Assembly (NCBI GenBank): GCA_964626665.1
Contig: CAZVGK010000013.1
Span: forward strand, 15,628 to 79,627
Direction of reading: 5' to 3'
From: an uncultured Gemmatimonadota bacterium
Lineage (GTDB): Bacteria; SM23-81; DAOVCL01
DNA length: 64,000 nucleotides
The notes below the pieces were generated by a model that worked only from the letters and a program-made list of their open reading frames with translations, did not search any database and had not been told where the DNA came from. Position numbers and translations under genes: made by a program. This document shows positions 1 through 64,000 of this stretch, one piece after another (the stretch's first letter is position 1; every line of letters begins with the position of its first letter).

Positions 1-288
1 TATTGGATAGCAGGTAAGCGATGTATGGGCAGCCAGCACTATCCCATTGGAGCCACATACCCTCCCTACCTCCTCCACTGCTATGGCATAAGAGAGCGTG
101 TCCAGGCCTGCCCCACCATATTTTTGGGGTATGGGGATGCCTAATAGGCCCAACTCTCCCATCCTATGGAAGAGTTCCCAGGAGAATTTAGCCTCTTTGT
201 CCAACTCCTTGGAGATTGGGGCCACTTCATTTTGCGCAAAGTCCCTCACCTTTTCCTGGAATTTCTGGTGTATTTCGCTGAATATCAT
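1..288 (-). CDS. Acyl-CoA dehydrogenase, N-terminal part (runs off the window start)
   Basis: Not in the ORF track. Manual translation from ATG at 288 gives MIFSEIHQKFQEKVRDFAQNEVAPISKELDKEAKFSWELFHRMGELGLLGIPIPQKYGGAGLDTLSYAIAVEEVGRVCGSNGIVLAAHTSLTCYPI, a typical ACAD N-terminus and paralogous to 429..1550. Confidence 0.93.
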   Translation of the reverse strand, partial: MIFSEIHQKFQEKVRDFAQNEVAPISKELDKEAKFSWELFHRMGELGLLGIPIPQKYGGAGLDTLSYAIAVEEVGRVCGSNGIVLAAHTSLTCYPI

Positions 289-304
289 AGGATTGCCTCA
301 GGTT

Positions 305-412
305 GTGCCTCAAACACCGAAAATCACTGAAATGATAAGGAATCCAAAGGACTCCACTTAAAACAAGGGGGCATTTTTAAATTCATAGTTATTTCAGTAG
401 TTTCAGTGTTAT
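305..412 (-). repeat. Small inverted pair of ACTGAAA-type repeat arms with no gene between (empty cassette)
   Basis: Minus strand reads CACTGAAACTACTGAAATAAC ... CATTTCAGTGATTTTCGGTG between two ACAD genes. Confidence 0.45.
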
Positions 413-428
413 CCCACACTATTTTAGT

Positions 429-1550
429 TTATCTCTCCAGCAAAGCCTTTGCTATTTTAACCTTCTGTCTAATTGCAGAACCAAGCCAGATCTGGGCAAA
501 CTTGGCATCCCGAAAATACCTCTCCACGGGATAGTCCTTTGTATAGCCATATCCTCCATGAACCTGAATGGCGTTGGTGCCAGCAAAGACGGCAGCATCT
601 GTGGCCAAGAGTTTGGTCAAAGATGCCTCTGTGGTGCAGCTATTTTGGGCAGCACATTTATTGGCCGTATTATAAACGAACAGCCTGGAGGAAGAGAGCC
701 TTATCTCCATCTCCACAAGCATATTTTGCACAAGCTCGAACTCACATATGGGACGACCAAATTGGTGACGCTCCTTCGCGTAGTGGATGGACTCCTCCAG
801 GGCTGCCTCTCCAATTCCTACCGCCTGGGCCCCTATCCCTATATAGACCAGGTCAAGCGCCCCTTTGCTAATTTGCTGGCCCTCGCCCTCTTTACCCAAG
901 ATGCTCTCCTTGCCGACCTTAACCTCTGCAAGCTCCAAGTCGCCTATCCCGGAGGCTTTCCCCCCTAAGGTATCCTCCCTCTTGGTAACCTTGAGGCCAG
1001 GGCTTCCCCTCTCTATGAGGAAGGCAGTGGGGCCCTGGGGGGTAGAGGCCAGGACGATAAAGAGGCCGGCGGCCTCCGCATTGACGATGAAGTTCTTCCC
1101 TCCCGAGATGATATATTCATCCCCTACCCTCTCCGCCTTGGTGGCCAGCTCTGCGAGATCGGTATCCACCGCCCCTTCAGATAAGGCAAATGCCCCGATA
1201 ATTTGGCCCTTGGCCAGTGGGGCCAACCAGTGGTTCTTTTGAGCCTCTCCCCCATACCGGAGAATAGGGTAAGCAACCAGCGCATTGTTGGCGATGAGGA
1301 TAGTCCCCACTGAGCCACAAACCCTGGAAAGCTCCTCGATAATTAAACAGTAACTCACCGTATCCAGGTTGGCCCCTTCATATTTGTCGGGGACAATTAT
1401 CCCTAAGAAGCCCAGTTCGGAAAGCTTTTCAATCACTTGGTAGGGGAAGGAGGCCCCCTCATCTATCTCCGCGGCTACTGGCTGTAGTTCGGTGGAGGCA
1501 AACTTGTGGACCATCTCCTGGATAAGCCTTTGTTCAGGTGTTAAGTCCAT
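429..1550 (-). CDS. Acyl-CoA dehydrogenase (butyryl/isovaleryl-CoA dehydrogenase-like)
   Basis: 373 aa with ACAD motifs: GAFALSE, GGKNFIVN, RHQFGRPI, AIQVHGGYGY.KDYPVERYFRDAK. Confidence 0.95.
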   Translation of the reverse strand: MDLTPEQRLIQEMVHKFASTELQPVAAEIDEGASFPYQVIEKLSELGFLGIIVPDKYEGANLDTVSYCLIIEELSRVCGSVGTILIANNALVAYPILRYGGEAQKNHWLAPLAKGQIIGAFALSEGAVDTDLAELATKAERVGDEYIISGGKNFIVNAEAAGLFIVLASTPQGPTAFLIERGSPGLKVTKREDTLGGKASGIGDLELAEVKVGKESILGKEGEGQQISKGALDLVYIGIGAQAVGIGEAALEESIHYAKERHQFGRPICEFELVQNMLVEMEIRLSSSRLFVYNTANKCAAQNSCTTEASLTKLLATDAAVFAGTNAIQVHGGYGYTKDYPVERYFRDAKFAQIWLGSAIRQKVKIAKALLER

Positions 1551-1938
1551 TGAAGATCCTATCTTGAAGTGTTTTCTAAGGTCATCGTCAGTTTATTCAC
1601 CTTGCAGGTTTTCCGAGGAAAGGGCCAATGTCGTTAAAACCGGATTATGCATTATGAAACCACAAGGTTTCACCAGATTGTCACAAGCCATAGAAAATAA
1701 CAAACTCACAAAAATTGAGTTTGAACTTCTCTTTCACCTAAAAGGTGAAAACCTATATTAGCGAAAACTCTTGTTTAATCTGTGCTCATCTGTGGTTTAT
1801 GCAATTTTGGTTTAATCCCCCCAGCTTCCTGCGGTGGGAGGGAGCCCCAGAATGATTCCCTCAAACCCCTGAGACAACCCATTTTCTTGACAAATTTTAA
1901 GAACTTCCTCTATGAGCACTTTGAGCATAATTTCACAT

Positions 1939-1967
1939 ATTATAGCTTCTACACAGGGGAGTGTCAA
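1939..1967 (-). promoter_or_regulatory. Consensus sigma70 promoter facing the ACAD genes
   Basis: Minus strand TTGACA-ctcccctgtgtagaagc (17 nt)-TATAAT. Confidence 0.75.
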
Positions 1968-2040
1968 GCTTTTTATGGTTTAGCCAATAACATTTTTTTG
2001 CCTGGGGCCCCCACTCCCCAAACTTTGTTTATATTATGGC

Positions 2041-2068
2041 TTGACTTTTCCAATTTTGCGTATAAAAT
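2041..2068 (+). promoter_or_regulatory. Putative sigma70 promoter for the mutase operon (divergent from the ACAD promoter)
   Basis: TTGACT-16 nt-TAAAAT about 190 nt upstream of the ATG at 2259. Confidence 0.55.
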
Positions 2069-2258
2069 ATAATAGCAGAAAAGGAGGGCTTCTGGAGGTC
2101 GCTGCGCGCCCACGCAGAGGGTGATAAATGAGGTAAGGAGATAGATTTGTTCGCTTCTTTGTTCTTTACCCCTCTCCCCTTATTATTCCTTTGGGGGGAT
2201 GCCTGAACCCTGCCCCCCTTAACCTGGATAAAAAATGTAACCCATTGGTGAGAAGAAG

Positions 2259-3905
2259 ATGAAAGAGATAAAGATTACCAAGGACAAATGGAAGAAAAGT
2301 ATAACTAAAAGTAAGGAAAGGGATTATCGGTTTGAGTCCGTCTCCGGCGAACCAGTGGAAATCTTGTATACTCCTGAAGATATCGAGGGGCTGAATTACC
2401 TAAAGGACCTGGGGTTCCCCGGGGAATTTCCCTTCACCCGGGGCGTCTATCCCAATATGTATCGGGGTAGGCTGTGGACTATGCGCCAATTCTCCGGGTT
2501 CGGCACCCCCGAGGATACAAACAAAAGGTATAAATACCTTCTGAAGCAAGGGCAGACTGGCCTCTCGGTTGCCTTTGATTTTCCAACTTTGTATGGGCGG
2601 GATTCAAATGACCCCTTCTCCTTGGGGGAGGTGGGACGGTGTGGGGTGGCGGTGGATACCTTGCGAGATATGGAGATAATATTCGATGGGATTCCCCTGG
2701 AGAGCATCTCCACCTCGATGACCATAAATCCTCCGGCGGCGATGCTGTTGGCTATGTATATAGCGGTTGGCGAAAAACAGGGGGTTCCCTCTGAGCAATT
2801 GACCGGAACCATCCAGAACGATATGCTCAAGGAGTATCAGGCCCAAAAGACCTGGATATACCCGCCAGAGCCCTCGATGCGCATCATTACGGACATACTT
2901 GGGTATTGCTCAGACCAGGTCCCTAAATGGAACACCATTTCCATCTCCGGCTACCATATAAGGGAGGCTGGGGCCACTGCCCTGCAAGAGCTTGCCTTTA
3001 CCTTAGCAAATGGCTTTACCTATGTCGACTACGGGATAAAAGCTGGTGTCCCAGTGGACAAATTTGCCCCCCGGCTCTCCTTCTTTTTCAATTCACATCT
3101 CGATTTCTTTGAGGAGATAGCCAAATACAGGGCGGCCAGACGCATCTGGGCCAGGGAGATGAGGAATAGGTATGGGGCGAAGGACCCCCGCTCCTGGCTA
3201 ATGAGATTTCACACCCAGACTGCAGGCTGCACTTTGACGGCGCAGCAGCCGGAGAACAACATTGTGCGGGTGGCCTTCCAAGCATTGGCCGCAGTCTTAG
3301 GGGGGACGCAGAGCTTACATACCAATTCGATGGATGAGACCTATGCTTTGCCCGCGGAGAAGGCGGTGAAGATTGCCCTGAGAACTCAGCAACTTCTCGC
3401 CTATGAGACCGGGGTGGCCAACACCATTGATCCACTGGGGGGCTCATATTATGTGGAGACGTTAACCAACAAACTTGAAGAGCAAGCCTACCAATACTTT
3501 GAGAAAATCAAATCCTTTGGTGGAGTGATCCCGGCCATAGAGGCTGGTTTCTTTCAGCGGGAGATAGCTGAATCAGCCTATCGTTATCAGAGGGAGGTAG
3601 AGAAAAGGCAGAAGATTGTGGTGGGGGTAAACGAATTTATAGAAGAGGAGCAACCAAAGATGGAGTTGCTTAAGATTCAACCTGAGGTAGAGAAGCATCA
3701 GGTTGAACGGTTGAATCAAGTGCGGAGGGAGAGAAACAACCAAAGGGTGAAGGAAAGGTTGAGGGAGCTGCGCAGCGCAGCTCATAATGGGGATAATTTA
3801 ATGCCTAAAATACTCAATGCGGTGAGGGTTTATGCCACCCTCGGTGAAATGTGTAATGTCTTGAAGGAGGAATTCGGCGAGTATGAGGAGCCACTCATAT
3901 TTTGA
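2259..3905 (+). CDS. B12-dependent acyl-CoA mutase large subunit (methylmalonyl-CoA mutase family) with isobutyryl-CoA-mutase-type residues
   Basis: MCM N-domain motifs ([38 protein letters not shown]). WTMRQF and KEYQAQ place F and Q at the Tyr89/Arg207 positions. Confidence 0.9.
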
Positions 3906-3922
3906 TAGTTAAGGGGGTGATT

Positions 3923-4318
3923 ATGGCGGGAAAGATAAGGGTTCTGGTAGCCAAACCTGGCCTAGATGGCCATGACAGGGGGGCAAAAGTGGTGGCCGCT
4001 GCCCTGCGGGATGCAGGCATGGAAGTGATCTACACTGGTTTACATCAAACACCCGAACAGATTGTGGAGGCGGCAATCCAGGAGGATGTGGATTTCATTG
4101 GGATATCAATCCTCTCCGGGGCCCATATGACCATATTCCCCAGGATCCTTAAGCTTTTGCAGGACAAGGGGGCAGGTCACATAATCGTCTCCGGCGGTGG
4201 TATAATCCCGCGGGAAGATATGGAGAAGCTGGAAAAAGTTGGCGTCAAGAAGCTCTTTGGCCCGGGGACCCCCACATCTGAGATCGTGGAATGGGCGAGG
4301 GAGGTGATTAAGAAATGA
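3923..4318 (+). CDS. Cobalamin-binding small subunit of acyl-CoA mutase
   Basis: [12 protein letters not shown] (DxHxxG) and SILSGAH. ATG 3923 follows the RBS GGGGGTGA. Confidence 0.95.
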
Positions 4319-5145
4319 AGTTAGGAGATTTTGCCATTTTCCTCCTCTCCGATGGGACTTTCTGGCTGGACGGGGGAGCTATGTTTGGGGTAGTCCCCAA
4401 GGCCATCTGGAACAGGCTCAATCCCGCGGATGAGGCCAATCGGATCGAATTGGGGCTTAACTGCCTATTGATTCAGACCCCTGACAAGAATGTCCTTGTA
4501 GATACGGGGATAGGCAACAAATACGACGAAAAGTTTAAAGAGAGGTTCAATGTCCAGAGAGCAGAGGGTTTGATTGGGGCCTTGAGGGGGGTAGGGTTAA
4601 CTCCGGAGGATATAGATCTGGTGATCAATACTCACCTTCATTTTGACCATGCCGGAGGCAATACCTGCCTCGCCGGAGGTAAGTCAGTTCCCACATTTCC
4701 CCAGGCAAAGTATGTAATTCAACGGGGCGAATGGGAGGAGGCGATCAATCCAAATGAGCGCACCCATGCCAGTTATTTAAAGGAGAATTTAGTCCCTATC
4801 CAGGAGGCGGGATTGCTTGAGTTGATCGAGGGGGATAGGGAGCTTCTCCCGGGGGTGAGGACAATAGTTACGGGGGGCCATACAAGGGATCACCAAATGG
4901 TATTGCTGGAGTCGCGGGGCAAGAAGGCCCTTTATCTGGGCGACTTGATCCCCACAACCTCACATATCAGAACCCCCTATGTGATGGGCTACGATCTGTA
5001 TCCACTCGATACAATGAAGGAGAAGGGAAAGGTATTAAATGAAGCTCTTAGCGGCCACTGGCTACTCATCTTTGAACATGACCCTAAGGTTGGTATGGGT
5101 TACCTGAGCCAGGAGGAAAGTAAGCTGAAATTAAACCCTATTTAG
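4315..5145 (+). CDS. MBL-fold metallo-hydrolase (YtnP-like)
   Basis: [10 protein letters not shown] motif, [13 protein letters not shown]-terminus, GHT and GDL motifs. Confidence 0.9.
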
Positions 5146-5168
5146 GAGGCTTAACCTTAGATGTTCAT

Positions 5169-5277
5169 ACCGCGGCAAAGTCGCAAAGGGCGCAGAGTTT
5201 AAAGATTATTAACTAATTATTTTATTTCATCTCTCTTTTGCTTTTTATTTTCTCTGCGAACTTAGCGTCTTTGTGGT
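5169..5277. repeat. Imperfect inverted-repeat element (CAAAG.CGC.AAG..CGCAGAG arms) around an AT-rich core
   Basis: Left arm accgcggcaaagtcgcaaagggcgcagag, right arm ctctgcgaacttagcgtctttgtggt. A similar left arm occurs at 6189-6217. Confidence 0.65.
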
Positions 5278-5358
5278 TGCTACGAAAAACTTTGTCAAAA
5301 AACCAACACCCTACAAGATTGTAGTACAGGAGGAATTAGCTCTGTTAGAGGTGTAACT

Positions 5359-5634
5359 ATGAAGGAAAAGGCTACAGCAAAGAGCGGAGTGGCTTCAGTG
5401 CCGGGATTTGACCGGATAACCTTTGACCCCAATGTGATGGGGGGCCGTGCTTGCATTCGGGGCATGCGGGTGACCGTTTCTTTGATTTTGAATCTGGTCG
5501 CTAATGGAATGACCGTAAAAGAAATCATCGAAGCTTATCCCTACCTGGAGCCGGAAGATGTTTACCAGGCCTTACGGTATGCGGCTTGGTTGGCCGAGGA
5601 GGCACTCTACGCTCTGGAGCCAGCCACAGCATGA
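5359..5634 (+). CDS. DUF433 family antitoxin
   Basis: RITFDPNVMGGRACIRGMRVTVSLIL...EIIEAYPYLEPEDVYQALRYAA is the DUF433 signature. Confidence 0.92.
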   Translation: MKEKATAKSGVASVPGFDRITFDPNVMGGRACIRGMRVTVSLILNLVANGMTVKEIIEAYPYLEPEDVYQALRYAAWLAEEALYALEPATA

Positions 5635-6020
5635 GGTTTCTGGCTGATATGGGGATCTCTCCAAAAACGGTGGCTTTTCTTCGGGAACTTGGGCATGAGG
5701 CAGTGCATCTTTACGAAGGAGGACTTTACCGCTTAGAGGATCCGGCGATTCTAACAAAAGCACGGGAAGAAAGGTGTATTCTCCTGACCCATGACCTGGA
5801 CTTCGGGGAGTTGATAGCAGCCAGTGGAGCCCAATTGCCCAGTGTTGTTGTTTTTCGCCTACGCAACATGCGTCCTCAGATGGTCAACCGTTACTTAAAA
5901 AGCATTATTGAGCAGTATGGGGAATCCCTTGAGAAAGGCGTGATCGTAAGTGTGACCGAGGGACGAATTCGGGTTCGTCTTCTCCCTTTGCGGGCAAGCG
6001 AACAAGGCCTTGGATCATAG
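5631..6020 (+). CDS. DUF5615 PIN-like toxin
   Basis: MRFLADMGIS...D..IL..AREE.CILLTHDLDFG. ATGA overlap with the DUF433 stop codon. Confidence 0.9.
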   Translation: MRFLADMGISPKTVAFLRELGHEAVHLYEGGLYRLEDPAILTKAREERCILLTHDLDFGELIAASGAQLPSVVVFRLRNMRPQMVNRYLKSIIEQYGESLEKGVIVSVTEGRIRVRLLPLRASEQGLGS

Positions 6021-6179
6021 CCATTGTCACCAAGCCGCCAAACCTTGCTGCCACCTACCCATCTCCGCTAGCACTGCGGTGGACGGTTGAACATAGCTGA
6101 TGTCCCTCTAACGGGGCAGGAAATTCGTTAACAGAAGACATCTGTAATACCCTTTTGCAAGATCTTGTTTTTTGGACGA

Positions 6180-6720
6180 ACTTTTTTAACCGCAAAGCTC
6201 GCAAAGTAGGTGCAGAGAAGGCAATGGCTCCGCAGTGACTATTCAGCTATCCGCTTTGTGGCTTTTCCCATTTTCTCATTTTCCTAATTTCCATTTTCGC
6301 CTCTTGGCTTTCGGCTTTTCAGTGAAATCTGTCTTAATTCTTAATTCTCAATTGCCTTTTTCCGTGAGATTCCGTGGTAATTTCACCACGGATAACCACG
6401 GACTATGCACAGAAAAAAGGGGATTACGAATAACCACTACAAATCTAAAAGTGAAAAGCTATATTTTGAAAAATTTTTCTTTAACCTGCGAAGATCTGTG
6501 TTCGCCCCGTTAAAATAGACATCATCGCATTCCCAAGCTCGCCTTTATTTAACGGGGTTCATCTGCAGTTTATGCAATTTTATTCTTATTTTTCCCCCGT
6601 GTTATTCCGTGAATTTCCGTGGTATATTGTCTTTTGGTTTTCGGCTCTCCTCTTTTCACTGTAATCCGTGGCTATTGTTTGGTTGCGGCTTTGGCGCGCC
6701 GTGAACAATTCGGGTAAGCC
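6180..6720. repeat. Intergenic patch of nested, degenerate repeats
   Basis: Multiple TTCCGTG / CCACGGA / ATCTGTG / ATTTTC units, a CCCCGTTAAA..TTTAACGGGG mini-element at 6501-6560 and a GAACAATTCGGGT end at about 6703. Confidence 0.6.
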
Positions 6721-6761
6721 AGCTTTTTGATTTTAAAGGGCAATTTTATTAGGTGAGGATA

Positions 6762-8306
6762 ATGGAAGATAAGCTTAAAGAACTGGATAATCTGAAGAGG
6801 CAGGCCCTCTTAGGGGGGGGCAAACAAAGGTTAGAGAAGCAGCATGCCAGTGGGAAACTGAGTGCCCGGGAGAGGATAGATTTACTGTTAGACAAGGGGA
6901 GTTTCCACGAGACGGATATGTTTGTTACCCACCGTTGCACCGATTTTGATATGGACAAGAAGAAGGTGTTGGGGGATGGGGTGGTCACCGGATATGGAAG
7001 GATTAACGGCAGGCCGGTCTGCGTCTTCTCTGAGGATTTCACCGTTTTTGGGGGCTCACTCTCCAAAGCTTATGCGGAGAAGGTATGTAAGCTACAGGAT
7101 ATGGCGATGAAACAGGGGTGTCCCATCATCGGCATAAAGGATTCTGGTGGGGCCAGAATTCAGGAGGGCGTCGATTCGCTTGCCGGCTACACGGATGTTT
7201 TCCTGCGTAATGTGCTCTCCTCCGGGGTTGTCCCGCAGATCTCTGCCATAATGGGGCCCTGTGCCGGTGGCGCGGTTTATTCCCCGGCAATGACTGACTT
7301 TGTCTTTATGGTGAAGGAAACCTCCTATATGTTTTTGACCGGGCCAGATGTTGTCAAGGCGGCTACCCACGAGGATATAACACTCCAAGAACTTGGCGGA
7401 GCTACGGTGCATAATGAAAAGTCCGGGGTGGCGCACTTTGCTGTGGATTCCGAAGTGGAATGTTTGGAGCAGATCAAGGAGCTCTTAAATTACATCCCGC
7501 AAAACAACCTTGAGGACCCGCCAATGATCGAAAGCACGGATGACCCTCAGCGCCGCGATCCCCAACTTGACTCCATAGTGCCGGCCAGCCCAATTCAGCC
7601 CTATGATATGCTGGAAGTGATTAAGAGGGTGGTTGATGATGGGAAGTTCCTGGAGGTGCACGCCCATTTTGCCCGGAACCTAATTGTGGGATTTGCCCGG
7701 TTGGGGGGGAAGTCAGTGGGTATAGTGGCCGACCAGCCGGCAGTGCTGGCCGGTGTGCTGGATATCAACTCGGCGACAAAAGGGGCCAGGTTCGTGCGGT
7801 TCTGTGACTCCTTTAACATCCCAATCATCACCTTTGTCGATGTTCCCGGTTTCCTTCCGGGAACGGCTCAGGAATGGGGAGGGGTAATCAGGAATGGCGC
7901 CAAGTTGCTCTATGCCTTCTGCGAAGCCACCGTCCCCCGGATAACGGTGATCACCAGGAAGGCCTATGGCGGTGCCTATTGTGTGATGAGCTCCAAGCAT
8001 ACCCGGGCAGATGTTAACTTCGCCTGGCCCTCAGGGGAGATTGCCGTTATGGGCCCTGATGGAGCCGTCAACATACTCTACAGGAAACAGCTTAAGGAGG
8101 CAAAAGATCCACAGGCTCTAAAGGCAAAGTTGGTGAGGGAATATACGGAGAAGTTTGCCAACCCTTACATCACGGCCAGCAAGGGCTACATCGACGATAT
8201 CATCCCTCCCCGGGATACGAGACCTCGGCTAATTGAGGCCCTGGAGTTCATCGGGGAGAAACGGGACACCAATCCCCCCAAAAAACACGGGAACATCCCC
8301 CTCTAA
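6762..8306 (+). CDS. Acyl-CoA carboxylase carboxyltransferase (propionyl-CoA carboxylase beta / methylmalonyl-CoA decarboxylase alpha type)
   Basis: [64 protein letters not shown]. Confidence 0.95.
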
Positions 8307-8366
8307 GATTGAGGATTTCTTTTATCTTTTTTTCCCCAACGGCTCATACCCTAATGAAGAGCCAAT

Positions 8367-8424
8367 GTAGGGACAAACCTTCAGGTCTGTCCGTTCTCGG
8401 ACAGGGCTGAAGCCCTCTCCCTAC
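8367..8424. repeat. GTAG-type REP doublet
   Basis: GTAGGGACAAACCTTCAGGTCTGTCC-gttctc-GGACAGGGCTGAAGCCCTCTCCCTAC. A related arm occurs at 18918-18943. Confidence 0.7.
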
Positions 8425-8429
8425 GGTTT

Positions 8430-8721
8430 TTCTACCCCCGCAAAAGCGGGGGGTAACCACTTTGGGGCTTTAGCCCCCTTGGAGTGCTGTGACTCCTGTC
8501 ACAGCCCACGTCAACAGAAGTTACCACACTCCATAATAACCTGCACTAAAGTGTTGTAGAGCCCTTGTGCCGTCAGGAGGTAACTCCTGACAGCACATTC
8601 TTGATCGGCATCAGGAGATGCTTCCCGCAACTTCTACCCCCGCAAAAGCGAGGGGTAACCTCTTTGGGGCTTTAGCCCCATAGGGGCCTAAAGGCTCCGA
8701 ACCCGCACTAAAGTGCGGTAG
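8430..8721. repeat. Cluster of palindromes with a 48-bp direct repeat
   Basis: 8430-8477 and 8632-8679 differ at 2 positions. GCACTAAAGTG palindromes at 8540 and 8703 (also 51039). GTCAGGAG/CTCCTGAC hairpin at about 8572. Confidence 0.75.
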
Positions 8722-8850
8722 AAGTTGACTACTCCAGCGTCCATGGATGGGGCAAAGGCCCTTTCCCTCCAGGAGAGCATCTGCGGTGGTTTGTTAGAGG
8801 TTTAACTCCCTATCATTGGATAGGCTTTTTAGGAATCAGGGAATAAAATC

Positions 8851-8879
8851 TTGACTTTTTAACAGGAGAATTATATTTT
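8851..8879 (+). promoter_or_regulatory. Putative sigma70 promoter
   Basis: TTGACT-17 nt-TATTTT upstream of the biotin carboxylase gene. Confidence 0.4.
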
Positions 8880-8965
8880 GTGCCCAGGAGCGTGGCCCGG
8901 GAATTCTTTTTGTTGGGAGGGGGTTGTCTAAGATCCCCTGGTGAATGCTCAACATATTAGAGGAG

Positions 8966-10465
8966 ATGTTTAAGAAAGTTCTTGTTGCCAATCGAGGTGA
9001 GATCGCTGTGCGAGTGCTCAGGGCCTGTAAGGAGCTGGGCATTACAACTGTTACGGTCTATTCGGATGCGGATAGAAATGCCCTGCACACCAGATACGCA
9101 GATGAAGCATATAAGATCGGCCCTCCGCCAGCGACTGAGAGCTACCTGCGCATCGATAAGATCATCGAGGTGGCCAAGAGATCTGGGGCTGAAGCCATAC
9201 ATCCTGGATATGGGTTCTTGGCTGAGAATACCCACTTCGCTGAGGCCTGCGAGTCTGAGGGGATAGTATTTGTCGGGCCGAGTTCAAAGGCCATAAGGCT
9301 GCTGGGGGATAAGATTGAGGCACGGCGGACAATGGAGGCGGCCCAAATACCGGTAATCCCAGGCAGTGATAAGGAGCTTTCCAGTGAAGCTCAGGCGGTG
9401 CAGGTAGCAGCCCAGATAGGTTTCCCTCTGCTCATAAAGGCTGCTGGTGGGGGTGGAGGCAAAGGGATGAGAATAGTGAGGGAAAGGGGGGAACTAGCCA
9501 GGTCAATAAAGCAGGCAACTTCTGAAGCTGGGTCAGCCTTTGGTAATCCAACTGTTTATATTGAAAAATATCTCGCATCTCCCCGGCACATAGAATTTCA
9601 GATACTCGCTGATAATTATGGGAATGCAATTCATCTTGGTGAACGGGAATGCTCTATCCAGCGCAGATACCAAAAGTTAGTGGAGGAGTCCCCTTCCCCC
9701 GTTATGACCGCAGAGCTTAGGGAAAAGATGGGTAATATCGCGCTCCGCGCGGTAAATGCTTCCGGGTATACAAATGCCGGAACGGTTGAGTTTATGGTGG
9801 ACCCGCAAAGGAGATTCTATTTCTTAGAGATGAACACCAGGCTCCAGGTGGAGCACCCAGTCACCGAGCTGGTTACCGGGATAGACATCGTCAAGGAACA
9901 ACTGAAGATTAGCTCTGGCCAGCCCCTCTCCCTCCGCCAGGAGGATGTGAGGTTGTGGGGGGCAGCCATAGAATGTCGGATAGCGGCTGAAGACCCGGCA
10001 AACAACTTTATGCCCTCAACTGGCAGGATAACTGAGCTCACCGAGCCCGGTGGCTTAGGGGTCAGGGTGGATAGTGGCGTCTTTGCTGGATTTGAGGTCC
10101 CCGTCTATTATGACCCATTAATCGCCAAACTTCTTGTCTGGGCTCCCAGCCGGGGTGAGGCCATATCAAGGATGAGTAGGGCGCTCTCCGAATACAAGAT
10201 AAGGGGGATTAAAACAGGTATACCGTTCCACCAAAAGGTGATGCGTAATCCCTATTTTATCAAGGGGGAATATAATACCACCTTTGTAAAGAAGCTTTTG
10301 GGGGCCACTAAGGAGGAGAGGGGAAACCAAAGGATTGCCGCCATAGCTGCGGTAATCGCCAATGCATTGGGAAACAAGGGCAACCTTCCCCCCCAACAAA
10401 TGGCTAACTTCAGCTATAGTCTATGGAAACTTGCCGCCCGCCAGGCAGGGTTGAGGAGAATGTAG
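8966..10465 (+). CDS. accC: Biotin carboxylase subunit
   Basis: KKVLVANRGEIA, IHPGYGFLAEN, GGGGKGMR, ERECSIQRR, EMNTRLQVEHPVTE. ATG 8966 follows AGAGGAG. Confidence 0.93.
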   Translation: MFKKVLVANRGEIAVRVLRACKELGITTVTVYSDADRNALHTRYADEAYKIGPPPATESYLRIDKIIEVAKRSGAEAIHPGYGFLAENTHFAEACESEGIVFVGPSSKAIRLLGDKIEARRTMEAAQIPVIPGSDKELSSEAQAVQVAAQIGFPLLIKAAGGGGGKGMRIVRERGELARSIKQATSEAGSAFGNPTVYIEKYLASPRHIEFQILADNYGNAIHLGERECSIQRRYQKLVEESPSPVMTAELREKMGNIALRAVNASGYTNAGTVEFMVDPQRRFYFLEMNTRLQVEHPVTELVTGIDIVKEQLKISSGQPLSLRQEDVRLWGAAIECRIAAEDPANNFMPSTGRITELTEPGGLGVRVDSGVFAGFEVPVYYDPLIAKLLVWAPSRGEAISRMSRALSEYKIRGIKTGIPFHQKVMRNPYFIKGEYNTTFVKKLLGATKEERGNQRIAAIAAVIANALGNKGNLPPQQMANFSYSLWKLAARQAGLRRM

Positions 10466-10960
10466 ATGCCGTATATCGTCACCGTAGAGGATAAGAGATT
10501 TAAGATCGATTTGCAAAGGGAGGGGAACAAGTTCATAGCCTATATAGACAGCGATCCCTTAGAGGTAACAGTTGCCGAAGCGGGCAATCCATCACACCTC
10601 TCCTTGATAGCGGGAAACAGGTCCTATGATGTGACAATTGAGGATGAGGGCCTTGTCTCGGTGGACGGGGAGATGTTCCCTGTAAAGGTTGAGGATGAAA
10701 GGGCCTTGCAGTTGGCCCAGTTTAGACGGAGTTCCCAGCGGGCGGTAGAGGAATCGATAGCCGCCCCTATGCCGGGCTTAGTGGTAGAGGTAGAGGTGAA
10801 AGCAGGGGATAGGGTTAAGGAGGGGGAGGGGTTGGTGGTTATCGAGGCGATGAAGATGCAGAACGAATTGAAAGCTCCCCGGGAAGGCAAGGTCAAAAAG
10901 GTATTGGCCAAGAAGGGGATGCCGGTGAATGGGGGGGACACCCTTCTGGTGATGGAATGA
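10466..10960 (+). CDS. Biotin carboxyl carrier protein
   Basis: APMPG...EAMKMQNE biotinylation motif. Confidence 0.93.
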   Translation: MPYIVTVEDKRFKIDLQREGNKFIAYIDSDPLEVTVAEAGNPSHLSLIAGNRSYDVTIEDEGLVSVDGEMFPVKVEDERALQLAQFRRSSQRAVEESIAAPMPGLVVEVEVKAGDRVKEGEGLVVIEAMKMQNELKAPREGKVKKVLAKKGMPVNGGDTLLVME

Positions 10961-10999
10961 AAATACCTAAAAAGTCCAAAATACCTAAATGCCTAAAAT
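10961..10999 (+). repeat. Left arm: (A/G)CCTAAA(T) 8-bp tandem array
   Basis: aaatacctaaaaagtccaaaatacctaaatgcctaaaat begins immediately after the BCCP stop codon. Confidence 0.85.
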
Positions 11000-11380
11000 A
11001 TGGAGAAGAAATATAGCGTTAGCGATGAGCTCAAAGGGAGAACCTATAATTTTGCCTTGAGAATTCTAAGACTTGGCAGGTTGTTGCCAAATACTGAAGA
11101 GGGCAGGATAGTTAGGAGACAGGTTTTCAAAGCAGGCACTTCAGTAGGGGCCAATCTGGAAGAAGCCGATGGTTCCTTAAGCTTAAATGACTTCATATAC
11201 AAGGTGGACATCGCCTTTAAGGAGGCGAAGGAAACCAGATATTGGTTGCAGATGATCATTGATGCAGGGTTTATCCCTCAAAAGAGGGTGTCACCAGATC
11301 TGGAAGAGTGTGTAGAGATCATCAAAATCTTGTCGACCATAATCTATAGGAGTTTAAAAAGGAAGAAAACTAAGATCTAA
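11000..11380 (+). CDS. Four helix bundle protein (TIGR02436 / 23S rRNA IVS protein-like)
   Basis: 126 aa: RTYNFALRIL...RQVFKAGTSVGANLEEA...DFIYKVDIAFKEAKETRYWL...EIIKILSTI. Confidence 0.92.
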   Translation: MEKKYSVSDELKGRTYNFALRILRLGRLLPNTEEGRIVRRQVFKAGTSVGANLEEADGSLSLNDFIYKVDIAFKEAKETRYWLQMIIDAGFIPQKRVSPDLEECVEIIKILSTIIYRSLKRKKTKI

Positions 11381-11414
11381 GTCTTTAGGTATTTAGGTCT
11401 TTAGGCATTTAGGT
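11381..11414 (+). repeat. Right arm: TTTAGG(T/C) 8-bp tandem array, inverted relative to the left arm
   Basis: gtc-tttaggta-tttaggtc-tttaggca-tttaggtg. 15 bp are the exact reverse complement of ACCTAAATGCCTAAA in the left arm. Confidence 0.9.
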
Positions 11415-11421
11415 GGTTTAA

Positions 11422-12969
11422 ATGCTCTGTACTCCTGAACATATAAAAGATTTGGATTACTCCAGGGACCTTGGTTCTCCGGGGGAGTATCCCTTTACCC
11501 GGGGGATCTATCCCTCTATGTATTGCGGCAGGCTCTGGACAGTGCGTCAGTATGCGGGATATGCGACAGCCCGGGAATCCAACGAGAGATATAGGTATCT
11601 TTTGGCCCAGGGCCAGACAGGGCTATCGGTGGCCTTTGATCTCCCTACACAGATGGGCTATGACTCAGACCACCCCTTATCCGAGGGGGAGGTGGGTAAG
11701 ACAGGGGTGGCCATCGATTCCCTGGAGGATATGGAGACCCTCTTCGCGGGGATCCCCCTAAATAAAGTAAGCACCTCAATGACGATAAACGCTACCTCCC
11801 CTATCCTCTTGGCGATGTATATCACCCTGGCCGAGAAACAGGGGGTAAAGAAAAGTTTGTTGGCGGGTACAGTGCAGAATGACATTTTGAAGGAATACAT
11901 CGCCAGAGGCACCTACATATTTCCGCCCGCACCATCTATGAGGCTTGTGGTGGATACATTTGAGTATTGCGGTGAGAACCTTCCAAAGTGGAACACCATA
12001 TCGATCTCCGGCTATCACATCAGGGAGGCAGGGGCGACAGCCGTCCAAGAGCTCGCCTTTACCTTGGCCAATGCCATAACTTATGTGCAGGCAGCTATTG
12101 ATCGGGGGTTGGCCGTCGATTCCTTTGCCCCGCGCCTTTCTTTCTTCTTCAATGCCCATAACAATTTCTTTGAAGAGGTGGCCAAGTTCAGGGCTGCCAG
12201 GCGGCTTTGGGCAAAGCTTATGAGGGGGAGATTTAGGGCCAAAAACCCCAAGTCCTGGGGGTTGAGGTTTCATACCCAGACGGCGGGTTCTACCCTAACT
12301 GCGCAACAACCGGAGAACAATGCCGTAAGGGTGACCATGCAGGCGTTGGCCGCAGTCTTCGGGGGGACGCAGAGCTTACATACCAACTCGCTCGATGAGG
12401 CCCTGGCCCTGCCCAGTGAGGATGCGGTGAGGTTGGCCCTGCGCACCCAACAGATCATCGCCTATGAAAGTGGTGTTCCCCAGGTTATCGACCCCCTGGG
12501 AGGTTCCTATCTCATAGAGAGGCTTACCAATGATATTGAGGAGGGGGCCAGGGAGTATATAGACAAGGTGGAAGCGATGGGTGGAGCACTGCGGGCGATC
12601 GAACTCGGCTTTTTTCAAAAGGAGATTCAGGAAAGTGCCTACAAATATCAAAGGGAGCTAGAGGCCAAGAAGAGGGTCATCGTTGGGGTAAACGAGTTTG
12701 TGGCTGAGGGGGGAGAAAAGCCAAGGGAGACGCTAAGGGTAAATCCAGAGGTGGTCAGGGAACAGCGGGCCAAGTTACAGGCTTTGAAGTCCAGGAGAAA
12801 CCAGCCAGAGGTGGAGACATCCCTCAGCCAACTGCGCGCCGCGGCCAAGGGACAGGGCAACCTTATGGGGCCCATCCTTAGATGCGTAAGATCCTACGCC
12901 ACCTTAGGGGAGATCTGTGATGTATTGAGGGAGGTCTTTGGGGAGTATAAGGAGAAGAGGGTAGTATAG
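11422..12969 (+). CDS. Methylmalonyl-CoA mutase large subunit (N-terminal substrate-binding domain)
   Basis: WTVRQY and KEYIAR give Tyr and Arg at the 89/207 positions. Clear paralog of 2259..3905 but about 35 aa shorter at the N-terminus. Confidence 0.92.
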
Positions 12970-13002
12970 GGGTTTCAAACCGGCGAAGCTTCGAATGTAA
13001 AA

Positions 13003-13105
13003 TTCACCCTGTTAAATATTTGCTTGTTTCAAAAGTTCGAGTTCTTCTTCTAATTTTTGTTTCGCCTCTAATTTTTTGATCGGACTCACTATTTAACGGG
13101 GTGAA
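13003..13105. mobile_element. MITE-like element with TTCACCCCGTTAAATA terminal inverted repeats
   Basis: ttcaccctgttaaata ... tatttaacggggtgaa (15/16 match). Same ends as 6501-6560 with an unrelated interior. Confidence 0.6.
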
Positions 13106-13166
13106 GAATTTAGAATGAGAAAGCCTGAAACCAAAGGGACTGGTTCAAAGATGGGGAGGATAGATT

Positions 13167-14255
13167 ATGATTTTTGGCATACCAAAGGAGTTGCCCAGGT
13201 TTAAGGAGATACCTGAGTTCAGGGTGGGGCTTTCCCCAATGGGGGTGAAAGAACTCGTTGAATATCAGGCCCAAGTCTATGTGGAAAGTGGCGCCGGTGG
13301 TGGGGTTGGTTTCTCTGATATGGATTACGAGAAGGCCGGTGCATCTATTGTCTATTCCAAGGAAGAGGCCTACAAGAGAGCAGATGTTGTCCTGAAGGTA
13401 AGGCCTCCCCAGGGGAGGAAGGAGTACAAACTGATAAAAGAGGGGCAGACACTGACGGGTTTCTTCCACTTAGTGACCGCTCCCCAGGAGTTGCTCCAAG
13501 CATTAACCGCCAAGAAGAATACCGTAATTGGGTATGAGATAATTCAGGAGGCTGATGGGAAGCTCCCCGTGGTTATTCCGATGAGCGAGATAGCTGGTAA
13601 ACTTGCTGTGCAGATAGCCGGTAGATTGCTGGAGTCCCCCAGCGGAGGGCGGGGTATCCTGCTGGGTGGTATCCCGGGGATCCCCCCTGCGGAGGTGGTC
13701 ATCTTAGGAGGGGGCACCTTAGGGCGCAACGCGGCAAAAAGCTTTGCTGGTATCGGGTCTAATGTCTATGTTATGGATATAGACCGCGATAGGCTGAAGA
13801 TCATCGCTGATGAGCTGGGCGGTCGGGTTACCACCCTCTTTGCCACCAAGCATAACATAGAAAAGTTGGTCAGGTTTGCCGATGTGCTCATCGGTGCCGT
13901 GCTCGTGGCTGGCAGGAGGGCTCCCATCCTGGTTACCAGGGAGATGGTTAAATCAATGCGCAAGGGCACGGTGATCTTGGACTTCTCCATCGACCAGGGG
14001 GGATGTGTGGAGACGGCCAAGATTGCCCCTTCCGGCAAATTTATCTATAATGTGGATGGGGTAATCCACTTTTGTATGCCCAACGCCACCACTTTGGTAG
14101 CCAGGACGGCAACCCATGCGATGACCGGGGCAATAATACCTTATCTCAAATATTTGGTGGAGTTGGGGTTGACTAAGGCTCTTCAGGAGTGTCCGGGGGT
14201 GAAAAGGGGCATCTATGTGAACAAGGGGAGAGTGGAAAAGGGATATATGAAATGA
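13167..14255 (+). CDS. ald: Alanine dehydrogenase
   Basis: GIPKE..RVGLSP, MSEIAG, GILLGGIPGI.PAEVVILGGG, GAVL..G.RAP.LVT, DQGGCVET. Confidence 0.88.
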   Translation: MIFGIPKELPRFKEIPEFRVGLSPMGVKELVEYQAQVYVESGAGGGVGFSDMDYEKAGASIVYSKEEAYKRADVVLKVRPPQGRKEYKLIKEGQTLTGFFHLVTAPQELLQALTAKKNTVIGYEIIQEADGKLPVVIPMSEIAGKLAVQIAGRLLESPSGGRGILLGGIPGIPPAEVVILGGGTLGRNAAKSFAGIGSNVYVMDIDRDRLKIIADELGGRVTTLFATKHNIEKLVRFADVLIGAVLVAGRRAPILVTREMVKSMRKGTVILDFSIDQGGCVETAKIAPSGKFIYNVDGVIHFCMPNATTLVARTATHAMTGAIIPYLKYLVELGLTKALQECPGVKRGIYVNKGRVEKGYMK

Positions 14256-15547
14256 GCTGGCTTGACGATTATAAGAGCAAACTCTCATCCGCGGAGGAGG
14301 CAGTGTCCCTGGTAAAAAGTGGGGACAGGGTTTATATGAGCGGCAATGCTGCTGTCCCCTATCAGTTGGTGGAGGCACTGGCGGATCGGAAGGATGAGCT
14401 GCAGGAGGTGGAGATAACCCATGTCCTTTTGCTGGGTGAGGATCCCCTTTCCGGGCCTGGGATGGAGGGCCATTTTAGGCACAATTCACTTTTCGTCGGC
14501 CCCGGGGATAGAGCAGCCGTAAATGAGGGGCGTGCCGACTATATCCCCGTATTCTTGTATGAAATCCCAGACCTATTTTACTCAGGCCTTATGCAGCTTG
14601 ATATAGCGTTTGTGCACCTCTCTCCCCCTGATGAGCATGGGTTTATGAGCTTTGGGGTTGAGTGTCTGGTCTCCAAGGCGGCAACCGAGTGTGCGAAGGT
14701 AGTTATCGCTGAGGTCAACGATAAGATGCCCAGGACGTTGGGGGATTCCTTCATCCATGTCTCTCAGGTGGATAAGATAGTGGATGTCTCCCGTGATTTG
14801 CCTGAACTTGAACTCAAGGAATTCACCGCAATAGAGAAGAAGATAGGTGAGTATATTGCGGAGATAGTTGAGGATGGTTCCACTCTGCAGCTCGGTATAG
14901 GGGGCATCCCAAATGCTGCCCTCAAGGCGGTGGAGGGGAAAAGGGACTTGGGAGTTCATACGGAGATGGTCTCCGATGGTATTGTGGAAGCCATTGAGGC
15001 GGGGACTGTAACTGGCGCAAAGAAGACCTTACATCCCTACAAGGTGGTGGCCACCTTCCTCTTGGGATCAAGGAAAGTGTATGAATATGCCCACAATAAC
15101 CCCATATTTGAATTCCATCCGGCAAACTATACGAACCACCCCTTTGTCATCTCCCAAAATGAACATATGGTGGCCATAAACTCGGCCATAGAGGTTGACC
15201 TCACCGGCCAGATTTGTGCGGACTCCATTGGCTTCAAAATATATTCTGGTTTTGGTGGTCAAGTTGACTTCATCCGAGGTGCCGCTCAATCGAAAGGGGG
15301 GAAACCGATAATTGCTCTACCAGCGACGGCAAAAGGGGGTGAGGTATCCAGAATAGTCCCCTGGCTTAAACAGGGGGCAGGGGTGGTGACGACCAGGGCG
15401 GATGTCCACTGGGTGGTTACCGAATATGGCATTGCCTATCTACATGGGAAGAATTTAAGGGAGAGAGTTAATGCCCTCATTGCCGTCGCTCATCCCCAGT
15501 TTAGACCTTGGTTGGAGGAGGAGGCGAGAAAGAGAAAGCTTATTTGA
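14252..15547 (+). CDS. Acetyl-CoA hydrolase/transferase family (4-hydroxybutyrate CoA-transferase-like)
   Basis: GSTLQLGIGGIPNA, LGVHTEM, SGFGGQVDFIRGA, VVTEYGIA.L.GKNLRER. ATGA overlap with ald. Confidence 0.92.
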   Translation: MSWLDDYKSKLSSAEEAVSLVKSGDRVYMSGNAAVPYQLVEALADRKDELQEVEITHVLLLGEDPLSGPGMEGHFRHNSLFVGPGDRAAVNEGRADYIPVFLYEIPDLFYSGLMQLDIAFVHLSPPDEHGFMSFGVECLVSKAATECAKVVIAEVNDKMPRTLGDSFIHVSQVDKIVDVSRDLPELELKEFTAIEKKIGEYIAEIVEDGSTLQLGIGGIPNAALKAVEGKRDLGVHTEMVSDGIVEAIEAGTVTGAKKTLHPYKVVATFLLGSRKVYEYAHNNPIFEFHPANYTNHPFVISQNEHMVAINSAIEVDLTGQICADSIGFKIYSGFGGQVDFIRGAAQSKGGKPIIALPATAKGGEVSRIVPWLKQGAGVVTTRADVHWVVTEYGIAYLHGKNLRERVNALIAVAHPQFRPWLEEEARKRKLI

Positions 15548-15583
15548 AGCAGGTCAATCGTGAGTGGGAAATGGAGTGAGCCA

Positions 15584-15976
15584 ATGAAACTCGATCACAT
15601 TGGGATTGTAACGGCGAATATTGAGGAGGGGACCAAGATCTGGGAGGGGCTTTTGGGGTTCCATCCCATAGAAGTTACCGAGGTGGAGGCGCAAAAGCTC
15701 AAGGTGGCCACCTTTGATGCGGGTGGTGTGGGGGTTGAGCTCCTTCAACCCCTTGGTGAGGGGAGCCCGGTAAGCAAGTTTTTAGCCACCAGGGGGGAAG
15801 GTCTTCACCATATTTGCTTCCAGGTGGAGGATATTGCGGCAACCATCACTAAGTTGAGGGGAGAAGGGGTGGTGATGATAGATGAATCCCCCCGGCCTGG
15901 TGTAACAGCTAAGAAGATTGCTTTTCTCCATCCCCGGAGTATGGGTGGGGTGCTCATCGAGCTGTCTGAGAAATGA
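15584..15976 (+). CDS. mce: Methylmalonyl-CoA epimerase (VOC family)
   Basis: LDHIGI, VELLQP..SPVSKFL..RGEGLHHIC, FLHP...GGVLIEL. Confidence 0.92.
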   Translation: MKLDHIGIVTANIEEGTKIWEGLLGFHPIEVTEVEAQKLKVATFDAGGVGVELLQPLGEGSPVSKFLATRGEGLHHICFQVEDIAATITKLRGEGVVMIDESPRPGVTAKKIAFLHPRSMGGVLIELSEK

Positions 15977-16554
15977 TGGATCTCTATGAAGCCATAAAGG
16001 GGAGAAGGAGCGTTAGACAGTTTAAGGAGGATGTTGTCCCAGAGGAGCTGATAGAGAGAATTTTGCAGATTGCTATGTGGGCACCTTCCGGGATGAATCA
16101 ACAGAACTGGTACTTTGTGGTGGTGAAGGGGGAACAGTTAAGAAGGTTGAGGCAGTTAAGCAAACAGGCATTTGATAAACACATAAAAGGGGTAGTCTCC
16201 TTGGTTTTCCATGGCAATCCCGCGATATTGGAGGATACCAGGCGGTTCTTCTCCACCTTAGGCAATGCGCCGGTGGCTATCTCTGTTTACAGGGCAGAGA
16301 CCCCCGAAGGCGATCTTACCGATATCCAATCGGTGGCCGCAGCAATCCAAAATCTGTTGCTTGCTGCGTATGCAGAGGGATTAGGAGCATGTTGGATGAC
16401 TGGTCCCCTCCCCTTAGAGGAGGAAATAAACGAATTGCTTGGTGTGCAAGGCAAGCGGTTACAAGCTCTTATCCCATTAGGTTATTCAGTCTCCTTCCCC
16501 CCAGCACCTCAGAGGAGAGGGGGAAAGATAAAGTGGTTAAGAAAGGGGGAATAA
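15973..16554 (+). CDS. Nitroreductase family protein
   Basis: RRSVRQF, WAPSGMNQQNWYF, IQNLLLAAYAEGLGACW. Confidence 0.9.
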   Translation: MMDLYEAIKGRRSVRQFKEDVVPEELIERILQIAMWAPSGMNQQNWYFVVVKGEQLRRLRQLSKQAFDKHIKGVVSLVFHGNPAILEDTRRFFSTLGNAPVAISVYRAETPEGDLTDIQSVAAAIQNLLLAAYAEGLGACWMTGPLPLEEEINELLGVQGKRLQALIPLGYSVSFPPAPQRRGGKIKWLRKGE

Positions 16555-17723
16555 TGGAAATAGATACGAAAGTGGTTCATGGTGGCCAGAAACCCGATGC
16601 GGTTACGGGGGCTCTTACGCCACCCATATACCAGACCTCCACTTTTGCCTTCAAAGATGCCGAGCATGGGGCAAGGCTGTTTAAGGGGGAAGAGGAGGGG
16701 TATATCTATACACGAGTGGGGAATCCTACCATTGATCTCCTGGCCAAGAAGATAGCTCTCTTGGAATCTGCCGAGGCAGGCGAGATCTTTGGCTCAGGGT
16801 TAGCGGCGATATTCTCCACGATAATAGCCTTGGCTGGTAGTGGGGACAATGTAGTATCTGATGACACGATCTATGGGGGCACCTACTCTCAGTTTACTCA
16901 AGTGCTCCCCAGATTGGGCATAAGTGTCACCTTCTTAGATGCCACCAACCTCTCTCGGGTGGAGAAGGCAATCAAGGGGAATACTAAGCTTATCTATACT
17001 GAAACGCCAGCCAATCCCACTTTAAAGATAATAGACATCGCTGGCTGTGCCCAGATCGCTCACCAACACAAAATCCCGCTAGTGGTGGACAACACATTTG
17101 CCACCCCTTACCTCCAGCGGCCAATTGAGCTTGGCGCCGACATAGTAGTGCATTCGCTGACCAAGTATTTAGGGGGCCACGGCGACCTCATTGGAGGTGT
17201 TACGGTGGGAGAGGGCGAGTTCATCAAGGAACTCAAGGCGGAAACGGCCACCGAGGTGGGGGCGTCGATCTCCCCATTCAATGCCTGGCTTACCCTCAGG
17301 GGATTGAAGACCCTCGCTGTGCGCATGGAGAGGCACTCGGTCAATGCCCTGCAAGTGGCCCAGTTCCTCCAAATCAACCCCAAGGTAGAGAGGATTTACT
17401 ATCCTGGTTTGAGCTCACATCCTGGGTATGAACTTGCCAAGCGGCAGATGAGCAGATTCGGCGGGATGTTAGGGTTCGATGTGAAGGGGGGGAGAGAGGC
17501 AGGCCAGACCTTGATGAACAAGGTTAAACTCTGCACATTGGCAGTTAGCCTTGGTGATGCGGATACCTTGATAGAGCACCCGGCGAGTATGACCCACTCC
17601 ACTTACACGGAAGAGGAGTGTTTAAATGTAGGCATAAAGCCAGGCTTTGTGAGAATTTCTGTTGGCTTAGAGGATCCCAAGGACATAATTGCAGACTTGG
17701 ACCAGGCCCTTAAGGCCATATAA
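16554..17723 (+). CDS. megL: Methionine gamma-lyase (Cys/Met PLP enzyme)
   Basis: [62 protein letters not shown]. Confidence 0.85.
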
Positions 17724-17749
17724 GGCAGCGTTCATATAAAGGGGGTGAG

Positions 17750-18796
17750 ATGGTTGGTATAGTAGGATATGGATCATACCTTCCCAGGTATAGGATAAAA
17801 GTGGAGGAGATTGCTCACCAATGGGGAGCGGACCCAGAGGGCATAAAAAGGGGGCTTCTCTTAAGGGAGAAGACCGTTCCCGCCCCTGATGAAGATGCGA
17901 TCACCATTGCAGTTGAGGCCTCCAGGAATGCTCTTAAACGGGCCGGTATAAAGCCAAGTGAAATAGGCGCTGTCTATGTGGGTTCGGAATCCCATCCTTA
18001 TGCAGTAAAGCCCTCAGGCACAATCGTCGCTGAGGCCCTGGGGATAACCCCTGAGGTCCATATTGCCGACTACGAGTTTGCCTGTAAGGCAGGGACTGAG
18101 GCTATGTGGGTGGGGCAGGGCTTGGTGAAAGCAGGGGAGGTCAAGTACGCCTTATCGGTGGGTGCGGACACATCCCAGGGAGCACCTGGGGATGCCCTGG
18201 AATACTCGGCATCAGCCGGGGGATCAGCCTTTATCTTTGGCCAAACCGGGGTGGTGGCAGAGGTTGTCGCCACTTACTCCTATGCCACCGATACCGCCGA
18301 CTTCTGGAGGCGGGAGGGTGCCTTCTATCCCCGCCATGGAGGCAGGTTTACCGGTGAGCCCGCCTATTTCAAGCATATCTTGGGTGCGGCCAGGGGGATT
18401 ATGCAAAAGGCCGGCCTTAAACCTGCCGATTTCGCTTATGCCGTCTTCCATATGCCCAATGGCAAGTTCCCGTTAACTGCGGGCAAGAGGCTTGGTTTTT
18501 CCCAGGAGCAGCTTGACCCTGGTTGGGTAGTGCCGTTGATGGGGAACACCTACTCAGGCTCATCACCAACCGGTTTGTCTGCTACCCTCGATGTGGCCAA
18601 GCCAGGTGACTTTATCTTACTCACCTCATTTGGCTCGGGCGCAGGTAGCGATGCATTTGTCTTCAAGGTTACGGAGAGAATCGAGGAGGTAAGGAACAGG
18701 GCGATGAAAGTGAGGGAGCTTTTGGAGGATAGCCCGATATATTTAGATTATGGTCTCTACGCCAAATTTAGGGGGAAGATAATTATGAATAGATAG
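17750..18796 (+). CDS. Hydroxymethylglutaryl-CoA synthase, archaeal type
   Basis: [26 protein letters not shown] (Glu), FACKAGT (Cys), FHMPNGKF (His), [15 protein letters not shown]. Confidence 0.9.
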
Positions 18797-18844
18797 GCGG
18801 GCTCTTAGCTATGAAGACGTAAGTCACTAAGAATATGGGAAATT

Positions 18845-18978
18845 AACCCGAATTATTAATGGACTGAAGACGAATTGACATAACCCTTTCAAGGCTAATG
18901 ATTTATGTGCTTGTTTTGTAGGGACAGACATTTATGTCTGTCCGCCTCGTGTCTTTGGGGCATGAATAATTAGGGGTT
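18845..18978. mobile_element. MITE-like element with AACCCGAATTATT ends enclosing a GTAG-REP
   Basis: aacccgaattatt ... aataattaggggtt, with gtagggacagacatttatgtctgtcc inside. The same right end occurs at 23141-23157 and about 6703. Confidence 0.5.
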
Positions 18979-19005
18979 AGAATCTTAGGAGAAAGCGAGG
19001 GGGAA

Positions 19006-20154
19006 ATGAGAGATGTCGCCATTATTGGGGTGGGAATGACAAAGTTTGGGGAGCTATGGGACAGTTCGATCCGCGATATTTTTGCCGAGGCCGCGCTTAA
19101 GGCCATAGCCGATGCTGGGGTTGACCACATAGACTCGATGTATGTGGGCAATATGACCGCTGGTTTGTTTGTGGGTCAGGAGCACATCGGGGCCCTGATG
19201 GCCGACTACTTGGGAGTTGTCCCCATTCCGGCAATAAGGGTTGAGTCCGCCTGTGCCTCTGGGGGGATGGCCTTACGCCAGGGTCTTATGGAGGTGGCAT
19301 CTGGGATGAGCGATATTGTCCTTGCCGGAGGGGTGGAGAAGATGTGGGATGGTGTAGATGTGACCTATGCTTTGGCCACGGCCAGCGACCAGGAGTATGA
19401 GGTCTATCAGGGGATGACTTTCCCCGGCCTATATGCAACGATCGCCCGCGCCCATATGCACCGCTACGGGACAACGAGGGAACAGCTTGCCTTGGTGGCG
19501 GTGAAAAATCACAAAAATGGCTCACTAAACCCCAATGCTCAATATCAGATGGAGATTACGGTTAATACGGTGCTCAACTCCACTAAGGTGGCAGATCCGC
19601 TTACCCTGCTGGATTGTTCCCCGGTGACAGACGGCGCCGCCGCGGTGATACTTTGTCCTCTTGCAGAGGCAAAGAGATATACTGACCTGCCTGTGAAGAT
19701 ACTTGCCTCCGCAGCGGCCACGGACTATCTGGCTTTACATCAGAGGGAGGACATAATCGCTCTGAAGGCAGTTAGGGTCTCAGCGGAGAAGGCCTTTAAA
19801 CAAGCGGGGTTTGGGCCGGAAAAGATCGATGTGGCCGAGGTTCATGATTGTTTCACCATCGCAGAGATATGTGTAATCGAGGAGATGGGTTTTGCAGAGA
19901 GAGGGAAGGGGGGGGAATTTACCGCAAGGGGTTATACAGCCCTCGATGGCAAGATTCCCATTAATCCCTCGGGGGGCCTCAAGTCCAAGGGGCACCCCGT
20001 GGGAGCTACCGGGGTAGCGCAGGCGGTGGAAATAGTGGAGCAACTCCGTGGCGATGCCGGCAAGCGGCAAGTAAAGGGGGCCAAGATTGGACTTGCCCAA
20101 AATATGGGTGGTTCAGGGGCATCGTCAGTGGTTCACATATTTGGAGTTGCTTGA
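19006..20154 (+). CDS. Acetyl-CoA acetyltransferase (archaeal/SCP2-type thiolase)
   Basis: [42 protein letters not shown]. Confidence 0.92.
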
Positions 20155-20405
20155 GTCATTGCGTAGTTAGGTCATTGAGTCTGTAAGTATACGAGAAATT
20201 GGCAGAAAGTGAGAAACTTAGTCAGATACAAATGGACGGGCAGGAAGCTGGAGCAGAAGTTGGCCTCATCCTTATGAAGCATTGGCTCTAAACTATGTCA
20301 TCGGAATGATTTCGCTAAACCCTACACCACTTTGACTCAACAACTCAATAAACTCAATAGACTCAACAGATTCAATGACTCAATAGACTCAACGCACTCA
20401 ACAAA
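20151..20405 (+). repeat. TTGAGTC / GACTCAA inverted arrays enclosing a decayed four-helix-bundle remnant
   Basis: The left arm 20151-20181 contains the thiolase stop codon. The right arm 20334-20405 has about 8 units. The interior encodes NWQKVRNLV, compared with WQGARDLV in the intact gene at 20853. Confidence 0.75.
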
Positions 20406-20416
20406 CGGAGGTTATT

Positions 20417-20824
20417 ATGCCAGTGCCAAGGTATACAAGGGAGATACCCCAAAGATTCAGGCTGGAGGCGAGTAGGTGCAAATCCTGCGGTAAGATTCTT
20501 TTCCCCCCTAGGCCTGTCTGCCCACAATGTGGGTCAAAGGAATTTGAAAAAGTGCGGTTGAGCGATAAGGGGAAGGTGGTTACCTTCACGGTAATTAGGG
20601 TTGCTTCTGAGCAGTTCGCTACCCAGACACCCTATGTGGTAGCTGTGGTGGAGTTGAGTGATGGAGCGCGCATAACCACCCAAGTGGTGGACTGCCGGCC
20701 GGAGGAGGTAGAGATTGGGAAGTCGGTGCGGCTTGTTTTCCGGAGGGTTCAAGAAGAGGGCAAAACAGGCATCCTCAATTATGGGTACAAGGGTGTGTTG
20801 AGTCAGGACTCATTGAGTCGTTGA
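20417..20824 (+). CDS. DUF35 Zn-ribbon/OB-fold protein (thiolase partner)
   Basis: C..CG...FPPR..CP.C, GKVVTFTVI, TPYVVAVVEL..G. Confidence 0.93.
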   Translation: MPVPRYTREIPQRFRLEASRCKSCGKILFPPRPVCPQCGSKEFEKVRLSDKGKVVTFTVIRVASEQFATQTPYVVAVVELSDGARITTQVVDCRPEEVEIGKSVRLVFRRVQEEGKTGILNYGYKGVLSQDSLSR

Positions 20825-20828
20825 GTCA
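20798..20828 (+). repeat. Left arm: TTGAGTC array overlapping the DUF35 stop codon
   Basis: ttgagtcaggactcattgagtcgttgagtca encodes LSQDSLSR*. Confidence 0.85.
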
Positions 20829-20852
20829 TAGAAATCCTTGGGCCGCCGAGTG

Positions 20853-21236
20853 ATGAAGATCAAAAGATTCGAAGACATAAAAGCTTGGCAAGGGGCAAGG
20901 GATTTGGTCAACAAAATATATAAGGCCATAAGGGGTAATAATGGCTTTTATCGAGATTTCAGGTTCAGGGAACAGATACAGGCGGCAGGTATTTCTGTGA
21001 TGTCTAATATCGCAGAAGGGTTTGCCAGGAGTAGCGACCGTGAGTTTAAAAGGTTCTTATGGATAGCTAAAGGTTCTCTCGCAGAGGTTCAGAGTCAACT
21101 GTGGGTGGCGCTTGATCAAGGGTATGTCACCCAGGATGATTTTGATAGGCTATATGCAAAGGCGGAAGAAGTGGCCAAGCTAATTTCCGGTTTCATCACC
21201 TATCTCCTCGACTCAAAGACCCAACGGACTCAATGA
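20853..21236 (+). CDS. Four helix bundle protein (23S rRNA IVS protein / bAvd-like)
   Basis: FEDIKAWQGARDL...QIQAAGISVMSNIAEGFAR...EF.RFL.IAKGS..EV.SQL..A.DQGY...KLISGFI. Confidence 0.93.
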   Translation: MKIKRFEDIKAWQGARDLVNKIYKAIRGNNGFYRDFRFREQIQAAGISVMSNIAEGFARSSDREFKRFLWIAKGSLAEVQSQLWVALDQGYVTQDDFDRLYAKAEEVAKLISGFITYLLDSKTQRTQ

Positions 21237-21322
21237 CTCAGAACTCAAAGACCCAATAGGCCCAACGGACTCAGAGACTAAATGACTCAACGACTCAATA
21301 GACTCAATGAACTCAACAAACT
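21210..21322 (+). repeat. Right arm: about 13 GACTCAA-type units
   Basis: gactcaaa gacccaacg gactcaat gactcaga actcaaa ... gactcaac gactcaata gactcaat gaactcaac. Confidence 0.92.
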
Positions 21323-21325
21323 GAG

Positions 21326-22933
21326 ATGTATCGCATAGAATCAAAGATAAATCCAAACAGCCCAGAGTTTAAGGCGAACAAGGAACATCTGAAAGGGCTG
21401 GTTAGAGAGCTTAAGGATAGGCTAAGGGAGGTGAAGGGGGGTGGCCCTCCCAAGATGCATGCAAAGCATAAGGCCCGGGGTAAGCTGTTTGTCAGGGATA
21501 GGCTGAAGTTGCTTTTTGACCCCAATACGCCGTTCCTCGAGTTGTCTCCTCTGGCCAGTTGGGGTATGCATAACAATGGGCATCCTGGGGCGGGGATAGT
21601 GACGGGGATAGGGGTGATTCATGGGAGGGAGGTTATGGTTGTGGCCAACGATGCCACAGTGAAGGGGGGAACCTATACCCCTGAGACCATCAAGAAACAT
21701 ATAAGGGCTCAAGAGATAGCTATGGAGAACAGGTTGCCCTGCATATATCTTGTGGATTCAGGGGGGATTTTCCTCCCCCTGCAAGCCGGGACCTTTCCTG
21801 ATAAGTATCATTTTGGGCGCATCTTCTACAACCAGGCCCGGATGTCGGCAATGAATATCCCCCAGATCTCCGCAGTGGTGGGGTTCTGTACTGCTGGTGG
21901 GGCATATCAACCAGCGATGAGCGATGAAGTGGTCATTGTTAAAGGAGAGGGGACGATCTATATTGGGGGCCCCCCTCTGGTTAAGGCGGCAACCGGTGAG
22001 GTGGTAACTGCCGAGGAACTTGGTGGTGCAGATGTGCATTGCCGCATATCGGGGGTGGCTGACCATTACGCCGTAGATGATGCCCACTCTATGGAGATAA
22101 CAAGGAATATCGTGCAGAATCTATCTCCGCCAAAGAGGTTCGAACTGGGGCGCACCCAACCAGAGGAGCCCGCATATGACCCGGAGGAATTATATGGCAT
22201 AATACCGAAAGGTTTAAAAAAGCCCTTTGATATGCGGGAGGTAATAGCAAGGATTGTTGATAGGAGTGAGTTCCATGAGTTTAAGGAGTTATATGGGACT
22301 TCACTCGTCTGTGGGTTTGCTCGGATTATGGGCTATCCCGTGGGCATACTCGCTAATAATGGAGTGCTCTTCTCAGAGTCCTCTCAAAAAGGTGCCCACT
22401 TCGTCTCTTTGTGTAGTGTGAGAAAGATACCACTTATATTCTTGCAGAATATTACCGGTTTCATTGTCGGTAAGAAATATGAACACGGTGGAATAGCAAA
22501 AGATGGTGCGAAGTTGATCCATGCTGTCGCCAATGCTGATGTGCCCAAATTTACTGTGATTGTCGGTAATTCCTATGGAGCAGGTAATTATGGTATGTGC
22601 GGCAGGGGGTATGACCCCAGACTCCTCTTTATGTGGCCAAATGCCAAGATATGTGTAATGGGTGGGAAACAGGCGGCTGGTGTGCTTACTGATATCAAGG
22701 TAAGGGAACTGAAGAGAAAAGGAGAAAAATTAACTCCAGAAGACATAGAGAGAATAAGAGAACCCATACTCAAGAAATATGAAGAAGAGTCCAACGCCTA
22801 TTATTCTACTGCCCGGTTATGGGATGATGGAATAATTGATCCCTTGGATTCTCGTAGTGTGCTGGGACTGGGAATATCAATGTCCCTCAATGCTCCCATA
22901 CCAGATCATAGATTTGGGGTCTTCAGGATGTAA
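21326..22933 (+). CDS. 3-Methylcrotonyl-CoA carboxylase-like carboxyltransferase (beta) subunit
   Basis: [60 protein letters not shown]-terminus. Confidence 0.9.
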
Positions 22934-23045
22934 GGATTTAGATGGAGTTTAATGTAGGAAGGACAGTGAAATATTGAATTGATCGGGCAGAATATGATAT
23001 GGAGACAGCAGAGAGTCTTTTTCGAGCAAGGGAATATCCCTATTC

Positions 23046-23157
23046 AAACCGAGGTGGCAGAACCCCTGTTCTGCCCCAGTCAGATCAGGGGATCTGACCA
23101 CTCAGCTATTGGTCATTCGAAGCCACCGTATGGGTTCTGATGAATAATTCGGGTTAG
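23046..23157 (+). repeat. About 100-bp dispersed repeat containing a GTGG-type REP doublet
   Basis: Aligns by eye at roughly 80% to the reverse complement of 50867-50967. Hairpins GGCAGAAC/GTTCTGCC and GTCAGATC/GATCTGAC. Confidence 0.85.
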
Positions 23158-23179
23158 ATGAGGTTAAGGAGGCATTTAG

Positions 23180-23497
23180 GTGGTTAAGGCGGGGATTGTA
23201 GAAAAAATCAAGAGGTTTATAGAGGTAATTGAAAGGCAAAATATAAAAGTTGCTAAAGCAGTCTTATATGGGTCACAAGTCAATGGGAAAACATACGAGT
23301 ACGGCGATATTGATGTTGCTATCGTTTCTGCTGATTTTGGGAATGACCGATATGAGGAGGGCACCAAACTTTTTGAACTCGCCTACAAGATAGATCCAAG
23401 AATAGAGCCAGTTCCAATTTCGCTGAGATCTTATGAGGAAGATACTTGGGTCCCCCTGATTTACGAAATCAGGACAAAGTGGGTGGAGATAAGTTAG
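23180..23497 (+). CDS. Minimal nucleotidyltransferase (MNT) domain protein, no adjacent HEPN partner
   Basis: AVLYGSQVNG....GDIDVAIVS.DF...RIEP. Confidence 0.85.
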   Translation: MVKAGIVEKIKRFIEVIERQNIKVAKAVLYGSQVNGKTYEYGDIDVAIVSADFGNDRYEEGTKLFELAYKIDPRIEPVPISLRSYEEDTWVPLIYEIRTKWVEIS

Positions 23498-23532
23498 TGC
23501 CCGGCATAAGCCAATCAAGAATTGTAACTATC

Positions 23533-23693
23533 TAGTGTCTGTCCGAAAACTACCAAAATTGAAATATTTCCGTCATTGCGAGCGACTGAAAGGAGCGAAG
23601 CAATCTCCTGGAAATAAAAAGATTGCTTCGTCGTTCGTTCCTCACTCCTCCCAATGACATTTCCCTCAAAACTGGAATTCCGGACAGACACTA
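23533..23693. mobile_element. MITE-like element with 13-bp perfect TIR containing a GTCATTGCGAG-type palindromic repeat
   Basis: TAGTGTCTGTCCG ... CGGACAGACACTA. Inner gtcattgcgag..gaagcaatct..agattgcttcg..caatgac at 23572-23658. Confidence 0.7.
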
Positions 23694-23824
23694 TCTATAG
23701 AGTTCGGGGGATAGGGATGAGGCTGGCTAACCTTAGATCAAGGGGAGTGAAGGCTCGTTTGGGTTTTACATAGGTTCTGAAGCATGGGTAGGGATTGCTA
23801 CATAACCGAAGGGGGAGCGCGCAA

Positions 23825-24604
23825 TTGGAAACTATACTCTACACAATAGATGGGTTGGTGGCCAGGATTACCTTTAATAGGCCAGCGGTGCATAACGCCT
23901 TCAATGACCAGATGATTCAGGAGTTAACTGATGTTTTTGCCGAGATCAAGGGGCGGGAAGATGTGCGGATCGTCGTTTTGACCGGAGAGGGGAAGTCGTT
24001 CTCTGCAGGGGCGGATATAAATTGGATGCGTAAAGTCAAAGATTATTCGTTTGAAGAGAATGTTAAAAACTCGCTTAAGCTCGCCGATTTGTTTTATCTC
24101 ATTTACTCTTTGCCAAAGCCAACGATTGCCCGGGTTAATGGGGCAGCTATCGGAGGGGGGACCGGATTGGTGGCCGTTTGCGACATCGCTATCGCCTCAT
24201 CGGCCGCCAAGTTTAGTTTTTCCGAGGTAAAGCTGGGGCTTGTCCCTGCCGCCATATCACCTTATGTAATAAAGAAATGTGGTGAAGGGAGGACCAGGGA
24301 GTTCTTTCTGACCGGGGAGAGGCTCTCTCCGGAGAGAGCCTTGCTTGCTGGGCTCGTCAACCAAGTGGTTCCCCCGCAAGAACTTGATAAGGCGGTGGAT
24401 GACTTAGTAAACCAACTGCTTTCCAGTGGACCTCAGGCCACAGGGATATGCAAGGACCTTCTCAGGGATGTGCCCAAATTAAGCCTTGAGGAGGCAAGGG
24501 GGTATACGGCACGGGTGCTTGCTGGCTTAAGGATATCTGATGAAGGCCAAGAGGGGACGATGGCGTTCCTGGAGAAGAGAAAGCCAAATTGGAGCTCTGA
24601 ATGA
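23825..24604 (+). CDS. Enoyl-CoA hydratase family, methylglutaconyl-CoA hydratase-like
   Basis: FNRPAVHNAFN, FSAGADINWM, GAAIGGGTGL.AVCD, FSEVKLGLVPA.ISPYV, EGQEG..AFLEKR.P.W. TTG start after GGGGGAG. Confidence 0.88.
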   Translation: METILYTIDGLVARITFNRPAVHNAFNDQMIQELTDVFAEIKGREDVRIVVLTGEGKSFSAGADINWMRKVKDYSFEENVKNSLKLADLFYLIYSLPKPTIARVNGAAIGGGTGLVAVCDIAIASSAAKFSFSEVKLGLVPAAISPYVIKKCGEGRTREFFLTGERLSPERALLAGLVNQVVPPQELDKAVDDLVNQLLSSGPQATGICKDLLRDVPKLSLEEARGYTARVLAGLRISDEGQEGTMAFLEKRKPNWSSE

Positions 24605-26094
24605 TTAGGAAGTTGCTCATAGCTAACCGTGGTGAGATAGCGGTGCGGATTATCAGGGCCTGTAGAGAGCTGGGCATTCAGATGGTGGGGGTCTATTCCA
24701 CAATTGATAAATCCTCCTTATGGGTGAGGCTGGCCGATGAATCCGTATGCATCGGGGAGCCACCGCCGGGGGAGAGCTATCTTAATATGGACCGTATCAT
24801 TGAGACGACTCAAAAGGTTGGGGCAGATGCCATCCATCCTGGTTATGGTTTCCTCGCCGAGAACCCTGATTTTGCCCAAAGATGCGAGGAGGCGGGGATC
24901 ACATTTGTGGGGCCAACATCAAAGGCACTCAGGTTGGTGGGAGACAAGGTGGCAGCCCGCCAAACGATGCAGAGGGCAGGAATATCCATAATCCCCGGTA
25001 TGACAGTTGTCGGCAAGAAGGCGGAGGATTTTCGCCAAGCCATAGCCAAGCTGGGTTATCCAGTTCTGGTGAAGGCCTCACTCGGCGGCGGCGGTAAGGG
25101 GATGCGCATTGTGAGGGATGAGAAAGAGCTGGACATGGCCGTAGCCGCCGGGAGGCGTGAGGCGAAGTTCGCCTTTGGTGATGAGTCGGTCTATCTGGAG
25201 AAGTATATTGAGGAGTCGCATCATGTGGAGTTTCAGGTTTTGGCGGATGAATTTGGCAGGGTGGTTCATCTATTTGAACGGGAATGTTCTATCCAGCGCA
25301 GGTATCAGAAAGTGGTGGAGGAGACCCCTTCACCGGCTCTAACTGATGAGCTACGGAGGGAGATGGGAGAGGTAGCCAAGCTAGCGATAAAGTCAGCCGG
25401 ATACACCAATGCGGGGACGGTGGAATTTCTGTTGGACCAAGAGGACAATTTCTTTTTCCTGGAGATAAACGCCAGGATCCAGGTGGAACATCCGATAACG
25501 GAACTCACCACGGGGATAGACCTCGTCAGACAACAGCTCTTAATTGCCTCAGGAGAAAGGTTGACCTTAAGCCAGGAGGGTATCTCTCCCCGAGGGCATG
25601 CTATAGAGACACGGATTTATGCTGAAGATCCCACCAGCGATTTCCTCCCCTCCCCTGGCAAGATCCGATGGCTTAAGGAGCCCCAGGGCCCTGGGATTAG
25701 GGTGGATTCAGGTGTCTATTCAGGTTATGAGGTAACCCCTCACTATGACCCTATACTTGCGAAACTCATTGCCTGGGGGAAGACAAGGGAGATTGCCAGG
25801 AGGAGGATAATCCAGGCTCTGAAGGGATATGTAATTTTGGGGATAACCACCTCCATTGGGTTTCTTATAGATGTTTTGGAGCATTCCCAATTCGTGGCGG
25901 GTAAGACCCATACTAATTTCATTAGCAAAAATATGAAGGGGTGGCGACCAAATGACCAGGCTTTGACCGAGGCACTTATCGCCGCGGCCATAGTTTCATC
26001 AGAGGCCCCTGCGGCTACCAAGGTCTTAGCCGCTCAAGCTACCTCACCCTGGCAGGAACTGGGCAAATGGGAGATGGGCAGTGGTGGAATATAG
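24601..26094 (+). CDS. Biotin carboxylase subunit (methylcrotonyl-CoA carboxylase alpha-like)
   Basis: KLLIANRGEIA, IHPGYGFLAEN, GGGGKGMR, ERECSIQRRYQK, EINARIQVEHPITE. Confidence 0.93.
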   Translation: MIRKLLIANRGEIAVRIIRACRELGIQMVGVYSTIDKSSLWVRLADESVCIGEPPPGESYLNMDRIIETTQKVGADAIHPGYGFLAENPDFAQRCEEAGITFVGPTSKALRLVGDKVAARQTMQRAGISIIPGMTVVGKKAEDFRQAIAKLGYPVLVKASLGGGGKGMRIVRDEKELDMAVAAGRREAKFAFGDESVYLEKYIEESHHVEFQVLADEFGRVVHLFERECSIQRRYQKVVEETPSPALTDELRREMGEVAKLAIKSAGYTNAGTVEFLLDQEDNFFFLEINARIQVEHPITELTTGIDLVRQQLLIASGERLTLSQEGISPRGHAIETRIYAEDPTSDFLPSPGKIRWLKEPQGPGIRVDSGVYSGYEVTPHYDPILAKLIAWGKTREIARRRIIQALKGYVILGITTSIGFLIDVLEHSQFVAGKTHTNFISKNMKGWRPNDQALTEALIAAAIVSSEAPAATKVLAAQATSPWQELGKWEMGSGGI

Positions 26095-26584
26095 GTTCGT
26101 CTACGCGGGCAAAACTTATCGGGTAAACGTTGAAGCAGCCACGGGATCGTGGTTGATCAGCATCGATGACGGAGAGCCTTTAGAGGTTAAGCTAATTTCT
26201 TCCTCCCCGTATTGCCTCTCCTTCTCAATGGGGGGTAGGCCCATAACCGCCTATGCCCTGCAAGGGGATGGCCGGAGGTACATCTCCATAGATGGCGAGT
26301 CCTTTTCCTTTGAGTTGGAGAAGAGTAGGGCAAGGAGGGCCCCTGGGGTAGCGGCCCAGGGGGGAGGAAATGTGGTCAGTTCCCCGATGCCCGGCTTTTT
26401 GGTGAAGGTGCTCGTCTCAGGTGGTGACAAAGTAGAGGTAGGGCAAACGCTGGCCATTGTTGAGGCAATGAAGATGGAGAATGAGCTGAAGTCACCGATT
26501 AAAGGGATAGTAAAGCGGGTAAAATTCGAGGAGGGCAACCAGGTGGACGCCCTCCAACCCATTGTAGAGTTGGAAGCTGTTTAG
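26081..26584 (+). CDS. Biotin carboxyl carrier protein
   Basis: SPMPG...EAMKMENE. Confidence 0.92.
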   Translation: MVEYRFVYAGKTYRVNVEAATGSWLISIDDGEPLEVKLISSSPYCLSFSMGGRPITAYALQGDGRRYISIDGESFSFELEKSRARRAPGVAAQGGGNVVSSPMPGFLVKVLVSGGDKVEVGQTLAIVEAMKMENELKSPIKGIVKRVKFEEGNQVDALQPIVELEAV

Positions 26585-26852
26585 TCTACGAGTCTAAAAG
26601 TCTAATAGTCTAAGAGATTGAGGTCTTTCCATTAGCTATAAGGGATGTTGAGAAGTTTCGCAGAGGTTTTAGGAAGAAGAAGTCCTAAAAGGGTTTGGAT
26701 ATCATCTGGGAATAACCGAAGGGTTGATCTTTTAATATCACCGTAATTGGAGGACTGGCGTTGCGGGGAGAGACAATAAAGATATTGAATTCCCTTTGCA
26801 CAATGGTGCCCCACCACTTTTAGACTTTTAGACTCTTAAGCTGCTAAGCTGC
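26581..26852 (+). repeat. AGTCTAA / TTAGACT inverted arrays enclosing a decayed four-helix-bundle remnant
   Basis: The left arm 26581-26613 contains the BCCP stop codon; the right arm is 26818-26852. Interior fragments read IEVFPLA, (A)EGFR..S, YHLGITEG and GETIKILNSL. Confidence 0.65.
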
Positions 26853-26859
26853 TCCCTAC

Positions 26860-27693
26860 ATGCATTTTGTATCTTTGATCGCCTCCGAACGGAGGAGCGG
26901 CAATTCAGATTGCTTGGGGAGATTGGCCCTCAAGGAGGCCTTAGGGAACGGTGCCGGTTCCGGCGAACTGTTCTATCTAAAGGATTACCAGATCCGGCAA
27001 TGTCAGGGATGTTTGAGTTGTCTCTTTAAGAGGATGGAGTGCAAGTTAGGAGATGATCTGTATAGGCTCCTGGGAAAGCTTACCTCGGCAGATGTTCTCC
27101 TCCTGGTTGCCCCCACCTATGTGCTCTCCATCCCTGGCTCCCTGAAGCTTCTTTTAGATCGGTATCTGGTTATCTACGAGCAATTCAAGGGCCAATGGGG
27201 ACGCCCGGCAATAAGCGTGGGGATAGCCGCGCTTCCCAATTGGTTCCAATTTCAGGTCCCTCTAATGAACCTGTTTCTATTGGTTCTGGGGTTTAGGGTG
27301 GTGGATAGCTATGTAACTTATGGGGCGGGACAGGGGGGAATCCTCTTGGACGATAACTTGCCCAAAATTTTATCCGCGGTCAGAGGGATGTGCCGCAATC
27401 CCGTGCCCCCTCCTGTGAAATTCGATTCACAGCTCTCCCCCTTCTGCTCTGGCGACCACTCCACCGTATTTGAGCGCATTGAGGGTAATCGCTACAGATG
27501 TCCCGTCTGTCTGACCCCCTGTGAGCAGCGGCCCGCTGGTTTTTATTTTCGGGGGAAGGACCTGAACAATCACCGTTGGACCCCGCCCAGAATCAAAGAC
27601 CATTTCGACAACTGGATATTAAAAACCGGACCAATGTTTAAAGAGCGGATCAGGGATATATCCAAGAAAAAAAAGGAGCTGGGGCTAAGGTAG
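26860..27693 (+). CDS. Flavodoxin-like / iron-sulfur flavoprotein family protein
   Basis: ASERRSGNS, CQGCLSC....C...DD Cys motif, APTY, C-terminal CPVC. Confidence 0.75.
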   Translation: MHFVSLIASERRSGNSDCLGRLALKEALGNGAGSGELFYLKDYQIRQCQGCLSCLFKRMECKLGDDLYRLLGKLTSADVLLLVAPTYVLSIPGSLKLLLDRYLVIYEQFKGQWGRPAISVGIAALPNWFQFQVPLMNLFLLVLGFRVVDSYVTYGAGQGGILLDDNLPKILSAVRGMCRNPVPPPVKFDSQLSPFCSGDHSTVFERIEGNRYRCPVCLTPCEQRPAGFYFRGKDLNNHRWTPPRIKDHFDNWILKTGPMFKERIRDISKKKKELGLR

Positions 27694-27719
27694 TCCTGGC
27701 TTAAAGAAAGGGGTAAAGA

Positions 27720-28502
27720 ATGGGGTATAAAAGCTTGATTGTGGAGATTGCCGACCAGGTAGCCGTGGTGAAGATAAATCGTCCCCCGGTAAACGCGATG
27801 AATGCCGAAGTGGCCCGGGAACTGGAGGGGGCAATGCATAACCTAAATGACAACGCCGATGTGAGGGTAATCATCATTACCGGTGAAGGCAAGGCCTTTG
27901 TTGCTGGCGCGGATATTGCGGCTATGTCCAAGTTCAATTCACTCCAAGCAAGGGAGTTTGGGAAGTTAGGATGTCGTGTGCTTTCCTATATTGAGAATAT
28001 GGAGGAGCCGGTAATTGCCGCGGTAAATGGGTATGCGTTGGGAGGCGGTTGTGAGATCGCTATGGCCTGTGATATCAGGATAGCCTCCTCCAAGGCGCTC
28101 TTCGGCCAGCCAGAGCTGAAGCTTGGGCTTATCCCCGGATGGGCGGGCACCCAAAGGATGTCACGCATCCTGGGGATTGGCAAGGCGAAGGAGTTGATAT
28201 TTACCGGCGACTCCATTGATGCTCAGGAGGCTCTCAGGATTGGACTGGTGAACAGGGTTGTTCCCCCTGAGGAGCTGATGGACGAGGCCCAAAAATTTGC
28301 TCAGAAGATGTTAGAAACGGGACCCACTGCCCTTAAGCTGGCCAAGACCGTTATAAATCGGGGTCTTGACTCTAACTTCACCACTGCGTCATCCTATGAG
28401 TCGGAGGCCTTTGGGGTCTGCTTCTCTACCCCCGAGGTTAAGGAGGGGATGCAGGCATTCTTAGAAAAGCGTAAACCAAAATGGAGTTTATTGAGTTCGT
28501 AG
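27720..28502 (+). CDS. Enoyl-CoA hydratase (crotonase)
   Basis: AFVAGADI, AAVNGYALGGGCEIAMACD, FGQPELKLGLIPGWAGTQR. Confidence 0.93.
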   Translation: MGYKSLIVEIADQVAVVKINRPPVNAMNAEVARELEGAMHNLNDNADVRVIIITGEGKAFVAGADIAAMSKFNSLQAREFGKLGCRVLSYIENMEEPVIAAVNGYALGGGCEIAMACDIRIASSKALFGQPELKLGLIPGWAGTQRMSRILGIGKAKELIFTGDSIDAQEALRIGLVNRVVPPEELMDEAQKFAQKMLETGPTALKLAKTVINRGLDSNFTTASSYESEAFGVCFSTPEVKEGMQAFLEKRKPKWSLLSS

Positions 28503-28641
28503 AGTTTATTGAGTCTGTTGAGTTTATTGAGTTTTAGGATGTTGACTCAACGAACTGGGTGAACTCAAAGAACTGAGCTAACTCAATGGACTGTGCGGAC
28601 TCAAAAGACTGTGTTGACTCAATGAACTGAGTAGACTCAAA
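28484..28641. repeat. Empty cassette: TTGAGT array directly facing an ACTCAA array
   Basis: The left arm 28484-28535 supplies the crotonase stop codon. A spacer of about 8 nt is followed by the right arm 28543-28641, ending just before the RBS GGGAGGTG. Confidence 0.88.
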
Positions 28642-28653
28642 TGGGAGGTGAAT

Positions 28654-29985
28654 ATGAATTTCGCCGAAAGGCTGGAGAATGTTTCGATAATTGGTGCCGG
28701 CGGTAAGATGGGCAGTGGGATCTCCGTTCTTATCGCCCAGGAGCTGGCCAAGCTTAAGGTCAAGAATAGAGGCAAGACCTATAGATTAAACCTAATAGAT
28801 GTTCAGGATGCTGCCCTTGATGGGCTACAGACCTTTATCAAGGCCCAGACGACAAAGTTAGCCGAGAAGTCCATCGTGGCCTTGAGATCTGTGTATGCCG
28901 ATAGGGAAGACCTCGTGGAGAACTGGGAGGTCATCAATGCCTTTGTCGATGACACCTTTTCAATCATTAGGTTAGGCACCGATTTAAAGATGGCCGAGAA
29001 ATCCCAATTGGTCTTTGAGGCAATAGTGGAGGATGAAACCATCAAGATCAAGGTGCTCAAGGGGCTCAAGGGGCTTTGTGGAAGGGAGACATTTTTCCTG
29101 ACCAACACCTCCTCAATACCCATAGGTTTCCTTGATGAAGAGGCGGGGCTTGGGGGGAGGATAATCGGATATCACTTCTACAATCCGCCGGTGGTCCAGA
29201 GGCTCGTTGAGGTGATCACCGCCCAGACAACCCACCAAGAGCTTCAGGAGGTTGGTGCAGAGTTAGGGAAGAGGCTTCGTAAGAAGCTGGTCCCCTCCAA
29301 TGACATCTCCGGCTTTATGGGGAATGGCCATTTTATGAGGGATGGCCTCTACGGCATTGGTGAAGTGGAGAGGTTGCAGGGTGAATACTCCCTACCTGGA
29401 GCCATTTATCTTATGAACCGCATCTCCCAGGATTTCCTTATCCGCCCAATGGGCATCTTTCAGCTCATCGACTATGTGGGGGTGGATGTCTTCCAGTGCA
29501 TCTTGAAGGTGATGAGGAAGCACTTGAGGGATGATAGCCTACAAAGCGACCTCATCGATCGGTTGGCTGAGAAGGGTGTGTTAGGTGGCCAAAGGGCTGA
29601 CGGCTCCCAAAAGGATGGCTCCCTCAAGTATGACCATAACAGGCCAGTAGGGGTCTATGACCCGGGGAAGGGTGAGTATGTACCAATTGCCGGGAAGTGG
29701 CAAAAGGATTTGGATGCGGCAATTGGCCCCCTCCCTGCGGGATTTAGCCCCTGGAGGAAGCTCCTGCGGGAGCCGGGGAAGGAGGAGAGGCTTGTGGCCT
29801 ATTTCCGTAATCTGTTCGATGCCCAGACCTTAGGTGCTGAGCTGGCCCGGGGTTATCTCTTGCGCACCAAGGAGATAGCCAACCAACTTATTGCGGATGG
29901 GGTGGCCAACTCAAAGGAGGATGTCAACGCTGTGCTCACCAACGGGTTCTATTGGCTTTATGGGCCGATCAATGATTACATTTGA
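28654..29985 (+). CDS. 3-Hydroxyacyl-CoA dehydrogenase family protein
   Basis: IIGAGGKMGSGI (Rossmann fold), VFEAIVE, TNTSSIPI, GYHFYNPP, FQLIDYVGVD. Confidence 0.88.
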   Translation: MNFAERLENVSIIGAGGKMGSGISVLIAQELAKLKVKNRGKTYRLNLIDVQDAALDGLQTFIKAQTTKLAEKSIVALRSVYADREDLVENWEVINAFVDDTFSIIRLGTDLKMAEKSQLVFEAIVEDETIKIKVLKGLKGLCGRETFFLTNTSSIPIGFLDEEAGLGGRIIGYHFYNPPVVQRLVEVITAQTTHQELQEVGAELGKRLRKKLVPSNDISGFMGNGHFMRDGLYGIGEVERLQGEYSLPGAIYLMNRISQDFLIRPMGIFQLIDYVGVDVFQCILKVMRKHLRDDSLQSDLIDRLAEKGVLGGQRADGSQKDGSLKYDHNRPVGVYDPGKGEYVPIAGKWQKDLDAAIGPLPAGFSPWRKLLREPGKEERLVAYFRNLFDAQTLGAELARGYLLRTKEIANQLIADGVANSKEDVNAVLTNGFYWLYGPINDYI

Positions 29986-30039
29986 GAGGGTCAGAGAGGA
30001 GAGGTCGGTTCCCAGGGGTGGGCAAAACTAGCCGCGTAA

Positions 30040-30069
30040 GTAGGATCAGGATTTACCTCCTGACCTCAC
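30040..30069 (+). repeat. GTAG-type REP hairpin
   Basis: GTAGGATCAGGA-TTTACC-TCCTGACCTCAC. Confidence 0.5.
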
Positions 30070-30128
30070 AGGTAAGAAATCCCTAAAAAGGGGTTTGGCC
30101 TCTGCGCACTGTTACGAAGGGAGGAATT

Positions 30129-31376
30129 ATGAAATCGTTCAGCAAGAAGATATTTGTGACTGCTGGCTACAACACCGTCTCGCTGGGCTCCGGGAGAAAG
30201 GAGTTTCATCCGAAGGAGCCCAGGCCAGGCATTGAGCATTATATTAAAGAAGCCGGTCAGGGGGCCTTGGCTCAAATCAACGATCCAGCCAATATCGATG
30301 AAGGGGTAATCACGAATTTTATGATGGGCAGGTATAACCGCCAGGGCAACCGGCCCGGGTTCTTCCCAATGATTGACCCAGCCTTGCGATATAAACCGGC
30401 TACAGGTGTCGAGGGGGCCTGTGGCTCAGGAGGGTTGGGACTCACTGTGGCCTGCAAAACCATACTCGCCGACCTCGCAGATACTGTACTTGTAGTGGGA
30501 TTTGAAGTCCAGAATACGGTGAAGGCGGTCTATGGGGCGGACTATCTCGCCGGAGCGGGTTGGTATGCGGGAGAGAGGAAGCAGGGCCATGCCCATTTCT
30601 TTCCGGCACAGTTCTCGGACAGGGCTGGGGCCTGTTTTGAGAAGTTTGGCAAGGAGAAGGTAAGGGGAGGGATGGCCCACTGGTATGTTCAGGCCATAGA
30701 GAATGCGCGCAGGAATCCCAAGGCCCAAGAATACCACAACTCCACCAAGGACCTCTATGCTACCGCGATGACACCGCCAAACCCAAAGGTTTTCTGTGAG
30801 CACATCAATGTATACGACTGTTCGAAGGTCTCTGATGCCGGGAATGCCCTCATCTTCGCCAGCGAGGAAGGGTTGAAGAAATTGGGCGTCTCTAAGAAAG
30901 ATGCCGCCGAGGTGATAAGCTGGGGCCAATGTGAGGATGACATTACCAAGCCCCCCCCTGATCTCACCAAGTTGACCACTTCGGAGAAGGCCGTTAAATT
31001 AGCCTATGAGGGGGCAGGAGTTTCCATTGATGACATCGGAGTTCTTGAAGTTCATGATTGTTTTTCCATTAGTGGCGTATTAGCAATGGAAGCTGTGGGA
31101 GCTGCCGGATATGGTGAGGGAGCAAACTTTGTGAAAGAAGGAAGAACCCACATTGATGCCGAACTCCCCACTAATGCAACTGGTGGGCTTATGGGATATG
31201 GGCACCCGGTGGGCGCCTCAGGGGTAAGGCAGGCGGTGGACATATTGCATCAACTGACGGGTAAGGCCGGCGATTGCCAGGTGAAGATCGGCTCCGATCG
31301 GCCCTATGGGATGACCATATCGATGGGGGGGAGCGACAAAACGGTGGTGGCAATGGTATTCAGAAAAGCCTCATAG
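30129..31376 (+). CDS. Thiolase family protein (SCP2-like)
   Basis: [39 protein letters not shown]. Confidence 0.88.
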
Positions 31377-31383
31377 GCTTTTC

Positions 31384-31482
31384 TACGACATTCGGATGGT
31401 GCAGAAGCTCTTGGGCCATAAGGACGTGAAGACGACTATGATTTACACCAATGTCCTCAACCGTGGACCAGCATGCGTTCGG
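31384..31482 (+). pseudogene. intI: C-terminal remnant of an integron integrase
   Basis: Manual translation [33 protein letters not shown] closely matches the IntI tail (YDIRTVQELLGHKDV.TTMIYTHVLNRG..GVRSP). attC sites lie nearby. Confidence 0.88.
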
Positions 31483-31487
31483 GGGGG

Positions 31488-31574
31488 GAATAGGGGACGG
31501 TGGTGCAGAAATTGTCAAACGCTTTCGGCTTGCCCTCCCCTATGTCCTTAATTTCTATTTTTCAGCCTGACCCC
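31488..31574. repeat. About 87-bp repeat (AATAGGGGAC...CCTGACCCC), copy 1 of 3
   Basis: Near-identical at 33154-33241 and 37122-37209. Internal ATAGGGGA/TCCCCTAT stem. Confidence 0.92.
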
Positions 31575-32416
31575 ATTGATGACCCGTTAGGTGACGGCGT
31601 CTCGTCTATTGGGGCTAAGAGGGTATCTCGCTTTAGGAGACGACTTAACCAGATGGCCCCAACAACTAAAATTACGAGACTGAAAGTAACGACTGGCCAT
31701 GGTAAATGCTCCATTTCTTCCAGCATCTCACGCTTGTATCCCATCCTCGATAGTAACGACATGTAGAGAAACCACGAACTGTTTCCCACTGCATGACTAA
31801 CGATCGAAGGAATGAGAGATCCTGTTCTCATGAATAACCACGCGGACGCAATCCCGAACAGAAACGCCCCTACCGCTTGCCATGGGTTTAGATGAAACAG
31901 TGCGAATATGGTAGCTGATGCCAGAACTGCTCTTGTTTTCGAGTATCTACCAAGAAAACCCTGGAGCATCCAGCCCCTAAAATAGAATTCCTCTGCCAAA
32001 GGTGCTACGACGACTGCTGCCAAGAATGAGGCGGTGCGATTCTCCCCCATCATACTTTCAAAGAATTTCTGTAATGATTCTGGCATGGGTACCATTCCGG
32101 CGAGTTCCCCCAGAACAACCGAGGCCCCAAGTGACGCAATTATCAGAGGAAAGACGATTTGACCGGCGATAGGCTTTAGCGGATAGGAGATTCTCCAAGG
32201 TGTTCTCATAATTCGCAGGACAACAAACAGAGTCAGTGCCCAGGCAATAACCTGAACTGCCAGAAATGATGTAGATGCATCAAGGTCAAGCAAGTGAACA
32301 AGTATCCACGCGCTGATAAAGAAGACATAGAAAAGGGCTGAGATTTCTATCGCTTTCTGAATGGTCAGATACTTTGTGGCCACTTGAGCATTTTCGCTTT
32401 GTTGATCCTTGATCAC
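31562..32416 (-). CDS. CPBP family intramembrane glutamic endopeptidase (CAAX protease/Abi), cassette gene
   Basis: APLAEEFYFRG, FALFHLNPWQ, SIVSHAVGN. The cassette begins at GTTAGGC (32472-32478). Confidence 0.92.
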   Translation of the reverse strand: MIKDQQSENAQVATKYLTIQKAIEISALFYVFFISAWILVHLLDLDASTSFLAVQVIAWALTLFVVLRIMRTPWRISYPLKPIAGQIVFPLIIASLGASVVLGELAGMVPMPESLQKFFESMMGENRTASFLAAVVVAPLAEEFYFRGWMLQGFLGRYSKTRAVLASATIFALFHLNPWQAVGAFLFGIASAWLFMRTGSLIPSIVSHAVGNSSWFLYMSLLSRMGYKREMLEEMEHLPWPVVTFSLVILVVGAIWLSRLLKRDTLLAPIDETPSPNGSSMGSG

Positions 32417-32471
32417 ACTGCCCCCCGGTTCTGTGCGGCTATCAACCCGTTCTTGATGCTCTCTGTTCGTC

Positions 32472-32543
32472 GCCTAACGACCAAGCTCACCTGCCGCTAT
32501 GAAGCGTAGCGAAACAGCGGTCAGGTGGAGCGATTGGTCATGG
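32472..32543 (-). other. attC site
   Basis: Minus strand CCATGAC-caatc-GCTCCACCTG...CAGGTGAGC-ttggtc-GTTAGGC. The left core site overlaps the upstream stop codon, and the left L box has an extra base. Confidence 0.85.
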
Positions 32544-32987
32544 TAAATGCTCCAAATCATCTAAATCCTTATGCCTCCCGCTTGCTTTCTTGTTCTTTTT
32601 GAGATCGTCAATCGATATGACGTTGACGGATATTCCATCAATATCAACTGTTTCCCGTCGAGAATAACATTCTGCAAAATCTACTCCAGATGCCCCCGTG
32701 ATGACCTCTATTCGCACTGGTGGATACCCCATTCGAATCACCTTGTCTTTTCCCAAAAACAAACTTTCTGAAATATCACTGTTAGACATACCAAAGTCAC
32801 AAAACACTTTACTCATCTTACGAGCGTTATCTGGAGTGACGGCTATCCAGACATCCATATCACCTGTTGCGCGCGGATAACCATAATAACCAACAGCATA
32901 TCCGCCAACCAGTAAATATTTAACGCCTTGCGAGTTCAGAAGTCTCAAAAAATCTTTGAAGTCTGGATGTAACCCTATCTTGTCCAT
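32538..32987 (-). CDS. Nucleotidyltransferase-fold protein (cassette gene)
   Basis: DFKDFLRLLN..GVKYLLVGGYAVGYYGYPRATGDMDVW...KKASGRHKDLDD. Confidence 0.85.
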   Translation of the reverse strand: MDKIGLHPDFKDFLRLLNSQGVKYLLVGGYAVGYYGYPRATGDMDVWIAVTPDNARKMSKVFCDFGMSNSDISESLFLGKDKVIRMGYPPVRIEVITGASGVDFAECYSRRETVDIDGISVNVISIDDLKKNKKASGRHKDLDDLEHLP

Positions 32988-33126
32988 ATACCATCCTTCG
33001 ATTCAATTCGATAGCCTCTAATCGTTCCTGTGCATTTTTAGAAAGCCAGAAAGCCTTTTCATCGTCTATGTCATCAAGAGTCCCGACCGACAATATCTTT
33101 TTATCGAGCCTCGGCAACTTATCCAT
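32920..33126 (-). CDS. Small hypothetical partner of the nucleotidyltransferase (probable TA pair)
   Basis: 68 aa, FWLSK..QERLEAIEL, RBS AAGGAG, 68-nt overlap with the downstream gene. Confidence 0.7.
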   Translation of the reverse strand: MDKLPRLDKKILSVGTLDDIDDEKAFWLSKNAQERLEAIELNRRMVYGQDRVTSRLQRFFETSELARR

Positions 33127-33153
33127 TTACTCAAACTCCTTGGTTTTCATGGA

Positions 33154-33241
33154 GAAATAGGGGACGGTGGTGCAGAAATTGTCAAACGCTTTCGGCTTGC
33201 CCTCCCCTATGTCCTTAATTTCTATTTTTCAGCCTGACCCC
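33154..33241. repeat. About 87-bp repeat, copy 2
   Basis: Identical core to 31488-31574. Confidence 0.92.
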
Positions 33242-34082
33242 ATTGATGACCCGTTAGGTGACGGCGTCTCGTCTATTGGGGCTAAGAGGGTATCTCGCTT
33301 TAGGAGACGACTTAACCAGATGGCCCCAACAACTAAAATTACGAGACTGAAAGTAACGACTGGCCATGGTAAATGCTCCATTTCTTCCAGCATCTCACGC
33401 TTGTATCCCATCCTCGATAGTAACGACATGTAGAGAAACCACGAACTGTTTCCCACTGCATGACTAACGATTGAAGGAATGAGAGATCCTGTTCTCATGA
33501 ATAACCATGCGGACGCAATCCCGAACGGAAACGCCCCTACTGCTTGCCATGGGTTTAGATGAAACAGTGCGAATATGGTAGCTGATGCCAGGACTGCTCT
33601 TGTTCTCGAATATCTACCAAGAAAACCCTGGAGCATCCAGCCCCTAAAGTAGAATTCCTCTGCCAAAGGCGCTACGACGACTGCTGCCAAGACCATAGCG
33701 ATGCGATTCCCCTTCATCATACCTTCAAGGAATTTCTGTAATGATTCTGGCGCGGGTATCATTCCGGCGAGTTCCCCAGAACAACCGACGCCCAAAGTGA
33801 CGCAATTATCAGAGGAAAAAAGATTCGACCGGCGATAGGCTTTAGCGGATAAGAGATTCTCCAAGACGTTCTCGCAATTCGCAAGGCAACAAACAGAGTC
33901 AGTGCCCAGGCAACAACCTGTACTGCCAGAAATGATGTAGATGCATCAAGGTCAAGCAAGCGAACAGGTATTGCCACGCAGATACAGAAGACATAGATAA
34001 GGGTTGAGATTTTTATCGCTTTCTGAATGGTAGGATGCTTTGCGGTTACTTGAGAATTTTCGCTTTGTTGGTTCTCGATCAC
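33229..34082 (-). pseudogene. Second CPBP protease cassette gene, frameshifted
   Basis: Split into ORFs 33759..34082 and 33229..33864. ttccccag at about 33772 versus ttcccccag in copy 1 is a 1-bp deletion. Confidence 0.88.
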
Positions 34083-34137
34083 ACTGCCCCCCGGTTCTGC
34101 GCGGCTATCAACCCGTTCTTGATGCTCTCTGTTCGTC

Positions 34138-34190
34138 GGCCAACTACGGCTTATATGGTTTCCATATATGAACCTTATATCTGGCGATTT
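34138..34190 (-). other. Degenerate attC (right arm intact)
   Basis: Minus strand ...CATATATGGAAACCATATAAGCCGTA-GTTGGCC, followed by the same cassette start (GACGAACAGAGAGCATC) as after the attC at 32472. Confidence 0.55.
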
Positions 34191-34225
34191 TGCAGGATAA
34201 GAACCCGCGTCATTTCTGGGATTGT

Positions 34226-34459
34226 GAAAGTTAAGGGGTCAGGTCTTGCTTTTTGACCTTCAGGTTTTCCTGCCTGCCCTTGAATAGAGAAAGTACACAA
34301 AGACGATTTATACCTAAGCCTCCTCCAAAGCCGAGAAGAGGAATTCACAAATATGGTAAATGTCCTCCCTTTTAGTTGGGACCCTTGCTGAAAAATTATC
34401 CCCATAGGCTCTTAACCAAAAACTGATTACAAAAATGGCAAAGAGCAAGACTTGACCTC
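34226..34459. mobile_element. About 230-bp MITE-like element with GGGGTCAGGTCTTGC / GCAAGACTTGACCTC ends
   Basis: Terminal inverted repeats. The left ~140 bp are shared with 38991-39135. Confidence 0.7.
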
Positions 34460-34461
34460 AC

Positions 34462-35540
34462 GATTTCCCTGCTTCAATCGAGTCGTTCAACCCGAAATCG
34501 CTGATAATTCAACTGTAGAGTGATTCTTCTCCCGATTTTTTACCGGACGGCGCAAAAGGCGTGGCAGAAAAATCAAAGCAGCGCAGTATTCCTCTGCTTT
34601 TTTGCAGTCTGTCCAATCCACCGATCCAGACGGTGGCTTCTTCCGCACTGTCCTTCATGTCCCGCTGACGCAGGTATTCCCCCCTAGCTTCCACATTGGT
34701 TCGCCAGGCATGATGCGCCTCATCGTTAATAACAATCAGATTGCGGCTGTTTGCCATATCGCCCAGCACCTGACGGGTATAGGCCTCATCGCTCAACACG
34801 CCGCGTTTATCCACGCTTTTTTTCTTCTGGACCTGCTCATCGCTTTCCCACGACAGTTTATGCCAGTTGATTACCTTGATGCGGCCCTGCCGCAACCGTT
34901 CCATCAAGCCCTGGGGAACAATATTGAATTCCTCATAGTAATCCTCAGGGGCAGTGGGATATAACACCGACAAGCGTTTTTTTACGGTCAGTCCCGGAGC
35001 CACAACAAGAACATCTTTGGCAAACCGGGTATTCTGGCGGTTCGTGATCTTGTTCAGCACCTGCCAGGCAATCAGCATGGCCATGATGACCGTTTTGCCA
35101 GTGCCGGTGGCCATCTTGCAGCACCAGCGCGCAAACTCTCCGCCGTCCCCCGGGATCTCAATACCGGTCTTTCCCGCTTCAGGTGCCTCATTCAGCCAGA
35201 TCAGGGTTTCTATGGCTTCCAGTTGACAGAAGAAAAACCGCCTGATTTCCCGTTCCTCCGGGTCCTGCCAGTGATGAAGCAGCCGGCGGGTGATGCCGGA
35301 AACACCGGGATACCCATTCCCCCGCCAGGCCTTTAACCGGGGGCGGATTTTATTGACCAGTTCAATGGGCACAAAGACCCCCGGATCATCAAACCCACTG
35401 CTGTCCGGCATAGTGACAACATATCCGGCAGGCCTGCGACCCTTGCGTCTTTCAAATGAGCGATGTTCCCGGTCATAATGCCAGTAATATTTCGGCTCCT
35501 CATACGGAGAGTTGATGATGAGTTTGTCTATCTGTTTCAT
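34462..35540 (-). pseudogene. Type III restriction Res subunit, N-terminal half (truncated)
   Basis: FFFCQLEAIET, KMATGTGKT, INDEAHH, FSATP. After a TGA at 34509 the homology continues (IISDFGLNDSIEAG) until cut by the 34226-34459 element. Confidence 0.88.
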
Positions 35541-35881
35541 TTTTTCTCTTTATCAAGTATCACCTTAAGAGTTGTGAGAAGCGGCGGCAAATCTGCCTGT
35601 ACCGTTTTCCATACGATTTCATAATCAATCTCGAAATAGGCGTGGACTAAAACATTTCGCATGGATATTACATCCCGCCAATCAATGTTATTGTATTTTT
35701 CTCGGAATGGTTTTGAGATTTTGGAAGCCGCTTCGCCAATAACTTCTATAGAACGAACCGTTGCGTTTGTGGTCATTCTGTCTTTGCAAAATTCTTCAAA
35801 AGTTATGCCCTTACAGAAAGATACAGCAGCTTGCGCTTCTTCAAGTATATGCGATATTCTGGTAATATCATCAATGACCAT
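35537..35881 (-). CDS. HepT-like (DUF86/HEPN) ribonuclease toxin
   Basis: VRSIEVIGEAA, W.D..SMRNVLVHAY (RxxxxH), VWKTV..DLP. Confidence 0.92.
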   Translation of the reverse strand: MVIDDITRISHILEEAQAAVSFCKGITFEEFCKDRMTTNATVRSIEVIGEAASKISKPFREKYNNIDWRDVISMRNVLVHAYFEIDYEIVWKTVQADLPPLLTTLKVILDKEKK

Positions 35882-36173
35882 ACTGTATCACCGCATTCTT
35901 TACCACATCATCCCTGAAATAACGGCTTAGATCATTTGGGGTGTGAAGTTCGACCTCTCTACCTATTAGGTCGGATAGCAAATTTTGAATATGACAAAAT
36001 CCCATAAGGCCTGGCGCTTTCCCAGGCTCAAATTCAATAAGTATATCAACATCGCTGTCCGCGGTCAGTTCATCACGCAAAGCCGACCCAAACAGAGAAA
36101 GTTTTCTGATTCGATATTCACTGCAGATTGACTTCATTTGCTCATCTGAAATATAATCCCCGAGCTTAAACAT
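35871..36173 (-). CDS. MNT nucleotidyltransferase antitoxin
   Basis: LSLFGSALR...DSDVDILIEF...GREVEL. Confidence 0.92.
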   Translation of the reverse strand: MFKLGDYISDEQMKSICSEYRIRKLSLFGSALRDELTADSDVDILIEFEPGKAPGLMGFCHIQNLLSDLIGREVELHTPNDLSRYFRDDVVKNAVIQYGH

Positions 36174-36185
36174 AATAAATCCCCC

Positions 36186-36509
36186 TTATAGTGGTATTAC
36201 CCTTAAGCTTTCAATGCCCCTGTCGTCTATGATTTTTACGGCGATTTTGGTGTTTTCCCCCTTTTTAAAAGGAAGCGAACCCGTCCCCTTAAATGCCTCG
36301 ATCTTTTCCTCATCAATTTCAGCTTTCAGGTTCCTTGCCAGTTTGCTCCAGCCGTCTTTCGCTCCGGCCATAGGGAAAAATACCTGGGATGGAAACAGGC
36401 TGCGGTCGTCATAGTCGGTATCCAGAAGCCACATGGCGATGTTCCCCTTGCCGCCGGAATCCACATTCCCGGTTTTGGGGTTGTAATAATCAAAGCCAAG
36501 CACCTCCAC
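36186..36509 (-). pseudogene. C-terminal remnant of a type III RM methyltransferase (Mod)
   Basis: VEVLGFDYYNPKTG, IAMWLLDTDYD.RSLFP.QVFFP, IAVKIIDDRGIESL. No catalytic core is present upstream. Confidence 0.8.
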
Positions 36510-36511
36510 TT

Positions 36512-36598
36512 GTGAATAGTGAACAGTGGTTAGTGGCGAGTGGACAGTGATTTGAGCTGACCTGTCAATAATTTGCTTATTTCCTCGTAATTGTTTAA
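36512..36598 (-). pseudogene. 3' remnant of a four-helix-bundle gene plus its downstream CCACT/TCACT array
   Basis: Minus strand encodes LNNYEEISKLLTGQLKSLSTRH*, running into cactgtccactcgccactaaccactgttcactattcac. Confidence 0.7.
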
Positions 36599-36659
36599 GA
36601 AAATTCGGGACACTTCCTAAATTTCTCGTTGGTGTTGGCTATCATTCATAAGAAATATG

Positions 36660-36943
36660 GCAGGATACCGCCGCTCGTGAGCGGCGGAGGAATGCCATCC
36701 GCTTTGGGGATCGTTAAGGGGCAAAATCCCCTTAACACAATTCCGCTTTAGCGGGATTGCATTTTTGTCCTCCCGTGGTTATCTTTAGGTAACTAATGGG
36801 AGGACGGAATCATGCCTATTCGAAAAGCAGCCCATGTTACCTATAATATCTAATACCACTTTGTCTGGATTCCCAAGTATCAGAAGATGGTCCTCGATGG
36901 TGAAATTGCTCAGGAGTTGGAGAAACTGATCTATGTGGTGTAG
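36660..36943 (+). pseudogene. tnpA: IS200/IS605 tnpA remnant with flanking hairpins
   Basis: From ATG 36812: MPIRKAAHVTYNI*YHFVWIPKYQKMVLDGEIAQELEKLIYVV*. Hairpin ccgccgctc/gagcggcgg at about 36670. Confidence 0.8.
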
Positions 36944-37209
36944 GGTCAGGTCTTGCCTTTTGCCACCTTGCGCCTTGAGGCTATCCTGCTTAACCGTGAG
37001 TAGCGCCCCCTCAAAATTCCCCAACTTCCCTAAGTTTGTATCCCCACCTATAAAGGCCCTCGTATATACCCTAAATCCTCTCCCTCCCAATATGAATCCT
37101 CCCTTTACCTCCTACATGTGAGAAATAGGGGACGGTGGTGCAGAAATTGTCAAACGCTTTCGGCTTGCCCTCCTCTATGTCCTTAATTTCTATTTTTCAG
37201 CCTGACTCC
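36943..37209. mobile_element. Composite small element with GGGTCAGG ends, including copy 3 of the 87-bp repeat
   Basis: Starts agggtcaggtcttgcc exactly where tnpA stops and ends cagcctgactcc. Confidence 0.6.
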
Positions 37210-37337
37210 ATCGACTTATCCAAGCAACATCAGGATTGTGCAGATTCAATTCGTTCATCTTGAGCATAACGAAAAAAGCCACGAACCGTTCATCAACCTG
37301 CTGTTTGGACCATTGACAGACTTCGTCGATTGGCTGC

Positions 37338-37401
37338 GCTATAACGCCATCGAGCTCAGCCGCCCGCCGTCAGGCGTGTCGGCTGAGGAGAGGGGTTGGG
37401 C
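37338..37401 (-). other. attC site
   Basis: Minus strand GCCCAAC-ccctct-CCTCAGCCG...CGGCTGAGC-tcgatggc-GTTATAGC. Confidence 0.88.
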
Positions 37402-37417
37402 AGTGGCATCTTATAAA

Positions 37418-37648
37418 TTATGCAGACACAAGTGCACGAACGTGAAGGATTTCCTCTCGGCGCATTGGACGAATGTCCTCTATGGACAATGTTACAACAG
37501 CCACTGTCTCCCCTTCCCCTGTCACAAGCTCCACTTCGAATGCTTTCTCATCCCTGTAGCAATGAACCACTGCACCAACATCGCTACGTTTAAGGCCATA
37601 ATCTTCTAAATCACTTATAAGAACCACGGTATCCAATTCCCTGATCAT
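37418..37648 (-). CDS. DUF4926 domain protein
   Basis: MIRELDTVVL..DL...GLK..DVGAVVH.Y....FEVE.V. Confidence 0.85.
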   Translation of the reverse strand: MIRELDTVVLISDLEDYGLKRSDVGAVVHCYRDEKAFEVELVTGEGETVAVVTLSIEDIRPMRREEILHVRALVSA

Positions 37649-37653
37649 CATTC

Positions 37654-38004
37654 CTACCACTCCTTTGCTCTTTTGATCGGATAGGCCGTTATGGGTCGAG
37701 GATTCTCATCTTCGGCCTCCAAAATCCATATTGTGCGTATGCGGACAACAGTTCCCTTTGGCGTTTTCAAAAGGCCACCAATTACATACTTCGTGCCATG
37801 GGGAAGGGTTATGCTTTCTCTTACCTCGTTTGTTTGTGCAATTGCCAGTAGTCCCTGTTCCAACTGCTCAACGGTAGTTTCATCAAAGCCGAAGGGACGG
37901 AAAAACTTGGCTTTGGACTTCCCCACAGCATGCGTTTCTGAGAGTAAATAGCCAGTGAGTTTGCTCGGCGGAATATAAGCCTTTTCTTTGTTCGGGAGTC
38001 GCAT
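37654..38004 (-). CDS. DUF6883 domain protein (probable toxin partner of DUF4926)
   Basis: AYIP.SKL..YLLSETH..GKSKAKFF...GF...YG/HGTKYVI...IRTIWI...PR.ITAYP. Confidence 0.82.
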   Translation of the reverse strand: MRLPNKEKAYIPPSKLTGYLLSETHAVGKSKAKFFRPFGFDETTVEQLEQGLLAIAQTNEVRESITLPHGTKYVIGGLLKTPKGTVVRIRTIWILEAEDENPRPITAYPIKRAKEW

Positions 38005-38096
38005 TGGTAAATGTGTTCTGTTAAGCTGGTAAGCGGGTTACGATCTAAATTGTAATCGGCTTTGTAAAATTTGCCAACCCAAAAGATGCCATATCT

Positions 38097-38171
38097 GCCT
38101 AATGCCAAACATCAACCGCCGCGGAAGGAGCGTTAGCGACATTAGCGGTCGGCTGCATGTTTTTGTTGGGC
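38097..38171 (-). other. attC site (right core mutated GTT>ATT)
   Basis: Minus strand GCCCAAC-aaaaac-ATGCAGCCGACCGC...GCGGCGGTTGAT-gtttggc-ATTAGGC. Confidence 0.85.
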
Positions 38172-38198
38172 GGCATCGGTGTGGAATGCTTACTATTG

Positions 38199-38990
38199 TC
38201 AACCATAACGCCTCGTATCAAAAAAGCTTCCTGCATCACGACAATAATAGTCCCATACAGCATCTAAAACATTTGCAGAAGTTTTCTGATTCCACACTGC
38301 GCGCGTTCCTTCAGGGTGCCAACTACCATGATCCGAAATATAGGCGGAAAAAAGTCCAATCTTTGAATTTGCGCAGTTTGTTTTCAATCGCCCAAAGCAT
38401 CGGCCAATTAGGTCCGCCGGCATCATGTCCGCGTCGGTGTACGTTAGTTCTTCACACTCTCCAGTTTCTGCATTCGTAAGACGGGTCACGCCTACATTGC
38501 GCCAACTTTCACGCGGACTTTGATCAGAAACGATTAGATGCCCTACCGCGACATAAGGAAAACCGGCATCTATAAGAGCTTGGGTCTGAGAAAACCCGAA
38601 CTGGTTTGGCGATTTTCCTTGTTTGGCGAAAGAGGATCGAACGGCTTTCAGCTCAACCGCCAAAGTTTTAGAGAGTACCAATGTATCTCCTTCGTAGGGG
38701 ATAATTAAAAGGTCAATATCGCCAGGAAACAACACGCCGTGCAATATGGCATTTGTTTGAACAAAACCGCGGATGAATACTCCGCTGTTTTCTGGCATCG
38801 ACGCGAAATACTCTGGTAAAAGTTGCTGATAGCAAAACCCAAACAGCCTTCTATTTACGACCAACTTGATACCCAGAACTTTTTCATCTTCCTTCTCGAG
38901 AAGCTTTTTGGGAACGACAAAAACTTCTGATCCGCCATGTAAATATTGCGGGCGAATATTGATCGGCTTGCGATAGTCTTCGATATCCAT
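38199..38990 (-). CDS. Hypothetical cassette protein with a PD-(D/E)xK-like motif
   Basis: FPGDIDLLII...LAVELKAV...FGFSQ. Start set at ATG 38990 because the longer ORF reads through a repeat element. Confidence 0.65.
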   Translation of the reverse strand: MDIEDYRKPINIRPQYLHGGSEVFVVPKKLLEKEDEKVLGIKLVVNRRLFGFCYQQLLPEYFASMPENSGVFIRGFVQTNAILHGVLFPGDIDLLIIPYEGDTLVLSKTLAVELKAVRSSFAKQGKSPNQFGFSQTQALIDAGFPYVAVGHLIVSDQSPRESWRNVGVTRLTNAETGECEELTYTDADMMPADLIGRCFGRLKTNCANSKIGLFSAYISDHGSWHPEGTRAVWNQKTSANVLDAVWDYYCRDAGSFFDTRRYG

Positions 38991-39135
38991 GAAAGTTAAG
39001 GGGTCAGGTCTTGCTTTTTGCCCCCCTTGAGATTCTCCTGCTTGCCCTTGAATAGAGAAAGTGCACAAAGACAATTTATACTTAAGCCGCCTCCAAAGCC
39101 AAGAAGGGAAGTAGGAAAATATGGGAATTGTCCTT
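38991..39135. repeat. Partial copy of the 34226 element
   Basis: gaaagttaaggggtcaggtcttgctttttg...gcccttgaatagagaaagt.cacaaagac..tttatac.taagcc..ctccaaagcc is shared with 34226. Confidence 0.8.
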
Positions 39136-39362
39136 ACTTCTTCCCGGTGAGTTAAAACGTGCTTTGTTTGGCATACTAACAATATAACAAAAGGAGTTAC
39201 TCCTGTCAATTTATTATTTTGTGGACATTGAGCGAGAACCCCCCAAAGGTAAAACCTTGGGGAATCACCCTTGGAGGGCCATCAAGGGTTGGATAGGAGA
39301 CCTGAGGGGATATCCCCCGGAATTAACAGAATACGGTGAGCCTTCTTTTCCGGCTAAGTTCT

Positions 39363-41879
39363 CTAAAACGGGACGGAGAGGCCTATAGCGAAATTTCTGC
39401 CCTCTCTGAAGTGGTTCAGCCTCCAGGCCAGATCTATTCTGAAGATGGTGAAGATATGATCCACCCCAAAGCCCAACTCATAGAATGGCTTTCCGGTTGG
39501 GTTTGCCTCCACAACCTGAATTGACCTGGATCTGTCCCCTATATCTATCCAACCGGCAGAGCCGAAGAGGATTAGCCCCCACTGGGAATTCCGAAGAAGA
39601 GGGATTTTCAGCCATCTAAAAGGCTGCCCGCCGAGATCCTGCTCCAGAAGGAGGGAGTAGTACCTGTCCCCGGAGAATTCCCCGATCTTTAGGGTATGAA
39701 ACCTCCAGGGAGAGGTCAAATGGGGTAGGTTTGCCGGCAGGCGAAAAATCCTCTGAGTGGGTAGCCAGCCCAATGCGGTCCCCAAGTAAAGGCGATAGGA
39801 GAACATACCCAATCTGTGTAAATCAAAGTCCCCGCGGATGTAAGCCCAAAGCTTGGTATAGCTGAAGTCGCTGGCAAGCAACCTTTTATCGGAATGTGAG
39901 ATTCCAACATCAACGAATTGGTATCCTTTTCCCCCTATTCTCTCCAATCTGCCGGCATTATCGATAAACTTACGGGGGTCAAGGCTCAACCCTAAGTAGA
40001 GGGAATTGTCCTTTCCCTCATTAATGGGTGGATTCTGCCTATATTTCCAGCTTTTTCTCAGCAGGCTCCATTCGGTGTTCTTCCGAGCATTTGAGTATAC
40101 CCCCTGGGAGAAGCCCAACCAGGCTCTAATCAGTGGGTGGAAATCGCCCTCGAGGGAGGCCCGCCATCCTCGGCGGTAAAAAAAGTCCCGCCAGTCGTAT
40201 TTACCTAACAGGCTGAGCAGGGTCATCCCTAAGTTTCCTTCCCCTTCCTTTCCCTCATCAATCCAACCAAGCCGCTGGGAAACGCCAACCCTTAGATCCA
40301 AGTTTGCATACCAAGGGGAATGGTAGCCTATATCAGCGGCATATTTGAACCTCTTATCCTCAAAGCCATACCCCAAATGGAGATTAAGAAACCGCAGATT
40401 AGGCAGGAGGCCCCAGGTTTTGGTCCCAAAGTGCAGGGCGTGCCCCTCCACCCGATTGAAGCGGTAAGACTCCAAAATCCCGGGCAGTCTCAGGCCCTTT
40501 TCCTCGCCAAACCGGAGGTGTTTGCCAAAGAGTAAGTTCCTTGGCCTGATTCTATTCCTTTTTCGTTCATAGGCAACCTTCAGGCTATCACCCTTTTCAT
40601 ACACCCTGATATCCTCTGTGGTAGGGGGGATAAGCTGATTCTTGGCCCAGTAGAGGGAATCCCTCTTGTCGGCCTCCGGCAGCACCTTGATGACCACCCG
40701 ATCAAATATCTTCCCCTTAAAGGGCTTGTTGATCCTGTAATCCTGCAATACAGACAATGCCTTTAAGGAGAACTGTAGGTGGATGATCATAGAGATCTTC
40801 CCCTCCGCCTGGAGGCTGAGATTGACGGGCATCCAGAAGAGGTTCTCGAAGAGCTCATATCGCTGCTTGTAATGTAATTGGGTAAAAAACAGGGGAAGGG
40901 CAGCTTTGGTCAACTCCAGATCAACCATCATCAGGGCGTAGGTCCCATCAGCGATATAGATTGTTCCCTGCAGCAATGGGTGGTGATCTCTAAGCTGAGA
41001 GATCCTGATTTTGTGTATCTTCAAGCTGTCCATCACTGTGGTGCCGATGAGGGAGTAATAGTAGCTCTTTAGGCCAGCCGGGGAGAGCGGCCCCGCAATC
41101 TCATTGTCCGCCATTTCGATCAGGTCTTTAGAGAAATCCTCGATGAAATCGCTGCTGGTCAACAGATTGGAGACAGCAGGGAGAAAGGCGCTCTGCTTGC
41201 GGGCCAGGATGATCTCCTTGTGTTTGTCGGGCTTCTCCCAATAGGCATCCGTCTTCGTCTCCATAATCATTGTAACTGCTGAATCGGAGATCCCCATAAC
41301 AGCAACGCCTTTGCCCATCCTCACATCTGCGATGAGCTTGGTATAGGCGGTTAACCTGTAATTTCTTAACTTTTTCCTAATCCTCTTCTTGTTTTCAATC
41401 GCCTTCTTGATGATGCGCAGTGCTGGGTTCTCCCCGGGGGTGACGGTGATCGCAGGGAGGGGAAGCACAATGGGTCGCAGCCGCACATCCAATGCGACAT
41501 CCCTGTTGGTAATCTGGATGGCCTTTTTTACAGATGAGTATCCCATATAAGTGAAGAGAAGCTCATAGCTACCAGGAGGCAAAAAGAGGTTATATTTGCC
41601 GTTCTTGTCGGTGGTGGTCCCCTTGGTCGTCCCCTTGACCGTGATGTTGGTGAGCATCAACCCCTTCCCGGTTTCCGCATCCCTCACCGTGCCGTAAACC
41701 TTGTATTGGATGAGTGCAGGGGTTCCTCCCAAGCCAGCAGGTCCAATAACCACCATCAGGCCCAAGAGGAGGATACCCACCCAGAAATTTAGGTGAAGAT
41801 AGTTAACTGGGTTGTTCCATTTCATATACAACGCTTTCTCAAGCGGTTTTAAGCCTTGCAACCTATACAAGGTTGCCAT
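39363..41879 (-). CDS. Outer-membrane protein with carboxypeptidase-regulatory-like N-domain (DUF5686-like)
   Basis: G.VRDAETG..L...NI...GTTTD.NG.Y.L...GY N-domain, RFNRVEG, beta-barrel-like C-terminus ending in F. Confidence 0.75.
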   Translation of the reverse strand: MATLYRLQGLKPLEKALYMKWNNPVNYLHLNFWVGILLLGLMVVIGPAGLGGTPALIQYKVYGTVRDAETGKGLMLTNITVKGTTKGTTTDKNGKYNLFLPPGSYELLFTYMGYSSVKKAIQITNRDVALDVRLRPIVLPLPAITVTPGENPALRIIKKAIENKKRIRKKLRNYRLTAYTKLIADVRMGKGVAVMGISDSAVTMIMETKTDAYWEKPDKHKEIILARKQSAFLPAVSNLLTSSDFIEDFSKDLIEMADNEIAGPLSPAGLKSYYYSLIGTTVMDSLKIHKIRISQLRDHHPLLQGTIYIADGTYALMMVDLELTKAALPLFFTQLHYKQRYELFENLFWMPVNLSLQAEGKISMIIHLQFSLKALSVLQDYRINKPFKGKIFDRVVIKVLPEADKRDSLYWAKNQLIPPTTEDIRVYEKGDSLKVAYERKRNRIRPRNLLFGKHLRFGEEKGLRLPGILESYRFNRVEGHALHFGTKTWGLLPNLRFLNLHLGYGFEDKRFKYAADIGYHSPWYANLDLRVGVSQRLGWIDEGKEGEGNLGMTLLSLLGKYDWRDFFYRRGWRASLEGDFHPLIRAWLGFSQGVYSNARKNTEWSLLRKSWKYRQNPPINEGKDNSLYLGLSLDPRKFIDNAGRLERIGGKGYQFVDVGISHSDKRLLASDFSYTKLWAYIRGDFDLHRLGMFSYRLYLGTALGWLPTQRIFRLPANLPHLTSPWRFHTLKIGEFSGDRYYSLLLEQDLGGQPFRWLKIPLLRNSQWGLILFGSAGWIDIGDRSRSIQVVEANPTGKPFYELGFGVDHIFTIFRIDLAWRLNHFREGRNFAIGLSVPF

Positions 41880-41938
41880 TTAGATCCTCATGATTTATGA
41901 AAATTATCTTGCAAAATCTACGTCCAAAGTCGACAGAG

Positions 41939-41984
41939 CGGTCAGATGCCCTCATCTGATCGTGGCAGAATCGGGATTTTGCCC
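41939..41984 (+). repeat. REP doublet of the 23046/50867 family
   Basis: CGGTCAGATG-CCCT-CATCTGATC then GTGGCAGAATC-GG-GATTTTGCC. Compensatory stem change relative to 23046. Confidence 0.65.
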
Positions 41985-42031
41985 CCTCATCTTTGGGAAA
42001 GCCAATTGGGAAAAAGTTATGCATCTGCATC

Positions 42032-45000
42032 TTAAAAGATCCCCCTGATCCCCTTCCCTTTCTCCACCTTTATCTCCGGAAGGGCCTTGATGTTTACCCG
42101 GAAGTAGTATCCCTTCCTGAATCCGGTGGGTATCCAGTAGAGCCAAGCCTCCCAGCAGTGGAGGTCCCGATGGAACTTGAAACTCTGGGAAGTAAGTTTC
42201 CTCTCCACAAAATCGTAACGGGCCTGATAGGAAACTCTCCAGTTTGGTGTTAGGTTTAGGGAAAGGTTTCCGGATAGCCAGTTTGTCTTGCTGGGACTGC
42301 CTTTCATCCGATAGATATGATGGGAGAGCCCAAATCTCCAGGGCCTTCTCCCCTTCCCCTCTCCCTCCCAACCGGAGAGGGAGAGATTTGTGGTCAGGGA
42401 AAGGGATTTCAGGTGAGGGAGGGTCAGCTCACCCTGGGAGGAGTATAGATCGTAGGTGGAGGTCAGAGTGATCCCAAGGCCCCTGAATGGCCTCACCCTT
42501 AGATTAGAGTTAAGGTAACTCCATTTCCGGTTTAAGGCCTTGAAGTTATAGCCGGTGGAGAGGTTAAGGGTGGCCAGCTCTACCTTTTTAGGTTTCTCCT
42601 TTCCCCATTTCATCTGAAATATGTTGTTTAAACTCATCCCCAGGACCTTCCTCTCCCCTGCGGAGGGGCCTATCCCTCCAAATGAGTAGAACCTCTCCTG
42701 ATCCTTAAACTTTGGCTTCCAACTATAGGACAAACTGGGCTTGAGGATGTGTCTGAATCCGGTTATCCTCCCCCAATGGGGAAGAAATATCCCATAGATG
42801 GTTGTGTTTGCCCGCAAGGAGAGATCATAGGTGGTGTTGTGCACAAAGCTCTTCCCCTCCTTATCCTTGTCCCACCAGGTATGCCTCAGGTTGAAGGAGG
42901 GGGAAAGGGTGAGCCATCTAAGCTTCTGGGGGCCGGTAAAGCTTAAGCGATTATCCAGGCCGCTGTGGGAATCTGTTTTTCCTCCCGTCTTATGGCTGTA
43001 GTTCAAGAGATAGGAGGAGAAGGAGAGGTAGATGTTTTGGTACCATCCCTTTTCCCCTTCCTCGCCTTTAAAGATGGGGGAGGAGGGGTAGGAATACCTC
43101 ATCGAGGGGAGGGATTGAGTTATCTCATCAAGATCTATGACGCCGTCACCATCCAAATCAAAAAGGTTCTGGTATCTATCCAGGCCTATGTTTAGGCTGG
43201 ATGTCTCCCACCTTTTGGAGAGGGCGAGGTGGGAGTGGAGAGAACGGTTCATCCTCTCCTGAGGGTGGAATCCGATATTCGAATAGTAGCTCTTATCGGA
43301 TATGAAGAAGCCATTGGCGGTCAGCTTCCAGGTGGGGGAAAGATCTTGATAATGACGAAAATTCAGATCCCATCTCTGCCGATGTGGAAGCTCGCTACCT
43401 ACCCGCTTCCCTTCTCTGTTCCAGGATCCCCCAACCTGCCCTTCCAGTCTGTACCTCAGGGCATACCTGGCCTGGCCCTTGAGGAGAAGGCCAGTCTCCT
43501 CATAGTAGTCCAGGCTTAAGGTGGCATCCCAGTAGGGGCTGGGGGCGAAATAGTAGCCCAGATTCCGCACAAACCTCTGGCTTACATCCCAGACCCCCAG
43601 ATCAAAGGTGAGGAGGCCTGAGTGCCTGCCCGGCTTTATGGGGAAGACACAGAAGGGGATGGCGGCCACCGGGAGATCGGCGATATAGAGGACTACCGGC
43701 TGGGCAATCACCTTATCCTTGGGGATAATCTTCATCTTCTTACTCCAGAAGTGGTAATGGGGGGTGTCCAGATCGCAGGTGGTAAATCTTCCCCCCTCTA
43801 CCAGGATGACCTCTGGGTTAACCTCCACTATCTCCTCCCCTCGGTAGATGCCCTGTTCGTAGTTGGACTCTCCATATCTCACCTTCCCCCTCCCGGTCTC
43901 CAGGTTATAGGCCATCCTCACCCCTCTTAACTCCTGGTTGCCGTCCCAGAAGACTGGTCCCCCTTGAGCCTCCAGGATCTTAGAGTCCAGAGCATACTCG
44001 ATGCTGTCTGCCTCAAGCTTATAGCTGGCATACTCTATCTGAGCCCCACCCACGAGGTCTATCTTTCCCTGGGAGTATACGATGGACTGGGCCCTGTATC
44101 TCACCGTGTCCACCCCTCCCTCCTGGGAGGGGGAGAGATAGGTTCCCTCCACTCCTCCCCACATCCTCACCTGGTTCGCCCTACCGCCGGAGAAGTCCAC
44201 CCTACAGGAATCTGATGAGGCCCTGTTCTCCCCACCCAATCCAGTATCAGGGGGTGAAAAGTAGAAGCTTCTGGAGTTTCCTTCTACCTTTATGGCTTCA
44301 AGTCTATCCTCGGTGATCGTGATGTTCATCCTCTTGCCCGTAACCCAACCCCATTCAGAGACCCTCCCCCTTTGGTCCCTATCCTCGAACTCCCCCTTGG
44401 CATCTCCCCAGACGAAGACCTTTTTTGGCCGACGATCCTCCACCCTTATCTCCATCCTCCTCCCGGTAAGCCTCTTGGCCTCCTGAAGGATGACCGGAGA
44501 TTCGCGGAGGATTATCCTCTCCTCTTTAAAGAGAAAGAGGCCATAGCCAGAGGTGGCCTCAAGCTCTCCTCTCCTGATGCTGACATCTCCTTTGGCCTCA
44601 CCCTTATTTTCCTGGGGGAAGAGCTCAATGCTATCGGCCTGCACAGTTGTCCTGGCTCCCTCCTCCTCTATGGTCTCCAGGAGTGGGTTACCTGTGGCCA
44701 ATATCCTCCCCTCCCTCCTCCAATATTCCATCCTCCCGCAGGTCAGCTTAGTCTGATTCTCCTCATCCCAGCCCTTAACCCAGCCTTCGGCCAATGCTCT
44801 CTGCTCATCCTTGAAATAGGTGGCCTTATCCGCCCAGATCGTGGTCTCCCCGTCTGTGAGCTTCACCTCCCCCTTAAAGACTACCATCCTCTGGTTTTTG
44901 AACCAGGTCGCCTCATTGCTCCTCAGGGATGTCTCCCCCTGCCGGAATCGGACATCTCCCTTGAGATAGGTGATCACTGAGTCCCGGCCAAAATAGGTGC

Positions 45001-45106
45001 GCAGGGAATCGGCATTTTGCAGGATAAGAGGCTCTTCGGAGGAAAAGCCGAGGATGGGGAAAAGGAGAATTAAGATGGAAGTAAAGATTTTGTTAAGTGG
45101 ATTCAT
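42032..45106 (-). CDS. lptD: LPS assembly protein LptD with OstA/LptA-like N-terminal repeats
   Basis: Signal peptide, OstA-like jellyroll repeats, FTTCDL..PHY, RHSGLL, RDLHCWE, YYFRVNIKA. Confidence 0.85.
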   Translation of the reverse strand: MNPLNKIFTSILILLFPILGFSSEEPLILQNADSLRTYFGRDSVITYLKGDVRFRQGETSLRSNEATWFKNQRMVVFKGEVKLTDGETTIWADKATYFKDEQRALAEGWVKGWDEENQTKLTCGRMEYWRREGRILATGNPLLETIEEEGARTTVQADSIELFPQENKGEAKGDVSIRRGELEATSGYGLFLFKEERIILRESPVILQEAKRLTGRRMEIRVEDRRPKKVFVWGDAKGEFEDRDQRGRVSEWGWVTGKRMNITITEDRLEAIKVEGNSRSFYFSPPDTGLGGENRASSDSCRVDFSGGRANQVRMWGGVEGTYLSPSQEGGVDTVRYRAQSIVYSQGKIDLVGGAQIEYASYKLEADSIEYALDSKILEAQGGPVFWDGNQELRGVRMAYNLETGRGKVRYGESNYEQGIYRGEEIVEVNPEVILVEGGRFTTCDLDTPHYHFWSKKMKIIPKDKVIAQPVVLYIADLPVAAIPFCVFPIKPGRHSGLLTFDLGVWDVSQRFVRNLGYYFAPSPYWDATLSLDYYEETGLLLKGQARYALRYRLEGQVGGSWNREGKRVGSELPHRQRWDLNFRHYQDLSPTWKLTANGFFISDKSYYSNIGFHPQERMNRSLHSHLALSKRWETSSLNIGLDRYQNLFDLDGDGVIDLDEITQSLPSMRYSYPSSPIFKGEEGEKGWYQNIYLSFSSYLLNYSHKTGGKTDSHSGLDNRLSFTGPQKLRWLTLSPSFNLRHTWWDKDKEGKSFVHNTTYDLSLRANTTIYGIFLPHWGRITGFRHILKPSLSYSWKPKFKDQERFYSFGGIGPSAGERKVLGMSLNNIFQMKWGKEKPKKVELATLNLSTGYNFKALNRKWSYLNSNLRVRPFRGLGITLTSTYDLYSSQGELTLPHLKSLSLTTNLSLSGWEGEGKGRRPWRFGLSHHIYRMKGSPSKTNWLSGNLSLNLTPNWRVSYQARYDFVERKLTSQSFKFHRDLHCWEAWLYWIPTGFRKGYYFRVNIKALPEIKVEKGKGIRGIF

Positions 45107-45112
45107 CTGAGG

Positions 45113-46054
45113 TCAGGGTTTAAGGATGAGGGAAGCAGCCCCAATCAGGCCGGCATCCTCCCCCAAGAGGGTGGGAACGACCCTCACCTTTTGGATCTCT
45201 CGATTTATCGCCCTCTCGGCCAGGGTCCTTCTCATCGGCCCAAAGATGAGCTCACCGGCCTGGGCAACCCCTCCTCCCACGATGATCAACTTTGGATTGA
45301 GCAGGTTTACCGCACCGGAGAGGGCGGCACCGATTATCTCCCCTGTCTCCTGAAATACCTCTTTGGCCAGGTCATCTCCCCTTTGGGCCGCCTCTGCTAT
45401 AAGCTTTGGGGTAATTATACCATCTTTATTAAGAGGGGGAAGGATGCTTTGAGGATTATCCCTCAGTTTCGTTTGCGCCCTCTCGATTATATATTTTGCC
45501 CCTACATACCTCTCCAAGCAGCCATAGTTGCCACACCTACAGCGGGGGCCAAATATGTTCACCGGCAGATGGCCGATCTCCCCTGCCCCACCCTTGCTGC
45601 CGGTAAAGAGCTTCCCATCGAGGATCAAGCCACCGCCTACGCCGGTGCCCAGGGTTATGCATATCAAGTCCTTCACCCCTTTTCCTGCCCCAAAATGGAG
45701 CTCGCCCAGGGCGGCGGCATTGACATCGTTGGCCACCTCTAACTGGAGACTTAGCCTTTTCTCCAGTTCCTTTTTTACATTAACTTCCTTCCACCCTATG
45801 AGGTTCGGAGGATCCCTTACTATGCCCAGTTCCACCAGGCCTGGACAGCCAACCCCTAAACCGTTAACCTCCTCCCCCTGGTTTAGCACCTGGACCAAAT
45901 TGGCTATCTGATCCAAGATCCTCTCAGGCCCCTCCTGGGCCTGGGTCTGGATGCTAAGTCTTCTAAGGATTTGCCCATTTTGGTTGACTACCCCACCCTT
46001 GATGTTTGTCCCCCCCAAGTCTACTCCAATGGCTAATTGTCTCTCTTCCTCCAA
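45113..46054 (-). CDS. ROK family sugar kinase (glucokinase)
   Basis: IGVDLGGTNIK, NDVNAAALGE, TLGTGVGGG, GEIGH...C.CG..GCLE. Confidence 0.93.
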   Translation of the reverse strand: MEEERQLAIGVDLGGTNIKGGVVNQNGQILRRLSIQTQAQEGPERILDQIANLVQVLNQGEEVNGLGVGCPGLVELGIVRDPPNLIGWKEVNVKKELEKRLSLQLEVANDVNAAALGELHFGAGKGVKDLICITLGTGVGGGLILDGKLFTGSKGGAGEIGHLPVNIFGPRCRCGNYGCLERYVGAKYIIERAQTKLRDNPQSILPPLNKDGIITPKLIAEAAQRGDDLAKEVFQETGEIIGAALSGAVNLLNPKLIIVGGGVAQAGELIFGPMRRTLAERAINREIQKVRVVPTLLGEDAGLIGAASLILKP

Positions 46055-46072
46055 TTTTCCTCTCCCCTCAAG

Positions 46073-46112
46073 ATTGTAAATTGAAAGTTGTAAATATCAA
46101 ATTTGAAATTGC
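46073..46112 (-). repeat. Downstream arm: CAATTT-type 7-bp array
   Basis: Minus strand gcaatttcaaatttgatatttacaactttcaatttacaat, ending before the ROK RBS. Confidence 0.8.
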
Positions 46113-46472
46113 TCATTGCCTTTTCTTCGCCGTTATTACCGATTTTCCAATAATTTTACTAATTCGTTCAGTCTCCTTTAAGGCTTCTTCGAACTCTGCT
46201 CCTCCCAAAATTTGGGAACGTTGGATTAGTTTTAACCAATACATTGATTCCCGAGTTTCTTTCAGAACAATATGCAGTTTGTGGATAAAATCTGCTCTAC
46301 TTTGAGCACCTCGAGCTTCCTCATAATTGGCACCAACAGATGTTCCTGAACGCAACAATTGATTCCCTATATGCTTACCGATTGCCGTCTTATTTAACCT
46401 GGCGCAGATTTTGATGATCGCCACGCCATAATCAAGCAATCGCTCAGATATTTGAGCAGCCTTATCTTCCAT
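46113..46472 (-). CDS. Four helix bundle protein (TIGR02436)
   Basis: ERLLDY...NQLLRSGTSVGANYEEARGAQSRADFIHKL.IVLKETRESMYWL...ISKIIGKSVIT. Confidence 0.93.
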   Translation of the reverse strand: MEDKAAQISERLLDYGVAIIKICARLNKTAIGKHIGNQLLRSGTSVGANYEEARGAQSRADFIHKLHIVLKETRESMYWLKLIQRSQILGGAEFEEALKETERISKIIGKSVITAKKRQ

Positions 46473-46510
46473 TTTGCAATTTAAAATTTTCAATTTGCAA
46501 TTTGCAATAC
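46473..46510 (-). repeat. Upstream arm: AAATTGC 7-bp array
   Basis: Minus strand gtattgcaaattgcaaattgaaaattttaaattgcaaa starts right after the trmO stop codon. Confidence 0.85.
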
Positions 46511-46987
46511 CTAAGTTGTCTCCCCCTCTGCGAGATCCAACCAGCCAAACTTGGCCTCGAGTTTCTGATCCCTGGAGGTATAAGGCTTGAGGTCAAAGAC
46601 CGGGCTCCTCTCGGCCATATCCAAACCTTCAACCTGGAGAAACCTGTCCTCCCTTTTCAGCAGCCTTACTACGGTAAGTCCCAGACGGTTTGGACGGTGT
46701 GGACTTCTGGTGGCGAAAATTCCCCTCTCCCGGTAGGGGTAATAAGGTGGATGAGCTGTCACCCTCTCCTCATCGGAAAGGTGGAACCCCCAGATGACAA
46801 AAAGATGGGAGAAACCATCAATATCTCTCAGCCCCGGCTCATATTCCGGATAAACCTCAATCTCCCCCCGGATCTTTCCGGAATCACCGATCTGTTCGGT
46901 GGTCCGAATACCCGAATGCACAATCCCTATCGGTTTGAGGATGAAATTGGTTGTGGTTTTAACTGAAACCAGCTTCCCTCTCTGCAT
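46511..46987 (-). CDS. trmO: tRNA m6t6A37 methyltransferase TrmO (TsaA)
   Basis: LKPIG.VHS, GFSHL..IWGFH, GIFATRSPHRPNRLGLT, PVFDLKPY. Confidence 0.92.
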   Translation of the reverse strand: MQRGKLVSVKTTTNFILKPIGIVHSGIRTTEQIGDSGKIRGEIEVYPEYEPGLRDIDGFSHLFVIWGFHLSDEERVTAHPPYYPYRERGIFATRSPHRPNRLGLTVVRLLKREDRFLQVEGLDMAERSPVFDLKPYTSRDQKLEAKFGWLDLAEGETT

Positions 46988-47077
46988 TCAGAGCTCCCGC
47001 CCTGCCAGATCCGATCAATCGGACGGCAACAACAATCCGTCAAAACTAAAATGCTCCTCCATCATCAGCATTCTTAT

Positions 47078-47135
47078 GTCATTGCGAGCAAAGCGAAGCA
47101 ATCTTATGTGCCGTCAGGGCTCCTGCCTTGACGAA
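47078..47135. repeat. Partial GTCATTGCGAG repeat followed by a REP hairpin
   Basis: gtcattgcgagcaaagcgaagcaatct; CGTCAGGGC-TCCT-GCCTTGACG. Confidence 0.65.
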
Positions 47136-47144
47136 CTCCATGCC

Positions 47145-50027
47145 TTATCGGAGGATTACCATCTTCTTGGTCTTTTCCACCTTAGACCTATTACCTGTTA
47201 CCTTTAACCTATAGAAATAGACCCCGCTTGCCACTTGCCTGCCTGAATCATCCCGCCCATCCCACTGGACCCGATAATTGCCCCCAGGCTGTTCCTCATC
47301 CACTAAGGTCTTCACCTCCTGCCCTAAGATGTTGTAGAGCCTGAGGGTGGTGTGGTGCGGCCTGACCCCTGACAACTGATAGCTGATTGCTGTAGTTGAA
47401 TTGAACGGATTCGGATAGTTCTGGGACAGGGCAAAATTCTGGGGCAGACCAAAATCGTTATTCCTTGGCTCATCCACTTTATCCCAATCCCAAGTGACAA
47501 CTTTGGCATATATGTCCCAGCCCTTGGACCGCCGGGCATCCGTCCAGCTAAAGGTTATGATATCGTCATTAAGGGCTATTGAAGGACCCCATTGAATTGG
47601 GTTAGGGCCTGCAGGTTTTTGATTAACTAAATAGTTTATCCCCCAGCGAGTGCCATCGGAGTGGTATCTTTGGGCATAGATGTCACAGTCACTATTCCGA
47701 TAATCATGCCAACAGATAATGAAATCATTTTCCCTACCGATTGCTATTGAGGAAGAGGACTGCCAATTTTCCCCTTCATCATCGTTCACCCGGAAGTTTG
47801 AGCCCAGTGTATCTCCCGAAATGCTGTACCGCTGAGCATAGATATCGGGAGAGCTATCTTCCCGGTAGTCATCCCAAGAGATGATGAAATTACCATCCGA
47901 ACCCATTGACCCCCGGGGGTAAAGCTGATCACTTGTCCCCTCATTGTCATTCACCTGGAAATTCGAGCCCACTGTATCACCTAAATTGCTATATCGTTGG
48001 GCATAAATGTCCCAGTTACCATTACGCTCGTCCTCCCAACAGATGATGAAATTACCACTTCCATCCATTGCTACCGAGGGATATTTTTGATCACTTGTTC
48101 CCACATTATCATTTACCTGGAAATTTCCACCTAGAGGGTTACCTAAACTGTCATATCGCTGAGCATAGATATCTGAATTTTCATCCCAATCGCCATTGCG
48201 CCTGTCGGCCCAACAGATGACGAAATTGCCACTCTCATCCATCGCTACCGAAGGCTCCTGTTGATAACTTGCTCCCTCATCATCATTCACCCGAAAGTTC
48301 CCCCCAAGTGTATCTCCTGAACTGTCATACCGCCGAGCATAGATGTCCAAGAAGACGTTGCGGCTATCCTCCCAACAGATAATGAAATTCCCGTGCACAT
48401 TCATTCCAATTGAAGGATACCTTTGCAAGCTTCTCGCGGTATCATCATTCACTTTGAAATTTGTCCCCAGTGTATTTCCGGAGGCCTCGTATCGCTGGGC
48501 ATAGATATCGTAGTTCGCATTCCGTTTATCCTGCCAACAGATGACGAAATCGCCATTCCCATCCTTGACTACAGAGGATGAGTATTGCCAGCTTGTCCGT
48601 GCATCATCATTTACCTGGAAATTCGCCCCCACTGCATGACCCAAACTGTTATACCGCTGGGCATAGATGTCTGAGTCCTCATTGCGTTCATCTTCCCAAC
48701 AGATAATAAAATCTCCCTCCCCGTCCATCGCTACCGAGGGAACCTCTTGCCAACTTGTCCCCTCATCATCATTTACCCGGAAATTTGAGCCCAGTGTGTC
48801 CCCCGAACTGTTGAACCGTTGGGCATAGATGTCCATATTGTCGTTCCGGTTATCTGCCCAACTGATGACAAAATCTCCACTCCTATCCATTGCTACCGAG
48901 GAATACCATTTTTGACAAATTTCTCCCACATCATCATTCACCCGGAAGTTTCCTCCCAGTGTGTCACCTGAACTGCTATACCGCTGGGCATAGATGTTGT
49001 AATAACCTTCTCCCCAGCAGATGACAAAATTCCCTTTTTTATCCGTTGCCACGGAGGGAGACCATTGTGAACTTGTCTCCACCTCATCATTTACTTGGAA
49101 GTTTGAGCCTACTGTGTCACCCAAACAGCTATATCGCTGGGCATAGATGTCCCAATTACCGTTACGGGGATCTTCCCAACAGATGACGAAACCTCCATCC
49201 CCGTCCATCGCTACCGAGGGATCCCGTTGTGCACTCGTTCCCTCATCATCGTTTACCCGGAAGTTCCCCCTCAGTGTGTCACCTGAACTGCCATACTGCT
49301 GGGCGTAGATGTCGGGATCTTTCTCCCCATTGCGTTCATCTTCCCAACAGATGACAAAAGTCCCTTCTCCATCCATCGCTATCGAGGGATTCCTCTGATA
49401 ACTTGTCCCCTCATCATGGTTTACCCGGAAGTTTCCCCCCACTGTATCCCCCGAACTAGTGAATCGCTGAGCATAGATGTCCCAGTCACCATTACGCTTG
49501 TCTTCCCAACAGATGACGAAATCGCCGTCCTCGTTCATTGCTATCGAGGGAAATAATTGAGGAGTTGATCCCAAATCATTGTTTACCATAAAATTTGGAC
49601 CAAGTATGTCACCTGAATTAGTAAAACGTTGAGCATAGATGTCTAACTCCCCATTGCGATAATCTTCCCAACAGACGACGAAATTACCAGATGTGTCCAT
49701 GGCAATAGCAGAATACCACTGCCTACATCCACCCGTAGTGTCGTCGTTGACTAAGAAGTCGTCCTTGATGATGCCGAAAATCGTGTTTGCTTCCTCTGGC
49801 TTTAGCATTCTTCCCTCTGGCAGGGAGATGGGTAATTGATGTGCTCTATCTCTCCTCGACCTGCGATGAGGAAAATCCCTCTCCACCAACCAGAACTGAC
49901 CACTTCCCACATCAATCTCCCACCCTCTAACCTCAGGGGCAAAAGGCTGCCATTGGGCAGGGCAGAAATCCGCTGCTCCCAGAGAGAACAGGAACCCAAG
50001 TAAAAACACCAAACTTGCCTTACGCAT
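47145..50027 (-). CDS. Secreted repeat protein (about 14 x ~53-aa DIYAQR repeats, probable beta-propellers) with a FlgD/T9SS-like C-terminal domain
   Basis: Signal peptide, 14 DIYAQR-like motifs, C-terminus LSQNYPNPFN...YNILGQEVKTL...WDGRD..G..VASGVYFYRL...KKMVILR. Confidence 0.88.
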   Translation of the reverse strand: MRKASLVFLLGFLFSLGAADFCPAQWQPFAPEVRGWEIDVGSGQFWLVERDFPHRRSRRDRAHQLPISLPEGRMLKPEEANTIFGIIKDDFLVNDDTTGGCRQWYSAIAMDTSGNFVVCWEDYRNGELDIYAQRFTNSGDILGPNFMVNNDLGSTPQLFPSIAMNEDGDFVICWEDKRNGDWDIYAQRFTSSGDTVGGNFRVNHDEGTSYQRNPSIAMDGEGTFVICWEDERNGEKDPDIYAQQYGSSGDTLRGNFRVNDDEGTSAQRDPSVAMDGDGGFVICWEDPRNGNWDIYAQRYSCLGDTVGSNFQVNDEVETSSQWSPSVATDKKGNFVICWGEGYYNIYAQRYSSSGDTLGGNFRVNDDVGEICQKWYSSVAMDRSGDFVISWADNRNDNMDIYAQRFNSSGDTLGSNFRVNDDEGTSWQEVPSVAMDGEGDFIICWEDERNEDSDIYAQRYNSLGHAVGANFQVNDDARTSWQYSSSVVKDGNGDFVICWQDKRNANYDIYAQRYEASGNTLGTNFKVNDDTARSLQRYPSIGMNVHGNFIICWEDSRNVFLDIYARRYDSSGDTLGGNFRVNDDEGASYQQEPSVAMDESGNFVICWADRRNGDWDENSDIYAQRYDSLGNPLGGNFQVNDNVGTSDQKYPSVAMDGSGNFIICWEDERNGNWDIYAQRYSNLGDTVGSNFQVNDNEGTSDQLYPRGSMGSDGNFIISWDDYREDSSPDIYAQRYSISGDTLGSNFRVNDDEGENWQSSSSIAIGRENDFIICWHDYRNSDCDIYAQRYHSDGTRWGINYLVNQKPAGPNPIQWGPSIALNDDIITFSWTDARRSKGWDIYAKVVTWDWDKVDEPRNNDFGLPQNFALSQNYPNPFNSTTAISYQLSGVRPHHTTLRLYNILGQEVKTLVDEEQPGGNYRVQWDGRDDSGRQVASGVYFYRLKVTGNRSKVEKTKKMVILR

Positions 50028-50092
50028 TTTTCACCTCCTTAGAGATTAAAAGCGTTTAACTCTCTGTCAGGGCAGAGCCCTGACAGCGCTGG

Positions 50093-50851
50093 TTACAACT
50101 GTTTTTCACCATAAACAAGGGTGATGGGTTGATCACATATCCTCTCTTCATCGCCTTTTTCATCTAAGAATTCACGCAATCTCCTTAATCCTCTGGCAAA
50201 TGCTTGAGGACTTATCAGAGCCAAACTTGAAATCACCTTGTTCTTAACCGAGGAGAAAAACTGTTCATCTATTTTTATTGGTTCATCCTGGATTGTTTCG
50301 CACCTAACCTGGATAAAACCACTATTCCACAGCCAATTTTCAATCTCTGGTATGTCTGAAAATCTCCTGTTTTTCTCTATCCCGATTATCTCAGGGAAGA
50401 ATCTACTATAGATGCTTTCTTCAATCTGCTCATAGGACAATGTCAAAATTAGCAAGCGTCCCCTGGAGAGCACTCGATAACATTCTTTGATGACGATCTC
50501 ACGATCCCCTTTATCTACCAGGTGGAGGAAAAAGGCCCCTATAACGCAGTTAAAGGAACAATTGGCGAATGGAATGGCGCTTACATTGCCCTTTACAAAA
50601 ATGCTATTTGCAATCTTTTTTTTGGCAACATCAAGCATCTCTAAGGAGAGATCAATACCATAGGCACTGCAACCGGAGATATTCTTGACTGCCGAGATGA
50701 GATTCCCGGTGCCACAGCCTATATCGAGAACCTTCGTCCCATAGGAGATCTCACCGACTTTGACTACCTTAGAGGCAACTGTATTTCCCCATTGCCTGAA
50801 GCTATCATATCGGGAGGCTATGGATCTATAGTATGAAGCCGGATTTAACAA
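50093..50851 (-). CDS. Class I SAM-dependent methyltransferase
   Basis: VLDIGCGTG, GIDLS.EML, PFAN.SF, YRVL..G. Confidence 0.9.
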   Translation of the reverse strand: MLNPASYYRSIASRYDSFRQWGNTVASKVVKVGEISYGTKVLDIGCGTGNLISAVKNISGCSAYGIDLSLEMLDVAKKKIANSIFVKGNVSAIPFANCSFNCVIGAFFLHLVDKGDREIVIKECYRVLSRGRLLILTLSYEQIEESIYSRFFPEIIGIEKNRRFSDIPEIENWLWNSGFIQVRCETIQDEPIKIDEQFFSSVKNKVISSLALISPQAFARGLRRLREFLDEKGDEERICDQPITLVYGEKQL

Positions 50852-50866
50852 TGGAGACCTTTAGCC

Positions 50867-50967
50867 ATTCATAAGAGCTCATACAGTTGTTTCGAATGAC
50901 CAATAGTTGGGCGGTCAAATCCCCTGATCTGACCGTGGCAGAGCAGGGGTTCTGTCACCTCTGGTTT
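50867..50967 (-). repeat. Second copy of the ~100-bp REP-doublet repeat
   Basis: The reverse complement aligns to 23046-23146. Confidence 0.85.
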
Positions 50968-51038
50968 CTCATCTTGCCTTATGAAGACCGCTAGCCGCAG
51001 ACTTCAGTCTGCGCCCCATTTTCGCCATTGGCCTAAAC

Positions 51039-51145
51039 CCTGCACTAAAGTGCGGTAGAATGATCCGTCCTGAGGTAGCAAAAGTCCTACCCTGCCACCC
51101 TACCTTTGCCGTCAGATGAGTGCATCTGACGGCTCTTGCTACCAC
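51039..51145. repeat. Palindrome cluster / possible terminator downstream of mutS
   Basis: CTGCACTAAAGTGCGG. GCCGTCAGATG-AGTG-CATCTGACGGC is a perfect 11-bp stem inside GGTAGCAA..TTGCTACC. Confidence 0.6.
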
Positions 51146-51182
51146 CTTTGTTTCCTGTCAGGGCAGAGCACCAACGAGGCCA

Positions 51183-53807
51183 TCATGCGGACAGACCTGA
51201 AGGCCTGTACCTACGAGCTTTCTTCACCAGTTCGGCCAGTTTGTTGAGGGCCTCCAGTGGGGTCAGCGAGTTCAGATCCAGATCTTTTAGCTCCTCCAGT
51301 AGGGGATCTGGCAGAGCCGAGAAGAGGCTGAGCTGGGAGGTAGGCTGGAATTTAGGGGCTCTCTCCCCCTGGGCAAAATCCGGCATCCCCGTCCCTCCAT
51401 TCTCTAAGTTGGCCAGTATCTCCTTGGCCCTGCCGATCACCCCCTGGGGGATTCCGGCCAGCCTGGCCACCTGGATGCCATAGCTGTCATCACACCCCCC
51501 TTCAATTATCTTTCGCAGAAAGACGATCTTATCTCCCCACTCCCTCACCGCCACCTGGTAGTTTTTTACCCGGGGGAGGAGACTAGCCAAGGAGGTAAGC
51601 TCATGATAATGGGTGGCAAAAAGGGTCTTGGCTCCCAACTTGGGGTTGTTGTGGATCTCCTCGGTCACCGCCCAGGCAATGGAGAGCCCATCATAGGTGC
51701 TCGTCCCCCTGCCGATCTCATCTAAAAGTATGAGGCTTTGGGAAGTGGCATTGTGGAGGATGTTTGCTGTCTCGTTCATCTCCACTAAGAATGTGGATTG
51801 CCCCTTGGCCAAGATATCCGAGGCCCCCACCCGGGTGAATATCCTGTTCACCACCCCAATCTTGGCCTCTTGGGCGGGGACAAAGGAGCCGAGTTGGGCC
51901 ATAAGCACAATCAATCCCACCTGCCTCAGGTAGGTGGACTTCCCGGCCATATTGGGACCGGTGATGATCAGTATCTGGTAGTCCTTTCGGTTTAAGCTGC
52001 AATCATTGGGGACAAACCCCTCCTCTAAGAGCCTCTCCACCACCGGGTGCCTTCCCTCCCTGATGACAATTTCCTCCCCCTCATCCACCTGAGGTTTGCA
52101 GTAAGCATTTTCAGAGGCCACCTGGGCCAAGGCTAGGAGGCAGTCCAAAGAGGCTAATGCTTTAGCAACTTTTAGGATACGAGGACATTCCTCGGCGACC
52201 TTTTCCCTTATCTCGGTGAAGAGCTCATACTCCATCTCCCCCATTTTTTCTTCTGCCCCCAAGACCTTGGCCTCATACTCTTTCAGTTGAGGGGTGATGA
52301 ACCTCTCGGCGTTGGTCATCGTCTGCCGGCGCATATAATCAGGGGGGATCTTGGAGAGATGGGGCCTGGTGACCTCAATGTAGTAGCCGAAGACCCGATT
52401 ATAGCCTACCTTAAGGGAGGGGATCTTCGTCCTTGCTCTTTCGGTCTCCTGTAGCCTGGCTATCCAGCCTTTCCCATCCTGGCTTATCCCCCTCAGCTCA
52501 TCCAGGGTTGGATTGTACCCCTCCCTGATTATCCCCCCCTCGGTGACCAGGAGAGGGGGATCGTCCACTATGGATATGGCAATCAAATCCCTAACCGAGG
52601 AGAGGTCCTCCAGCTGGGAGGAAAGGTCTTGCAGGATCGTCGACTCTCCCTTCCCCAGCTCAGCCTTGAACTGGGGAAGAACTTCCAGGGAGAACCTCAG
52701 CCCAACCAAATCCCTGGGGGTTGCCTTGCCACAGCCTACCCTTCCAGCAAGCCTCTCCAGATCCTGCACCGATTTAAAGAGGTCCCTTAACCTCCCCCTG
52801 AGGGGGGCATCCTCCACCAACTCCTCCACTCCATTTAGCCTCCCCCTGATCTGCTCCACTTTCAACAGGGGCCTCTTTATCCATTTCCTTAAAAGCCTCC
52901 CACCCATCGGGGTGAGGGTCTTGTCTAAAACCCAGATTAGGGTCCCCCTCTGGTCCCCCCCGCGCAAGGGCTCAAGCAGTTCCAGGTTGTGCAGGGTGAA
53001 GCCATCCAAGGCCATATAGTCCCCGTGATTTCTGGGAGTAAGCTTGCTAATATGGGAGAGAGGAGAGGACTGCATCCCCTTTACATAGGCCAAGACCGCC
53101 CCGGCTGCCCTGATCCCCCCCTCCATCCCCTCACAGCCGAAACCCTCTAAGGAGGCGGTGCCCAAGTGATTCAAGAGGAGCCTATAGGACTCATCATAGG
53201 AGAACTTCCAATCCTCCAAGGGGGTGAGGGTAGCCTGGGGGAGCCAACCCCTAATCTCCTTCTGCCCCTCAGGGGGGTAGGTCTCCGGAAGGATAATCTC
53301 CGCGGGATTGATCAGGGAAAGCTCATCCTGCAGGTCTTGGTATCCAATCTCATCCAATTGGAAATCGCCGGTGGATAGATCGAGGATGGCCATCCCCCAC
53401 TTAGGTCCCTCTTCCACCAGCCCCAAGAGGTAATTGTTGCTCTTCTCCTTTAGGGTTGAGGTTAGGGTGGTTGTCCCTGGGGTGACCACCTCCACCACCT
53501 CCCTCTTCACCACTCCCTTGACCTTCTTGGGATCCTCCACCTGTTCACATATCGCCACCTTATACCCTTTAGCCAGAAGCTGAGCGATATATTTATCAGC
53601 AGCATGGTAGGGGATACCGGCCAAGGGGACCTTTCCCCCTTTTCCATGGGAGCGGGAGGTGAGGGTGAGGCCCAGGAGCCTGGAGGCCAAAATGGCATCA
53701 TCATCAAACATCTCATAGAAGTCTCCCAGCCTGAAGAAGAGCAAGGCATCCTTGTGTTTGGCCTTAATCCTCTTGTATTGTTCTCTCATTGGGGTATTTT
53801 CTGCCAT
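51183..53807 (-). CDS. mutS: DNA mismatch repair protein MutS
   Basis: TPMREQY, FFRLGDFYEMF, ITGPNMAGKSTY, STFLVEM, DEIGRGTST, FATHYHEL, SYGIQVA. Confidence 0.97.
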   Translation of the reverse strand: MAENTPMREQYKRIKAKHKDALLFFRLGDFYEMFDDDAILASRLLGLTLTSRSHGKGGKVPLAGIPYHAADKYIAQLLAKGYKVAICEQVEDPKKVKGVVKREVVEVVTPGTTTLTSTLKEKSNNYLLGLVEEGPKWGMAILDLSTGDFQLDEIGYQDLQDELSLINPAEIILPETYPPEGQKEIRGWLPQATLTPLEDWKFSYDESYRLLLNHLGTASLEGFGCEGMEGGIRAAGAVLAYVKGMQSSPLSHISKLTPRNHGDYMALDGFTLHNLELLEPLRGGDQRGTLIWVLDKTLTPMGGRLLRKWIKRPLLKVEQIRGRLNGVEELVEDAPLRGRLRDLFKSVQDLERLAGRVGCGKATPRDLVGLRFSLEVLPQFKAELGKGESTILQDLSSQLEDLSSVRDLIAISIVDDPPLLVTEGGIIREGYNPTLDELRGISQDGKGWIARLQETERARTKIPSLKVGYNRVFGYYIEVTRPHLSKIPPDYMRRQTMTNAERFITPQLKEYEAKVLGAEEKMGEMEYELFTEIREKVAEECPRILKVAKALASLDCLLALAQVASENAYCKPQVDEGEEIVIREGRHPVVERLLEEGFVPNDCSLNRKDYQILIITGPNMAGKSTYLRQVGLIVLMAQLGSFVPAQEAKIGVVNRIFTRVGASDILAKGQSTFLVEMNETANILHNATSQSLILLDEIGRGTSTYDGLSIAWAVTEEIHNNPKLGAKTLFATHYHELTSLASLLPRVKNYQVAVREWGDKIVFLRKIIEGGCDDSYGIQVARLAGIPQGVIGRAKEILANLENGGTGMPDFAQGERAPKFQPTSQLSLFSALPDPLLEELKDLDLNSLTPLEALNKLAELVKKARRYRPSGLSA

Positions 53808-53835
53808 CGTAAAAAAGCCACGGTCTTGCCGTGGC

Positions 53836-54783
53836 TCAGTGGAGGGGGACGATCCTGTAGCCCAACTTGTACCTGGCCTTCAAATCCTTTCCAAGGGCCT
53901 GGGCCTCTTCTCTCCCTCCAAAACTGCCCACCAGCACGATGAAGAGGTTTCCCCTTATCTCTATCCAGGTCTCGTAGCCGTCTCCCGCTAAGAGCCTTTG
54001 CAGGTTTCTGGCGTTTGTCCCTTTTCCAAAAGCCCCTAACTGGATGGAGTATCTCTCCTTAGCTGGCTTTTGGCCCAACTTCTCCCCGGCGACTCTGGCC
54101 GCATAGCTCCCCGGGAACCTATCCAGGATATAGCCATAGTACCTATTGGCCTCCTTGCCTTTGTGCAAGCTCTGGAAGGAGAGGGCCTCCTTCCAGAGGA
54201 TCTGGGGGAGGAGTTGGGGCAGGGGGAGGCTATCCTCTGCTGACCGATACTTCCTGAGGGCAGAGGTATATTCCCTTTTCGCCAAGTAACAATCCCCAGA
54301 CCCTATCTGGGCCAGCCCCTTAAGGAGGGGATCAGCCCCCGAGGAGATGGCAGTTTGAAAACAGCTCCGAGCCGAATCGGGCTGATCTAAGGCCAGGAAA
54401 GTGCGTCCCAGCCAATACCTCCCTTCAGCCTTCAGGGTCGAATCGGAAAAACTATGGCTCAGTACCTTTTGGCCGGAGAGGTAGAGCCCCTGAGAGTAGA
54501 GGTTTATCCCTAAGGCTATGGCTGCCCGATCGGATAGCTCCCCTTTGGGTTCCTGAGAGAGAAGCTCCCGGAGGTGTTGGGCTGCGGTTGGGGCCTGAGG
54601 CTCAAAGACGGAGGCCCAGTAGAGGGCCTCAGGGTCTGAGGGATGGGCGGTAAGATAGCTTTGCAAGGAACGGCGGACCACTTCCACCTCTCCCCTCTGG
54701 TAGCTGTCTGCGATGGTCTTAAGATGGGTAGAGGAAGTCAAGGGGGCACAGCTCAAGCTAACCAGGGCCAGAAGCCAGATCAT
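53836..54783 (-). CDS. TPR + SPOR domain lipoprotein
   Basis: MIWLLALVSLSC lipobox at ATG 54783, TPR helices, C-terminal YSIQLGAF...NA SPOR domain. Confidence 0.82.
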   Translation of the reverse strand: MIWLLALVSLSCAPLTSSTHLKTIADSYQRGEVEVVRRSLQSYLTAHPSDPEALYWASVFEPQAPTAAQHLRELLSQEPKGELSDRAAIALGINLYSQGLYLSGQKVLSHSFSDSTLKAEGRYWLGRTFLALDQPDSARSCFQTAISSGADPLLKGLAQIGSGDCYLAKREYTSALRKYRSAEDSLPLPQLLPQILWKEALSFQSLHKGKEANRYYGYILDRFPGSYAARVAGEKLGQKPAKERYSIQLGAFGKGTNARNLQRLLAGDGYETWIEIRGNLFIVLVGSFGGREEAQALGKDLKARYKLGYRIVPLH

Positions 54784-54784
54784 C

Positions 54785-55894
54785 CTAAATACCAAACCCC
54801 CTCCACCTCTGGCACTGGGGACATCTCCAGAGCGGCTCCGCGGATCTGTATCCACACCAGCGGCAGACGAAAACTCTATCCCTCTCCAGAAGTCCAGAGA
54901 TAACCTCCTGGGTTTTGGCAAGATCCCCCTTCTGAGCATAGAGTTTGGCCAAAATGGTTGCTACCTCCTGGGATGAGTCCCGAAACCTCTCACAGAGGTC
55001 AATGGCCTCATCTATCTTACCCTGTTTCTCGTAGATGTCCACCAAGGCCAGGATGGTCTCCCTCTGTCCCGGTTCCCTCTCCAAAATCCGCTGGTAAATA
55101 TCCGTAACCTCCCCAAACTTACCTAATTTATAGAGGGCCTCCTCCAATTTTTTGAAGCCAATGAATCCCTTTGGGGGAATCTGTCCCGCCAATCTCTTCC
55201 ACCACTCCACGGCCTCGTCCCATCTCTCCTCCCTGTGGTAGCTATTGCCCAGCCAGAAATAGGCGGCTGCACACTGGGGGTTGAGCTTTAAAGCCTCCTT
55301 GAAATATGATCGGGCCTTTTTCAACTCCCCTTGCGAGGCCAGATTCTCCCCAGCTGAGACCTTGTAGAGGGCCAAATCTGCGGTGGCGTCCTCCCCCTTC
55401 AGCTTTGCTATTCTTTGGCGAACCCCGCAGGCCTGATCCCAAAGCCCTCCCTTCTCATAGAGGGGGAGAAGGTTTTCTAAGGCCCAAAGCTGGGGGACGT
55501 TGTTTTTTAAGAGTTCCTCCAAGACCATTATCGCCGAGGAATCTTGCCCCAGTTCAATGTGATCCAAAGCCAGGCTTCTCAGAATGGAAGGCCGATCATC
55601 CTTTCTGAGGTTGGGCCGGAGGATAAGCTCTTTGTGTACCCTTAAGGCCTTCTCGGCCTCACCTCTCTCCCGCAGAAGATCACCTAGCTTGAGGTAGGCG
55701 CCGATGTTGTCCGGATTCGTCTTCACCACCTCCCGTAAGATTCGGTAGGCCCTATTCTTCTCCCCATCAAGGAGGAGCCTGAGCCCCTCGGAGTAGCGAT
55801 CTCTGGCCGAACCCCTCCACAACCCCTTTACCCTCCAAAGGAAAAAGAGGAGGAGGAGAACTGCCAGGCCCAGGATTATCCCGGTAATAGTCAA
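54785..55894 (-). CDS. lapB: LPS assembly protein LapB (TPR + rubredoxin-like Zn finger)
   Basis: N-terminal TM helix, TPRs, C-terminal FVCRWCG....LWRCPQCQRW; downstream of a LapA-like gene. Confidence 0.85.
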   Translation of the reverse strand: MTITGIILGLAVLLLLFFLWRVKGLWRGSARDRYSEGLRLLLDGEKNRAYRILREVVKTNPDNIGAYLKLGDLLRERGEAEKALRVHKELILRPNLRKDDRPSILRSLALDHIELGQDSSAIMVLEELLKNNVPQLWALENLLPLYEKGGLWDQACGVRQRIAKLKGEDATADLALYKVSAGENLASQGELKKARSYFKEALKLNPQCAAAYFWLGNSYHREERWDEAVEWWKRLAGQIPPKGFIGFKKLEEALYKLGKFGEVTDIYQRILEREPGQRETILALVDIYEKQGKIDEAIDLCERFRDSSQEVATILAKLYAQKGDLAKTQEVISGLLERDRVFVCRWCGYRSAEPLWRCPQCQRWRGFGI

Positions 55895-56205
55895 CTTTCC
55901 TCCTTCTGAAGGGTCTCCTCCTCAAAGGGCATATCCCGCAAGGAGGAGAGTTCCTCCTTGAGCCTCTTCACCTCACCTCTTTGTTTACGCAACTGACTCC
56001 TCATCTGGAGGTCATGGAATGCGGTGAAGAGGAAGAGGACCACTACCCCAGCCACAAACGACTCAAACATCACCAGGATAAGGGGGACCTCAATGAAATG
56101 CCACTTATAGATGGTTACCTCCACCCTCTGATTTAGGTTCTGAATGGCAAAACCCAAGAGCAACACCATAATCACTGCCATAAAAAAGAGCTTCCATAGC
56201 CACAT
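55891..56205 (-). CDS. LapA family membrane protein
   Basis: Two TM segments, FAIQN.NQ.V, coiled-coil tail. Confidence 0.82.
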   Translation of the reverse strand: MWLWKLFFMAVIMVLLLGFAIQNLNQRVEVTIYKWHFIEVPLILVMFESFVAGVVVLFLFTAFHDLQMRSQLRKQRGEVKRLKEELSSLRDMPFEEETLQKEES

Positions 56206-56238
56206 AATATCCTCCTCGCTTGATAGCAGTTCCCAAGA

Positions 56239-57618
56239 TCAGGGCCCAGCGACCAGGTAGTTATCGGTTGGCAAAGGCCTTCCCTGATTTCTAAAAGTCG
56301 ATCCCCGGGAACTGGTAGCTTGATTAGATGGTTCCCCAAAGAGGGTCCATCCCTTAGCTTTGATAATCCTTAGCTGCAGGGCGTGACCCATTAGTCCTTC
56401 CTCGCCGGGGGAAACGACCGGTTTGTTCGTCCGCGTCCTGCCAAAGAGTTGGCCAGGTAGTTTTCCCACCTTCTCCACAAGCACCTCCTGGGTAGTTCCT
56501 ACCAGGGCCTGGTTTAGTTCGGCCGTTATCCTTCTCTGAAGCTCGATAAGGGCGGTGAGCCTCTCCGCCTTTACCTCAGGGGGGACATCGTCGGTAAACC
56601 CTGCCGCCTTGGTCCCTGGACGGGAGGAGTATTTAAAGGTGAAGGAGGAATCAAAACTGACTTCCTTCATAACCTCCACCGTTTGCTGGAAGTCATCATC
56701 ATCCTCCCCGGGGAAGCCAGCGATTAGGTCCGTGGTTAAGGCCAGATTTGGGATGCCCCGGCGGGCATCCTCTATCAGCTTCAGATACCCTTCCCTGGTA
56801 TATCCCCGGTTCATTCTCTGGAGGATGCGGTTCGAGCCCGACTGCAGAGGGAGGTGGAGGTGTTCACATACCCTATTCGACCCCCCGATAACCTCTAAGA
56901 GCTGAGGGGAGAGATCCTTAGGGTGAGAGGTAGTAAACCTTATTCTCCCTAAGCCCTCTATCCCATTCAACATCAAGAGGAGGGAGGGAAAGTCGGTCTC
57001 CCCCCAACGGTAGGAGTTTACATTTTGACCTAAGAGGGTGACCTCCTTAAACCCTTGAGCAACAAGTCCCTTTACCTCCATAACTATCTCCTCTGGGGGT
57101 CTGCTCCTCTCCCTTCCCCTCACCAAGGGAACTATGCAGAAGCTACAGAAGTTGTTACACCCCCGCATCACCGAAACAAAAGCGGAGATGCCCTTTCCCC
57201 TCAGGGCCGCAACCTCTGAGTAGCTCTCCTTGGGGTTGAGGGCCAAGGAGCTAATAGGGGTATGGTCTAAGCCTTCCAAGAGCCTGGGTAGCTTGCGGTA
57301 AGAGTCCGGGCCAACCACCATATCCACCCCAGGGGCCAACCTGAAGAGCTCCTCCCCCAACCTCTGGGCCATACACCCCATAACCACCAGTTTTACCACA
57401 GGGCTTCCCCTCTTGTGGCGGAGTAGCTCCCTTATCCTCCCCAGGGCCCTCTGCTCGGCATGCTCCCGCACCGCACAGGTATTCACCAGGATGACAGCGG
57501 CGCGGGAGGGATCACCTGTGGGTTGGTAGCCCTCCTGAGTGAGGAGGCCAGCAACTAGCTGGGAGTCGAGGAAGTTCATCTGGCAGCCATAGGTTTTGAT
57601 ATAGAAGGTCTTCTTCAT
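56239..57618 (-). CDS. miaB: tRNA 2-methylthio-N6-isopentenyladenosine synthase MiaB
   Basis: TYGCQMN, NTCAVRE.AE, GCMAQ, GCNNFCSFCIVP..RG.ERSR, TRAM domain. Confidence 0.95.
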   Translation of the reverse strand: MKKTFYIKTYGCQMNFLDSQLVAGLLTQEGYQPTGDPSRAAVILVNTCAVREHAEQRALGRIRELLRHKRGSPVVKLVVMGCMAQRLGEELFRLAPGVDMVVGPDSYRKLPRLLEGLDHTPISSLALNPKESYSEVAALRGKGISAFVSVMRGCNNFCSFCIVPLVRGRERSRPPEEIVMEVKGLVAQGFKEVTLLGQNVNSYRWGETDFPSLLLMLNGIEGLGRIRFTTSHPKDLSPQLLEVIGGSNRVCEHLHLPLQSGSNRILQRMNRGYTREGYLKLIEDARRGIPNLALTTDLIAGFPGEDDDDFQQTVEVMKEVSFDSSFTFKYSSRPGTKAAGFTDDVPPEVKAERLTALIELQRRITAELNQALVGTTQEVLVEKVGKLPGQLFGRTRTNKPVVSPGEEGLMGHALQLRIIKAKGWTLFGEPSNQATSSRGSTFRNQGRPLPTDNYLVAGP

Positions 57619-57685
57619 AACAAATGAGTCTATTTGGGGTTCTCTATACCACCTATTTACTACTCGGCCATCCAATAGATTGCAT

Positions 57686-57814
57686 GTCATTGCGAGCGCA
57701 GCAATGTCTCATTTAGTGTCATTGCGAACGAAGTGAAGCAATCTCCAAGGGATTGCTTCATCCCGATTTCATCGGGATTCGCAACGACTTCGTCGCTAAG
57801 CTCCTCGCAATGAC
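57686..57814. repeat. GTCATTGCGAG...CTCGCAATGAC palindromic repeat (nested)
   Basis: Two left ends (57686, 57718), gaagcaatct..gattgcttc, right end ctcctcgcaatgac. Confidence 0.8.
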
Positions 57815-57849
57815 CAATAAAATACCAATCTGTAAATTGTAATGTGACC

Positions 57850-58070
57850 TCAGTAATAACTTACTACTTCGCTTAATCGCTTGGCGAGTGGTTTTGCCAA
57901 TCTTCTTGTAATCTCGGATATCTCTAAGCCTATTATCTGATTTCCTGCGTCATATTCTATCCTCACGTCTTCTTCTATCTCTTCTGAGTCTACAGAAACT
58001 CCCTTTCTCAAAGAGACATACAATATATCCATCTCTTCATCAAACCATACCTTATCTTATTTTCACCCAT
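57850..58070 (-). pseudogene. DUF2283 domain protein, probable -1 frameshift near the N-terminus
   Basis: ATG 58070 gives MGENKI; KVWFDEEMDILYVSL...IIGLEI continues in another frame (total length 221 nt). Confidence 0.65.
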
Positions 58071-58075
58071 TTTGC

Positions 58076-59650
58076 TTAAGGCCATCCTAATAACCGCGGC
58101 TCCTTCTTATAGACGACATCGATTACGGTTCCATCAACCCATTGAATAGCAGCTACTACCTTATCTCTGTCAACCTTTGGGGGGGAGGGTGGGCCTCCAC
58201 AGATGCGCTCTGCCTCCTCCTTTATCTCCTCTATTGGCCTTATGGGGAGGGAGGAACCCTTAACTGATTCTATAAGGTCCTCCCGCCGGGGGTTGATGGC
58301 GATCCCCCTCTCGGTGACCACCACATCGATCAGCTCCCCCGGGCCACAGAGGGTGGTTACCTTATCCACGATGACCGGGATTCTGCTCCTAAAGGAGGGC
58401 ATAGCCAGTATGGCACACTTAGAGAAGAGGCAATCCTGCCATCCGCCAATGCCGTGGAGGAGCAGGCCATCGGAGTGGGTGACCACATTGGCATTGAAGT
58501 TGACATCCACTTCTGTGGCCCCCAGGATGACCACATCTACCATACTGGCGAAGTTGCCTTTGCCATGGTAGTTATAGCTGGTAAAGGGGCTGGTCCAGAC
58601 ATGATGGGGGTTCTCCCGCATAGATCTAATCCCTTCCAGGTCAAATGTCTGTCCATCAAGGATATAGTCGGTTAAGCCCTCCTCTAAGAGTTTCACCAAA
58701 TAGCTGGTGCTCCCTCCCCGCACAAACCTGGCCTTGACCTTAGCCTCCTTCATTAACTCCTTTAAATAGATGACAAAAGCCAAGCTTGTCCCCCCCGCAC
58801 CTGCCTGAAAGGAGAACCCATCCCTCATAATCCCCGCCTCCTTGATGAAGCGGGCTGTTAACTCTGCGGCTACAAGGTTGGCGGGGCTTTTGGTTATCCT
58901 GGTGGTCCCGGAGATGATCTTCTCCGGGTCGCCAATTTCATCCATCACCACGACCCAGTCCACATAATTCCCGTGGATCTGCCAGGGTATGCAGGGGAAA
59001 GGGGTTAAATTATCCGTCACGATGATGACCTTATCTGCATAGATGGCATCGGCAAGGGCAAATCCCAACAATCCGCAGGCGGAGTCACCATAGAGGGCGT
59101 TCGCATTACCAAAGGGATCGGCGGTGGGGGCAGCGATCACCGCTATGTCTATGTGCAGATCGGCATCCTGGATGGCCCGGTATCTGCCGCCATGGGAGCG
59201 CAGGATCCCCTGGCCTTTCATCTTCCCGTAGGTGCAAAATTCTCCCAGGGGGCCGTTCATACTCCCCTCGATGTGATGGATCACCCCAGATTCGAGGTGT
59301 TTGATAAGAGGAGAGTGACAAGGGAAGGAGGCCGATGGAAACCATCTTATGTCCTTTATCCCCATCTCGGCAATGGTATCAAAGAGGAAATTGGTTACCT
59401 TATCCCCATCTCGGAAATGGTGATGGGTAGAGATCGTCATCCCATCTCTGATGCCCGCTTTCTTCAAGGTCTCCCGCAGGTTGCCCACGACCTTATTGCC
59501 GTCCTTGGGATATTGGGCACAGCTACGAATGGGTGGGGCGGCCTTCTGCCCTTGAGGGATGTATTTGCCTACCCCCTGGAAAGGGATCACCTTCTTTCCA
59601 TTTACCTCCTCGGGTATCCATCTGCCGAGGGCGTTATTTTCCCCCTTCAT
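58076..59650 (-). CDS. citF: Citrate lyase alpha subunit / citrate CoA-transferase
   Basis: GMTISTHHHFRDGD, RSHGGR, FSFQAGAGG, ILGATEVD..FN.NV.T.SDG...GIGG..D, VVTERGIAINP. Confidence 0.93.
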   Translation of the reverse strand: MKGENNALGRWIPEEVNGKKVIPFQGVGKYIPQGQKAAPPIRSCAQYPKDGNKVVGNLRETLKKAGIRDGMTISTHHHFRDGDKVTNFLFDTIAEMGIKDIRWFPSASFPCHSPLIKHLESGVIHHIEGSMNGPLGEFCTYGKMKGQGILRSHGGRYRAIQDADLHIDIAVIAAPTADPFGNANALYGDSACGLLGFALADAIYADKVIIVTDNLTPFPCIPWQIHGNYVDWVVVMDEIGDPEKIISGTTRITKSPANLVAAELTARFIKEAGIMRDGFSFQAGAGGTSLAFVIYLKELMKEAKVKARFVRGGSTSYLVKLLEEGLTDYILDGQTFDLEGIRSMRENPHHVWTSPFTSYNYHGKGNFASMVDVVILGATEVDVNFNANVVTHSDGLLLHGIGGWQDCLFSKCAILAMPSFRSRIPVIVDKVTTLCGPGELIDVVVTERGIAINPRREDLIESVKGSSLPIRPIEEIKEEAERICGGPPSPPKVDRDKVVAAIQWVDGTVIDVVYKKEPRLLGWP

Positions 59651-59700
59651 CTCCTTCCTTCCTAATAGAAATCAGCGGTCAGTTGTCAGTATTTTCCCTG

Positions 59701-60930
59701 TTAACTGTTGGAGGCTATTTTACCTGTAGTTGCCCTCCAATTTTCGGTGATTTTGCCATACAATATAGCGAGTTTTAAGGTTCTTTGGGCGCGCTTCGCC
59801 ACCGGTGGGTCTATCATCTTGTTCCCCAAGGCGACAACCCCAGAACCCCTCCTCTGGGCATCCTCCAAAGCTAAAACGATCCGTTGGGCTCTCTCGATTT
59901 CCCCCTGGGTAGGGGCAAAGCCATCGTTGATGATTTGGATCTGCCGGGGATGGATGCAACCTTTGCCCTCAAAGCCCAAGGATTTTGCCTCTAAGACGCT
60001 TTCCTTGAGCCCCTCCTGGTCCGTGAGGTCTGAGAAGACGCTGTCGATGGGCTGAATTCCCGCTGCTTTGGCGGCAATTACTACCTCCTCTCTGGCCAGA
60101 AAGCTCTCCCTTCCTTCCTTTGTGCGCGCCGCGCCAATATCGGCAGTGAAATCCTCCAGCCCGATGGTCAGGGCCACAACGGTTGGCGCGGCAGTGGCGA
60201 TCTCATAGGCGTTAACTACTCCCAGGGCGCTCTCTATTATGGGCATCAGATAGATTTCATTCTCTACCCCGTGCTGGGCGCTTAGCTCGCGAATTTTGCC
60301 CTCAATCTCTTTGGCCGTCTCCGGGCGCTCACATTTTGGGATGAGGATGGTATGGACCCTGTGGGGGACTATGAAGGGAAGATCAGCAAGCCCTGAGGGC
60401 AATTGATTTATACGCACCATCCTCTCTGCCCCCAAAAAGTCCACCTCCCGCAAGGCATTTCTCACTATGAACCTGGCCGCGCCCTTCTCCGCAGGGGCCA
60501 CGCTGTCCTCGAGATCCAGGATAACTGCATCTGGTTTATAGAGGCCGGCGTTGATGATCAGCCGCGGTTGGTCCCCAGGGACATAGAGCCTACTGCGTCT
60601 AAGGCGATCTCTGGCTACTGGATAGAGATTTTGAGGGATGACCTCAGCAAGAAACTCTTCCTTCTTCTCCGGGAGACATTTTTTAATCGCATATTCCAGT
60701 CTTGCCTTTAAGCCAAAGGGGAAGGCCCCACCATCATCTATATAAACCCGCGCATTCTCCACTCTAAAGAACTCCATCATCTCCCTGGCCAGGTTCCTTA
60801 TCTGCTCCCCATACATCGATTCCACCTTGCTTCTCAGCTCAACCTCGATACCACCGTCCTTGGTAATCTCCAGCCTCACAAAGCAATCTGCTGATGTGTT
60901 TTTTCTGCCAACCTCTGCTGTAATCGACAT
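59701..60930 (-). CDS. citE: Fused citrate lyase acyl-carrier (CitD) and lyase beta (CitE) protein
   Basis: The N-terminal ~85 aa are CitD-like (TSADC, SKVESMYG.QI, DDGGA....KARL). Then RRSRLYVPG, ILDLEDSV, IIESALG, GLEDF, GKGCIHPRQI. Confidence 0.88.
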   Translation of the reverse strand: MSITAEVGRKNTSADCFVRLEITKDGGIEVELRSKVESMYGEQIRNLAREMMEFFRVENARVYIDDGGAFPFGLKARLEYAIKKCLPEKKEEFLAEVIPQNLYPVARDRLRRSRLYVPGDQPRLIINAGLYKPDAVILDLEDSVAPAEKGAARFIVRNALREVDFLGAERMVRINQLPSGLADLPFIVPHRVHTILIPKCERPETAKEIEGKIRELSAQHGVENEIYLMPIIESALGVVNAYEIATAAPTVVALTIGLEDFTADIGAARTKEGRESFLAREEVVIAAKAAGIQPIDSVFSDLTDQEGLKESVLEAKSLGFEGKGCIHPRQIQIINDGFAPTQGEIERAQRIVLALEDAQRRGSGVVALGNKMIDPPVAKRAQRTLKLAILYGKITENWRATTGKIASNS

Positions 60931-61050
60931 ACCTATCTCCTCATTCCCTGAGACATATGCCCCCTCATTCTCCTACATCCCATAACGGGATTGTGTGTGG
61001 TAACCGATATATTCCCTAACAGGGAGTAGATAAGCTGATTTGGGCAATAC

Positions 61051-61124
61051 GATAAGGGAGCTGTTGACCTGCTGTGGAATGCCAAACTCCTAAGGCAATT
61101 GGCAAAGTTAAAACGCTGTTAGGT
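61051..61124 (-). other. Degenerate attC
   Basis: Minus strand ACCTAAC-AGCGTTTTAACTTTGC... with only a weakly matching right arm (GCAGGTCAACAGCT). Confidence 0.45.
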
Positions 61125-61240
61125 GGTCTGCCTCTCATTTCTATTTTAGTTCAATTTCTATTAGTTCCCCCGTTTCTTTAACAATTTTCCCAGCCCATTC
61201 TATCCTTTGTTCAGGCAAGTCTAAGTAAATCTAAATAAAC

Positions 61241-61471
61241 TCATTCTCTGTCCTCTCTTAGTCGGTTGACATACTCTTGAGCATCTTCTCCGTTCCATAA
61301 GCCTTTTCCAAACCCATAAAGTTCACCCCAGTCGAGATACTCCTTTTTGGCAAGTCCTTTTTCTCTCAATTGACGAACAAGCCTCTCCACTAATTCCAAC
61401 TGCTCCTCGGGAGAAAGCCTCTCAGCTTCTTTCCCGATCTTTTTTAATATGGTTCGCATCTTCCCCTCCAT
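61241..61471 (-). CDS. Small hypothetical protein, antitoxin-like
   Basis: LSPEEQLELVERL...GKGLW.GEDAQEYVNRLRED. No intact toxin follows. Confidence 0.65.
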   Translation of the reverse strand: MEGKMRTILKKIGKEAERLSPEEQLELVERLVRQLREKGLAKKEYLDWGELYGFGKGLWNGEDAQEYVNRLREDRE

Positions 61472-61521
61472 TTCAACACTTCCTACTCATTATTTCTGTT
61501 GTTGCTGCATAAATATTTGTA

Positions 61522-61620
61522 TGCTTATCGTTCCCAGCATATACGACGTTGCGACCGAAGGGAGCAATGTCCCGAAGGGCAAGGGCGTCAGCCCGCAGCG
61601 CATATGCTGCGTTATATGAA
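61522..61620 (-). other. attC site downstream of the type III Res gene (right core GTT>GAT)
   Basis: Minus strand CATATAAC-GCAGCATATGC...GTCGTATATGCTGGGAAC-GATAAGC, 15 nt after the Res stop codon. Confidence 0.65.
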
Positions 61621-61634
61621 GTGGCGGTATCATT

Positions 61635-64000
61635 TTATCTTCTCTGGGCAGAAACTAATTCTTCAATGCTTTTAAATCTGTATTTTTCAAAATCTACCTG
61701 ATCAACTCTTATAAAAGACCATTTACTTTTCATTAAGTTAATTGCATCCTCGCACCATAATATTATCCTTTTATCTTTGTGCTCTACCTCTATATCTTCT
61801 CTACCTTTTGTTTCAATGATTGTGTGTTCATCTTTATTAGTTAACACGACAAAATCTGGATAATAAAGCCTAAGGTTACCATCCGAATCTCTATATTCTA
61901 CAAAGAACCCTATTTTAGGAACGATTTTACTGAAAGCCTCTACATCCTCAGCTCCATCTAAAAATTTGGCAAAATCTACCTCAAAATCATTATCACATGG
62001 CACATAGTTAAAAATGCATCTATTGGCAGGATAAACCAATTTTGACCATACAAAAGGTCTCGTATCCGAGAGTTTTATAGTATCCCTCTTTTCAGGTTCT
62101 CTTTCGGTGAAAGTCATATCTCTGAATGCAGTTACAAACAAATTTATCAATTGTTCCTGAACATCAGGGGAACTCAACTTGTAAAGAACTCTGGGGTCTT
62201 CAAGATCAACTTTCTCAGTAAACAATTTTTTCACAACATATTTTTTTATCACAGGATAAAAACTCGCAAAAGCACCACCGATTTTTAGTTGCTTAAGTAT
62301 CTGGTCGGTATAATAGGCAATTACGCTTTTAGAATCCTGAGGCACAGGTAAATCCCATTTTCTCTTTATAACTTCCATCCCTTTGAGCATATCTATAGCC
62401 ACATATTTCATCTCTATAATCTTATTTTCTAAAGGAATGGAAAGAGTTGGTAAGTTGTCAATCTCTATTCCATCTAAATAAAATTCTCTTATGAGAATTC
62501 TTGGACTCAGGATCGCTATTTCAATATCCTTATCTAATTTATTTTCATCTACAAATATGGTGGTTAGATTAAGCGACTTCCCAGTGTCAAACTCGGCAAA
62601 CTTTATACCTTCCTGATTTTCTAATTCTTCAAGAATATCTATCAGTCCTGGAGGGCCAATGACCTCAAGAACATTTACAGATTTGTCTATATTTGCATCC
62701 TCCTCTGGAAACATTTTCCTTAAGCCTCTCCCAATGACTTGTTCTGGAAGCACCTTTCTTTTCGAAGTATAAGATCTCAATCCCACAATCACATTTACAT
62801 TCCTCACATCCCAACCCTCGTTTAACATCAATGTACTTACTATTGCTTCATAGGGATTTTTTTCAGGGTCAGGGCCATCAATAGTCTTTGCAAACTCTCT
62901 TGCCTTGGGCAAGTCTGCTTTTTTTACCTCTCCGGTACTGTCTGTATGTATCAGTAATACTTTATCTTTAAGGTCTGGAACAGCAGAGTTCACATACCCA
63001 AATATTTCGTCTGCCTCCTTGTTCTCAGGGCATTGAAAGAACAGCACAGGCTTTTTTGATAATGGTTTTAGTGCCTTTTTGTATTCTCGCCATCTTCTTA
63101 TCCCAGCATCAATCCACGCCCTATATCTCTCAACGGCTTTAGTTGAGGCAATCTCGGAAGCATCTTTGACGATACCCTTTAGCGGTAATTTTACGATGTT
63201 CATTTCAATGGCTTCCTTGAGTGAGAAATCCACGATAATCCATGGGAATAATGCCCCGGTTTCGGTTTTAGGCGTAGCCGAGAAATCAAGTTCCATATTT
63301 ATGCCTTTCCCATATTGAGAAGCTAAATCTTTGTTAAGCTCCAAAAGTATCTTCTTCCATGCCTTTTCAAAGCTGTATATATGATGGGCTTCATCTTTCA
63401 AAATCATTATATTTGAGCAGGAGGTCAAAACCTCTTTTATTCTGTTTTCCTGATAAATATCAGAAACATTATAAACCTCGGGCAATTCCATAACTTTATC
63501 TACATACTCTTCTACTTCTTTCTTTTTGCTCTGCCTTTGTTCTAACTGCTGAATATTGGTTAAAAATAGTACCCCTTCAGGGATGACATGGATTGGGTCT
63601 TCTTTAAGGATTACTTTTAGGTCAAAATCTTCCTGCCATTCTTTTGGAATTAGCGGCAATTCTCTAGATATTTTCCCATCCTTGAAATCTCTTGTGAGCC
63701 TGTCATAAATGACATTTTTCTCTCCAGCAATGAGCAAGAATTTAGAGGTATAGTCGTCTTTGTTTTCCTTCCTATGGTTAAAATAAGACCAAATTACTGC
63801 TAATGCCATCACAAAGGTCTTACCTGAACCGGTTGCCATTTTGAAGGCGTAAAGAGGATATTGATCATAAGAGGGGTCATACCCTTGTATGGGTCCTGCT
63901 CCAAAATCACTTGCCATGTCTATAAAGTTGCGCTTTTTCATTGCTTCGTAAGCATAAATCAGCGTTTCAATCGCTTCCCTTTGGCAGAACCAAAACTCAA
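61635..64000 (-). CDS. Type III restriction enzyme Res subunit (5' end beyond the window)
   Basis: The frame is open to the window edge (FWFCQREAIETLIY). FKMATGSGKT, DEAHH, FSATP, MLNEGWD, YYPDF..IIETKG nuclease motif. Confidence 0.92.
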   Translation of the reverse strand, partial: EFWFCQREAIETLIYAYEAMKKRNFIDMASDFGAGPIQGYDPSYDQYPLYAFKMATGSGKTFVMALAVIWSYFNHRKENKDDYTSKFLLIAGEKNVIYDRLTRDFKDGKISRELPLIPKEWQEDFDLKVILKEDPIHVIPEGVLFLTNIQQLEQRQSKKKEVEEYVDKVMELPEVYNVSDIYQENRIKEVLTSCSNIMILKDEAHHIYSFEKAWKKILLELNKDLASQYGKGINMELDFSATPKTETGALFPWIIVDFSLKEAIEMNIVKLPLKGIVKDASEIASTKAVERYRAWIDAGIRRWREYKKALKPLSKKPVLFFQCPENKEADEIFGYVNSAVPDLKDKVLLIHTDSTGEVKKADLPKAREFAKTIDGPDPEKNPYEAIVSTLMLNEGWDVRNVNVIVGLRSYTSKRKVLPEQVIGRGLRKMFPEEDANIDKSVNVLEVIGPPGLIDILEELENQEGIKFAEFDTGKSLNLTTIFVDENKLDKDIEIAILSPRILIREFYLDGIEIDNLPTLSIPLENKIIEMKYVAIDMLKGMEVIKRKWDLPVPQDSKSVIAYYTDQILKQLKIGGAFASFYPVIKKYVVKKLFTEKVDLEDPRVLYKLSSPDVQEQLINLFVTAFRDMTFTEREPEKRDTIKLSDTRPFVWSKLVYPANRCIFNYVPCDNDFEVDFAKFLDGAEDVEAFSKIVPKIGFFVEYRDSDGNLRLYYPDFVVLTNKDEHTIIETKGREDIEVEHKDKRIILWCEDAINLMKSKWSFIRVDQVDFEKYRFKSIEELVSAQRR

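Follow-up and report, generated by a model that had tools for sequence, protein, structure and literature searches.

Why does a bacterial cluster of 3-methylcrotonyl-CoA carboxylase (MCC) genes carry, where a gene for HMG-CoA lyase might stand, the HMG-CoA synthase (HMGCS), thiolase and DUF35 trio of archaea? The question is raised by a 64,000-nucleotide stretch of DNA (the window) from an uncultured Gemmatimonadota bacterium of salt-marsh sediment. An initial annotation had placed seven genes here on one strand and offered three readings: leucine carbon is routed to mevalonate, HMG-CoA is cleaved by the complex working in reverse, or the whole module runs backwards to isovaleryl-CoA. Profile and structure-sequence matches bore out the positions, the plus-strand orientation and the identities of all seven genes (Table 1).

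Table 1. Features of the window, with the family or match on which each assignment is based
Feature	Position	Strand	Length (aa)	Basis or remark
Short-chain ACAD, first of three	429-1550	-
PCC carboxyltransferase (CT)	6753-8306	+
PCC BC	8945-10465	+
PCC BCCP	10466-10960	+
IVP ORF in PCC region	11000-11380	+
Methylmalonyl-CoA-mutase-type subunit	11422-12969	+
Short-chain acyl-CoA:acetate CoA-transferase-like protein	14252-15547	+	431	PF02550, PF13336
HMGCS, archaeal-type HMG-CoA synthase	17750-18796	+	348	TIGR00748; proposed reverse role
SCP2/archaeal-type acetoacetyl-CoA thiolase, HMGCS partner	19006-20154	+	382	6esq_A, PRK06064
DUF35 scaffold protein, zinc ribbon and OB fold	20417-20824	+	135	PF12172, PF01796
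Four-helix-bundle '23S rRNA IVP' ORF	20838-21236	+	132	PF05635 (111 bits), TIGR02436
MCC-beta, carboxyltransferase	21326-22933	+	535	bit scores (see text)
Small nucleotidyltransferase (NTP_transf_2) ORF	23180-23497	+	105	PF01909 annotation, identical contig
Crotonase-family hydratase, liuC position	23795-24604 (JGI start 23825)	+		PF00378 (202 bits)
Biotin carboxylase (BC) subunit of MCC	24601-26094	+	497	PF00289/PF02786/PF02785
BCCP, biotin carboxyl carrier protein	26081-26584	+	167	PF00364
Downstream crotonase	27720-28502	+
Downstream 3-hydroxyacyl-CoA dehydrogenase (HCDH)	28648-29985	+
Second SCP2-type thiolase	30129-31376	+
CitF/CitD-CitE citrate-lyase set	58076-60930	opposite to trio		CitE-family lyase fused to CitD at 59701-60930

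Predicted orthology of the trio to the archaeal complex

HMGCS scored well above the cutoff of the archaeal HMG-CoA synthase profile TIGR00748 (547 bits, cutoff 353) and matched chain I of PDB entry 6ESQ (6esq_I) with 467 bits and 62.6% identity, compared to only 217 bits for PhlA. Residues E80, C112, H234 and N266 are present in the window protein and were found to be invariant in 82 of 82 homologues. The thiolase gave 404 bits with 6esq_A, 566 bits with PRK06064 (cutoff 420) and 587.6 bits with NF053570, slightly below the cutoff of 600; its conserved motifs are Cys83 (CAS), H280-D-C-F283 and G-H330-P. The DUF35 protein matched 6esq_E (122 bits) and carries a zinc ribbon of the form CxxC...CxxC (residues 21/24/35/38). 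The complex of M. thermolithotrophicus (6ESQ/6ET9; Vögeli et al. 2018, as relayed in PMC12960953) was the best PDB match for all three subunits, with which it shares the E-C-H-N tetrad, the CxS/GHx/HDxF motifs, the four-Cys zinc ribbon and the adjacency of the genes. The Friedel-Crafts acyltransferases PhlABC/MucABC have a homologous three-subunit architecture (PMC12960953). They have lost the HMGS tetrad and HDxF, whereas the window proteins retain both. Judged by sequence, the trio and the archaeal thiolase/HMG-CoA synthase/DUF35 complex are orthologous. All catalytic motifs of the trio are intact, and its products may assemble in the same way. In contrast to the M. thermolithotrophicus system, the host is a bacterium, and the trio lies beside MCC in a leucine/short-acyl-CoA operon and not in a mevalonate context.

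The carboxyltransferase downstream of the trio is of the MCC type, as indicated by 735 bits to MCC-beta of P. aeruginosa (3u9r_B) and 723 to human MCCC2, compared to 484 for GCC-beta, at most 284 for PCC-beta and 175 for GcdA. BC exceeded the cutoff of PRK08591 (627 bits, cutoff 597), and the BCCP translation contains the biotinyl-lysine motif EAMKM. For the crotonase, the best NCBIfam matches were PRK07468 (258 bits) and PRK05674, a gamma-carboxygeranoyl-CoA hydratase (253 bits), both under cutoff. The hydratase slot between MCC-beta and BC is kept across 160 loci, and the enzyme is a candidate 3-methylglutaconyl-CoA hydratase; its substrate is not assignable by sequence alone.

The trio was initially described as immediately followed by the MCC genes. 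The gene order was correct, but the genes are not directly adjacent: the IVP ORF stands between DUF35 and MCC-beta, and an 860-bp spacer holding the NTP_transf_2 ORF separates MCC-beta from the hydratase. In other loci (L010, L012, L013, L014 and L015), IVP homologues lie between different pairs of genes of this operon, and the IVP ORF is probably an insertion outside the pathway. The NTP_transf_2 ORF is an insertion in a slot where relatives have a cupin of about 108 aa (c16, PF07883), which was not found in the window.

The trio lies in an island for short/branched acyl-CoA catabolism

The initial annotation had missed that the trio lies within an island of about 40 kb devoted to short/branched acyl-CoA catabolism. 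This island contains three ACADs, EtfAB, PCC, two MCM-type mutases, an epimerase, a CoA-transferase, a crotonase, HCDH and a second thiolase; further catabolic neighbours are an Fe-S oxidoreductase, alanine dehydrogenase and a Cys/Met PLP enzyme. Along the contig, the ACADs are followed by EtfB, EtfA and an Fe-S/flavin oxidoreductase of more than 1100 aa. The ACAD/EtfAB genes may account for the dehydrogenation of isovaleryl-CoA, a specificity that cannot be assigned by sequence. The CoA-transferase scored 330 bits against TIGR03948 (butyryl-CoA:acetate CoA-transferase), which is under cutoff. The module running from the downstream crotonase to the second thiolase is co-linear with the trio/MCC genes in L007, L013, L092 and L095.

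The arrangement is conserved in several candidate phyla

Independent JGI contigs show the same gene order, 20 salt-marsh runs contain at least 92% of the words sampled from the region (at least 98% in 18 runs), and synteny is kept in other species; the arrangement is therefore not an assembly artefact. The trio had been considered unusual in a bacterium. This view does not hold: at least 80 bacterial species-level genomes, each of them a MAG, encode the trio at 66-80% identity, and it was intact in 80 of 80. It is linked to MCC in 19 of these 80 genomes, which fall into at least three clades of the HMGCS tree. In 15 genomes, including WOR-3, Stahlbacteria, Cloacimonadota (loci L012 and L014 carry the same trio-MCC cluster), Zixibacteria and Coatesbacteria, the trio is directly followed by MCC-beta on the same strand. 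Four Kapabacteria-like genomes have MCC-beta within 9 kb of the trio, plus two ACADs. The adjacency that the initial annotation had pointed out is thus conserved in relatives across several candidate phyla. In Ignavibacteria, the trio shares an operon with functionally uncharacterised AtuA-like genes.

Trio and HMGL-like lyase genes are mutually exclusive in MCC-centred loci

As initially stated, the window contains no homologue of HMG-CoA lyase or reductase, nor does a further 8 kb of its contig. Window ORFs of at least 110 aa that could accommodate a lyase or reductase gave zero matches to PF00682 or PF00368, and tblastn searches of the window with validated queries for both enzymes found nothing. 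Neither enzyme was detected in L087 or, across 80 genome loci centred on HMGCS (1.39 Mb), in the 10 kb on either side of the trio. The same tblastn query did pick up distant HMGL-like genes in a second set, 80 metagenome loci centred on MCC-beta. There, 11 loci carry the trio, 19 an HMGL-like lyase and none both (Fisher one-sided P = 0.04, a modest value that ignores the kinship of the loci); the lyase was absent from all 11 trio-bearing loci. The trio-type clusters are mostly the nearest relatives of the window's MCC-beta.

Both gene sets occupy one slot, CT-ECH-BC-BCCP-[HMGCS-THL-DUF35 or HMGL]-ACAD. L150 has the order CT-ECH-BC-BCCP-HMGCS-THL-DUF35-ACAD, and L137, L141, L151 and L167, with flanks orthologous to those of L150, have CT-ECH-BC-BCCP-HMGL-HMGL-ACAD. 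In these four and two further lyase-type clusters (L148 and L169), CT is 62-65% identical to that of the window, ECH, BC, BCCP and ACAD are orthologous, and the order is shared with the window lineage. These clusters have one or two HMGL-like genes in the position taken by HMGCS, thiolase and DUF35 in L105, L150 and the window lineage. A similar picture emerges from two known clusters, liuABCDE of Pseudomonas (leucine/isovalerate utilisation) and that for anaerobic isovalerate use in Desulfococcus multivorans (PMC5109826). Both are catabolic and associated with ACAD, and they share with the window the succession of MCC-beta, hydratase and MCC-alpha function (liuB-liuC-liuD). Unlike these clusters, the window is devoid of liuE/HmgL and has the trio in that slot; MCC-alpha is split into BC and BCCP, and the ACADs are of the clostridial Bcd type with EtfAB, with no recognisable IVD.

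A proposed reverse role and its alternatives

Mutual exclusivity and the shared operon slot favour reverse cleavage among the three initial readings. We propose, with roughly balanced confidence, that the archaeal-type complex replaces HMG-CoA lyase in anaerobic leucine/isovalerate catabolism and works in reverse. Isovaleryl-CoA would be oxidised by a neighbouring ACAD/ETF system, ATP-dependent MCC (CT, BC and BCCP) would carboxylate 3-methylcrotonyl-CoA, and the crotonase in the liuC position would hydrate 3-methylglutaconyl-CoA to (S)-HMG-CoA. Reversed HMGCS could then convert HMG-CoA and CoA into acetyl-CoA and acetoacetyl-CoA, the latter being channelled to the thiolase and cleaved to two acetyl-CoA.

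Alternatively, the trio might be in the island only through shared acetyl-CoA, acetoacetyl-CoA and HMG-CoA pools and regulation. Leucine breakdown would then end with a lyase of the DRE-TIM or CitE type whose gene lies outside the island, and the trio would run forward or lend only its thiolase to acetoacetyl-CoA. HMG-CoA synthase is held to be physiologically irreversible, and this conventional view speaks for such an arrangement, as do our 72-kb view of the genome and the island CoA-transferase, which could re-activate acetoacetate. The CitE-family lyase fused to CitD points the same way; in M. tuberculosis, a CitE-family enzyme acts as HMG-CoA lyase. However, CitDE/CitF resemble ordinary citrate lyase and lie 33 kb off on the other strand, and a forward trio combined with a lyase would give an anaerobe a ketogenic cycle that wastes thioesters. 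Considering also the strict exclusivity and slot equivalence beside orthologous MCC/ECH/ACAD genes, and the lack of a lyase both in the 10 kb around the trio of the 80 genome loci and in the 11 trio-bearing metagenome loci, we regard mere co-location as rather unlikely.

An isoprenoid fate, in which MCC with hydratase and the trio both supply HMG-CoA to an unlinked reductase and lower mevalonate pathway, would agree with the natural function of this complex in archaea, at the start of that pathway (PMC12960953), with the leucine that feeds sterols via HMG-CoA in T. brucei (PMC5993337) and with some archaeal-type lipid genes in FCB bacteria (PMC7852524). It is weakened to the point of being improbable, since the window and the surroundings of all 80 genome trios are free of a reductase. 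In addition, Cloacimonetes MAGs, relatives of which carry the cluster here (L012 and L014), are reported to encode the MEP pathway in full but, of the mevalonate enzymes, ACAT and HMGCS alone (PMC7852524). Moreover, the island around the trio is catabolic, and the orthologous MCC clusters with a lyase are plainly so.

The module could also run from acetyl-CoA via HMG-CoA, 3-methylglutaconyl-CoA and 3-methylcrotonyl-CoA to isovaleryl-CoA, with the trio forward, the hydratase reversed, MCC as a decarboxylase (possibly making ATP) and ACAD/ETF as a reductase, yielding an iso-fatty-acid primer or released isovalerate. The reversibility of biotin carboxylases in vitro counts for this route, and many FCB bacteria make iso-branched lipids. 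HMGCS and a LiuC-type hydratase act in this direction in the AIB route of Myxococcus (PMC5389471) and in the caprazamycin pathway (PMC9636800); I. album is without branched-chain amino-acid biosynthesis (PMC3362086), and the AtuA-linked trio of Ignavibacteria would also fit. The AIB route of M. xanthus (AibA/B, AibC, MvaS, LiuC) likewise ties an HMG-CoA synthase to Liu intermediates via methylglutaconyl-CoA hydratase. Unlike the window, it has a bacterial MvaS, a CoA-transferase-like decarboxylase, an MDR reductase and no biotin carboxylase. AibA/B-type (CoA_trans) and AibC-type (MDR) genes are absent from all scanned window ORFs; this absence, the ATP-dependent carboxylase with its ATP-grasp BC and BCCP, as in catabolic MCCs, and the orthology of MCC/ECH/ACAD to lyase-type clusters make the route very unlikely. 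It would also serve a fermenter poorly as an electron sink.

For the reversed complex, most of the energy needed to undo a condensation of the citrate-synthase kind would be supplied by thiolytic cleavage (about -25 kJ/mol). On general grounds, the overall reaction should therefore lie near equilibrium and make lower demands than citrate synthase does when reversed in the roTCA cycle. The literature consulted contains no report of reverse activity for the archaeal complex, and a search for transcript data found none. The net reaction would be HMG-CoA + 2 CoA -> 3 acetyl-CoA + H2O. As the lyase route with CoA transfer would give only two acetyl-CoA and acetate, the reversed complex would conserve one more thioester per leucine and, if the proposal is true, the organism may gain about one more ATP per leucine by substrate-level phosphorylation.

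Gene organization and surroundings of the trio

A long co-directional gene array encloses window positions 17750-26584. Its first three genes encode an HMG-CoA synthase (HMGCS), a thiolase and a DUF35 protein (the trio), and the later ones include a carboxyltransferase, a crotonase, a biotin carboxylase (BC) and a biotin carboxyl carrier protein (BCCP). The ORF listing and profile searches confirmed the genes and coordinates of the initial annotation. Of the uninterrupted run described there, the order stands but the contiguity does not, as two small unrelated ORFs and several spacers of 200-330 bp intervene.

Features of the array and of the surrounding island (window positions)
Feature	Position	Strand	Basis or remark
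HMG-CoA synthase	17750-18796	+	ORF listing, profile search
Thiolase	19006-20154	+	ORF listing, profile search
DUF35 protein	20417-20824	+	PF12172, PF01796
Small four-helix-bundle ORF	20838-21236	+	profile search
Carboxyltransferase	21326-22933	+	MCC-beta family
Nucleotidyltransferase ORF, 105 aa	23180-23497	+	NTP_transf_2
Crotonase	23795/23825-24604	+	liuC position
Biotin carboxylase	24601-26094	+	profile search
BCCP	26081-26584	+	EAMKM motif
Three Bcd-type acyl-CoA dehydrogenases (ACADs), EtfB, EtfA, large Fe-S/flavin oxidoreductase	partly beyond window start		island members
Two MCM-type mutases (large subunits)	2259-4318; 11422-12969		island members
PCC set	6753-10960		island member
Epimerase			island member
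Alanine dehydrogenase, Cys/Met-family PLP enzyme			island members
Butyryl-CoA:acetate-type CoA-transferase			island member
Crotonase, 3-hydroxyacyl-CoA dehydrogenase (HCDH), second SCP2-type thiolase			island members

The exact HMGCS protein recurs on a JGI salt-marsh contig of 80 kb as well as in other independent assemblies, and at least 92% of the region's sampled words were present in 20 salt-marsh runs (at least 98% in 18 of these). Independent contigs and conserved synteny rule out an assembly chimera. LptD, proteins with T9SS tails and the best relatives point to a position near WOR-3/Stahlbacteria, FCB-allied candidate phyla. None of the RNA runs searched contained the region, no Rfam family reached threshold anywhere in the window, and sites found by a promoter/terminator scan, which is ill-suited to FCB-type promoters, were no commoner than in shuffled sequence.

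The surrounding island serves the catabolism of amino-acid-derived short and branched acyl-CoAs. Only the first of its two mutase large subunits is followed by a B12-binding subunit; as alternatives to methylmalonyl-CoA mutase, either may be an isobutyryl-, isovaleryl- or pivalyl-CoA mutase.

Arrays of a 9-nt periodic repeat, roughly GACTCAAYR, were observed at 20334-20413, 21242-21328 and 28481-28643, where they take up the leaders that immediately precede the start codons of DUF35, MCC-beta and HCDH. The form AGTCTAANA follows the BCCP gene (26585-26620 and 26820-26859), inverted copies lie at 28481-28533, and ACTCAA clusters occur within the window at the array sites only. The arrays may be a regulator binding array, a translational leader or a slippage product. 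Four-helix-bundle ORFs of the '23S rRNA intervening sequence protein' type are found at 11000-11380 and 20838-21236, and in related genome loci at L010:5007-5381, L012:12441-12827, L013:1426-1812, L014:12314-12691 and L015:5469-5852. The intergenic slot that they occupy within the same conserved operon varies by species, and they look like small genes inserting between operon genes. Further along the window, an ORF at 47145-50027 encodes a 960-aa protein with a T9SS C-terminal sorting domain and contains about 12 tandem repeats of 162 nt (54 aa; 47671-49721, minus strand). Near-identical duplicated segments with two Rce1-like CAAX protease genes span 31484-34073 (99% identity over 300 nt at 31484/33151, 89% at 32108/33774), and a 95-nt element has its third copy at 37120-37214.

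The trio is orthologous to the archaeal complex

The HMGCS exceeded the cutoffs of two equivalog models (the archaeal TIGR00748, 547 versus 353 bits; NF003274, 545 versus 244 bits). It matched the HMGCS chain of 6ESQ, the solved thiolase/HMGCS/DUF35 complex of Methanothermococcus thermolithotrophicus, with 467 bits and 62.6% identity, compared to 217 bits for PhlA. The 6ESQ chains were also the top PDB matches of the thiolase (404 bits) and of the DUF35 protein (6esq_E, 122 bits). For the thiolase, PRK06064 scored 566 bits against a cutoff of 420, and the METTL equivalog NF053570 stayed slightly below its cutoff (587.6 versus 600). The DUF35 protein combines a rubredoxin-like zinc ribbon (Cys21/24/35/38) with an OB fold.

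Archaeal-type complexes can be told from Phl/Muc acyltransferases by the Glu-Cys-His-Asn tetrad, as defined for HMGS, and by the ACAT motifs CxS, GHx and HDxF (PMC12960953). PhlABC and MucABC have lost the tetrad and HDxF, whereas the trio keeps both, ruling out a Phl/Muc-type reading. In the HMGCS the tetrad E80, C112, H234 and N266 is intact and unchanged in 82 of 82 aligned homologues, 6esq_I among them; the thiolase retains C83-A-S, G-H330-P and H280-D-C-F283, and tetrad and thiolase motifs are both unchanged over about 80 homologues. Since all discriminating motifs are present and invariant among homologues, the sequences identify the trio as a genuine orthologue of the archaeal complex, as opposed to a Phl-type enzyme. 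From the identity of about 60% to the solved complex, we infer that the three proteins would associate physically, share a CoA-binding site and channel intermediates.

The carboxylase module and the Liu-type steps

The carboxyltransferase scored 735 bits with P. aeruginosa MCC-beta (3u9r_B) and 723 with human MCCC2, compared to 484 for geranyl-CoA carboxylase, at most 284 for PCC-beta and 175 for GcdA. By these scores it is a member of the MCC-beta family (LiuB step), and a glutaconyl-CoA decarboxylase (175 versus 735 bits) is ruled out. The PCC-type set of the island is separate and lies upstream. The best PDB match of the carboxyltransferase was 9TPS (750 bits, equal length of 535 aa), deposited as 'propionyl-CoA carboxylase beta subunit'; this name or the substrate range of the subfamily deserves scrutiny. 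Unlike in the Liu cluster, the MCC-alpha (LiuD) function is not fused but split into two polypeptides, BC and BCCP.

In every related locus a crotonase occupies the liuC position, which lies between MCC-beta and BC, as a candidate 3-methylglutaconyl-CoA hydratase (LiuC). In the window its nearest NCBIfam models are PRK07468 and the AtuE-like PRK05674, both under cutoff, and its best PDB matches are unnamed crotonases. The spacer in front of it (22934-23824) holds the nucleotidyltransferase ORF in the window and a cupin gene of about 108 aa in relatives; a 100-nt element at 23046-23145 recurs inverted at 50867-50966 with 84% identity. The three ACADs, candidates for the LiuA step, are encoded together with EtfAB 16-25 kb upstream on the opposite strand, and NCBIfam and PDB comparisons found none that is IVD-specific or assignable to isovaleryl-CoA by sequence. 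An ACAD adjoins the trio in loci L043, L056, L053/61/63/68, L095 and L150, in the first two immediately before HMGCS.

The link between trio and carboxylase is conserved

When HMGCS was scanned against GTDB with a single genome for each species, at least 593 relatives were returned; the best 80 of these were mapped. All of these 80 are bacterial MAGs (66-80% identity), so the trio is not unusual in a bacterium, contrary to the initial proposal. The order HMGCS-thiolase-DUF35 is kept in nearly all 80 loci. Lack of conservation of the adjacency between trio and MCC genes had been set beforehand as the refuting result. The adjacency is in fact conserved: in 15 of the 80 genomes, from WOR-3, Stahlbacteria, Cloacimonadota, Zixibacteria, Coatesbacteria and further lineages, MCC-beta directly follows the trio on the same strand, usually with hydratase, BC and BCCP next. 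Four Kapabacteria-like genomes have MCC-beta no more than 9 kb away and two ACADs abutting the trio. The MCC-linked loci spread over at least three clades in a neighbour-joining tree of HMGCS.

Other arrangements were also observed. In Ignavibacteria and Bacteroidota, two separate ORFs, AtuA-family (PF07287) and AtuA ferredoxin-like (PF23544), come after the trio and complete a five-gene unit flanked by housekeeping genes (miaA, prfB); this applies to loci L017-L021, L025-L031, L033, L037, L045, L047, L049, L054 and L082 (e.g. L029:18180-19550, L018:14191-14508). AtuA belongs to the world of acyclic-terpene and Liu-related catabolism, and we know of no function for it; the unit is therefore a second case in which the bacterial trio is associated with something other than mevalonate. 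Genome papers on Melioribacter and Ignavibacterium mention neither mevalonate nor HMG-CoA. In one MAG (L023:6480-11044) the order is crotonase-HCDH-thiolase2-HMGCS, and neither a DUF35 gene nor the canonical partner thiolase follows downstream; the partner of HMGCS in this case is a thiolase of the second type, a homologue (71% identity) of the one at window 30129-31376.

Trio and HMG-CoA lyase genes are mutually exclusive in MCC-centred loci

No ORF of at least 110 aa in the window that is long enough for a lyase or reductase matched PF00682 or PF00368. For tblastn, human HMG-CoA lyase and the catalytic domain of HMG-CoA reductase served as queries and were validated against PDB (lyase, 655 bits to 2CW6; reductase, 1003 bits to 1DQ8 and 304 to the archaeal 6HR7). 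Neither query matched the window, the additional sequence of its contig (L087) or any of the 80 related genome loci, which total 1.39 Mb (best E-values, 5.7 and 1.8); class II reductases would be picked up only weakly by the reductase query. The lyase query was sensitive enough, since it picked up HMG-CoA lyase-like (HMGL-like) genes at only 26-31% identity. A regular-expression search for lyase motifs and for the reductase motif DAMGxN gave no match but was too narrow, as the VRDGFQ and PRDAMQ types, found among the later matches, would escape it. The profiles and tblastn thus uphold the initial statement that the window has neither enzyme. A LiuE-type lyase (PF00682/NF004283), as found in the Liu cluster, is likewise absent from L087, the 80 HMGCS-centred genome loci and the 11 trio-bearing metagenome loci.

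These 11 are part of 80 metagenome loci retrieved with the MCC-beta of the window (62-91% identity). The trio occurs in 11/80, one or two HMGL-like genes in 19/80, and both in 0/80 (Fisher one-sided P = 0.04, uncorrected for phylogeny). The HMGL-like ORFs belong to PF00682 and have the HMG-CoA lyase model NF004283 as top or sole NCBIfam match, two of them above cutoff. Locus L150 reads CT-ECH-BC-BCCP-HMGCS-THL-DUF35-ACAD (CT, carboxyltransferase; ECH, crotonase; THL, thiolase), whereas L137, L141, L151 and L167 read CT-ECH-BC-BCCP-HMGL-HMGL-ACAD. Trio and lyase genes fill one slot between orthologous genes, a pattern classically indicating non-orthologous gene displacement, here of the lyase by the trio. 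In L095 the whole set is compact, HMGCS-THL-DUF35-CT-ECH-BC-BCCP-HCDH-thiolase2-ACAD-ACAD-crotonase, with gaps mostly of 5-50 bp.

A reversed complex as the proposed last step of leucine catabolism

In the proposed pathway, isovaleryl-CoA would be oxidized to 3-methylcrotonyl-CoA by ACAD/ETF, carboxylated by the ATP-dependent MCC to 3-methylglutaconyl-CoA and hydrated to (S)-HMG-CoA, the isomer common to lyase and HMGCS. The complex, running in reverse, would then convert HMG-CoA and 2 CoA to 3 acetyl-CoA and H2O. Thiolase condensation requires about +25 kJ/mol, and the HMGCS step is a citrate-synthase-like condensation with hydrolysis of one thioester. Together they would therefore come close to equilibrium, within roughly 10 kJ/mol in one direction or the other. 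The channelling that drives the archaeal complex forward could also drive the reversal at a high CoA/acetyl-CoA ratio. Compared to lyase plus CoA-transferase (2 acetyl-CoA and acetate), the reversed trio would save one more acetyl-CoA, turning little or no net gain into a real gain for an anaerobe that has paid one ATP for carboxylation.

The initial annotation had offered three readings: leucine carbon routed to mevalonate, cleavage of HMG-CoA by the reversed trio, and an AIB-like route to isovaleryl-CoA. The comparative evidence clearly favours the second, although it does not prove it. Routing to mevalonate, which exists in T. brucei, where the bridge between acetyl-CoA and HMG-CoA is unidirectional (PMC5993337), is improbable here: searches of the window, of L087 and of the 10 kb around each trio found no reductase. 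Moreover, the same cluster is present in the Cloacimonadota loci L012 and L014, and, according to Villanueva et al. (PMC7852524), the MEP pathway of Cloacimonetes MAGs is complete and their mevalonate pathway is limited to ACAT and HMGCS. We give equally little credence to the AIB-like route. HMGCS and LiuC do have precedents of working towards methylglutaconyl-CoA (PMC9636800), but the decarboxylating step would require a reversed ATP-dependent MCC, and the MCC genes of the window have their orthologues in catabolic clusters of the lyase type. The carboxylase of the window is biotin-dependent. The Myxococcus route instead uses a CoA-transferase-like decarboxylase and an MDR reductase, and Pfam scans of the window ORFs found no AibA/AibB (PF01144-type) or AibC (zinc-ADH-type MDR reductase).

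A lyase encoded elsewhere in the genome, with the trio co-located for regulatory reasons, is unlikely, though less so than these two routes; the mutual exclusivity and the shared slot count against it. In its favour, the window itself carries an ordinary-looking CitF/CitD-CitE set at 58-61 kb. There, at 58076-60930 on the minus strand, CitF adjoins a fused CitD(ACP)-CitE protein, probably an ordinary citrate lyase; since CitE-family enzymes are able to cleave other 3-hydroxyacyl-CoAs, this protein is a remote alternative lyase candidate. Weighing these points, we see an even chance that the trio replaces the lyase by running in reverse, with predicted direction, complex formation and substrate specificities. 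The wider proposal is held slightly more tentatively: in WOR-3, Stahlbacteria, Cloacimonadota, Zixibacteria, Coatesbacteria, Kapabacteria-like and other uncultured anaerobes, the trio may act as a reversible 'HMG-CoA thiolase' that displaces the lyase in leucine/isovalerate catabolism and preserves one more thioester, worth about one ATP for each leucine.

Implications

The archaeal complex, the Liu pathway and an anaerobic isovalerate pathway with HmgL, in D. multivorans (PMC5109826), are already known. What we rate as new is the proposed takeover of the last step of a Liu-type pathway by an archaeal-type enzyme complex. A full-text literature search found no paper that describes physiological reversal of a DUF35/HMGCS complex or places such a complex in leucine catabolism, although such absence is no proof. 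If true, this would be the first natural, physiological case of HMG-CoA synthase reversal, parallel to citrate synthase, which is reversible in the roTCA cycle, and metabolic engineers would gain a channelled connection, near equilibrium, from acetyl-CoA to HMG-CoA and back. It would also explain how energy-limited anaerobes gain ATP from leucine or isovalerate, as the lyase route gains about as much at the substrate level as it spends in ATP on carboxylation. Catabolism would then be the role of the genes that are annotated as 'mevalonate pathway' in these bacteria, and such genes in FCB-group MAGs, including those in the lipid-divide literature, would have to be reread.

Follow-up and report, generated by a model that had tools for sequence, protein, structure and literature searches.

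The locus examined here raises the question of why short inverted repeats should surround both a DUF35 gene and a small gene of the 23S-rRNA-intervening-sequence (IVS) family within an operon of acyl-CoA metabolism. In the window, by which we mean the whole 64,000-nt stretch of DNA analysed (from an uncultured Gemmatimonadota bacterium), the interval 20151-21322 holds two cassettes, one intact and one gutted, among the genes of a metabolic operon. TTGAGTC-type arrays lie on the left and GACTCAA-type arrays on the right, inverted with respect to each other. The cassettes are small and selfish-looking, with the IVS-family gene placed inside the inverted GACTCAA runs. The features of this region are the following:

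19006-20154, + strand: thiolase (archaeal-type acetoacetyl-CoA thiolase of the HMGCS-thiolase-DUF35 trio; Pfam Thiolase_C_1 1.4e-49, Thiolase_N 8.9e-31)
20151-20182, + strand: left arm of the decayed cassette, four units of 8 nt (TTGAGTCA TTGCGTAG TTAGGTCA TTGAGTCT)
20183-20333, + strand: interior of the decayed cassette, 151 bp, no intact ORF; GC 43%, like the cassette genes
20334-20406, + strand: right arm of the decayed cassette, eight GACTCAA-type units, ending at the DUF35 ribosome-binding site
20417-20824, + strand: DUF35/ChsH2-type Zn-ribbon OB-fold protein (Pfam OB_ChsH2_C 1.2e-20, zf-ChsH2 5.7e-14)
20798-20829, + strand: left arm of the intact cassette, TTGAGTC x3 and one inverted unit
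20853-21236, + strand: intact four-helix-bundle gene (PF05635 3.5e-32, TIGR02436 5.9e-32); residues 120-127 arm-encoded
21210-21322, + strand: right arm of the intact cassette, about 13 units of 8-9 nt (GACTCAA, GACCCAA and variants)
21326-22933, + strand: acyl-CoA carboxyltransferase, the downstream host gene (Pfam Carboxyl_trans 4.9e-152)

GACTCAA occurs 23 times in the window, compared with 7.6 ± 2.8 expected, a count reached in none of 100 shuffles, and 14 of the 23 occurrences fall within 20151-21307. All five reverse-strand matches (TTGAGTC on the + strand) start at 20151, 20175, 20798, 20813 and 20821, and all nine forward matches of this interval lie at 20334-20392 and 21210-21307. Tandem Repeats Finder recovered one array of period 9 at 20334-20406 and another, with about 13 copies of period 8-9, at 21210-21322, the latter stopping 3 nt short of the carboxyltransferase start codon. 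The unit reads N[AG]AAC[TC]CAA in the right arm and as its complement in the left arm. The asymmetry described in an earlier note on this DNA, made from the sequence alone (3-4 left versus 8-13 right units), is real, with four units against eight in the decayed cassette and three against about 13 in the intact one; right arms are also longer in general (5.6 versus 4.3 left units, 64 loci, p = 0.008). A CRISPR array, for which the comparison was with direct repeats of 23-50 nt and unique spacers of similar length, was rejected as a reading: the units are 7-9 nt long, run head to tail without spacers and form two mutually inverted arrays.

In silico, each left arm pairs with its right arm. The left arm of the decayed cassette (20151-20182) pairs with 20365-20397 over 29 bp (-35.8 kcal/mol, beyond 200 of 200 shuffles), and that of the intact cassette (20798-20829) has an 18-nt perfect complement at 21282-21299. 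The full stem of the intact cassette, 20791-20830 with 21281-21323, comprises 35 bp (-46.2 kcal/mol, beyond 200 shuffles). As a whole, the RNA fold of the intact cassette reached z = -5.5, while that of the decayed cassette was no better than shuffles (z = -1.15). Across the six arm pairs of the window, duplexes span 29-51 bp with -25 to -60 kcal/mol, and all 200 shuffled partners were weaker. The alternative pairing suggested earlier, in which the first right arm and the second left arm would loop out the DUF35 gene, is indeed favourable at -51.4 kcal/mol compared with -46.2 and -35.8 kcal/mol for the cognate stems. Since both cassettes share the same unit, such non-cognate stems are equally stable, and more than one structure may form in vivo.

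The arms also reach into the host genes, much as the earlier note had read them. The thiolase TGA (20152-20154) sits within the first TTGAGTC of the left arm. The thiolase ends in HIFGVA before the stop, with HILGVV as the counterpart in the closest relative (C-termini of 80 orthologs compared); its length is normal, so the arm has added no residues. For DUF35, the stop at 20822-20824 sits within the third TTGAGTC of the second left arm. About 60 DUF35 orthologs measure 129-130 aa and end in YGYK[AC]VL[VAI], whereas the window protein has 135 aa and ends in YGYKGVLSQDSLSR; the final six residues (the SQDSLSR region) and the stop are therefore arm-derived, forming a tail that the ortholog C-termini lack. 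In the four-helix gene, the ORF (ATG 20853, TGA 21234-21236) enters the right arm by 27 nt, so that its C-terminus DSKTQRTQ and its stop come from the arm, as proposed. Among 120 close homologs, the tails use all three frames of the same AAC[TC]CAANN repeat (56, 25 and 15 tails; 16 are short). The tail is therefore incidental to a repeat that is maintained as DNA.

The membership of the intact gene in PF05635, on which the earlier interpretation hinged, was confirmed by HMM search (E 3.5e-32; 111.2 bits with a cut-off of 33.8), as was the match to TIGR02436 (110.1 bits, cut-off 24). The AlphaFold monomer model (pLDDT 94.6) consists of four long helices and is predicted to adopt the up-down four-helix-bundle fold of XCC0516 (2GSC; Foldseek TM 0.83-0.93, rmsd 1.4-1.6 A) and BT_0352 (2RLD; TM 0.74-0.86); Avd (4DWL) follows with TM 0.72/0.85. 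At E <= 0.001, 15,644 clusters at 50% identity match the protein, and dN/dS values of 0.05-0.14 within its clade indicate strong purifying selection. No PADLOC defence model matched any of the three four-helix proteins of the window, and no close relative was found on viral contigs.

What, then, is the first cassette? The earlier note had described a cassette that kept its arms while its gene shrank to about 150 bp. The arms and the ORF-less interior of that size stand; the origin of this interior from a gene is suggested by a faint match to the family HMM (best 3.7 bits), placed at N-terminal positions 10-31 (WQKVRNLV), with strand and end both correct, a score reached by one of 200 shuffles. 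The 151-bp interior is probably a remnant of a four-helix gene, although this evidence is weak when taken alone. Its DNA alignment with the neighbouring intact gene was not significant (69 of 300 shuffles reached the score), and we therefore do not claim that the second cassette was recently copied into the first. In L011, the closest relative (86% thiolase identity), both arm pairs are present at both sites. At its second site the gene is cut to about 100 nt of its 3' end, and the interior of its first site is even shorter, with the 3' part of the 151-bp interior kept and the rest deleted. Unit numbers also differ between the window and L011 (8 versus about 4; 13 versus about 4). Because L011 retains its arms with only about 100 nt of gene, the earlier suggestion that the arms outlast the gene holds, and this comparison of sequences shows that the gene can vanish by internal deletion while the arms stay as an intercistronic hairpin.

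The earlier note had offered selection or ongoing repeat expansion as the reason for such persistence, and either may apply. No current length variation is seen: 10 assemblies and the assembled contigs of 20 runs agree exactly over the region, including the number of repeats. The assembled contigs of the 20 runs contained neither excision junctions nor empty alleles, and no sign of recent movement (presence/absence polymorphism, near-identical copies) was seen among the 10 assemblies, the 20 runs and the window copies. Cassette movement is visible only over long time scales, by comparison across genomes. Extra short contigs that matched the arms proved to be cassettes of other organisms.

The two cassettes have company in the window: their operon holds three further cassettes or remnants, and another is located outside it:

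10957-11421, + strand: intact cassette in the spacer between a biotin-carrier gene and a methylmalonyl-CoA mutase gene; TACCTAAA / TTTAGGTA arms, PF05635 gene at 11003-11377 (1.5e-17)
26571-26856, + strand: decayed cassette; AGTCTAA / TTAGACT arms around about 200 bp without a recognisable gene
28480-28641, + strand: arms-only remnant; GAGTTTATT x5 adjoining GACTCAA/GAACTGAG x5, a 51-bp hairpin
46070-46508, - strand: intact cassette between two minus-strand genes; a third, ATTGCAAA-like unit type, PF05635 gene at 46113-46472 (6.3e-18)

The stems of the two additional intact cassettes comprise 33 bp (-31.4 kcal/mol, 10957-11421) and 31 bp (-25.0 kcal/mol, 46070-46508). The decayed cassette at 26571-26856 (33 bp, -38.2 kcal/mol) lies directly 3' of a second biotin-carrier gene, whose stop falls in the arm; an HMM search of its interior (26610-26815) gave no signal, with 20 of 200 shuffles scoring as well. 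Likewise, the enoyl-CoA hydratase upstream of the arms-only hairpin (z = -8.1; duplex -60.2 kcal/mol) ends within the left arm, in KWSLLSS before the stop. The window contains three PF05635 genes, each framed by arms and each frame built from a different unit, and the three cassettes have diverged strongly from one another (phmmer E 0.0016 for one pair). Elsewhere in the operon, the spacers at 12970-13166, 18797-19005, 22934-23179 and 29986-30128 contain no repeat arms, and their folds were no better than shuffles.

Comparison with other genomes extended this picture. Among 80 metagenome loci found with the four-helix protein, nearly all have left and right arms, and strict reverse-complement orientation of the arms was seen in the six window pairs and in about 70 loci. 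At the level of sequence, gene and arms are shown to be inherited together: flanks from the same locus pair better than flanks from different loci (-38.5 versus -30.3 kcal/mol, p = 4e-6), and the more alike two proteins are, the more alike is the 6-mer content of their arms (Mantel r = 0.41; 0 of 500 permutations). The neighbours are mostly co-oriented with the gene (upstream in 56 of 65 loci, downstream in 56 of 67), the median gap between the upstream stop and the four-helix start is 64 nt, and the arms lie against, or extend into, the stop codon of the gene upstream and the start region of the gene downstream. No terminator-like site was found from the thiolase to the carboxyltransferase, and the cassette itself contains no promoter-like or terminator-like signal. 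Cultured carriers include Riemerella anatipestifer (NZ_CP081938, near 100,318-100,734) and Nostoc sp. ATCC 53789 (pNsp_c, near 96,451-96,828), Nostoc with GGGGAAA/TTTCCCC arms in a plasmid cassette; Bacteroides thetaiotaomicron, with BT_0352 and its paralogs, is a further candidate. The thiolase/DUF35 site appears to present a series of insertion and decay across relatives. The two genes overlap by 4 nt in Ignavibacteria; in WOR-3 relatives, some spacers measure 9-21 nt and others contain inverted tandem repeats that form hairpins of 58-190 nt; in six relatives, the spacer holds an intact four-helix gene.

The comparison with 160 related loci reveals a widespread class, its design common to hundreds of relatives, with inverted arrays of 7-9 nt tandem repeats around the gene, co-oriented neighbours and co-variation of gene and arms. 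We regard both window cassettes, the second intact and the first internally deleted, as members of this class of IVS-like 'foldback' cassettes, in which a PF05635/TIGR02436 gene lies inside inverted tandem-repeat arrays. A close parallel is the 23S rRNA IVS of Leptospira, Coxiella burnetii and Brucella, whose S23p ORF in the loop belongs to the same family, PF05635. In Coxiella, terminal inverted repeats enclose this ORF in a 28-bp stem, which RNase III cleaves (PMC4990558), comparable to the stems of 29-51 bp in the window and to the complementary stem that closes the intact cassette. IVSs and cassettes also share a poor ribosome-binding site and a sporadic distribution that suggests horizontal spread, and IVSs lie within a host transcript, as the cassettes probably do. 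They differ in that the window cassettes sit in spacers of protein-gene operons and not at the tip of an rRNA helix, that their arms are unequal arrays of 7-9 nt tandem repeats instead of unique complementary sequences, and that these arms run across the stop codons of host genes and lengthen host proteins by some residues. Moreover, cleavage by RNase III has been shown for IVSs and is inferred for the window cassettes. An rRNA-resident IVS (16S/23S, helices 9, 25 and 45) was rejected here, as the cassettes sit at thiolase/DUF35 and DUF35/carboxyltransferase and Rfam returned no family at E <= 1 in 19900-21500.

PF05635 is also the Pfam model that detects Avd-like proteins (PMC10053308). The DGR accessory protein Avd shares the four-helix-bundle fold of the window protein (4DWL; 8UB7) but only about 13% sequence identity. 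A DGR was rejected as a reading, there being no reverse transcriptase, template or variable repeat beside any cassette and no RVT family among the called genes; the neighbours within 10 kb are genes of acyl-CoA metabolism. An integron cassette was rejected on architecture. MITEs, Neisseria Correia elements and REP/BIME sequences, all of them small, non-autonomous and able to fold in mRNA, are co-transcribed inverted-repeat elements of intergenic or operon spacers, as the cassettes probably are, and Correia elements are RNase III substrates. Terminal inverted repeats are present in the cassettes as in MITEs and foldback elements, and arms-only remnants (28480-28641 and many relatives) look like these elements. 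However, the latter are gene-free and end in unique terminal repeats, accompanied by a defined target duplication in MITEs or a GTAG motif in REP, whereas the window cassettes have tandem-array arms with a unit that varies per cassette and a full-length form with a conserved gene. Architecturally, the closest match is provided by the eukaryotic FB transposons (Drosophila FB and others), which have long inverted repeats of short tandem subrepeats, unequal arms and a loop with or without coding sequence. FB transposons are eukaryotic, much larger and associated with a different protein, and we imply no evolutionary relation. The STRR heptamers of cyanobacteria and the TAACTGA repeats of Beggiatoaceae are short, tandem and mostly intergenic repeats in 'forward' orientation (PMC4679880). 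Like the window arms, they have units of 7-9 nt that end just 5' of a start codon, sometimes overlap the end of the upstream ORF and supply stops (PMC4679880). In contrast to the window arms, they were described as direct repeats, without a paired inverted array or a linked four-helix gene.

Considering these parallels, we propose, with a probability of roughly 55%, that the cassettes are IVS-type elements resident in operon spacers, co-transcribed with their hosts and folding through their arms into stems cut by RNase III. In this hypothetical scenario, (i) the cassette would be read through within the host transcript; (ii) the arms would anneal to each other, giving a double-stranded RNA stem of 29-51 bp with some imperfections; (iii) RNase III would probably cut this stem, by analogy with the 23S rRNA IVS carrying the same gene family; (iv) cleavage would free a four-helix mRNA with panhandle ends and part the cistrons on either side of it; (v) the leftover hairpin could serve as a processing or stability element, favouring its retention. 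Such a cleavage role would make the insertion tolerable and the leftover hairpin useful. What speaks against this reading is that a purely structural role leaves the conservation of AAC[TC]CAA across proteins with saturated synonymous sites unexplained. The unremarkable fold of the decayed cassette as a whole and the equal stability of the non-cognate stems also count against it. The complementarity of the arms could also stem from template switching between them at the DNA level, without selection on RNA.

The RNA-level reading competes with the view, which we consider unlikely, that the cassettes are mobile at the DNA level, similar to foldback transposons or MITEs. A recombinase encoded elsewhere would then recognise the inverted arrays as ends, whether in duplex form or folded into a single-strand hairpin or cruciform, with the four-helix protein as a nucleic-acid-binding accessory factor and RNA folding as incidental. 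That gene and arms travel together agrees with this view, as do the low GC content of the cassettes (41-44%, host genes 49-55%) and the unequal arms of tandem subrepeats known from eukaryotic foldback elements. Furthermore, one protein clade with TACCTAAA arms occurs at three host sites in three genomes, and the thiolase/DUF35 spacer holds different unit families in different lineages, implying repeated colonisation. Yet none of the cassettes examined contains or adjoins a transposase, integrase or RT, the assembled contigs of the 20 runs lack any excision junction or empty allele, and the strong divergence of the three window cassettes argues against a recent burst. Nor was a target-site duplication seen between filled and empty orthologous spacers, a comparison made by eye that revealed no consistent duplication among pairs none of which was close enough for an exact junction. 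Somewhat less likely still, in our estimation, is that the arms are binding-site arrays for the cassette's own four-helix pentamer, with protein and unit co-evolving in an RNA- or DNA-protein particle that might serve autoregulation, protect the transcript or recruit host enzymes. This would account for the unit N[AG]AAC[TC]CAA being kept at 9-nt spacing in 40 loci despite saturated synonymous sites of the four-helix genes, for arm sequences that follow the protein phylogeny and for right arms that systematically exceed the length needed for the stem; the fold is, moreover, shared with Avd, whose partners in DGR particles are RNA and a reverse transcriptase (PDB 4DWL, 8UB7). However, co-descent combined with concerted evolution would yield the same correlation. 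The arms survive long after loss of the protein, which argues that they do not need it, and since the arm-encoded tail can come from any of the three frames, it does not constitute a module for specific recognition.

Least of all do we favour the absence of any element, that is, neutral slippage repeats in AT-rich spacers with four-helix genes present by chance, or an assembly artefact. Repeats of 7-9 nt do arise readily through slippage, and the unit numbers of the window and L011 differ as described above; nevertheless, this very improbable explanation has to contend with the strict reverse-complement orientation, with the repeat-free spacers of the same operon, with a region identical in 10 independent assemblies and 20 runs, and with a GACTCAA enrichment that no shuffle matched. 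A more speculative extension, to which we give little weight, is that the four-helix protein recognises its own arm units and, in an Avd-like manner, recruits an RT or recombinase encoded elsewhere, which copies or moves RNA or DNA bounded by the hairpin. If so, protein and repeat together would form the 'address' of the cassette, a non-autonomous mobile element, and one mechanism would cover the sporadic rRNA IVSs, the cassettes of operon spacers and cas loci, and the many orphan tandem-repeat hairpins of bacterial spacers.

PF05635/TIGR02436 proteins form a very large family without an assigned function, known from the 23S rRNA IVS and as relatives of Avd. If the gene is normally packaged in foldback arms of tandem repeats and resides in operon spacers as well as in rRNA, the rRNA IVS would be one habitat of a broader element, and the origin of IVSs, open for 30 years, would become testable in cultured Riemerella, Nostoc and Bacteroides. 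Many intergenic tandem-repeat hairpins, possibly including the one-sided STRR and TAACTGA repeats, may then be cassette remnants. The cassettes would rewrite the ends of host genes through new stops, short tails and start regions, and would probably create RNA processing sites within operons. The reported 'associations' of the family with CRISPR arrays and cas operons may, we infer, partly reflect repeat arms or landing in operons. Full-text searches of the literature, partial in their coverage, returned no account of tandem-repeat foldback arms around PF05635 genes. The same searches led to work on IVSs, on PF05635 in cas loci and on the TAACTGA repeats.

The stretch at 20151-21322 is one local instance of a widespread, apparently undescribed variant of the intervening sequence (IVS)-type element, in which a four-helix gene lies between inverted arrays (arms) of short tandem repeats. 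It sits within a long operon on the plus strand whose genes serve acyl-CoA metabolism, assigned with Pfam as follows:

17750-18796, plus strand: HMG-CoA-synthase-like gene
19006-20154, plus strand: thiolase
20417-20824, plus strand: DUF35/ChsH2-type OB-fold gene
21326-22933, plus strand: carboxyltransferase

There are 23 matches to GACTCAA in the window where 7.6 would be expected, and 0 of 100 shuffles reach 23. The 14 matches of this type within 20151-21322 are strictly separated by orientation, with TTGAGTC at 20151, 20175, 20798, 20813 and 20821 and GACTCAA at 20334-20392 and 21210-21307; both right arrays were called by Tandem Repeats Finder with periods of 8-9. Two cassettes result, one in the thiolase/DUF35 spacer (4 left and 8 right units) and one in the DUF35/carboxyltransferase spacer (3 and ~13 units). 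The arms of the second enclose a 127-aa ORF (ATG 20853) that matches PF05635 (E 3.5e-32) and TIGR02436 (E 5.9e-32), confirming the family proposed for this interior in the earlier note. Its structural model (pLDDT 94.6) superposes on XCC0516 (2GSC, TM 0.83-0.93) and BT_0352 (2RLD), and more distantly on Avd, the accessory protein of diversity-generating retroelements (DGRs; 4DWL, TM 0.72/0.85). Purifying selection on the gene is strong (dN/dS 0.05-0.14, synonymous sites nearly saturated), and the cassettes have a GC content of 41-44% compared with 49-55% in the host genes. The first arm pair encloses only 151 bp without an ORF. Against the family HMM this interior scores 3.7 bits at N-terminal positions, on the right strand and in the right place (1 of 200 shuffles reaches the score), and its DNA similarity to the neighbouring four-helix gene is not significant; taken alone, it is weakly recognisable as a putative gene remnant.

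The arms contribute to the ends of the adjacent genes. The DUF35 protein is 135 aa long and ends in YGYKGVLSQDSLSR-stop, while about 60 orthologs end in YGYK[AC]VL[VAI]-stop at 129-130 aa; the left arm has therefore taken the place of the final codon and its stop, adding six residues, in line with the arm origin claimed for this tail. The thiolase stop (20152-20154), likewise attributed to an arm, is the TGA inside the first TTGAGTC, but the tail is not extended and the protein has a normal length, ending in HIFGVA-stop where orthologs extend 2-4 residues beyond HIF/HIL. The four-helix ORF itself runs 27 nt into its own right arm, which, as had been suspected, encodes its C-terminus (DSKTQRTQ-stop). 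Among the 120 closest homologs, tails beyond the conserved ...YLL comprise 1 to 53 residues and include TQxTQx (25), N[SP]xN[SP]x (15) and [KEQ][LP][NK] repeats (56), which result from reading a single 9-nt DNA unit, AAC[TC]CAANN, in its three frames. The repeat is thus kept as nucleic acid, with the peptide tail as a by-product.

Further elements of this kind occur in the window, whereas the operon's other spacers examined contain no comparable repeats:

10957-11421: intact cassette, arms TACCTAAA/TTTAGGTA, PF05635 (1.5e-17)
11003-11377: PF05635 gene of this cassette, which is flanked by a biotin-carrier gene and methylmalonyl-CoA mutase
26571-26856: decayed cassette, AGTCTAA/TTAGACT arms, ~200-bp interior without gene signal; the stop of the upstream biotin-carrier gene lies in the left arm
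28480-28641: arms-only hairpin, 51 bp, z = -8.1
46070-46508, minus strand: intact cassette, ATTGCAAA-like arms, PF05635 (6.3e-18; gene 46113-46472), flanked by two minus-strand genes

The left arm of the hairpin at 28480-28641 encodes the final residues and stop of an enoyl-CoA hydratase. The PF05635 genes at 11003-11377 and 20853-21236 are no more than distant relatives of each other, and relatives of its cassette, also with TACCTAAA arms, occupy three different host sites in three genomes.

The four-helix protein has 1,944 word-indexed homologs and, in an exhaustive search, 15,644 clusters at 50% identity (E <= 0.001). Nearly all of 80 metagenome loci with homologous genes carry a left array of the GAGTTTGTT type and a right array of the AACAAACTC type, with a unit consensus of N[AG]AAC[TC]CAA at 9-nt spacing (40 loci); more distant proteins have other complementary arm pairs (GTCCGAA/TTCGGAC, GTCTAAA/TTTAGAC, GTTCAAG/CTTGAAC). 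Flanks pair better within a locus than between loci (-38.5 vs -30.3 kcal/mol, p = 4e-6), in 24 cases the true partner is found among the best 5 of 74, and arm 6-mer content tracks protein identity (Mantel r = 0.41, 0/500 permutations). The asymmetry pointed out in the earlier note extends to the class, in which right arms modestly exceed left arms in length (5.6 vs 4.3 units, p = 0.008). Neighbouring genes are co-oriented upstream in 56/65 and downstream in 56/67 loci, and the four-helix gene starts at a median of 64 nt past the upstream stop, a gap that the left arm fills. The same design is found in the cultured carriers Riemerella anatipestifer (GGTTTAAGG../..CCTTAAACC) and Nostoc sp. ATCC 53789 (GGGGAAA/TTTCCCC). 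At seven metagenome loci (L100, L102, L109, L118, L125, L136 and L148), upstream ACTCAA/ACCCAA repeats are oriented like the downstream arm rather than as its reverse complement; these could belong to a second cassette immediately upstream, as its right arm, in a tandem arrangement like that in the window, or could represent a direct-repeat variant.

The source organism, which was not cultured and comes from a salt marsh, falls near Candidatus Stahlbacteria/WOR-3, and a thiolase genome scan (80 loci) allowed its spacers to be compared with orthologous ones. Ignavibacteria and Melioribacter show a 4-nt overlap of the thiolase and DUF35 genes, and a few WOR-3 relatives have 9-21 nt between them; most of the WOR-3/Stahlbacteria/TA06 group has a spacer of 58-190 nt made up of inverted tandem-repeat arms, whose unit varies among lineages (GGGTTTGG, TACCTAAA, TTAGCAA, CCAAAT and others). 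Six genomes have an intact four-helix gene there, and the DUF35/carboxyltransferase spacer is likewise variable, with lengths between 7 nt and several hundred nt. The locus of the closest relative (L011, 86% thiolase identity) shows TTGAGTC/GACTCAA units at both sites, as in the window. Its first site holds a shorter form of the same debris (105 nt vs 263 nt), and its second consists of the left arm, ~100 nt homologous to the four-helix 3' end (..LYEKAEEV..) and a right arm of ~4 units. The cassettes are thus older than the split of the two organisms, and the gene was lost by internal deletion while the arms persisted, which bears out the earlier proposal that arms outlast the gene. A hydrothermal vent metagenome contig (run X23) aligned to 20492-20803 contains a related DUF35 gene (14 differences/312 nt) that passes, at precisely 20803, into a left arm of variant sequence (..TCATAGAGTTCGTAGAGTTTATAGAGTG..), which places a cassette at the DUF35 site in a relative from a different habitat as well. 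Repeat number varies between species (window vs L011). Within the population, the 1.3-kb region shows 100% identity across 10 independent assemblies and is complete in 20 salt-marsh runs, whose assembled contigs, a level at which rare variants may be missed, contain no indels or joints; the repeat-number variation, excision junctions and ongoing repeat expansion once considered thus left no sign in assembled contigs.

The intact cassette can form a 35-bp stem between 20791-20830 and the distal right arm at 21281-21323 (-46.2 kcal/mol), and the decayed one a 29-bp stem (-35.8 kcal/mol), both stronger than with all 200 shuffled partners. As a whole, the intact cassette folds better than shuffles (z = -5.5), but the decayed one does not stand out (z = -1.15). 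Non-cognate stems are equally good because the unit is common to both cassettes: the suggested pairing of the first right arm with the second left arm around DUF35 is thermodynamically sound (34 bp, -51.4 kcal/mol), and either cognate or non-cognate stems may form in vivo.

The anatomy, gene-arm co-inheritance, residence in operon spacers, effects on host gene ends, purifying selection on the protein and decay series are shown by the data, and the identity of the element class is well supported. By analogy, we propose as most likely a mechanism in which (i) the cassette, which has no terminator-like site or convincing promoter at 20151-21322, would be transcribed together with the operon; (ii) the arms would pair into a long imperfect dsRNA stem, for which tandem repeats would offer many registers, making stem formation robust to unit gain or loss; (iii) RNase III would cut this stem, as in 23S rRNA IVSs; and (iv) a hairpin that stays behind could act between the cistrons in processing or stability, which would account for its persistence. 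In the Coxiella IVS, an ORF of the PF05635 family lies in the loop of a 28-bp stem of terminal inverted repeats that RNase III cleaves mid-stem (PMC4990558). The cassette shares this ORF-in-stem-loop design but is not located in rRNA. The unit sequence is conserved beyond what pairing needs, which the RNA-stem mechanism does not account for and which keeps alive the idea that the four-helix protein reads its own arms.

Other known systems fit less well. A DGR was rejected in that the cassette has no RT, template repeat or variable repeat, as was a classical MITE, given the gene and the tandem-repeat arms; filled and empty spacers compared by eye showed no consistent target duplication. A CRISPR array was likewise rejected as its identity. 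Eukaryotic foldback transposons have a similar architecture. The TAACTGA/STRR tandem repeats that precede start codons in Beggiatoaceae, cyanobacteria and Bacteroidetes (PMC4679880) resemble its one-sided features. PF05635 genes have been described in rRNA insertions of CPR bacteria, within cas operons, e.g. between cmr3 and cmr2 (PMC3936711), and as CRISPR-associated (PMC10910872); the association with cas operons and CRISPR arrays could stem from the repeat arms or from landing in operon spacers. The literature searched, these papers included, of partial coverage and leaving novelty unproven, yielded no description of tandem-repeat arms around PF05635 genes.

The adjacent HMG-CoA-synthase-like, thiolase and DUF35 genes (17750-20824) form a trio known from archaeal acetoacetyl-CoA/HMG-CoA synthesis; here its bacterial host belongs to the WOR-3/Stahlbacteria neighbourhood, and the trio is conserved in Ignavibacteria, Cloacimonadota and others. 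A small nucleotidyltransferase gene (23180-23497, NTP_transf_2/Polbeta-type, 105 aa) stands alone 3' of the carboxyltransferase; the usual partner of such proteins is HEPN, in a toxin-antitoxin module. At 47868-49684, inside a minus-strand ORF (47145-50027), a 162-nt unit is repeated in tandem ~6-7 times (69-78% matches). The 960-aa product of this ORF has a FlgD Ig-like domain at its C-terminus and resembles a surface protein built of repeat domains.

Follow-up and report, generated by a model that had tools for sequence, protein, structure and literature searches.

A methyltransferase remnant joined to part of a cassette

In the 64,000 nt stretch of DNA that was analysed (the window), the locus of interest lies on the minus strand and consists, in 5′ to 3′ order, of unrelated hairpin-bearing sequence, the tail of a four-helix-bundle (4HB) gene of family PF05635, an arm of heptamer repeats and the C-terminus of a type III-like Mod methyltransferase (Table 1). 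The arm is built of the units ATCACTG, TCCACTC, GCCACTA, ACCACTG, TTCACTA and TTCACAA, it overlaps the last codons of the 4HB remnant and runs without a gap into the mod gene (CAA GTG GAG GTG CTT GGC, read as QVEVLG at 36512). An initial annotation, made from the sequence alone, had described a CCACT array joined directly to QVEVLGFDYY; the array and the direct junction were correctly seen, the repeat unit is really 7 nt long. Its further claim that the arm is open in the Mod frame also holds, there being no stop codon across the arm or anywhere in a stretch of 42 codons. The stretch comprises the arm together with the 4HB remnant read in its -1 frame. Its homologue in cassette-bearing Mods is their read-through segment, and tblastn aligns these Mods into the window as far as 36599–36617.

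The surviving 108-aa Mod piece shares 69–92% identity with the C-terminus of other Mods. A tblastn search with full-length Mods found no other Mod segment in the window, in line with the earlier view that the upstream half had been lost here, and the PF01555 methyltransferase domain that marks EcoP15I-type Mods is present in the orthologues and absent from the window, hence the window copy is a gene fragment. The 4HB remnant gave no PF05635 profile match (hmmscan of the 146-aa translation, of which the remnant makes up 28 aa), it does match the exact C-terminus of intact PF05635 genes from orthologous cassettes (BLASTP against the 4HB protein of locus L087, E 1e-7, 15 of 25 residues identical). 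DNA homology to two such cassettes (L087 and L062) starts at ~36622 and continues downwards from there, with a near-identity of sequence that extends to the arm. Positions 35800–37149 were recovered as a single contig in four independent salt-marsh runs, three without differences and one with a single-base difference at 37114, which lies outside the finding; as these independent contigs span the region, we take the junction to be real DNA and no assembly artefact.

Table 1 Features of the remnant locus in the window and host loci elsewhere (positions are those of the window unless a locus is named)
Feature	Position or locus	Strand	Basis or remark
Type III Res subunit, N-terminal 343 aa, truncated	34509..35540	-	Pfam PF04851
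HepT-like ribonuclease, toxin-like partner of MNT	35537..35881	-	Pfam PF01934
MNT-type nucleotidyltransferase, antitoxin-like, directly downstream of mod remnant	35871..36173	-	Pfam PF01909
mod 3′ remnant, type III-like Mod, last 108 residues (QVEVLGFDYY...RVIPL)	36186..36512	-	Stop at 36186-36188; QVEVLGFDYYNPKTG...RVIPL*
Right arm of cassette, ~6 imperfect heptamers NNCACTN	~36513..36553	-	Near-identical in L087 and L062
Stop-free Mod-frame stretch, 42 codons upstream of Q	36513..36638	-	Reads ...NFLKQLRGNKQIIDRSAQITVHSPLTTVHYS and then directly QVEVLGFDYY
3′ remnant of PF05635 4HB gene, 28 codons	36533-36616, TAA 36530-36532	-	EVSRIFLNNYEEISKLLTGQLKSLSTRH
Breakpoint, end of homology to intact cassettes	36617..36630		DNA alignment; upstream 4HB part, left arm and ModN missing
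IS200/IS605-like remnant (hairpin 36657-36698, Y1-transposase pseudogene ~36812-36946)	36657..36946	+	Pfam PF01797, E 2.4e-6
Mod loci with 19-40-aa linker inserts	L027, L038, L043, L055, L060, L071, L080, L081, L083		Just upstream of position 6001 or listed match
Leucyl-tRNA synthetase (LeuRS) hosts	L118 (992 aa), L163
DnaG-like primase host	L139
MmeI/Eco57I-like enzyme hosts	L093, L158		One shared site

The neighbourhood of the remnant is that of a restriction-modification locus in decay. A PF04851 helicase-nuclease gene (res), as expected beside mod in a type III system, is adjacent in the window in truncated form and is full length in relatives, where Res measures 940–1030 aa. The arrangement of mod C-terminus and MNT gene recurs in seven other loci (L001-L007). 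On the other side, the Y1-transposase pseudogene has an internal stop and is truncated, and the IS200-like remnant to which it belongs lies directly against the cut end of the 4HB gene. The window system is dead: a break at ~36622, beside the IS200-like remnant, took away the N-terminal part of Mod (ModN) and what else there had been of the cassette, only 343 aa of Res are left, and the copy described here is a relic within a decayed defence locus.

As a separate observation, the MNT-HepT toxin-antitoxin pair (35537-36173, minus strand) is nested between mod and res, an order conserved in the closest relatives, and several of the related loci (L001, L006) have kept the C-terminal part of Mod (ModC), MNT, HepT and Res with ModN deleted.

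The Mod family and its linker site

QVEVLGFDYY lies ~730–740 residues into full-length Mods of ~840 aa, at an internal point and not at a natural start, just as the initial annotation had placed it. The same annotation would have been contradicted had such C-terminal fragments normally been separate genes; among GTDB genome loci with enough upstream sequence the great majority instead have the C-terminal segment contiguous with a 700–900-aa upstream Mod ORF, which carries PF01555 and matches the type III Mod PDB chains 6k0w and 4zcf. We rejected the notion of ModC as a normally separate gene, which had arisen from a misleading retrieval bias: a first word-indexed protein search with ModC listed only proteins of <190 aa, and the genome scan together with an exhaustive phmmer search exposed the bias.

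Mods free of the cassette have a hairpin linker of 10 or 14 aa at the cassette position, which is always between SFWLIGQPDV and (Q)VxVxGFDYY. Other genomes have in-frame inserts in this linker that resemble translated small palindromic repeats (e.g. VIASEAKQS...IASPAVRND; Table 1), and because such inserts recur there the linker is a permissive loop, an insertion hot spot or both.

Intact cassettes inside mod genes

Intact copies were sought by four routes: the contigs of ModC relatives, a 4HB-protein HMM run on all fetched loci, a 4HB-seeded metagenome scan, and the exhaustive phmmer search, which covered 1.84 billion representatives. The same cassette was found at the same Mod position in at least 25 loci or protein clusters. 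The check proposed with the initial annotation, a database search for mod genes split at this position by a 4HB gene, thus succeeds many times over, and a 4HB cassette inside mod at exactly this junction is borne out by intact loci. The closest relative of the window's ModC is on Thermodesulfovibrionales contigs (L002-L005 and L007) in the order ModN (760 aa, PF01555), 4HB (120 aa, PF05635), ModC (125 aa), MNT and HepT. With the 4HB HMM, seven loci (genomes or contigs) proved to have a 4HB gene immediately 5′ of their ModC segment, and the intact 4HB genes at this junction match PF05635 and the custom 4HB HMM at E 1e-28 to 1e-52. In the metagenome scan the eight closest relatives of the embedded 4HB proteins were all inside Mod genes, and phmmer contributed another eight or more clusters at 50% identity (P0121-P0124, P0126, P0132, P0149 and P0244); a scan of viral contigs gave six distant 4HB genes, none of them relevant.

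The intact element is ~450–465 nt long. Tandem heptamers form its left arm, after which come a Shine-Dalgarno (SD) sequence, a 4HB gene of ~120 codons and the right arm, the left one's inverted complement. In L065, L085, L052, L073, L062, L087-L092, L094 and L101, as well as in the P-clusters, the Mod ORF is continuous through the cassette, passing from the left arm into the -1 frame of the 4HB gene, which it follows from end to end, and on through the right arm. Continuous host ORFs measure 840–1471 aa. Comparison of filled with empty alleles (L065 and L085 against L079, L073 against L078) showed ~57 nt replaced by ~465 nt, with no target duplication. Intact Res ORFs of 969–1028 aa adjoin cassette-bearing Mods, and some cassette-bearing loci are themselves decaying: Mod is broken upstream in L062, and Res is fragmented in L062 and L094.

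Read-through is not universal, since the L002-type lineage (L002-L005 and L007) is frameshifted. These loci share an A8 tract between the left arm and the SD of the 4HB gene (positions 3980–4002 in L002), and ModN ends at a TGA overlapping the ATG of the 4HB gene; with one A fewer (A7) the two parts would form a continuous 1006-aa Mod ORF, and cluster P0132 is an in-frame version of the same arm type. The A8 tract, as an aside, may be either a frameshift inactivation or a slippage switch.

In the Mod tree, cassette-free alleles (L079, L078 and L009) are the nearest neighbours of cassette-bearing ones, and the cassette-bearing Mods are scattered. A single ancient insertion inherited vertically was rejected on this ground, and repeated gain, loss or recombination is needed to account for the neighbouring of empty and filled alleles. 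The scattered distribution, the identical junctions and the lack of a target duplication suggest spread by allelic replacement, which might proceed by recombination through the conserved flanks.

The host frame is kept open and the 4HB protein is conserved

Embedded 4HB genes contain no stops in the -1 frame, which is the frame of the host, and 4–16 stops in the +1 frame. Shuffling of synonymous codons predicts 1.1–3.5 stops in the -1 frame, with P values of 0.007–0.26 for individual genes; gene by gene such values are modest, and it is the repetition from lineage to lineage that carries the argument. In the three intergenic 4HB copies of the window the -1 frame has 10–12 stops, and 75 non-embedded 4HB genes have a median of four (Mann-Whitney P 3.7e-10). 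Openness of the host frame is non-random and has been kept across deep divergence.

Differences between related cassettes concentrate at third codon positions of the 4HB gene (19 of 26 in one comparison, 55 of 80 in another), and host-frame residues change as fast as the residues of the non-coding +1 frame. From this pattern of substitution by codon position and frame, purifying selection acts on the 4HB protein and, in the host frame, selection is for openness only. In L093 the 4HB gene has a tryptophan codon changed to a stop, yet the 1471-aa host ORF is open. A protein search with an alignment of the -1-frame peptides as the query gave no matches, which we attribute to the candidate step of the search.

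Arms and stems

The arm sequences are wholly different among lineages, e.g. (GGTTAGT)n, (TTTTAGT)n, (GGGACTG)n, (GGGGAGT)n and (GTGGCCA)n, and the right arm complements the left one in every lineage. Canonical left-arm units contain TAG, and in the register that falls in the host frame this is always GAG or CAG. The arm duplex scored z values of -2 to -8 in most of the 18 cassettes tested, it was weaker in L088, L091 and L158, and none was found in L093 at the tested offset. Double compensatory changes from GC to UA occur at 5 of 19 consensus pairs, and the arms of the LeuRS cassettes covary likewise, (GGGACTG)n/(CAGTCCC)n in one and (GGGGAGT)n/(ACTCCCC)n in the other. Inverted repeats able to form a stem around the ORF, as in an rRNA intervening sequence (IVS), flank most intact cassettes, and the window retains only the right arm. 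Stems that are long and perfect, which reach -87 kcal/mol, should be RNase III substrates by analogy with the 23S rRNA IVS (PMC4990558), so that some cleavage of the host mRNA is likely. The L087 cassette had no Rfam match, and Rfam matches in the window were at chance level only.

Other host genes

The combination of heptamer arms, SD and 4HB gene, with the host reading the -1 frame of the 4HB gene, also occurs outside Mod, in LeuRS, a DnaG-like primase and MmeI/Eco57I-like enzymes (Table 1). The L118 insert is clean, 137 aa placed between residues 363 and 368 of the T. thermophilus LeuRS. Mod and an MmeI-like gene share the CCACT-type cassette, which implies that transfer between unrelated genes happens. 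Among sequencing runs, the LeuRS locus occurred in DNA runs only, and RNA runs for L093 held at most 7% of the sampled words.

The same LeuRS gene of L118 (2397-5372) was seen to have two more in-frame insertions that consist of arm only and are built from the heptamer of its cassette, KGLGTGDWGLGE at about residues 255–266 and LPSPQSPVPSPQTPQS at about residues 815–830.

Read-through and its alternatives

The cassette occupies surface-loop positions of large proteins, with the host frame kept open. We put a probability of roughly 0.7 on the reading that positions 36186-36640 of the window (minus strand) are the decayed right end of an IVS-like PF05635 cassette that was once embedded in a type III-like mod gene and was read through by host ribosomes. 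In this account the cassette would have replaced the DNA for the 10–14-aa β-hairpin linker between SFWLIGQPDV and GFDYYN of Mod, and the host would stay uninterrupted by virtue of a frame-keeping length, GAG or CAG in place of TAG in the host-frame register of the arm, and the stop-free -1 frame of the 4HB gene. Ribosomes would then read straight through, so that Mod would be made as a single polypeptide enlarged by a module of ~135–140 aa, and the 4HB protein would be made in the overlapping frame from its own SD and ATG on the same mRNA. The translation and activity of such a fused protein, and the spread of the cassette, we infer from support that is computational throughout.

In an AF2 model of one cassette-bearing Mod fragment (P0121, modelled from a shallow alignment; mean pLDDT 76.9), the segments encoded by the arms are predicted as long strands (208–218 and 353–368) with the insert between them; helices are predicted at both ends of the insert (pLDDT 83–92) and its middle (271–303) is disordered. 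This model suggests, as a lead only, that the nucleic-acid stem is translated into a β-ribbon that extends the native hairpin. Foldseek found no match to the model in the PDB at E ≤ 0.001.

The initial annotation had supposed that the downstream half is translated by restart, bypass or RNA excision, and these routes do not fit the intact loci, in which the host frame has no stop in either arm or anywhere in the 4HB gene. Restart has its best case in the L002-type loci, where ModN would stop in the left arm, ModC would restart after the 4HB stop by translational coupling and the two halves would assemble non-covalently, much as in genes split by free-standing homing-endonuclease genes. There the ModN stop overlaps the 4HB start, a GTG 2 nt past the 4HB stop opens the 125-aa ModC, and the arrangement is common to five assemblies from different samples. 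We nevertheless think a split gene unlikely, as this lineage is a single A short of a continuous ORF and P0132 has the in-frame form, the host ORF is continuous in all other embedded cassettes (19 loci and at least eight clusters), the continuous alleles lack a conserved start codon or SD ahead of their C-terminal part, and the stop-free -1 frame across the whole 4HB gene, not required of a split gene, is present even in L002. Removal at the RNA level, with RNase III cutting the paired arms and the halves of the message being rejoined or bypassed so that the cassette goes untranslated in the host frame, would suit the stable, covarying stems and the known excision by RNase III of 23S rRNA IVS bearing a PF05635 ORF (PMC4990558). 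It gives no reason, however, for a host frame open through ~450 nt in every lineage, it leaves unexplained why TAG is changed to GAG or CAG only in the in-frame arm register, excision of rRNA IVS leaves the fragments unligated, and no match to an Rfam intron or other RNA family was found. Excision and bypass are disfavoured because a maintained openness of the host frame would then be unnecessary, and we hold removal from the message to be very improbable. Taken together, the evidence speaks for plain read-through rather than for the three routes of the initial annotation.

Phase variation through changes in simple repeats is well known from type III mod genes, and the cassette might accordingly be kept as a contingency switch in which slippage of the repeat arms or homopolymer tracts turns Mod on and off. 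Heptamers are not multiples of three, so that the frame changes with every unit added or lost, and the L002 type is one base in its A8 tract away from an open ORF. The arrays are, however, short and imperfect, with 2–3 identical units, which makes them poor substrates for slippage, all five L002-type assemblies have A8 without length polymorphism, and leuS and the primase gene share the design although switching them off would harm; a role as a switch is thus quite improbable. That a deletion in the window merely brought a mod fragment up against an intergenic 4HB cassette unrelated to it could be imagined in a locus so heavily rearranged (IS200 remnant, multicopy repeats, truncated Res). The identical junction (arm followed by QVEVxGFDYY) with a near-identical arm in many unrelated genomes, where Mod is intact on both sides, refutes a chance juxtaposition, to which we give next to no credence.

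Beyond the read-through of a cassette embedded in mod, we lean slightly towards a wider proposition, in which these cassettes form a distinct intragenic and selfish sub-lineage of PF05635 that specialises in protein genes, essential ones included, has its gene overprinted on a stop-free -1 frame belonging to the host, uses arms that double as a β-ribbon, and moves between unrelated hosts without splicing.

Relation to known elements

The nearest parallel is the IVS of 23S rRNA with an S23p/PF05635 ORF, known from Coxiella and Leptospira, for which excision by RNase III has been demonstrated (Warrier et al. 2016, PMC4990558). The two share the protein family, the size (428 nt in Coxiella) and the stem-forming inverted repeats that flank the ORF; both replace the tip of a host hairpin and depend on transcription of the host, and the IVS too is regarded as selfish (PMC4990558). 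They differ in that the host here is protein-coding, a mod ORF without any rRNA match rather than helix 25 or 45 of 23S rRNA, and in that the frame is preserved through a frame-neutral length and a stop-free -1 frame. The arms here are tandem heptamer arrays, and excision of the cassette would be harmful.

Rickettsia palindromic elements (RPEs) and other MITEs are palindromic selfish DNA found in ORFs, where they keep the frame and are translated at tolerated sites (PMC10969869). Insertion into an ORF with preservation of the frame is common to them and to the present cassettes; RPEs, on the other hand, are ~100–150 bp long and gene-less, whereas the cassette carries a gene of ~120 codons under purifying selection in an overlapping frame. 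Inteins and homing-endonuclease genes resemble the cassette in their choice of conserved or essential hosts (LeuRS, primase and methyltransferases) and in the preservation of host function despite a large insertion. The cassette differs from them in having no splicing motif and a gene that is out of frame with the host, and Pfam searches of whole cassette-bearing proteins gave host domains only, with no Hint or endonuclease domain. The accessory protein bAvd of diversity-generating retroelements (PF22296) is related to PF05635 (PMC10053308); it has the homologous four-helix-bundle fold, and the embedded 4HB proteins have a weak precomputed match to bAvd, but neither a reverse transcriptase nor template and variable repeats are present beside the cassettes.

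In the literature that could be searched we found no published description of PF05635 cassettes inside protein genes, an absence that is no proof of novelty, and the class seems to represent a variant of selfish intragenic element that has yet to be described. If this reading is true, bacteria and archaea carry a mobile gene cassette with an undescribed solution to insertion into coding sequence: unlike introns and inteins it does not splice out, unlike MITEs it is neither tiny nor gene-less, and it uses one frame for itself and leaves another to its host. The odd repeat arms of PF05635 cassettes would then have an explanation in the function of their form, the long-puzzling ORFs of 23S rRNA IVS would be tied to a much wider family of hitchhiking elements, and natural permissive insertion sites would have been identified in LeuRS, primase and restriction-modification methyltransferases. 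For annotators, such a cassette would be a possible cause of Mod or LeuRS calls that are too long and of ModC-like mini-ORFs labelled ‘hypothetical’. For the window itself the practical message is modest.

Other cassettes and repeats in the window

Three intact intergenic PF05635 cassettes lie elsewhere in the window, at 10961-11414 (plus strand), 20800-21322 (plus) and 46073-46508 (minus), with inverted arms made of short repeats (units of 8–9 nt) and in the same orientation as the flanking genes. The left arm of the 20838 cassette overlaps the final codons of an upstream ChsH2-like gene, and an extra (GACTCAA)n array upstream of that gene (20334-20406) is oriented like the right arm at 21210-21322. 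Between two other genes, at 28484-28641, is an arm-only hairpin that lacks a 4HB gene, (GAGTTTATT)n being followed without a gap by (GACTCAA..)n; the gene upstream extends with its final codons into the arm, and the whole looks like a gene-less derivative of a cassette. An inverted pair of repeat arrays around ~200 nt without 4HB homology (26583-26853) is possibly a decayed cassette.

A 95-nt repeat is present at 31485-31579, 33152-33246 and 37120-37214; it is multicopy in the genome, its read depth is 4–8 times that of its flanks, and contigs branch there. A second copy of the segment 31484-32407 lies at 33151-34073, and two Rce1-like CPBP genes are the result. A second repeat family (34225-34371, 38990-39139 and a partial copy at 36932-36965) flanks the decayed restriction-modification locus, one of its copies sitting where Res is truncated, and the region, in which repeats lie between small toxin-antitoxin-like genes, is reminiscent of a cassette array. 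Further along, at 47868-49684 (minus strand), ~6–7 tandem copies of a 162-nt repeat, 69–78% alike, lie within a 960-aa ORF that apparently encodes a repeat-domain protein.
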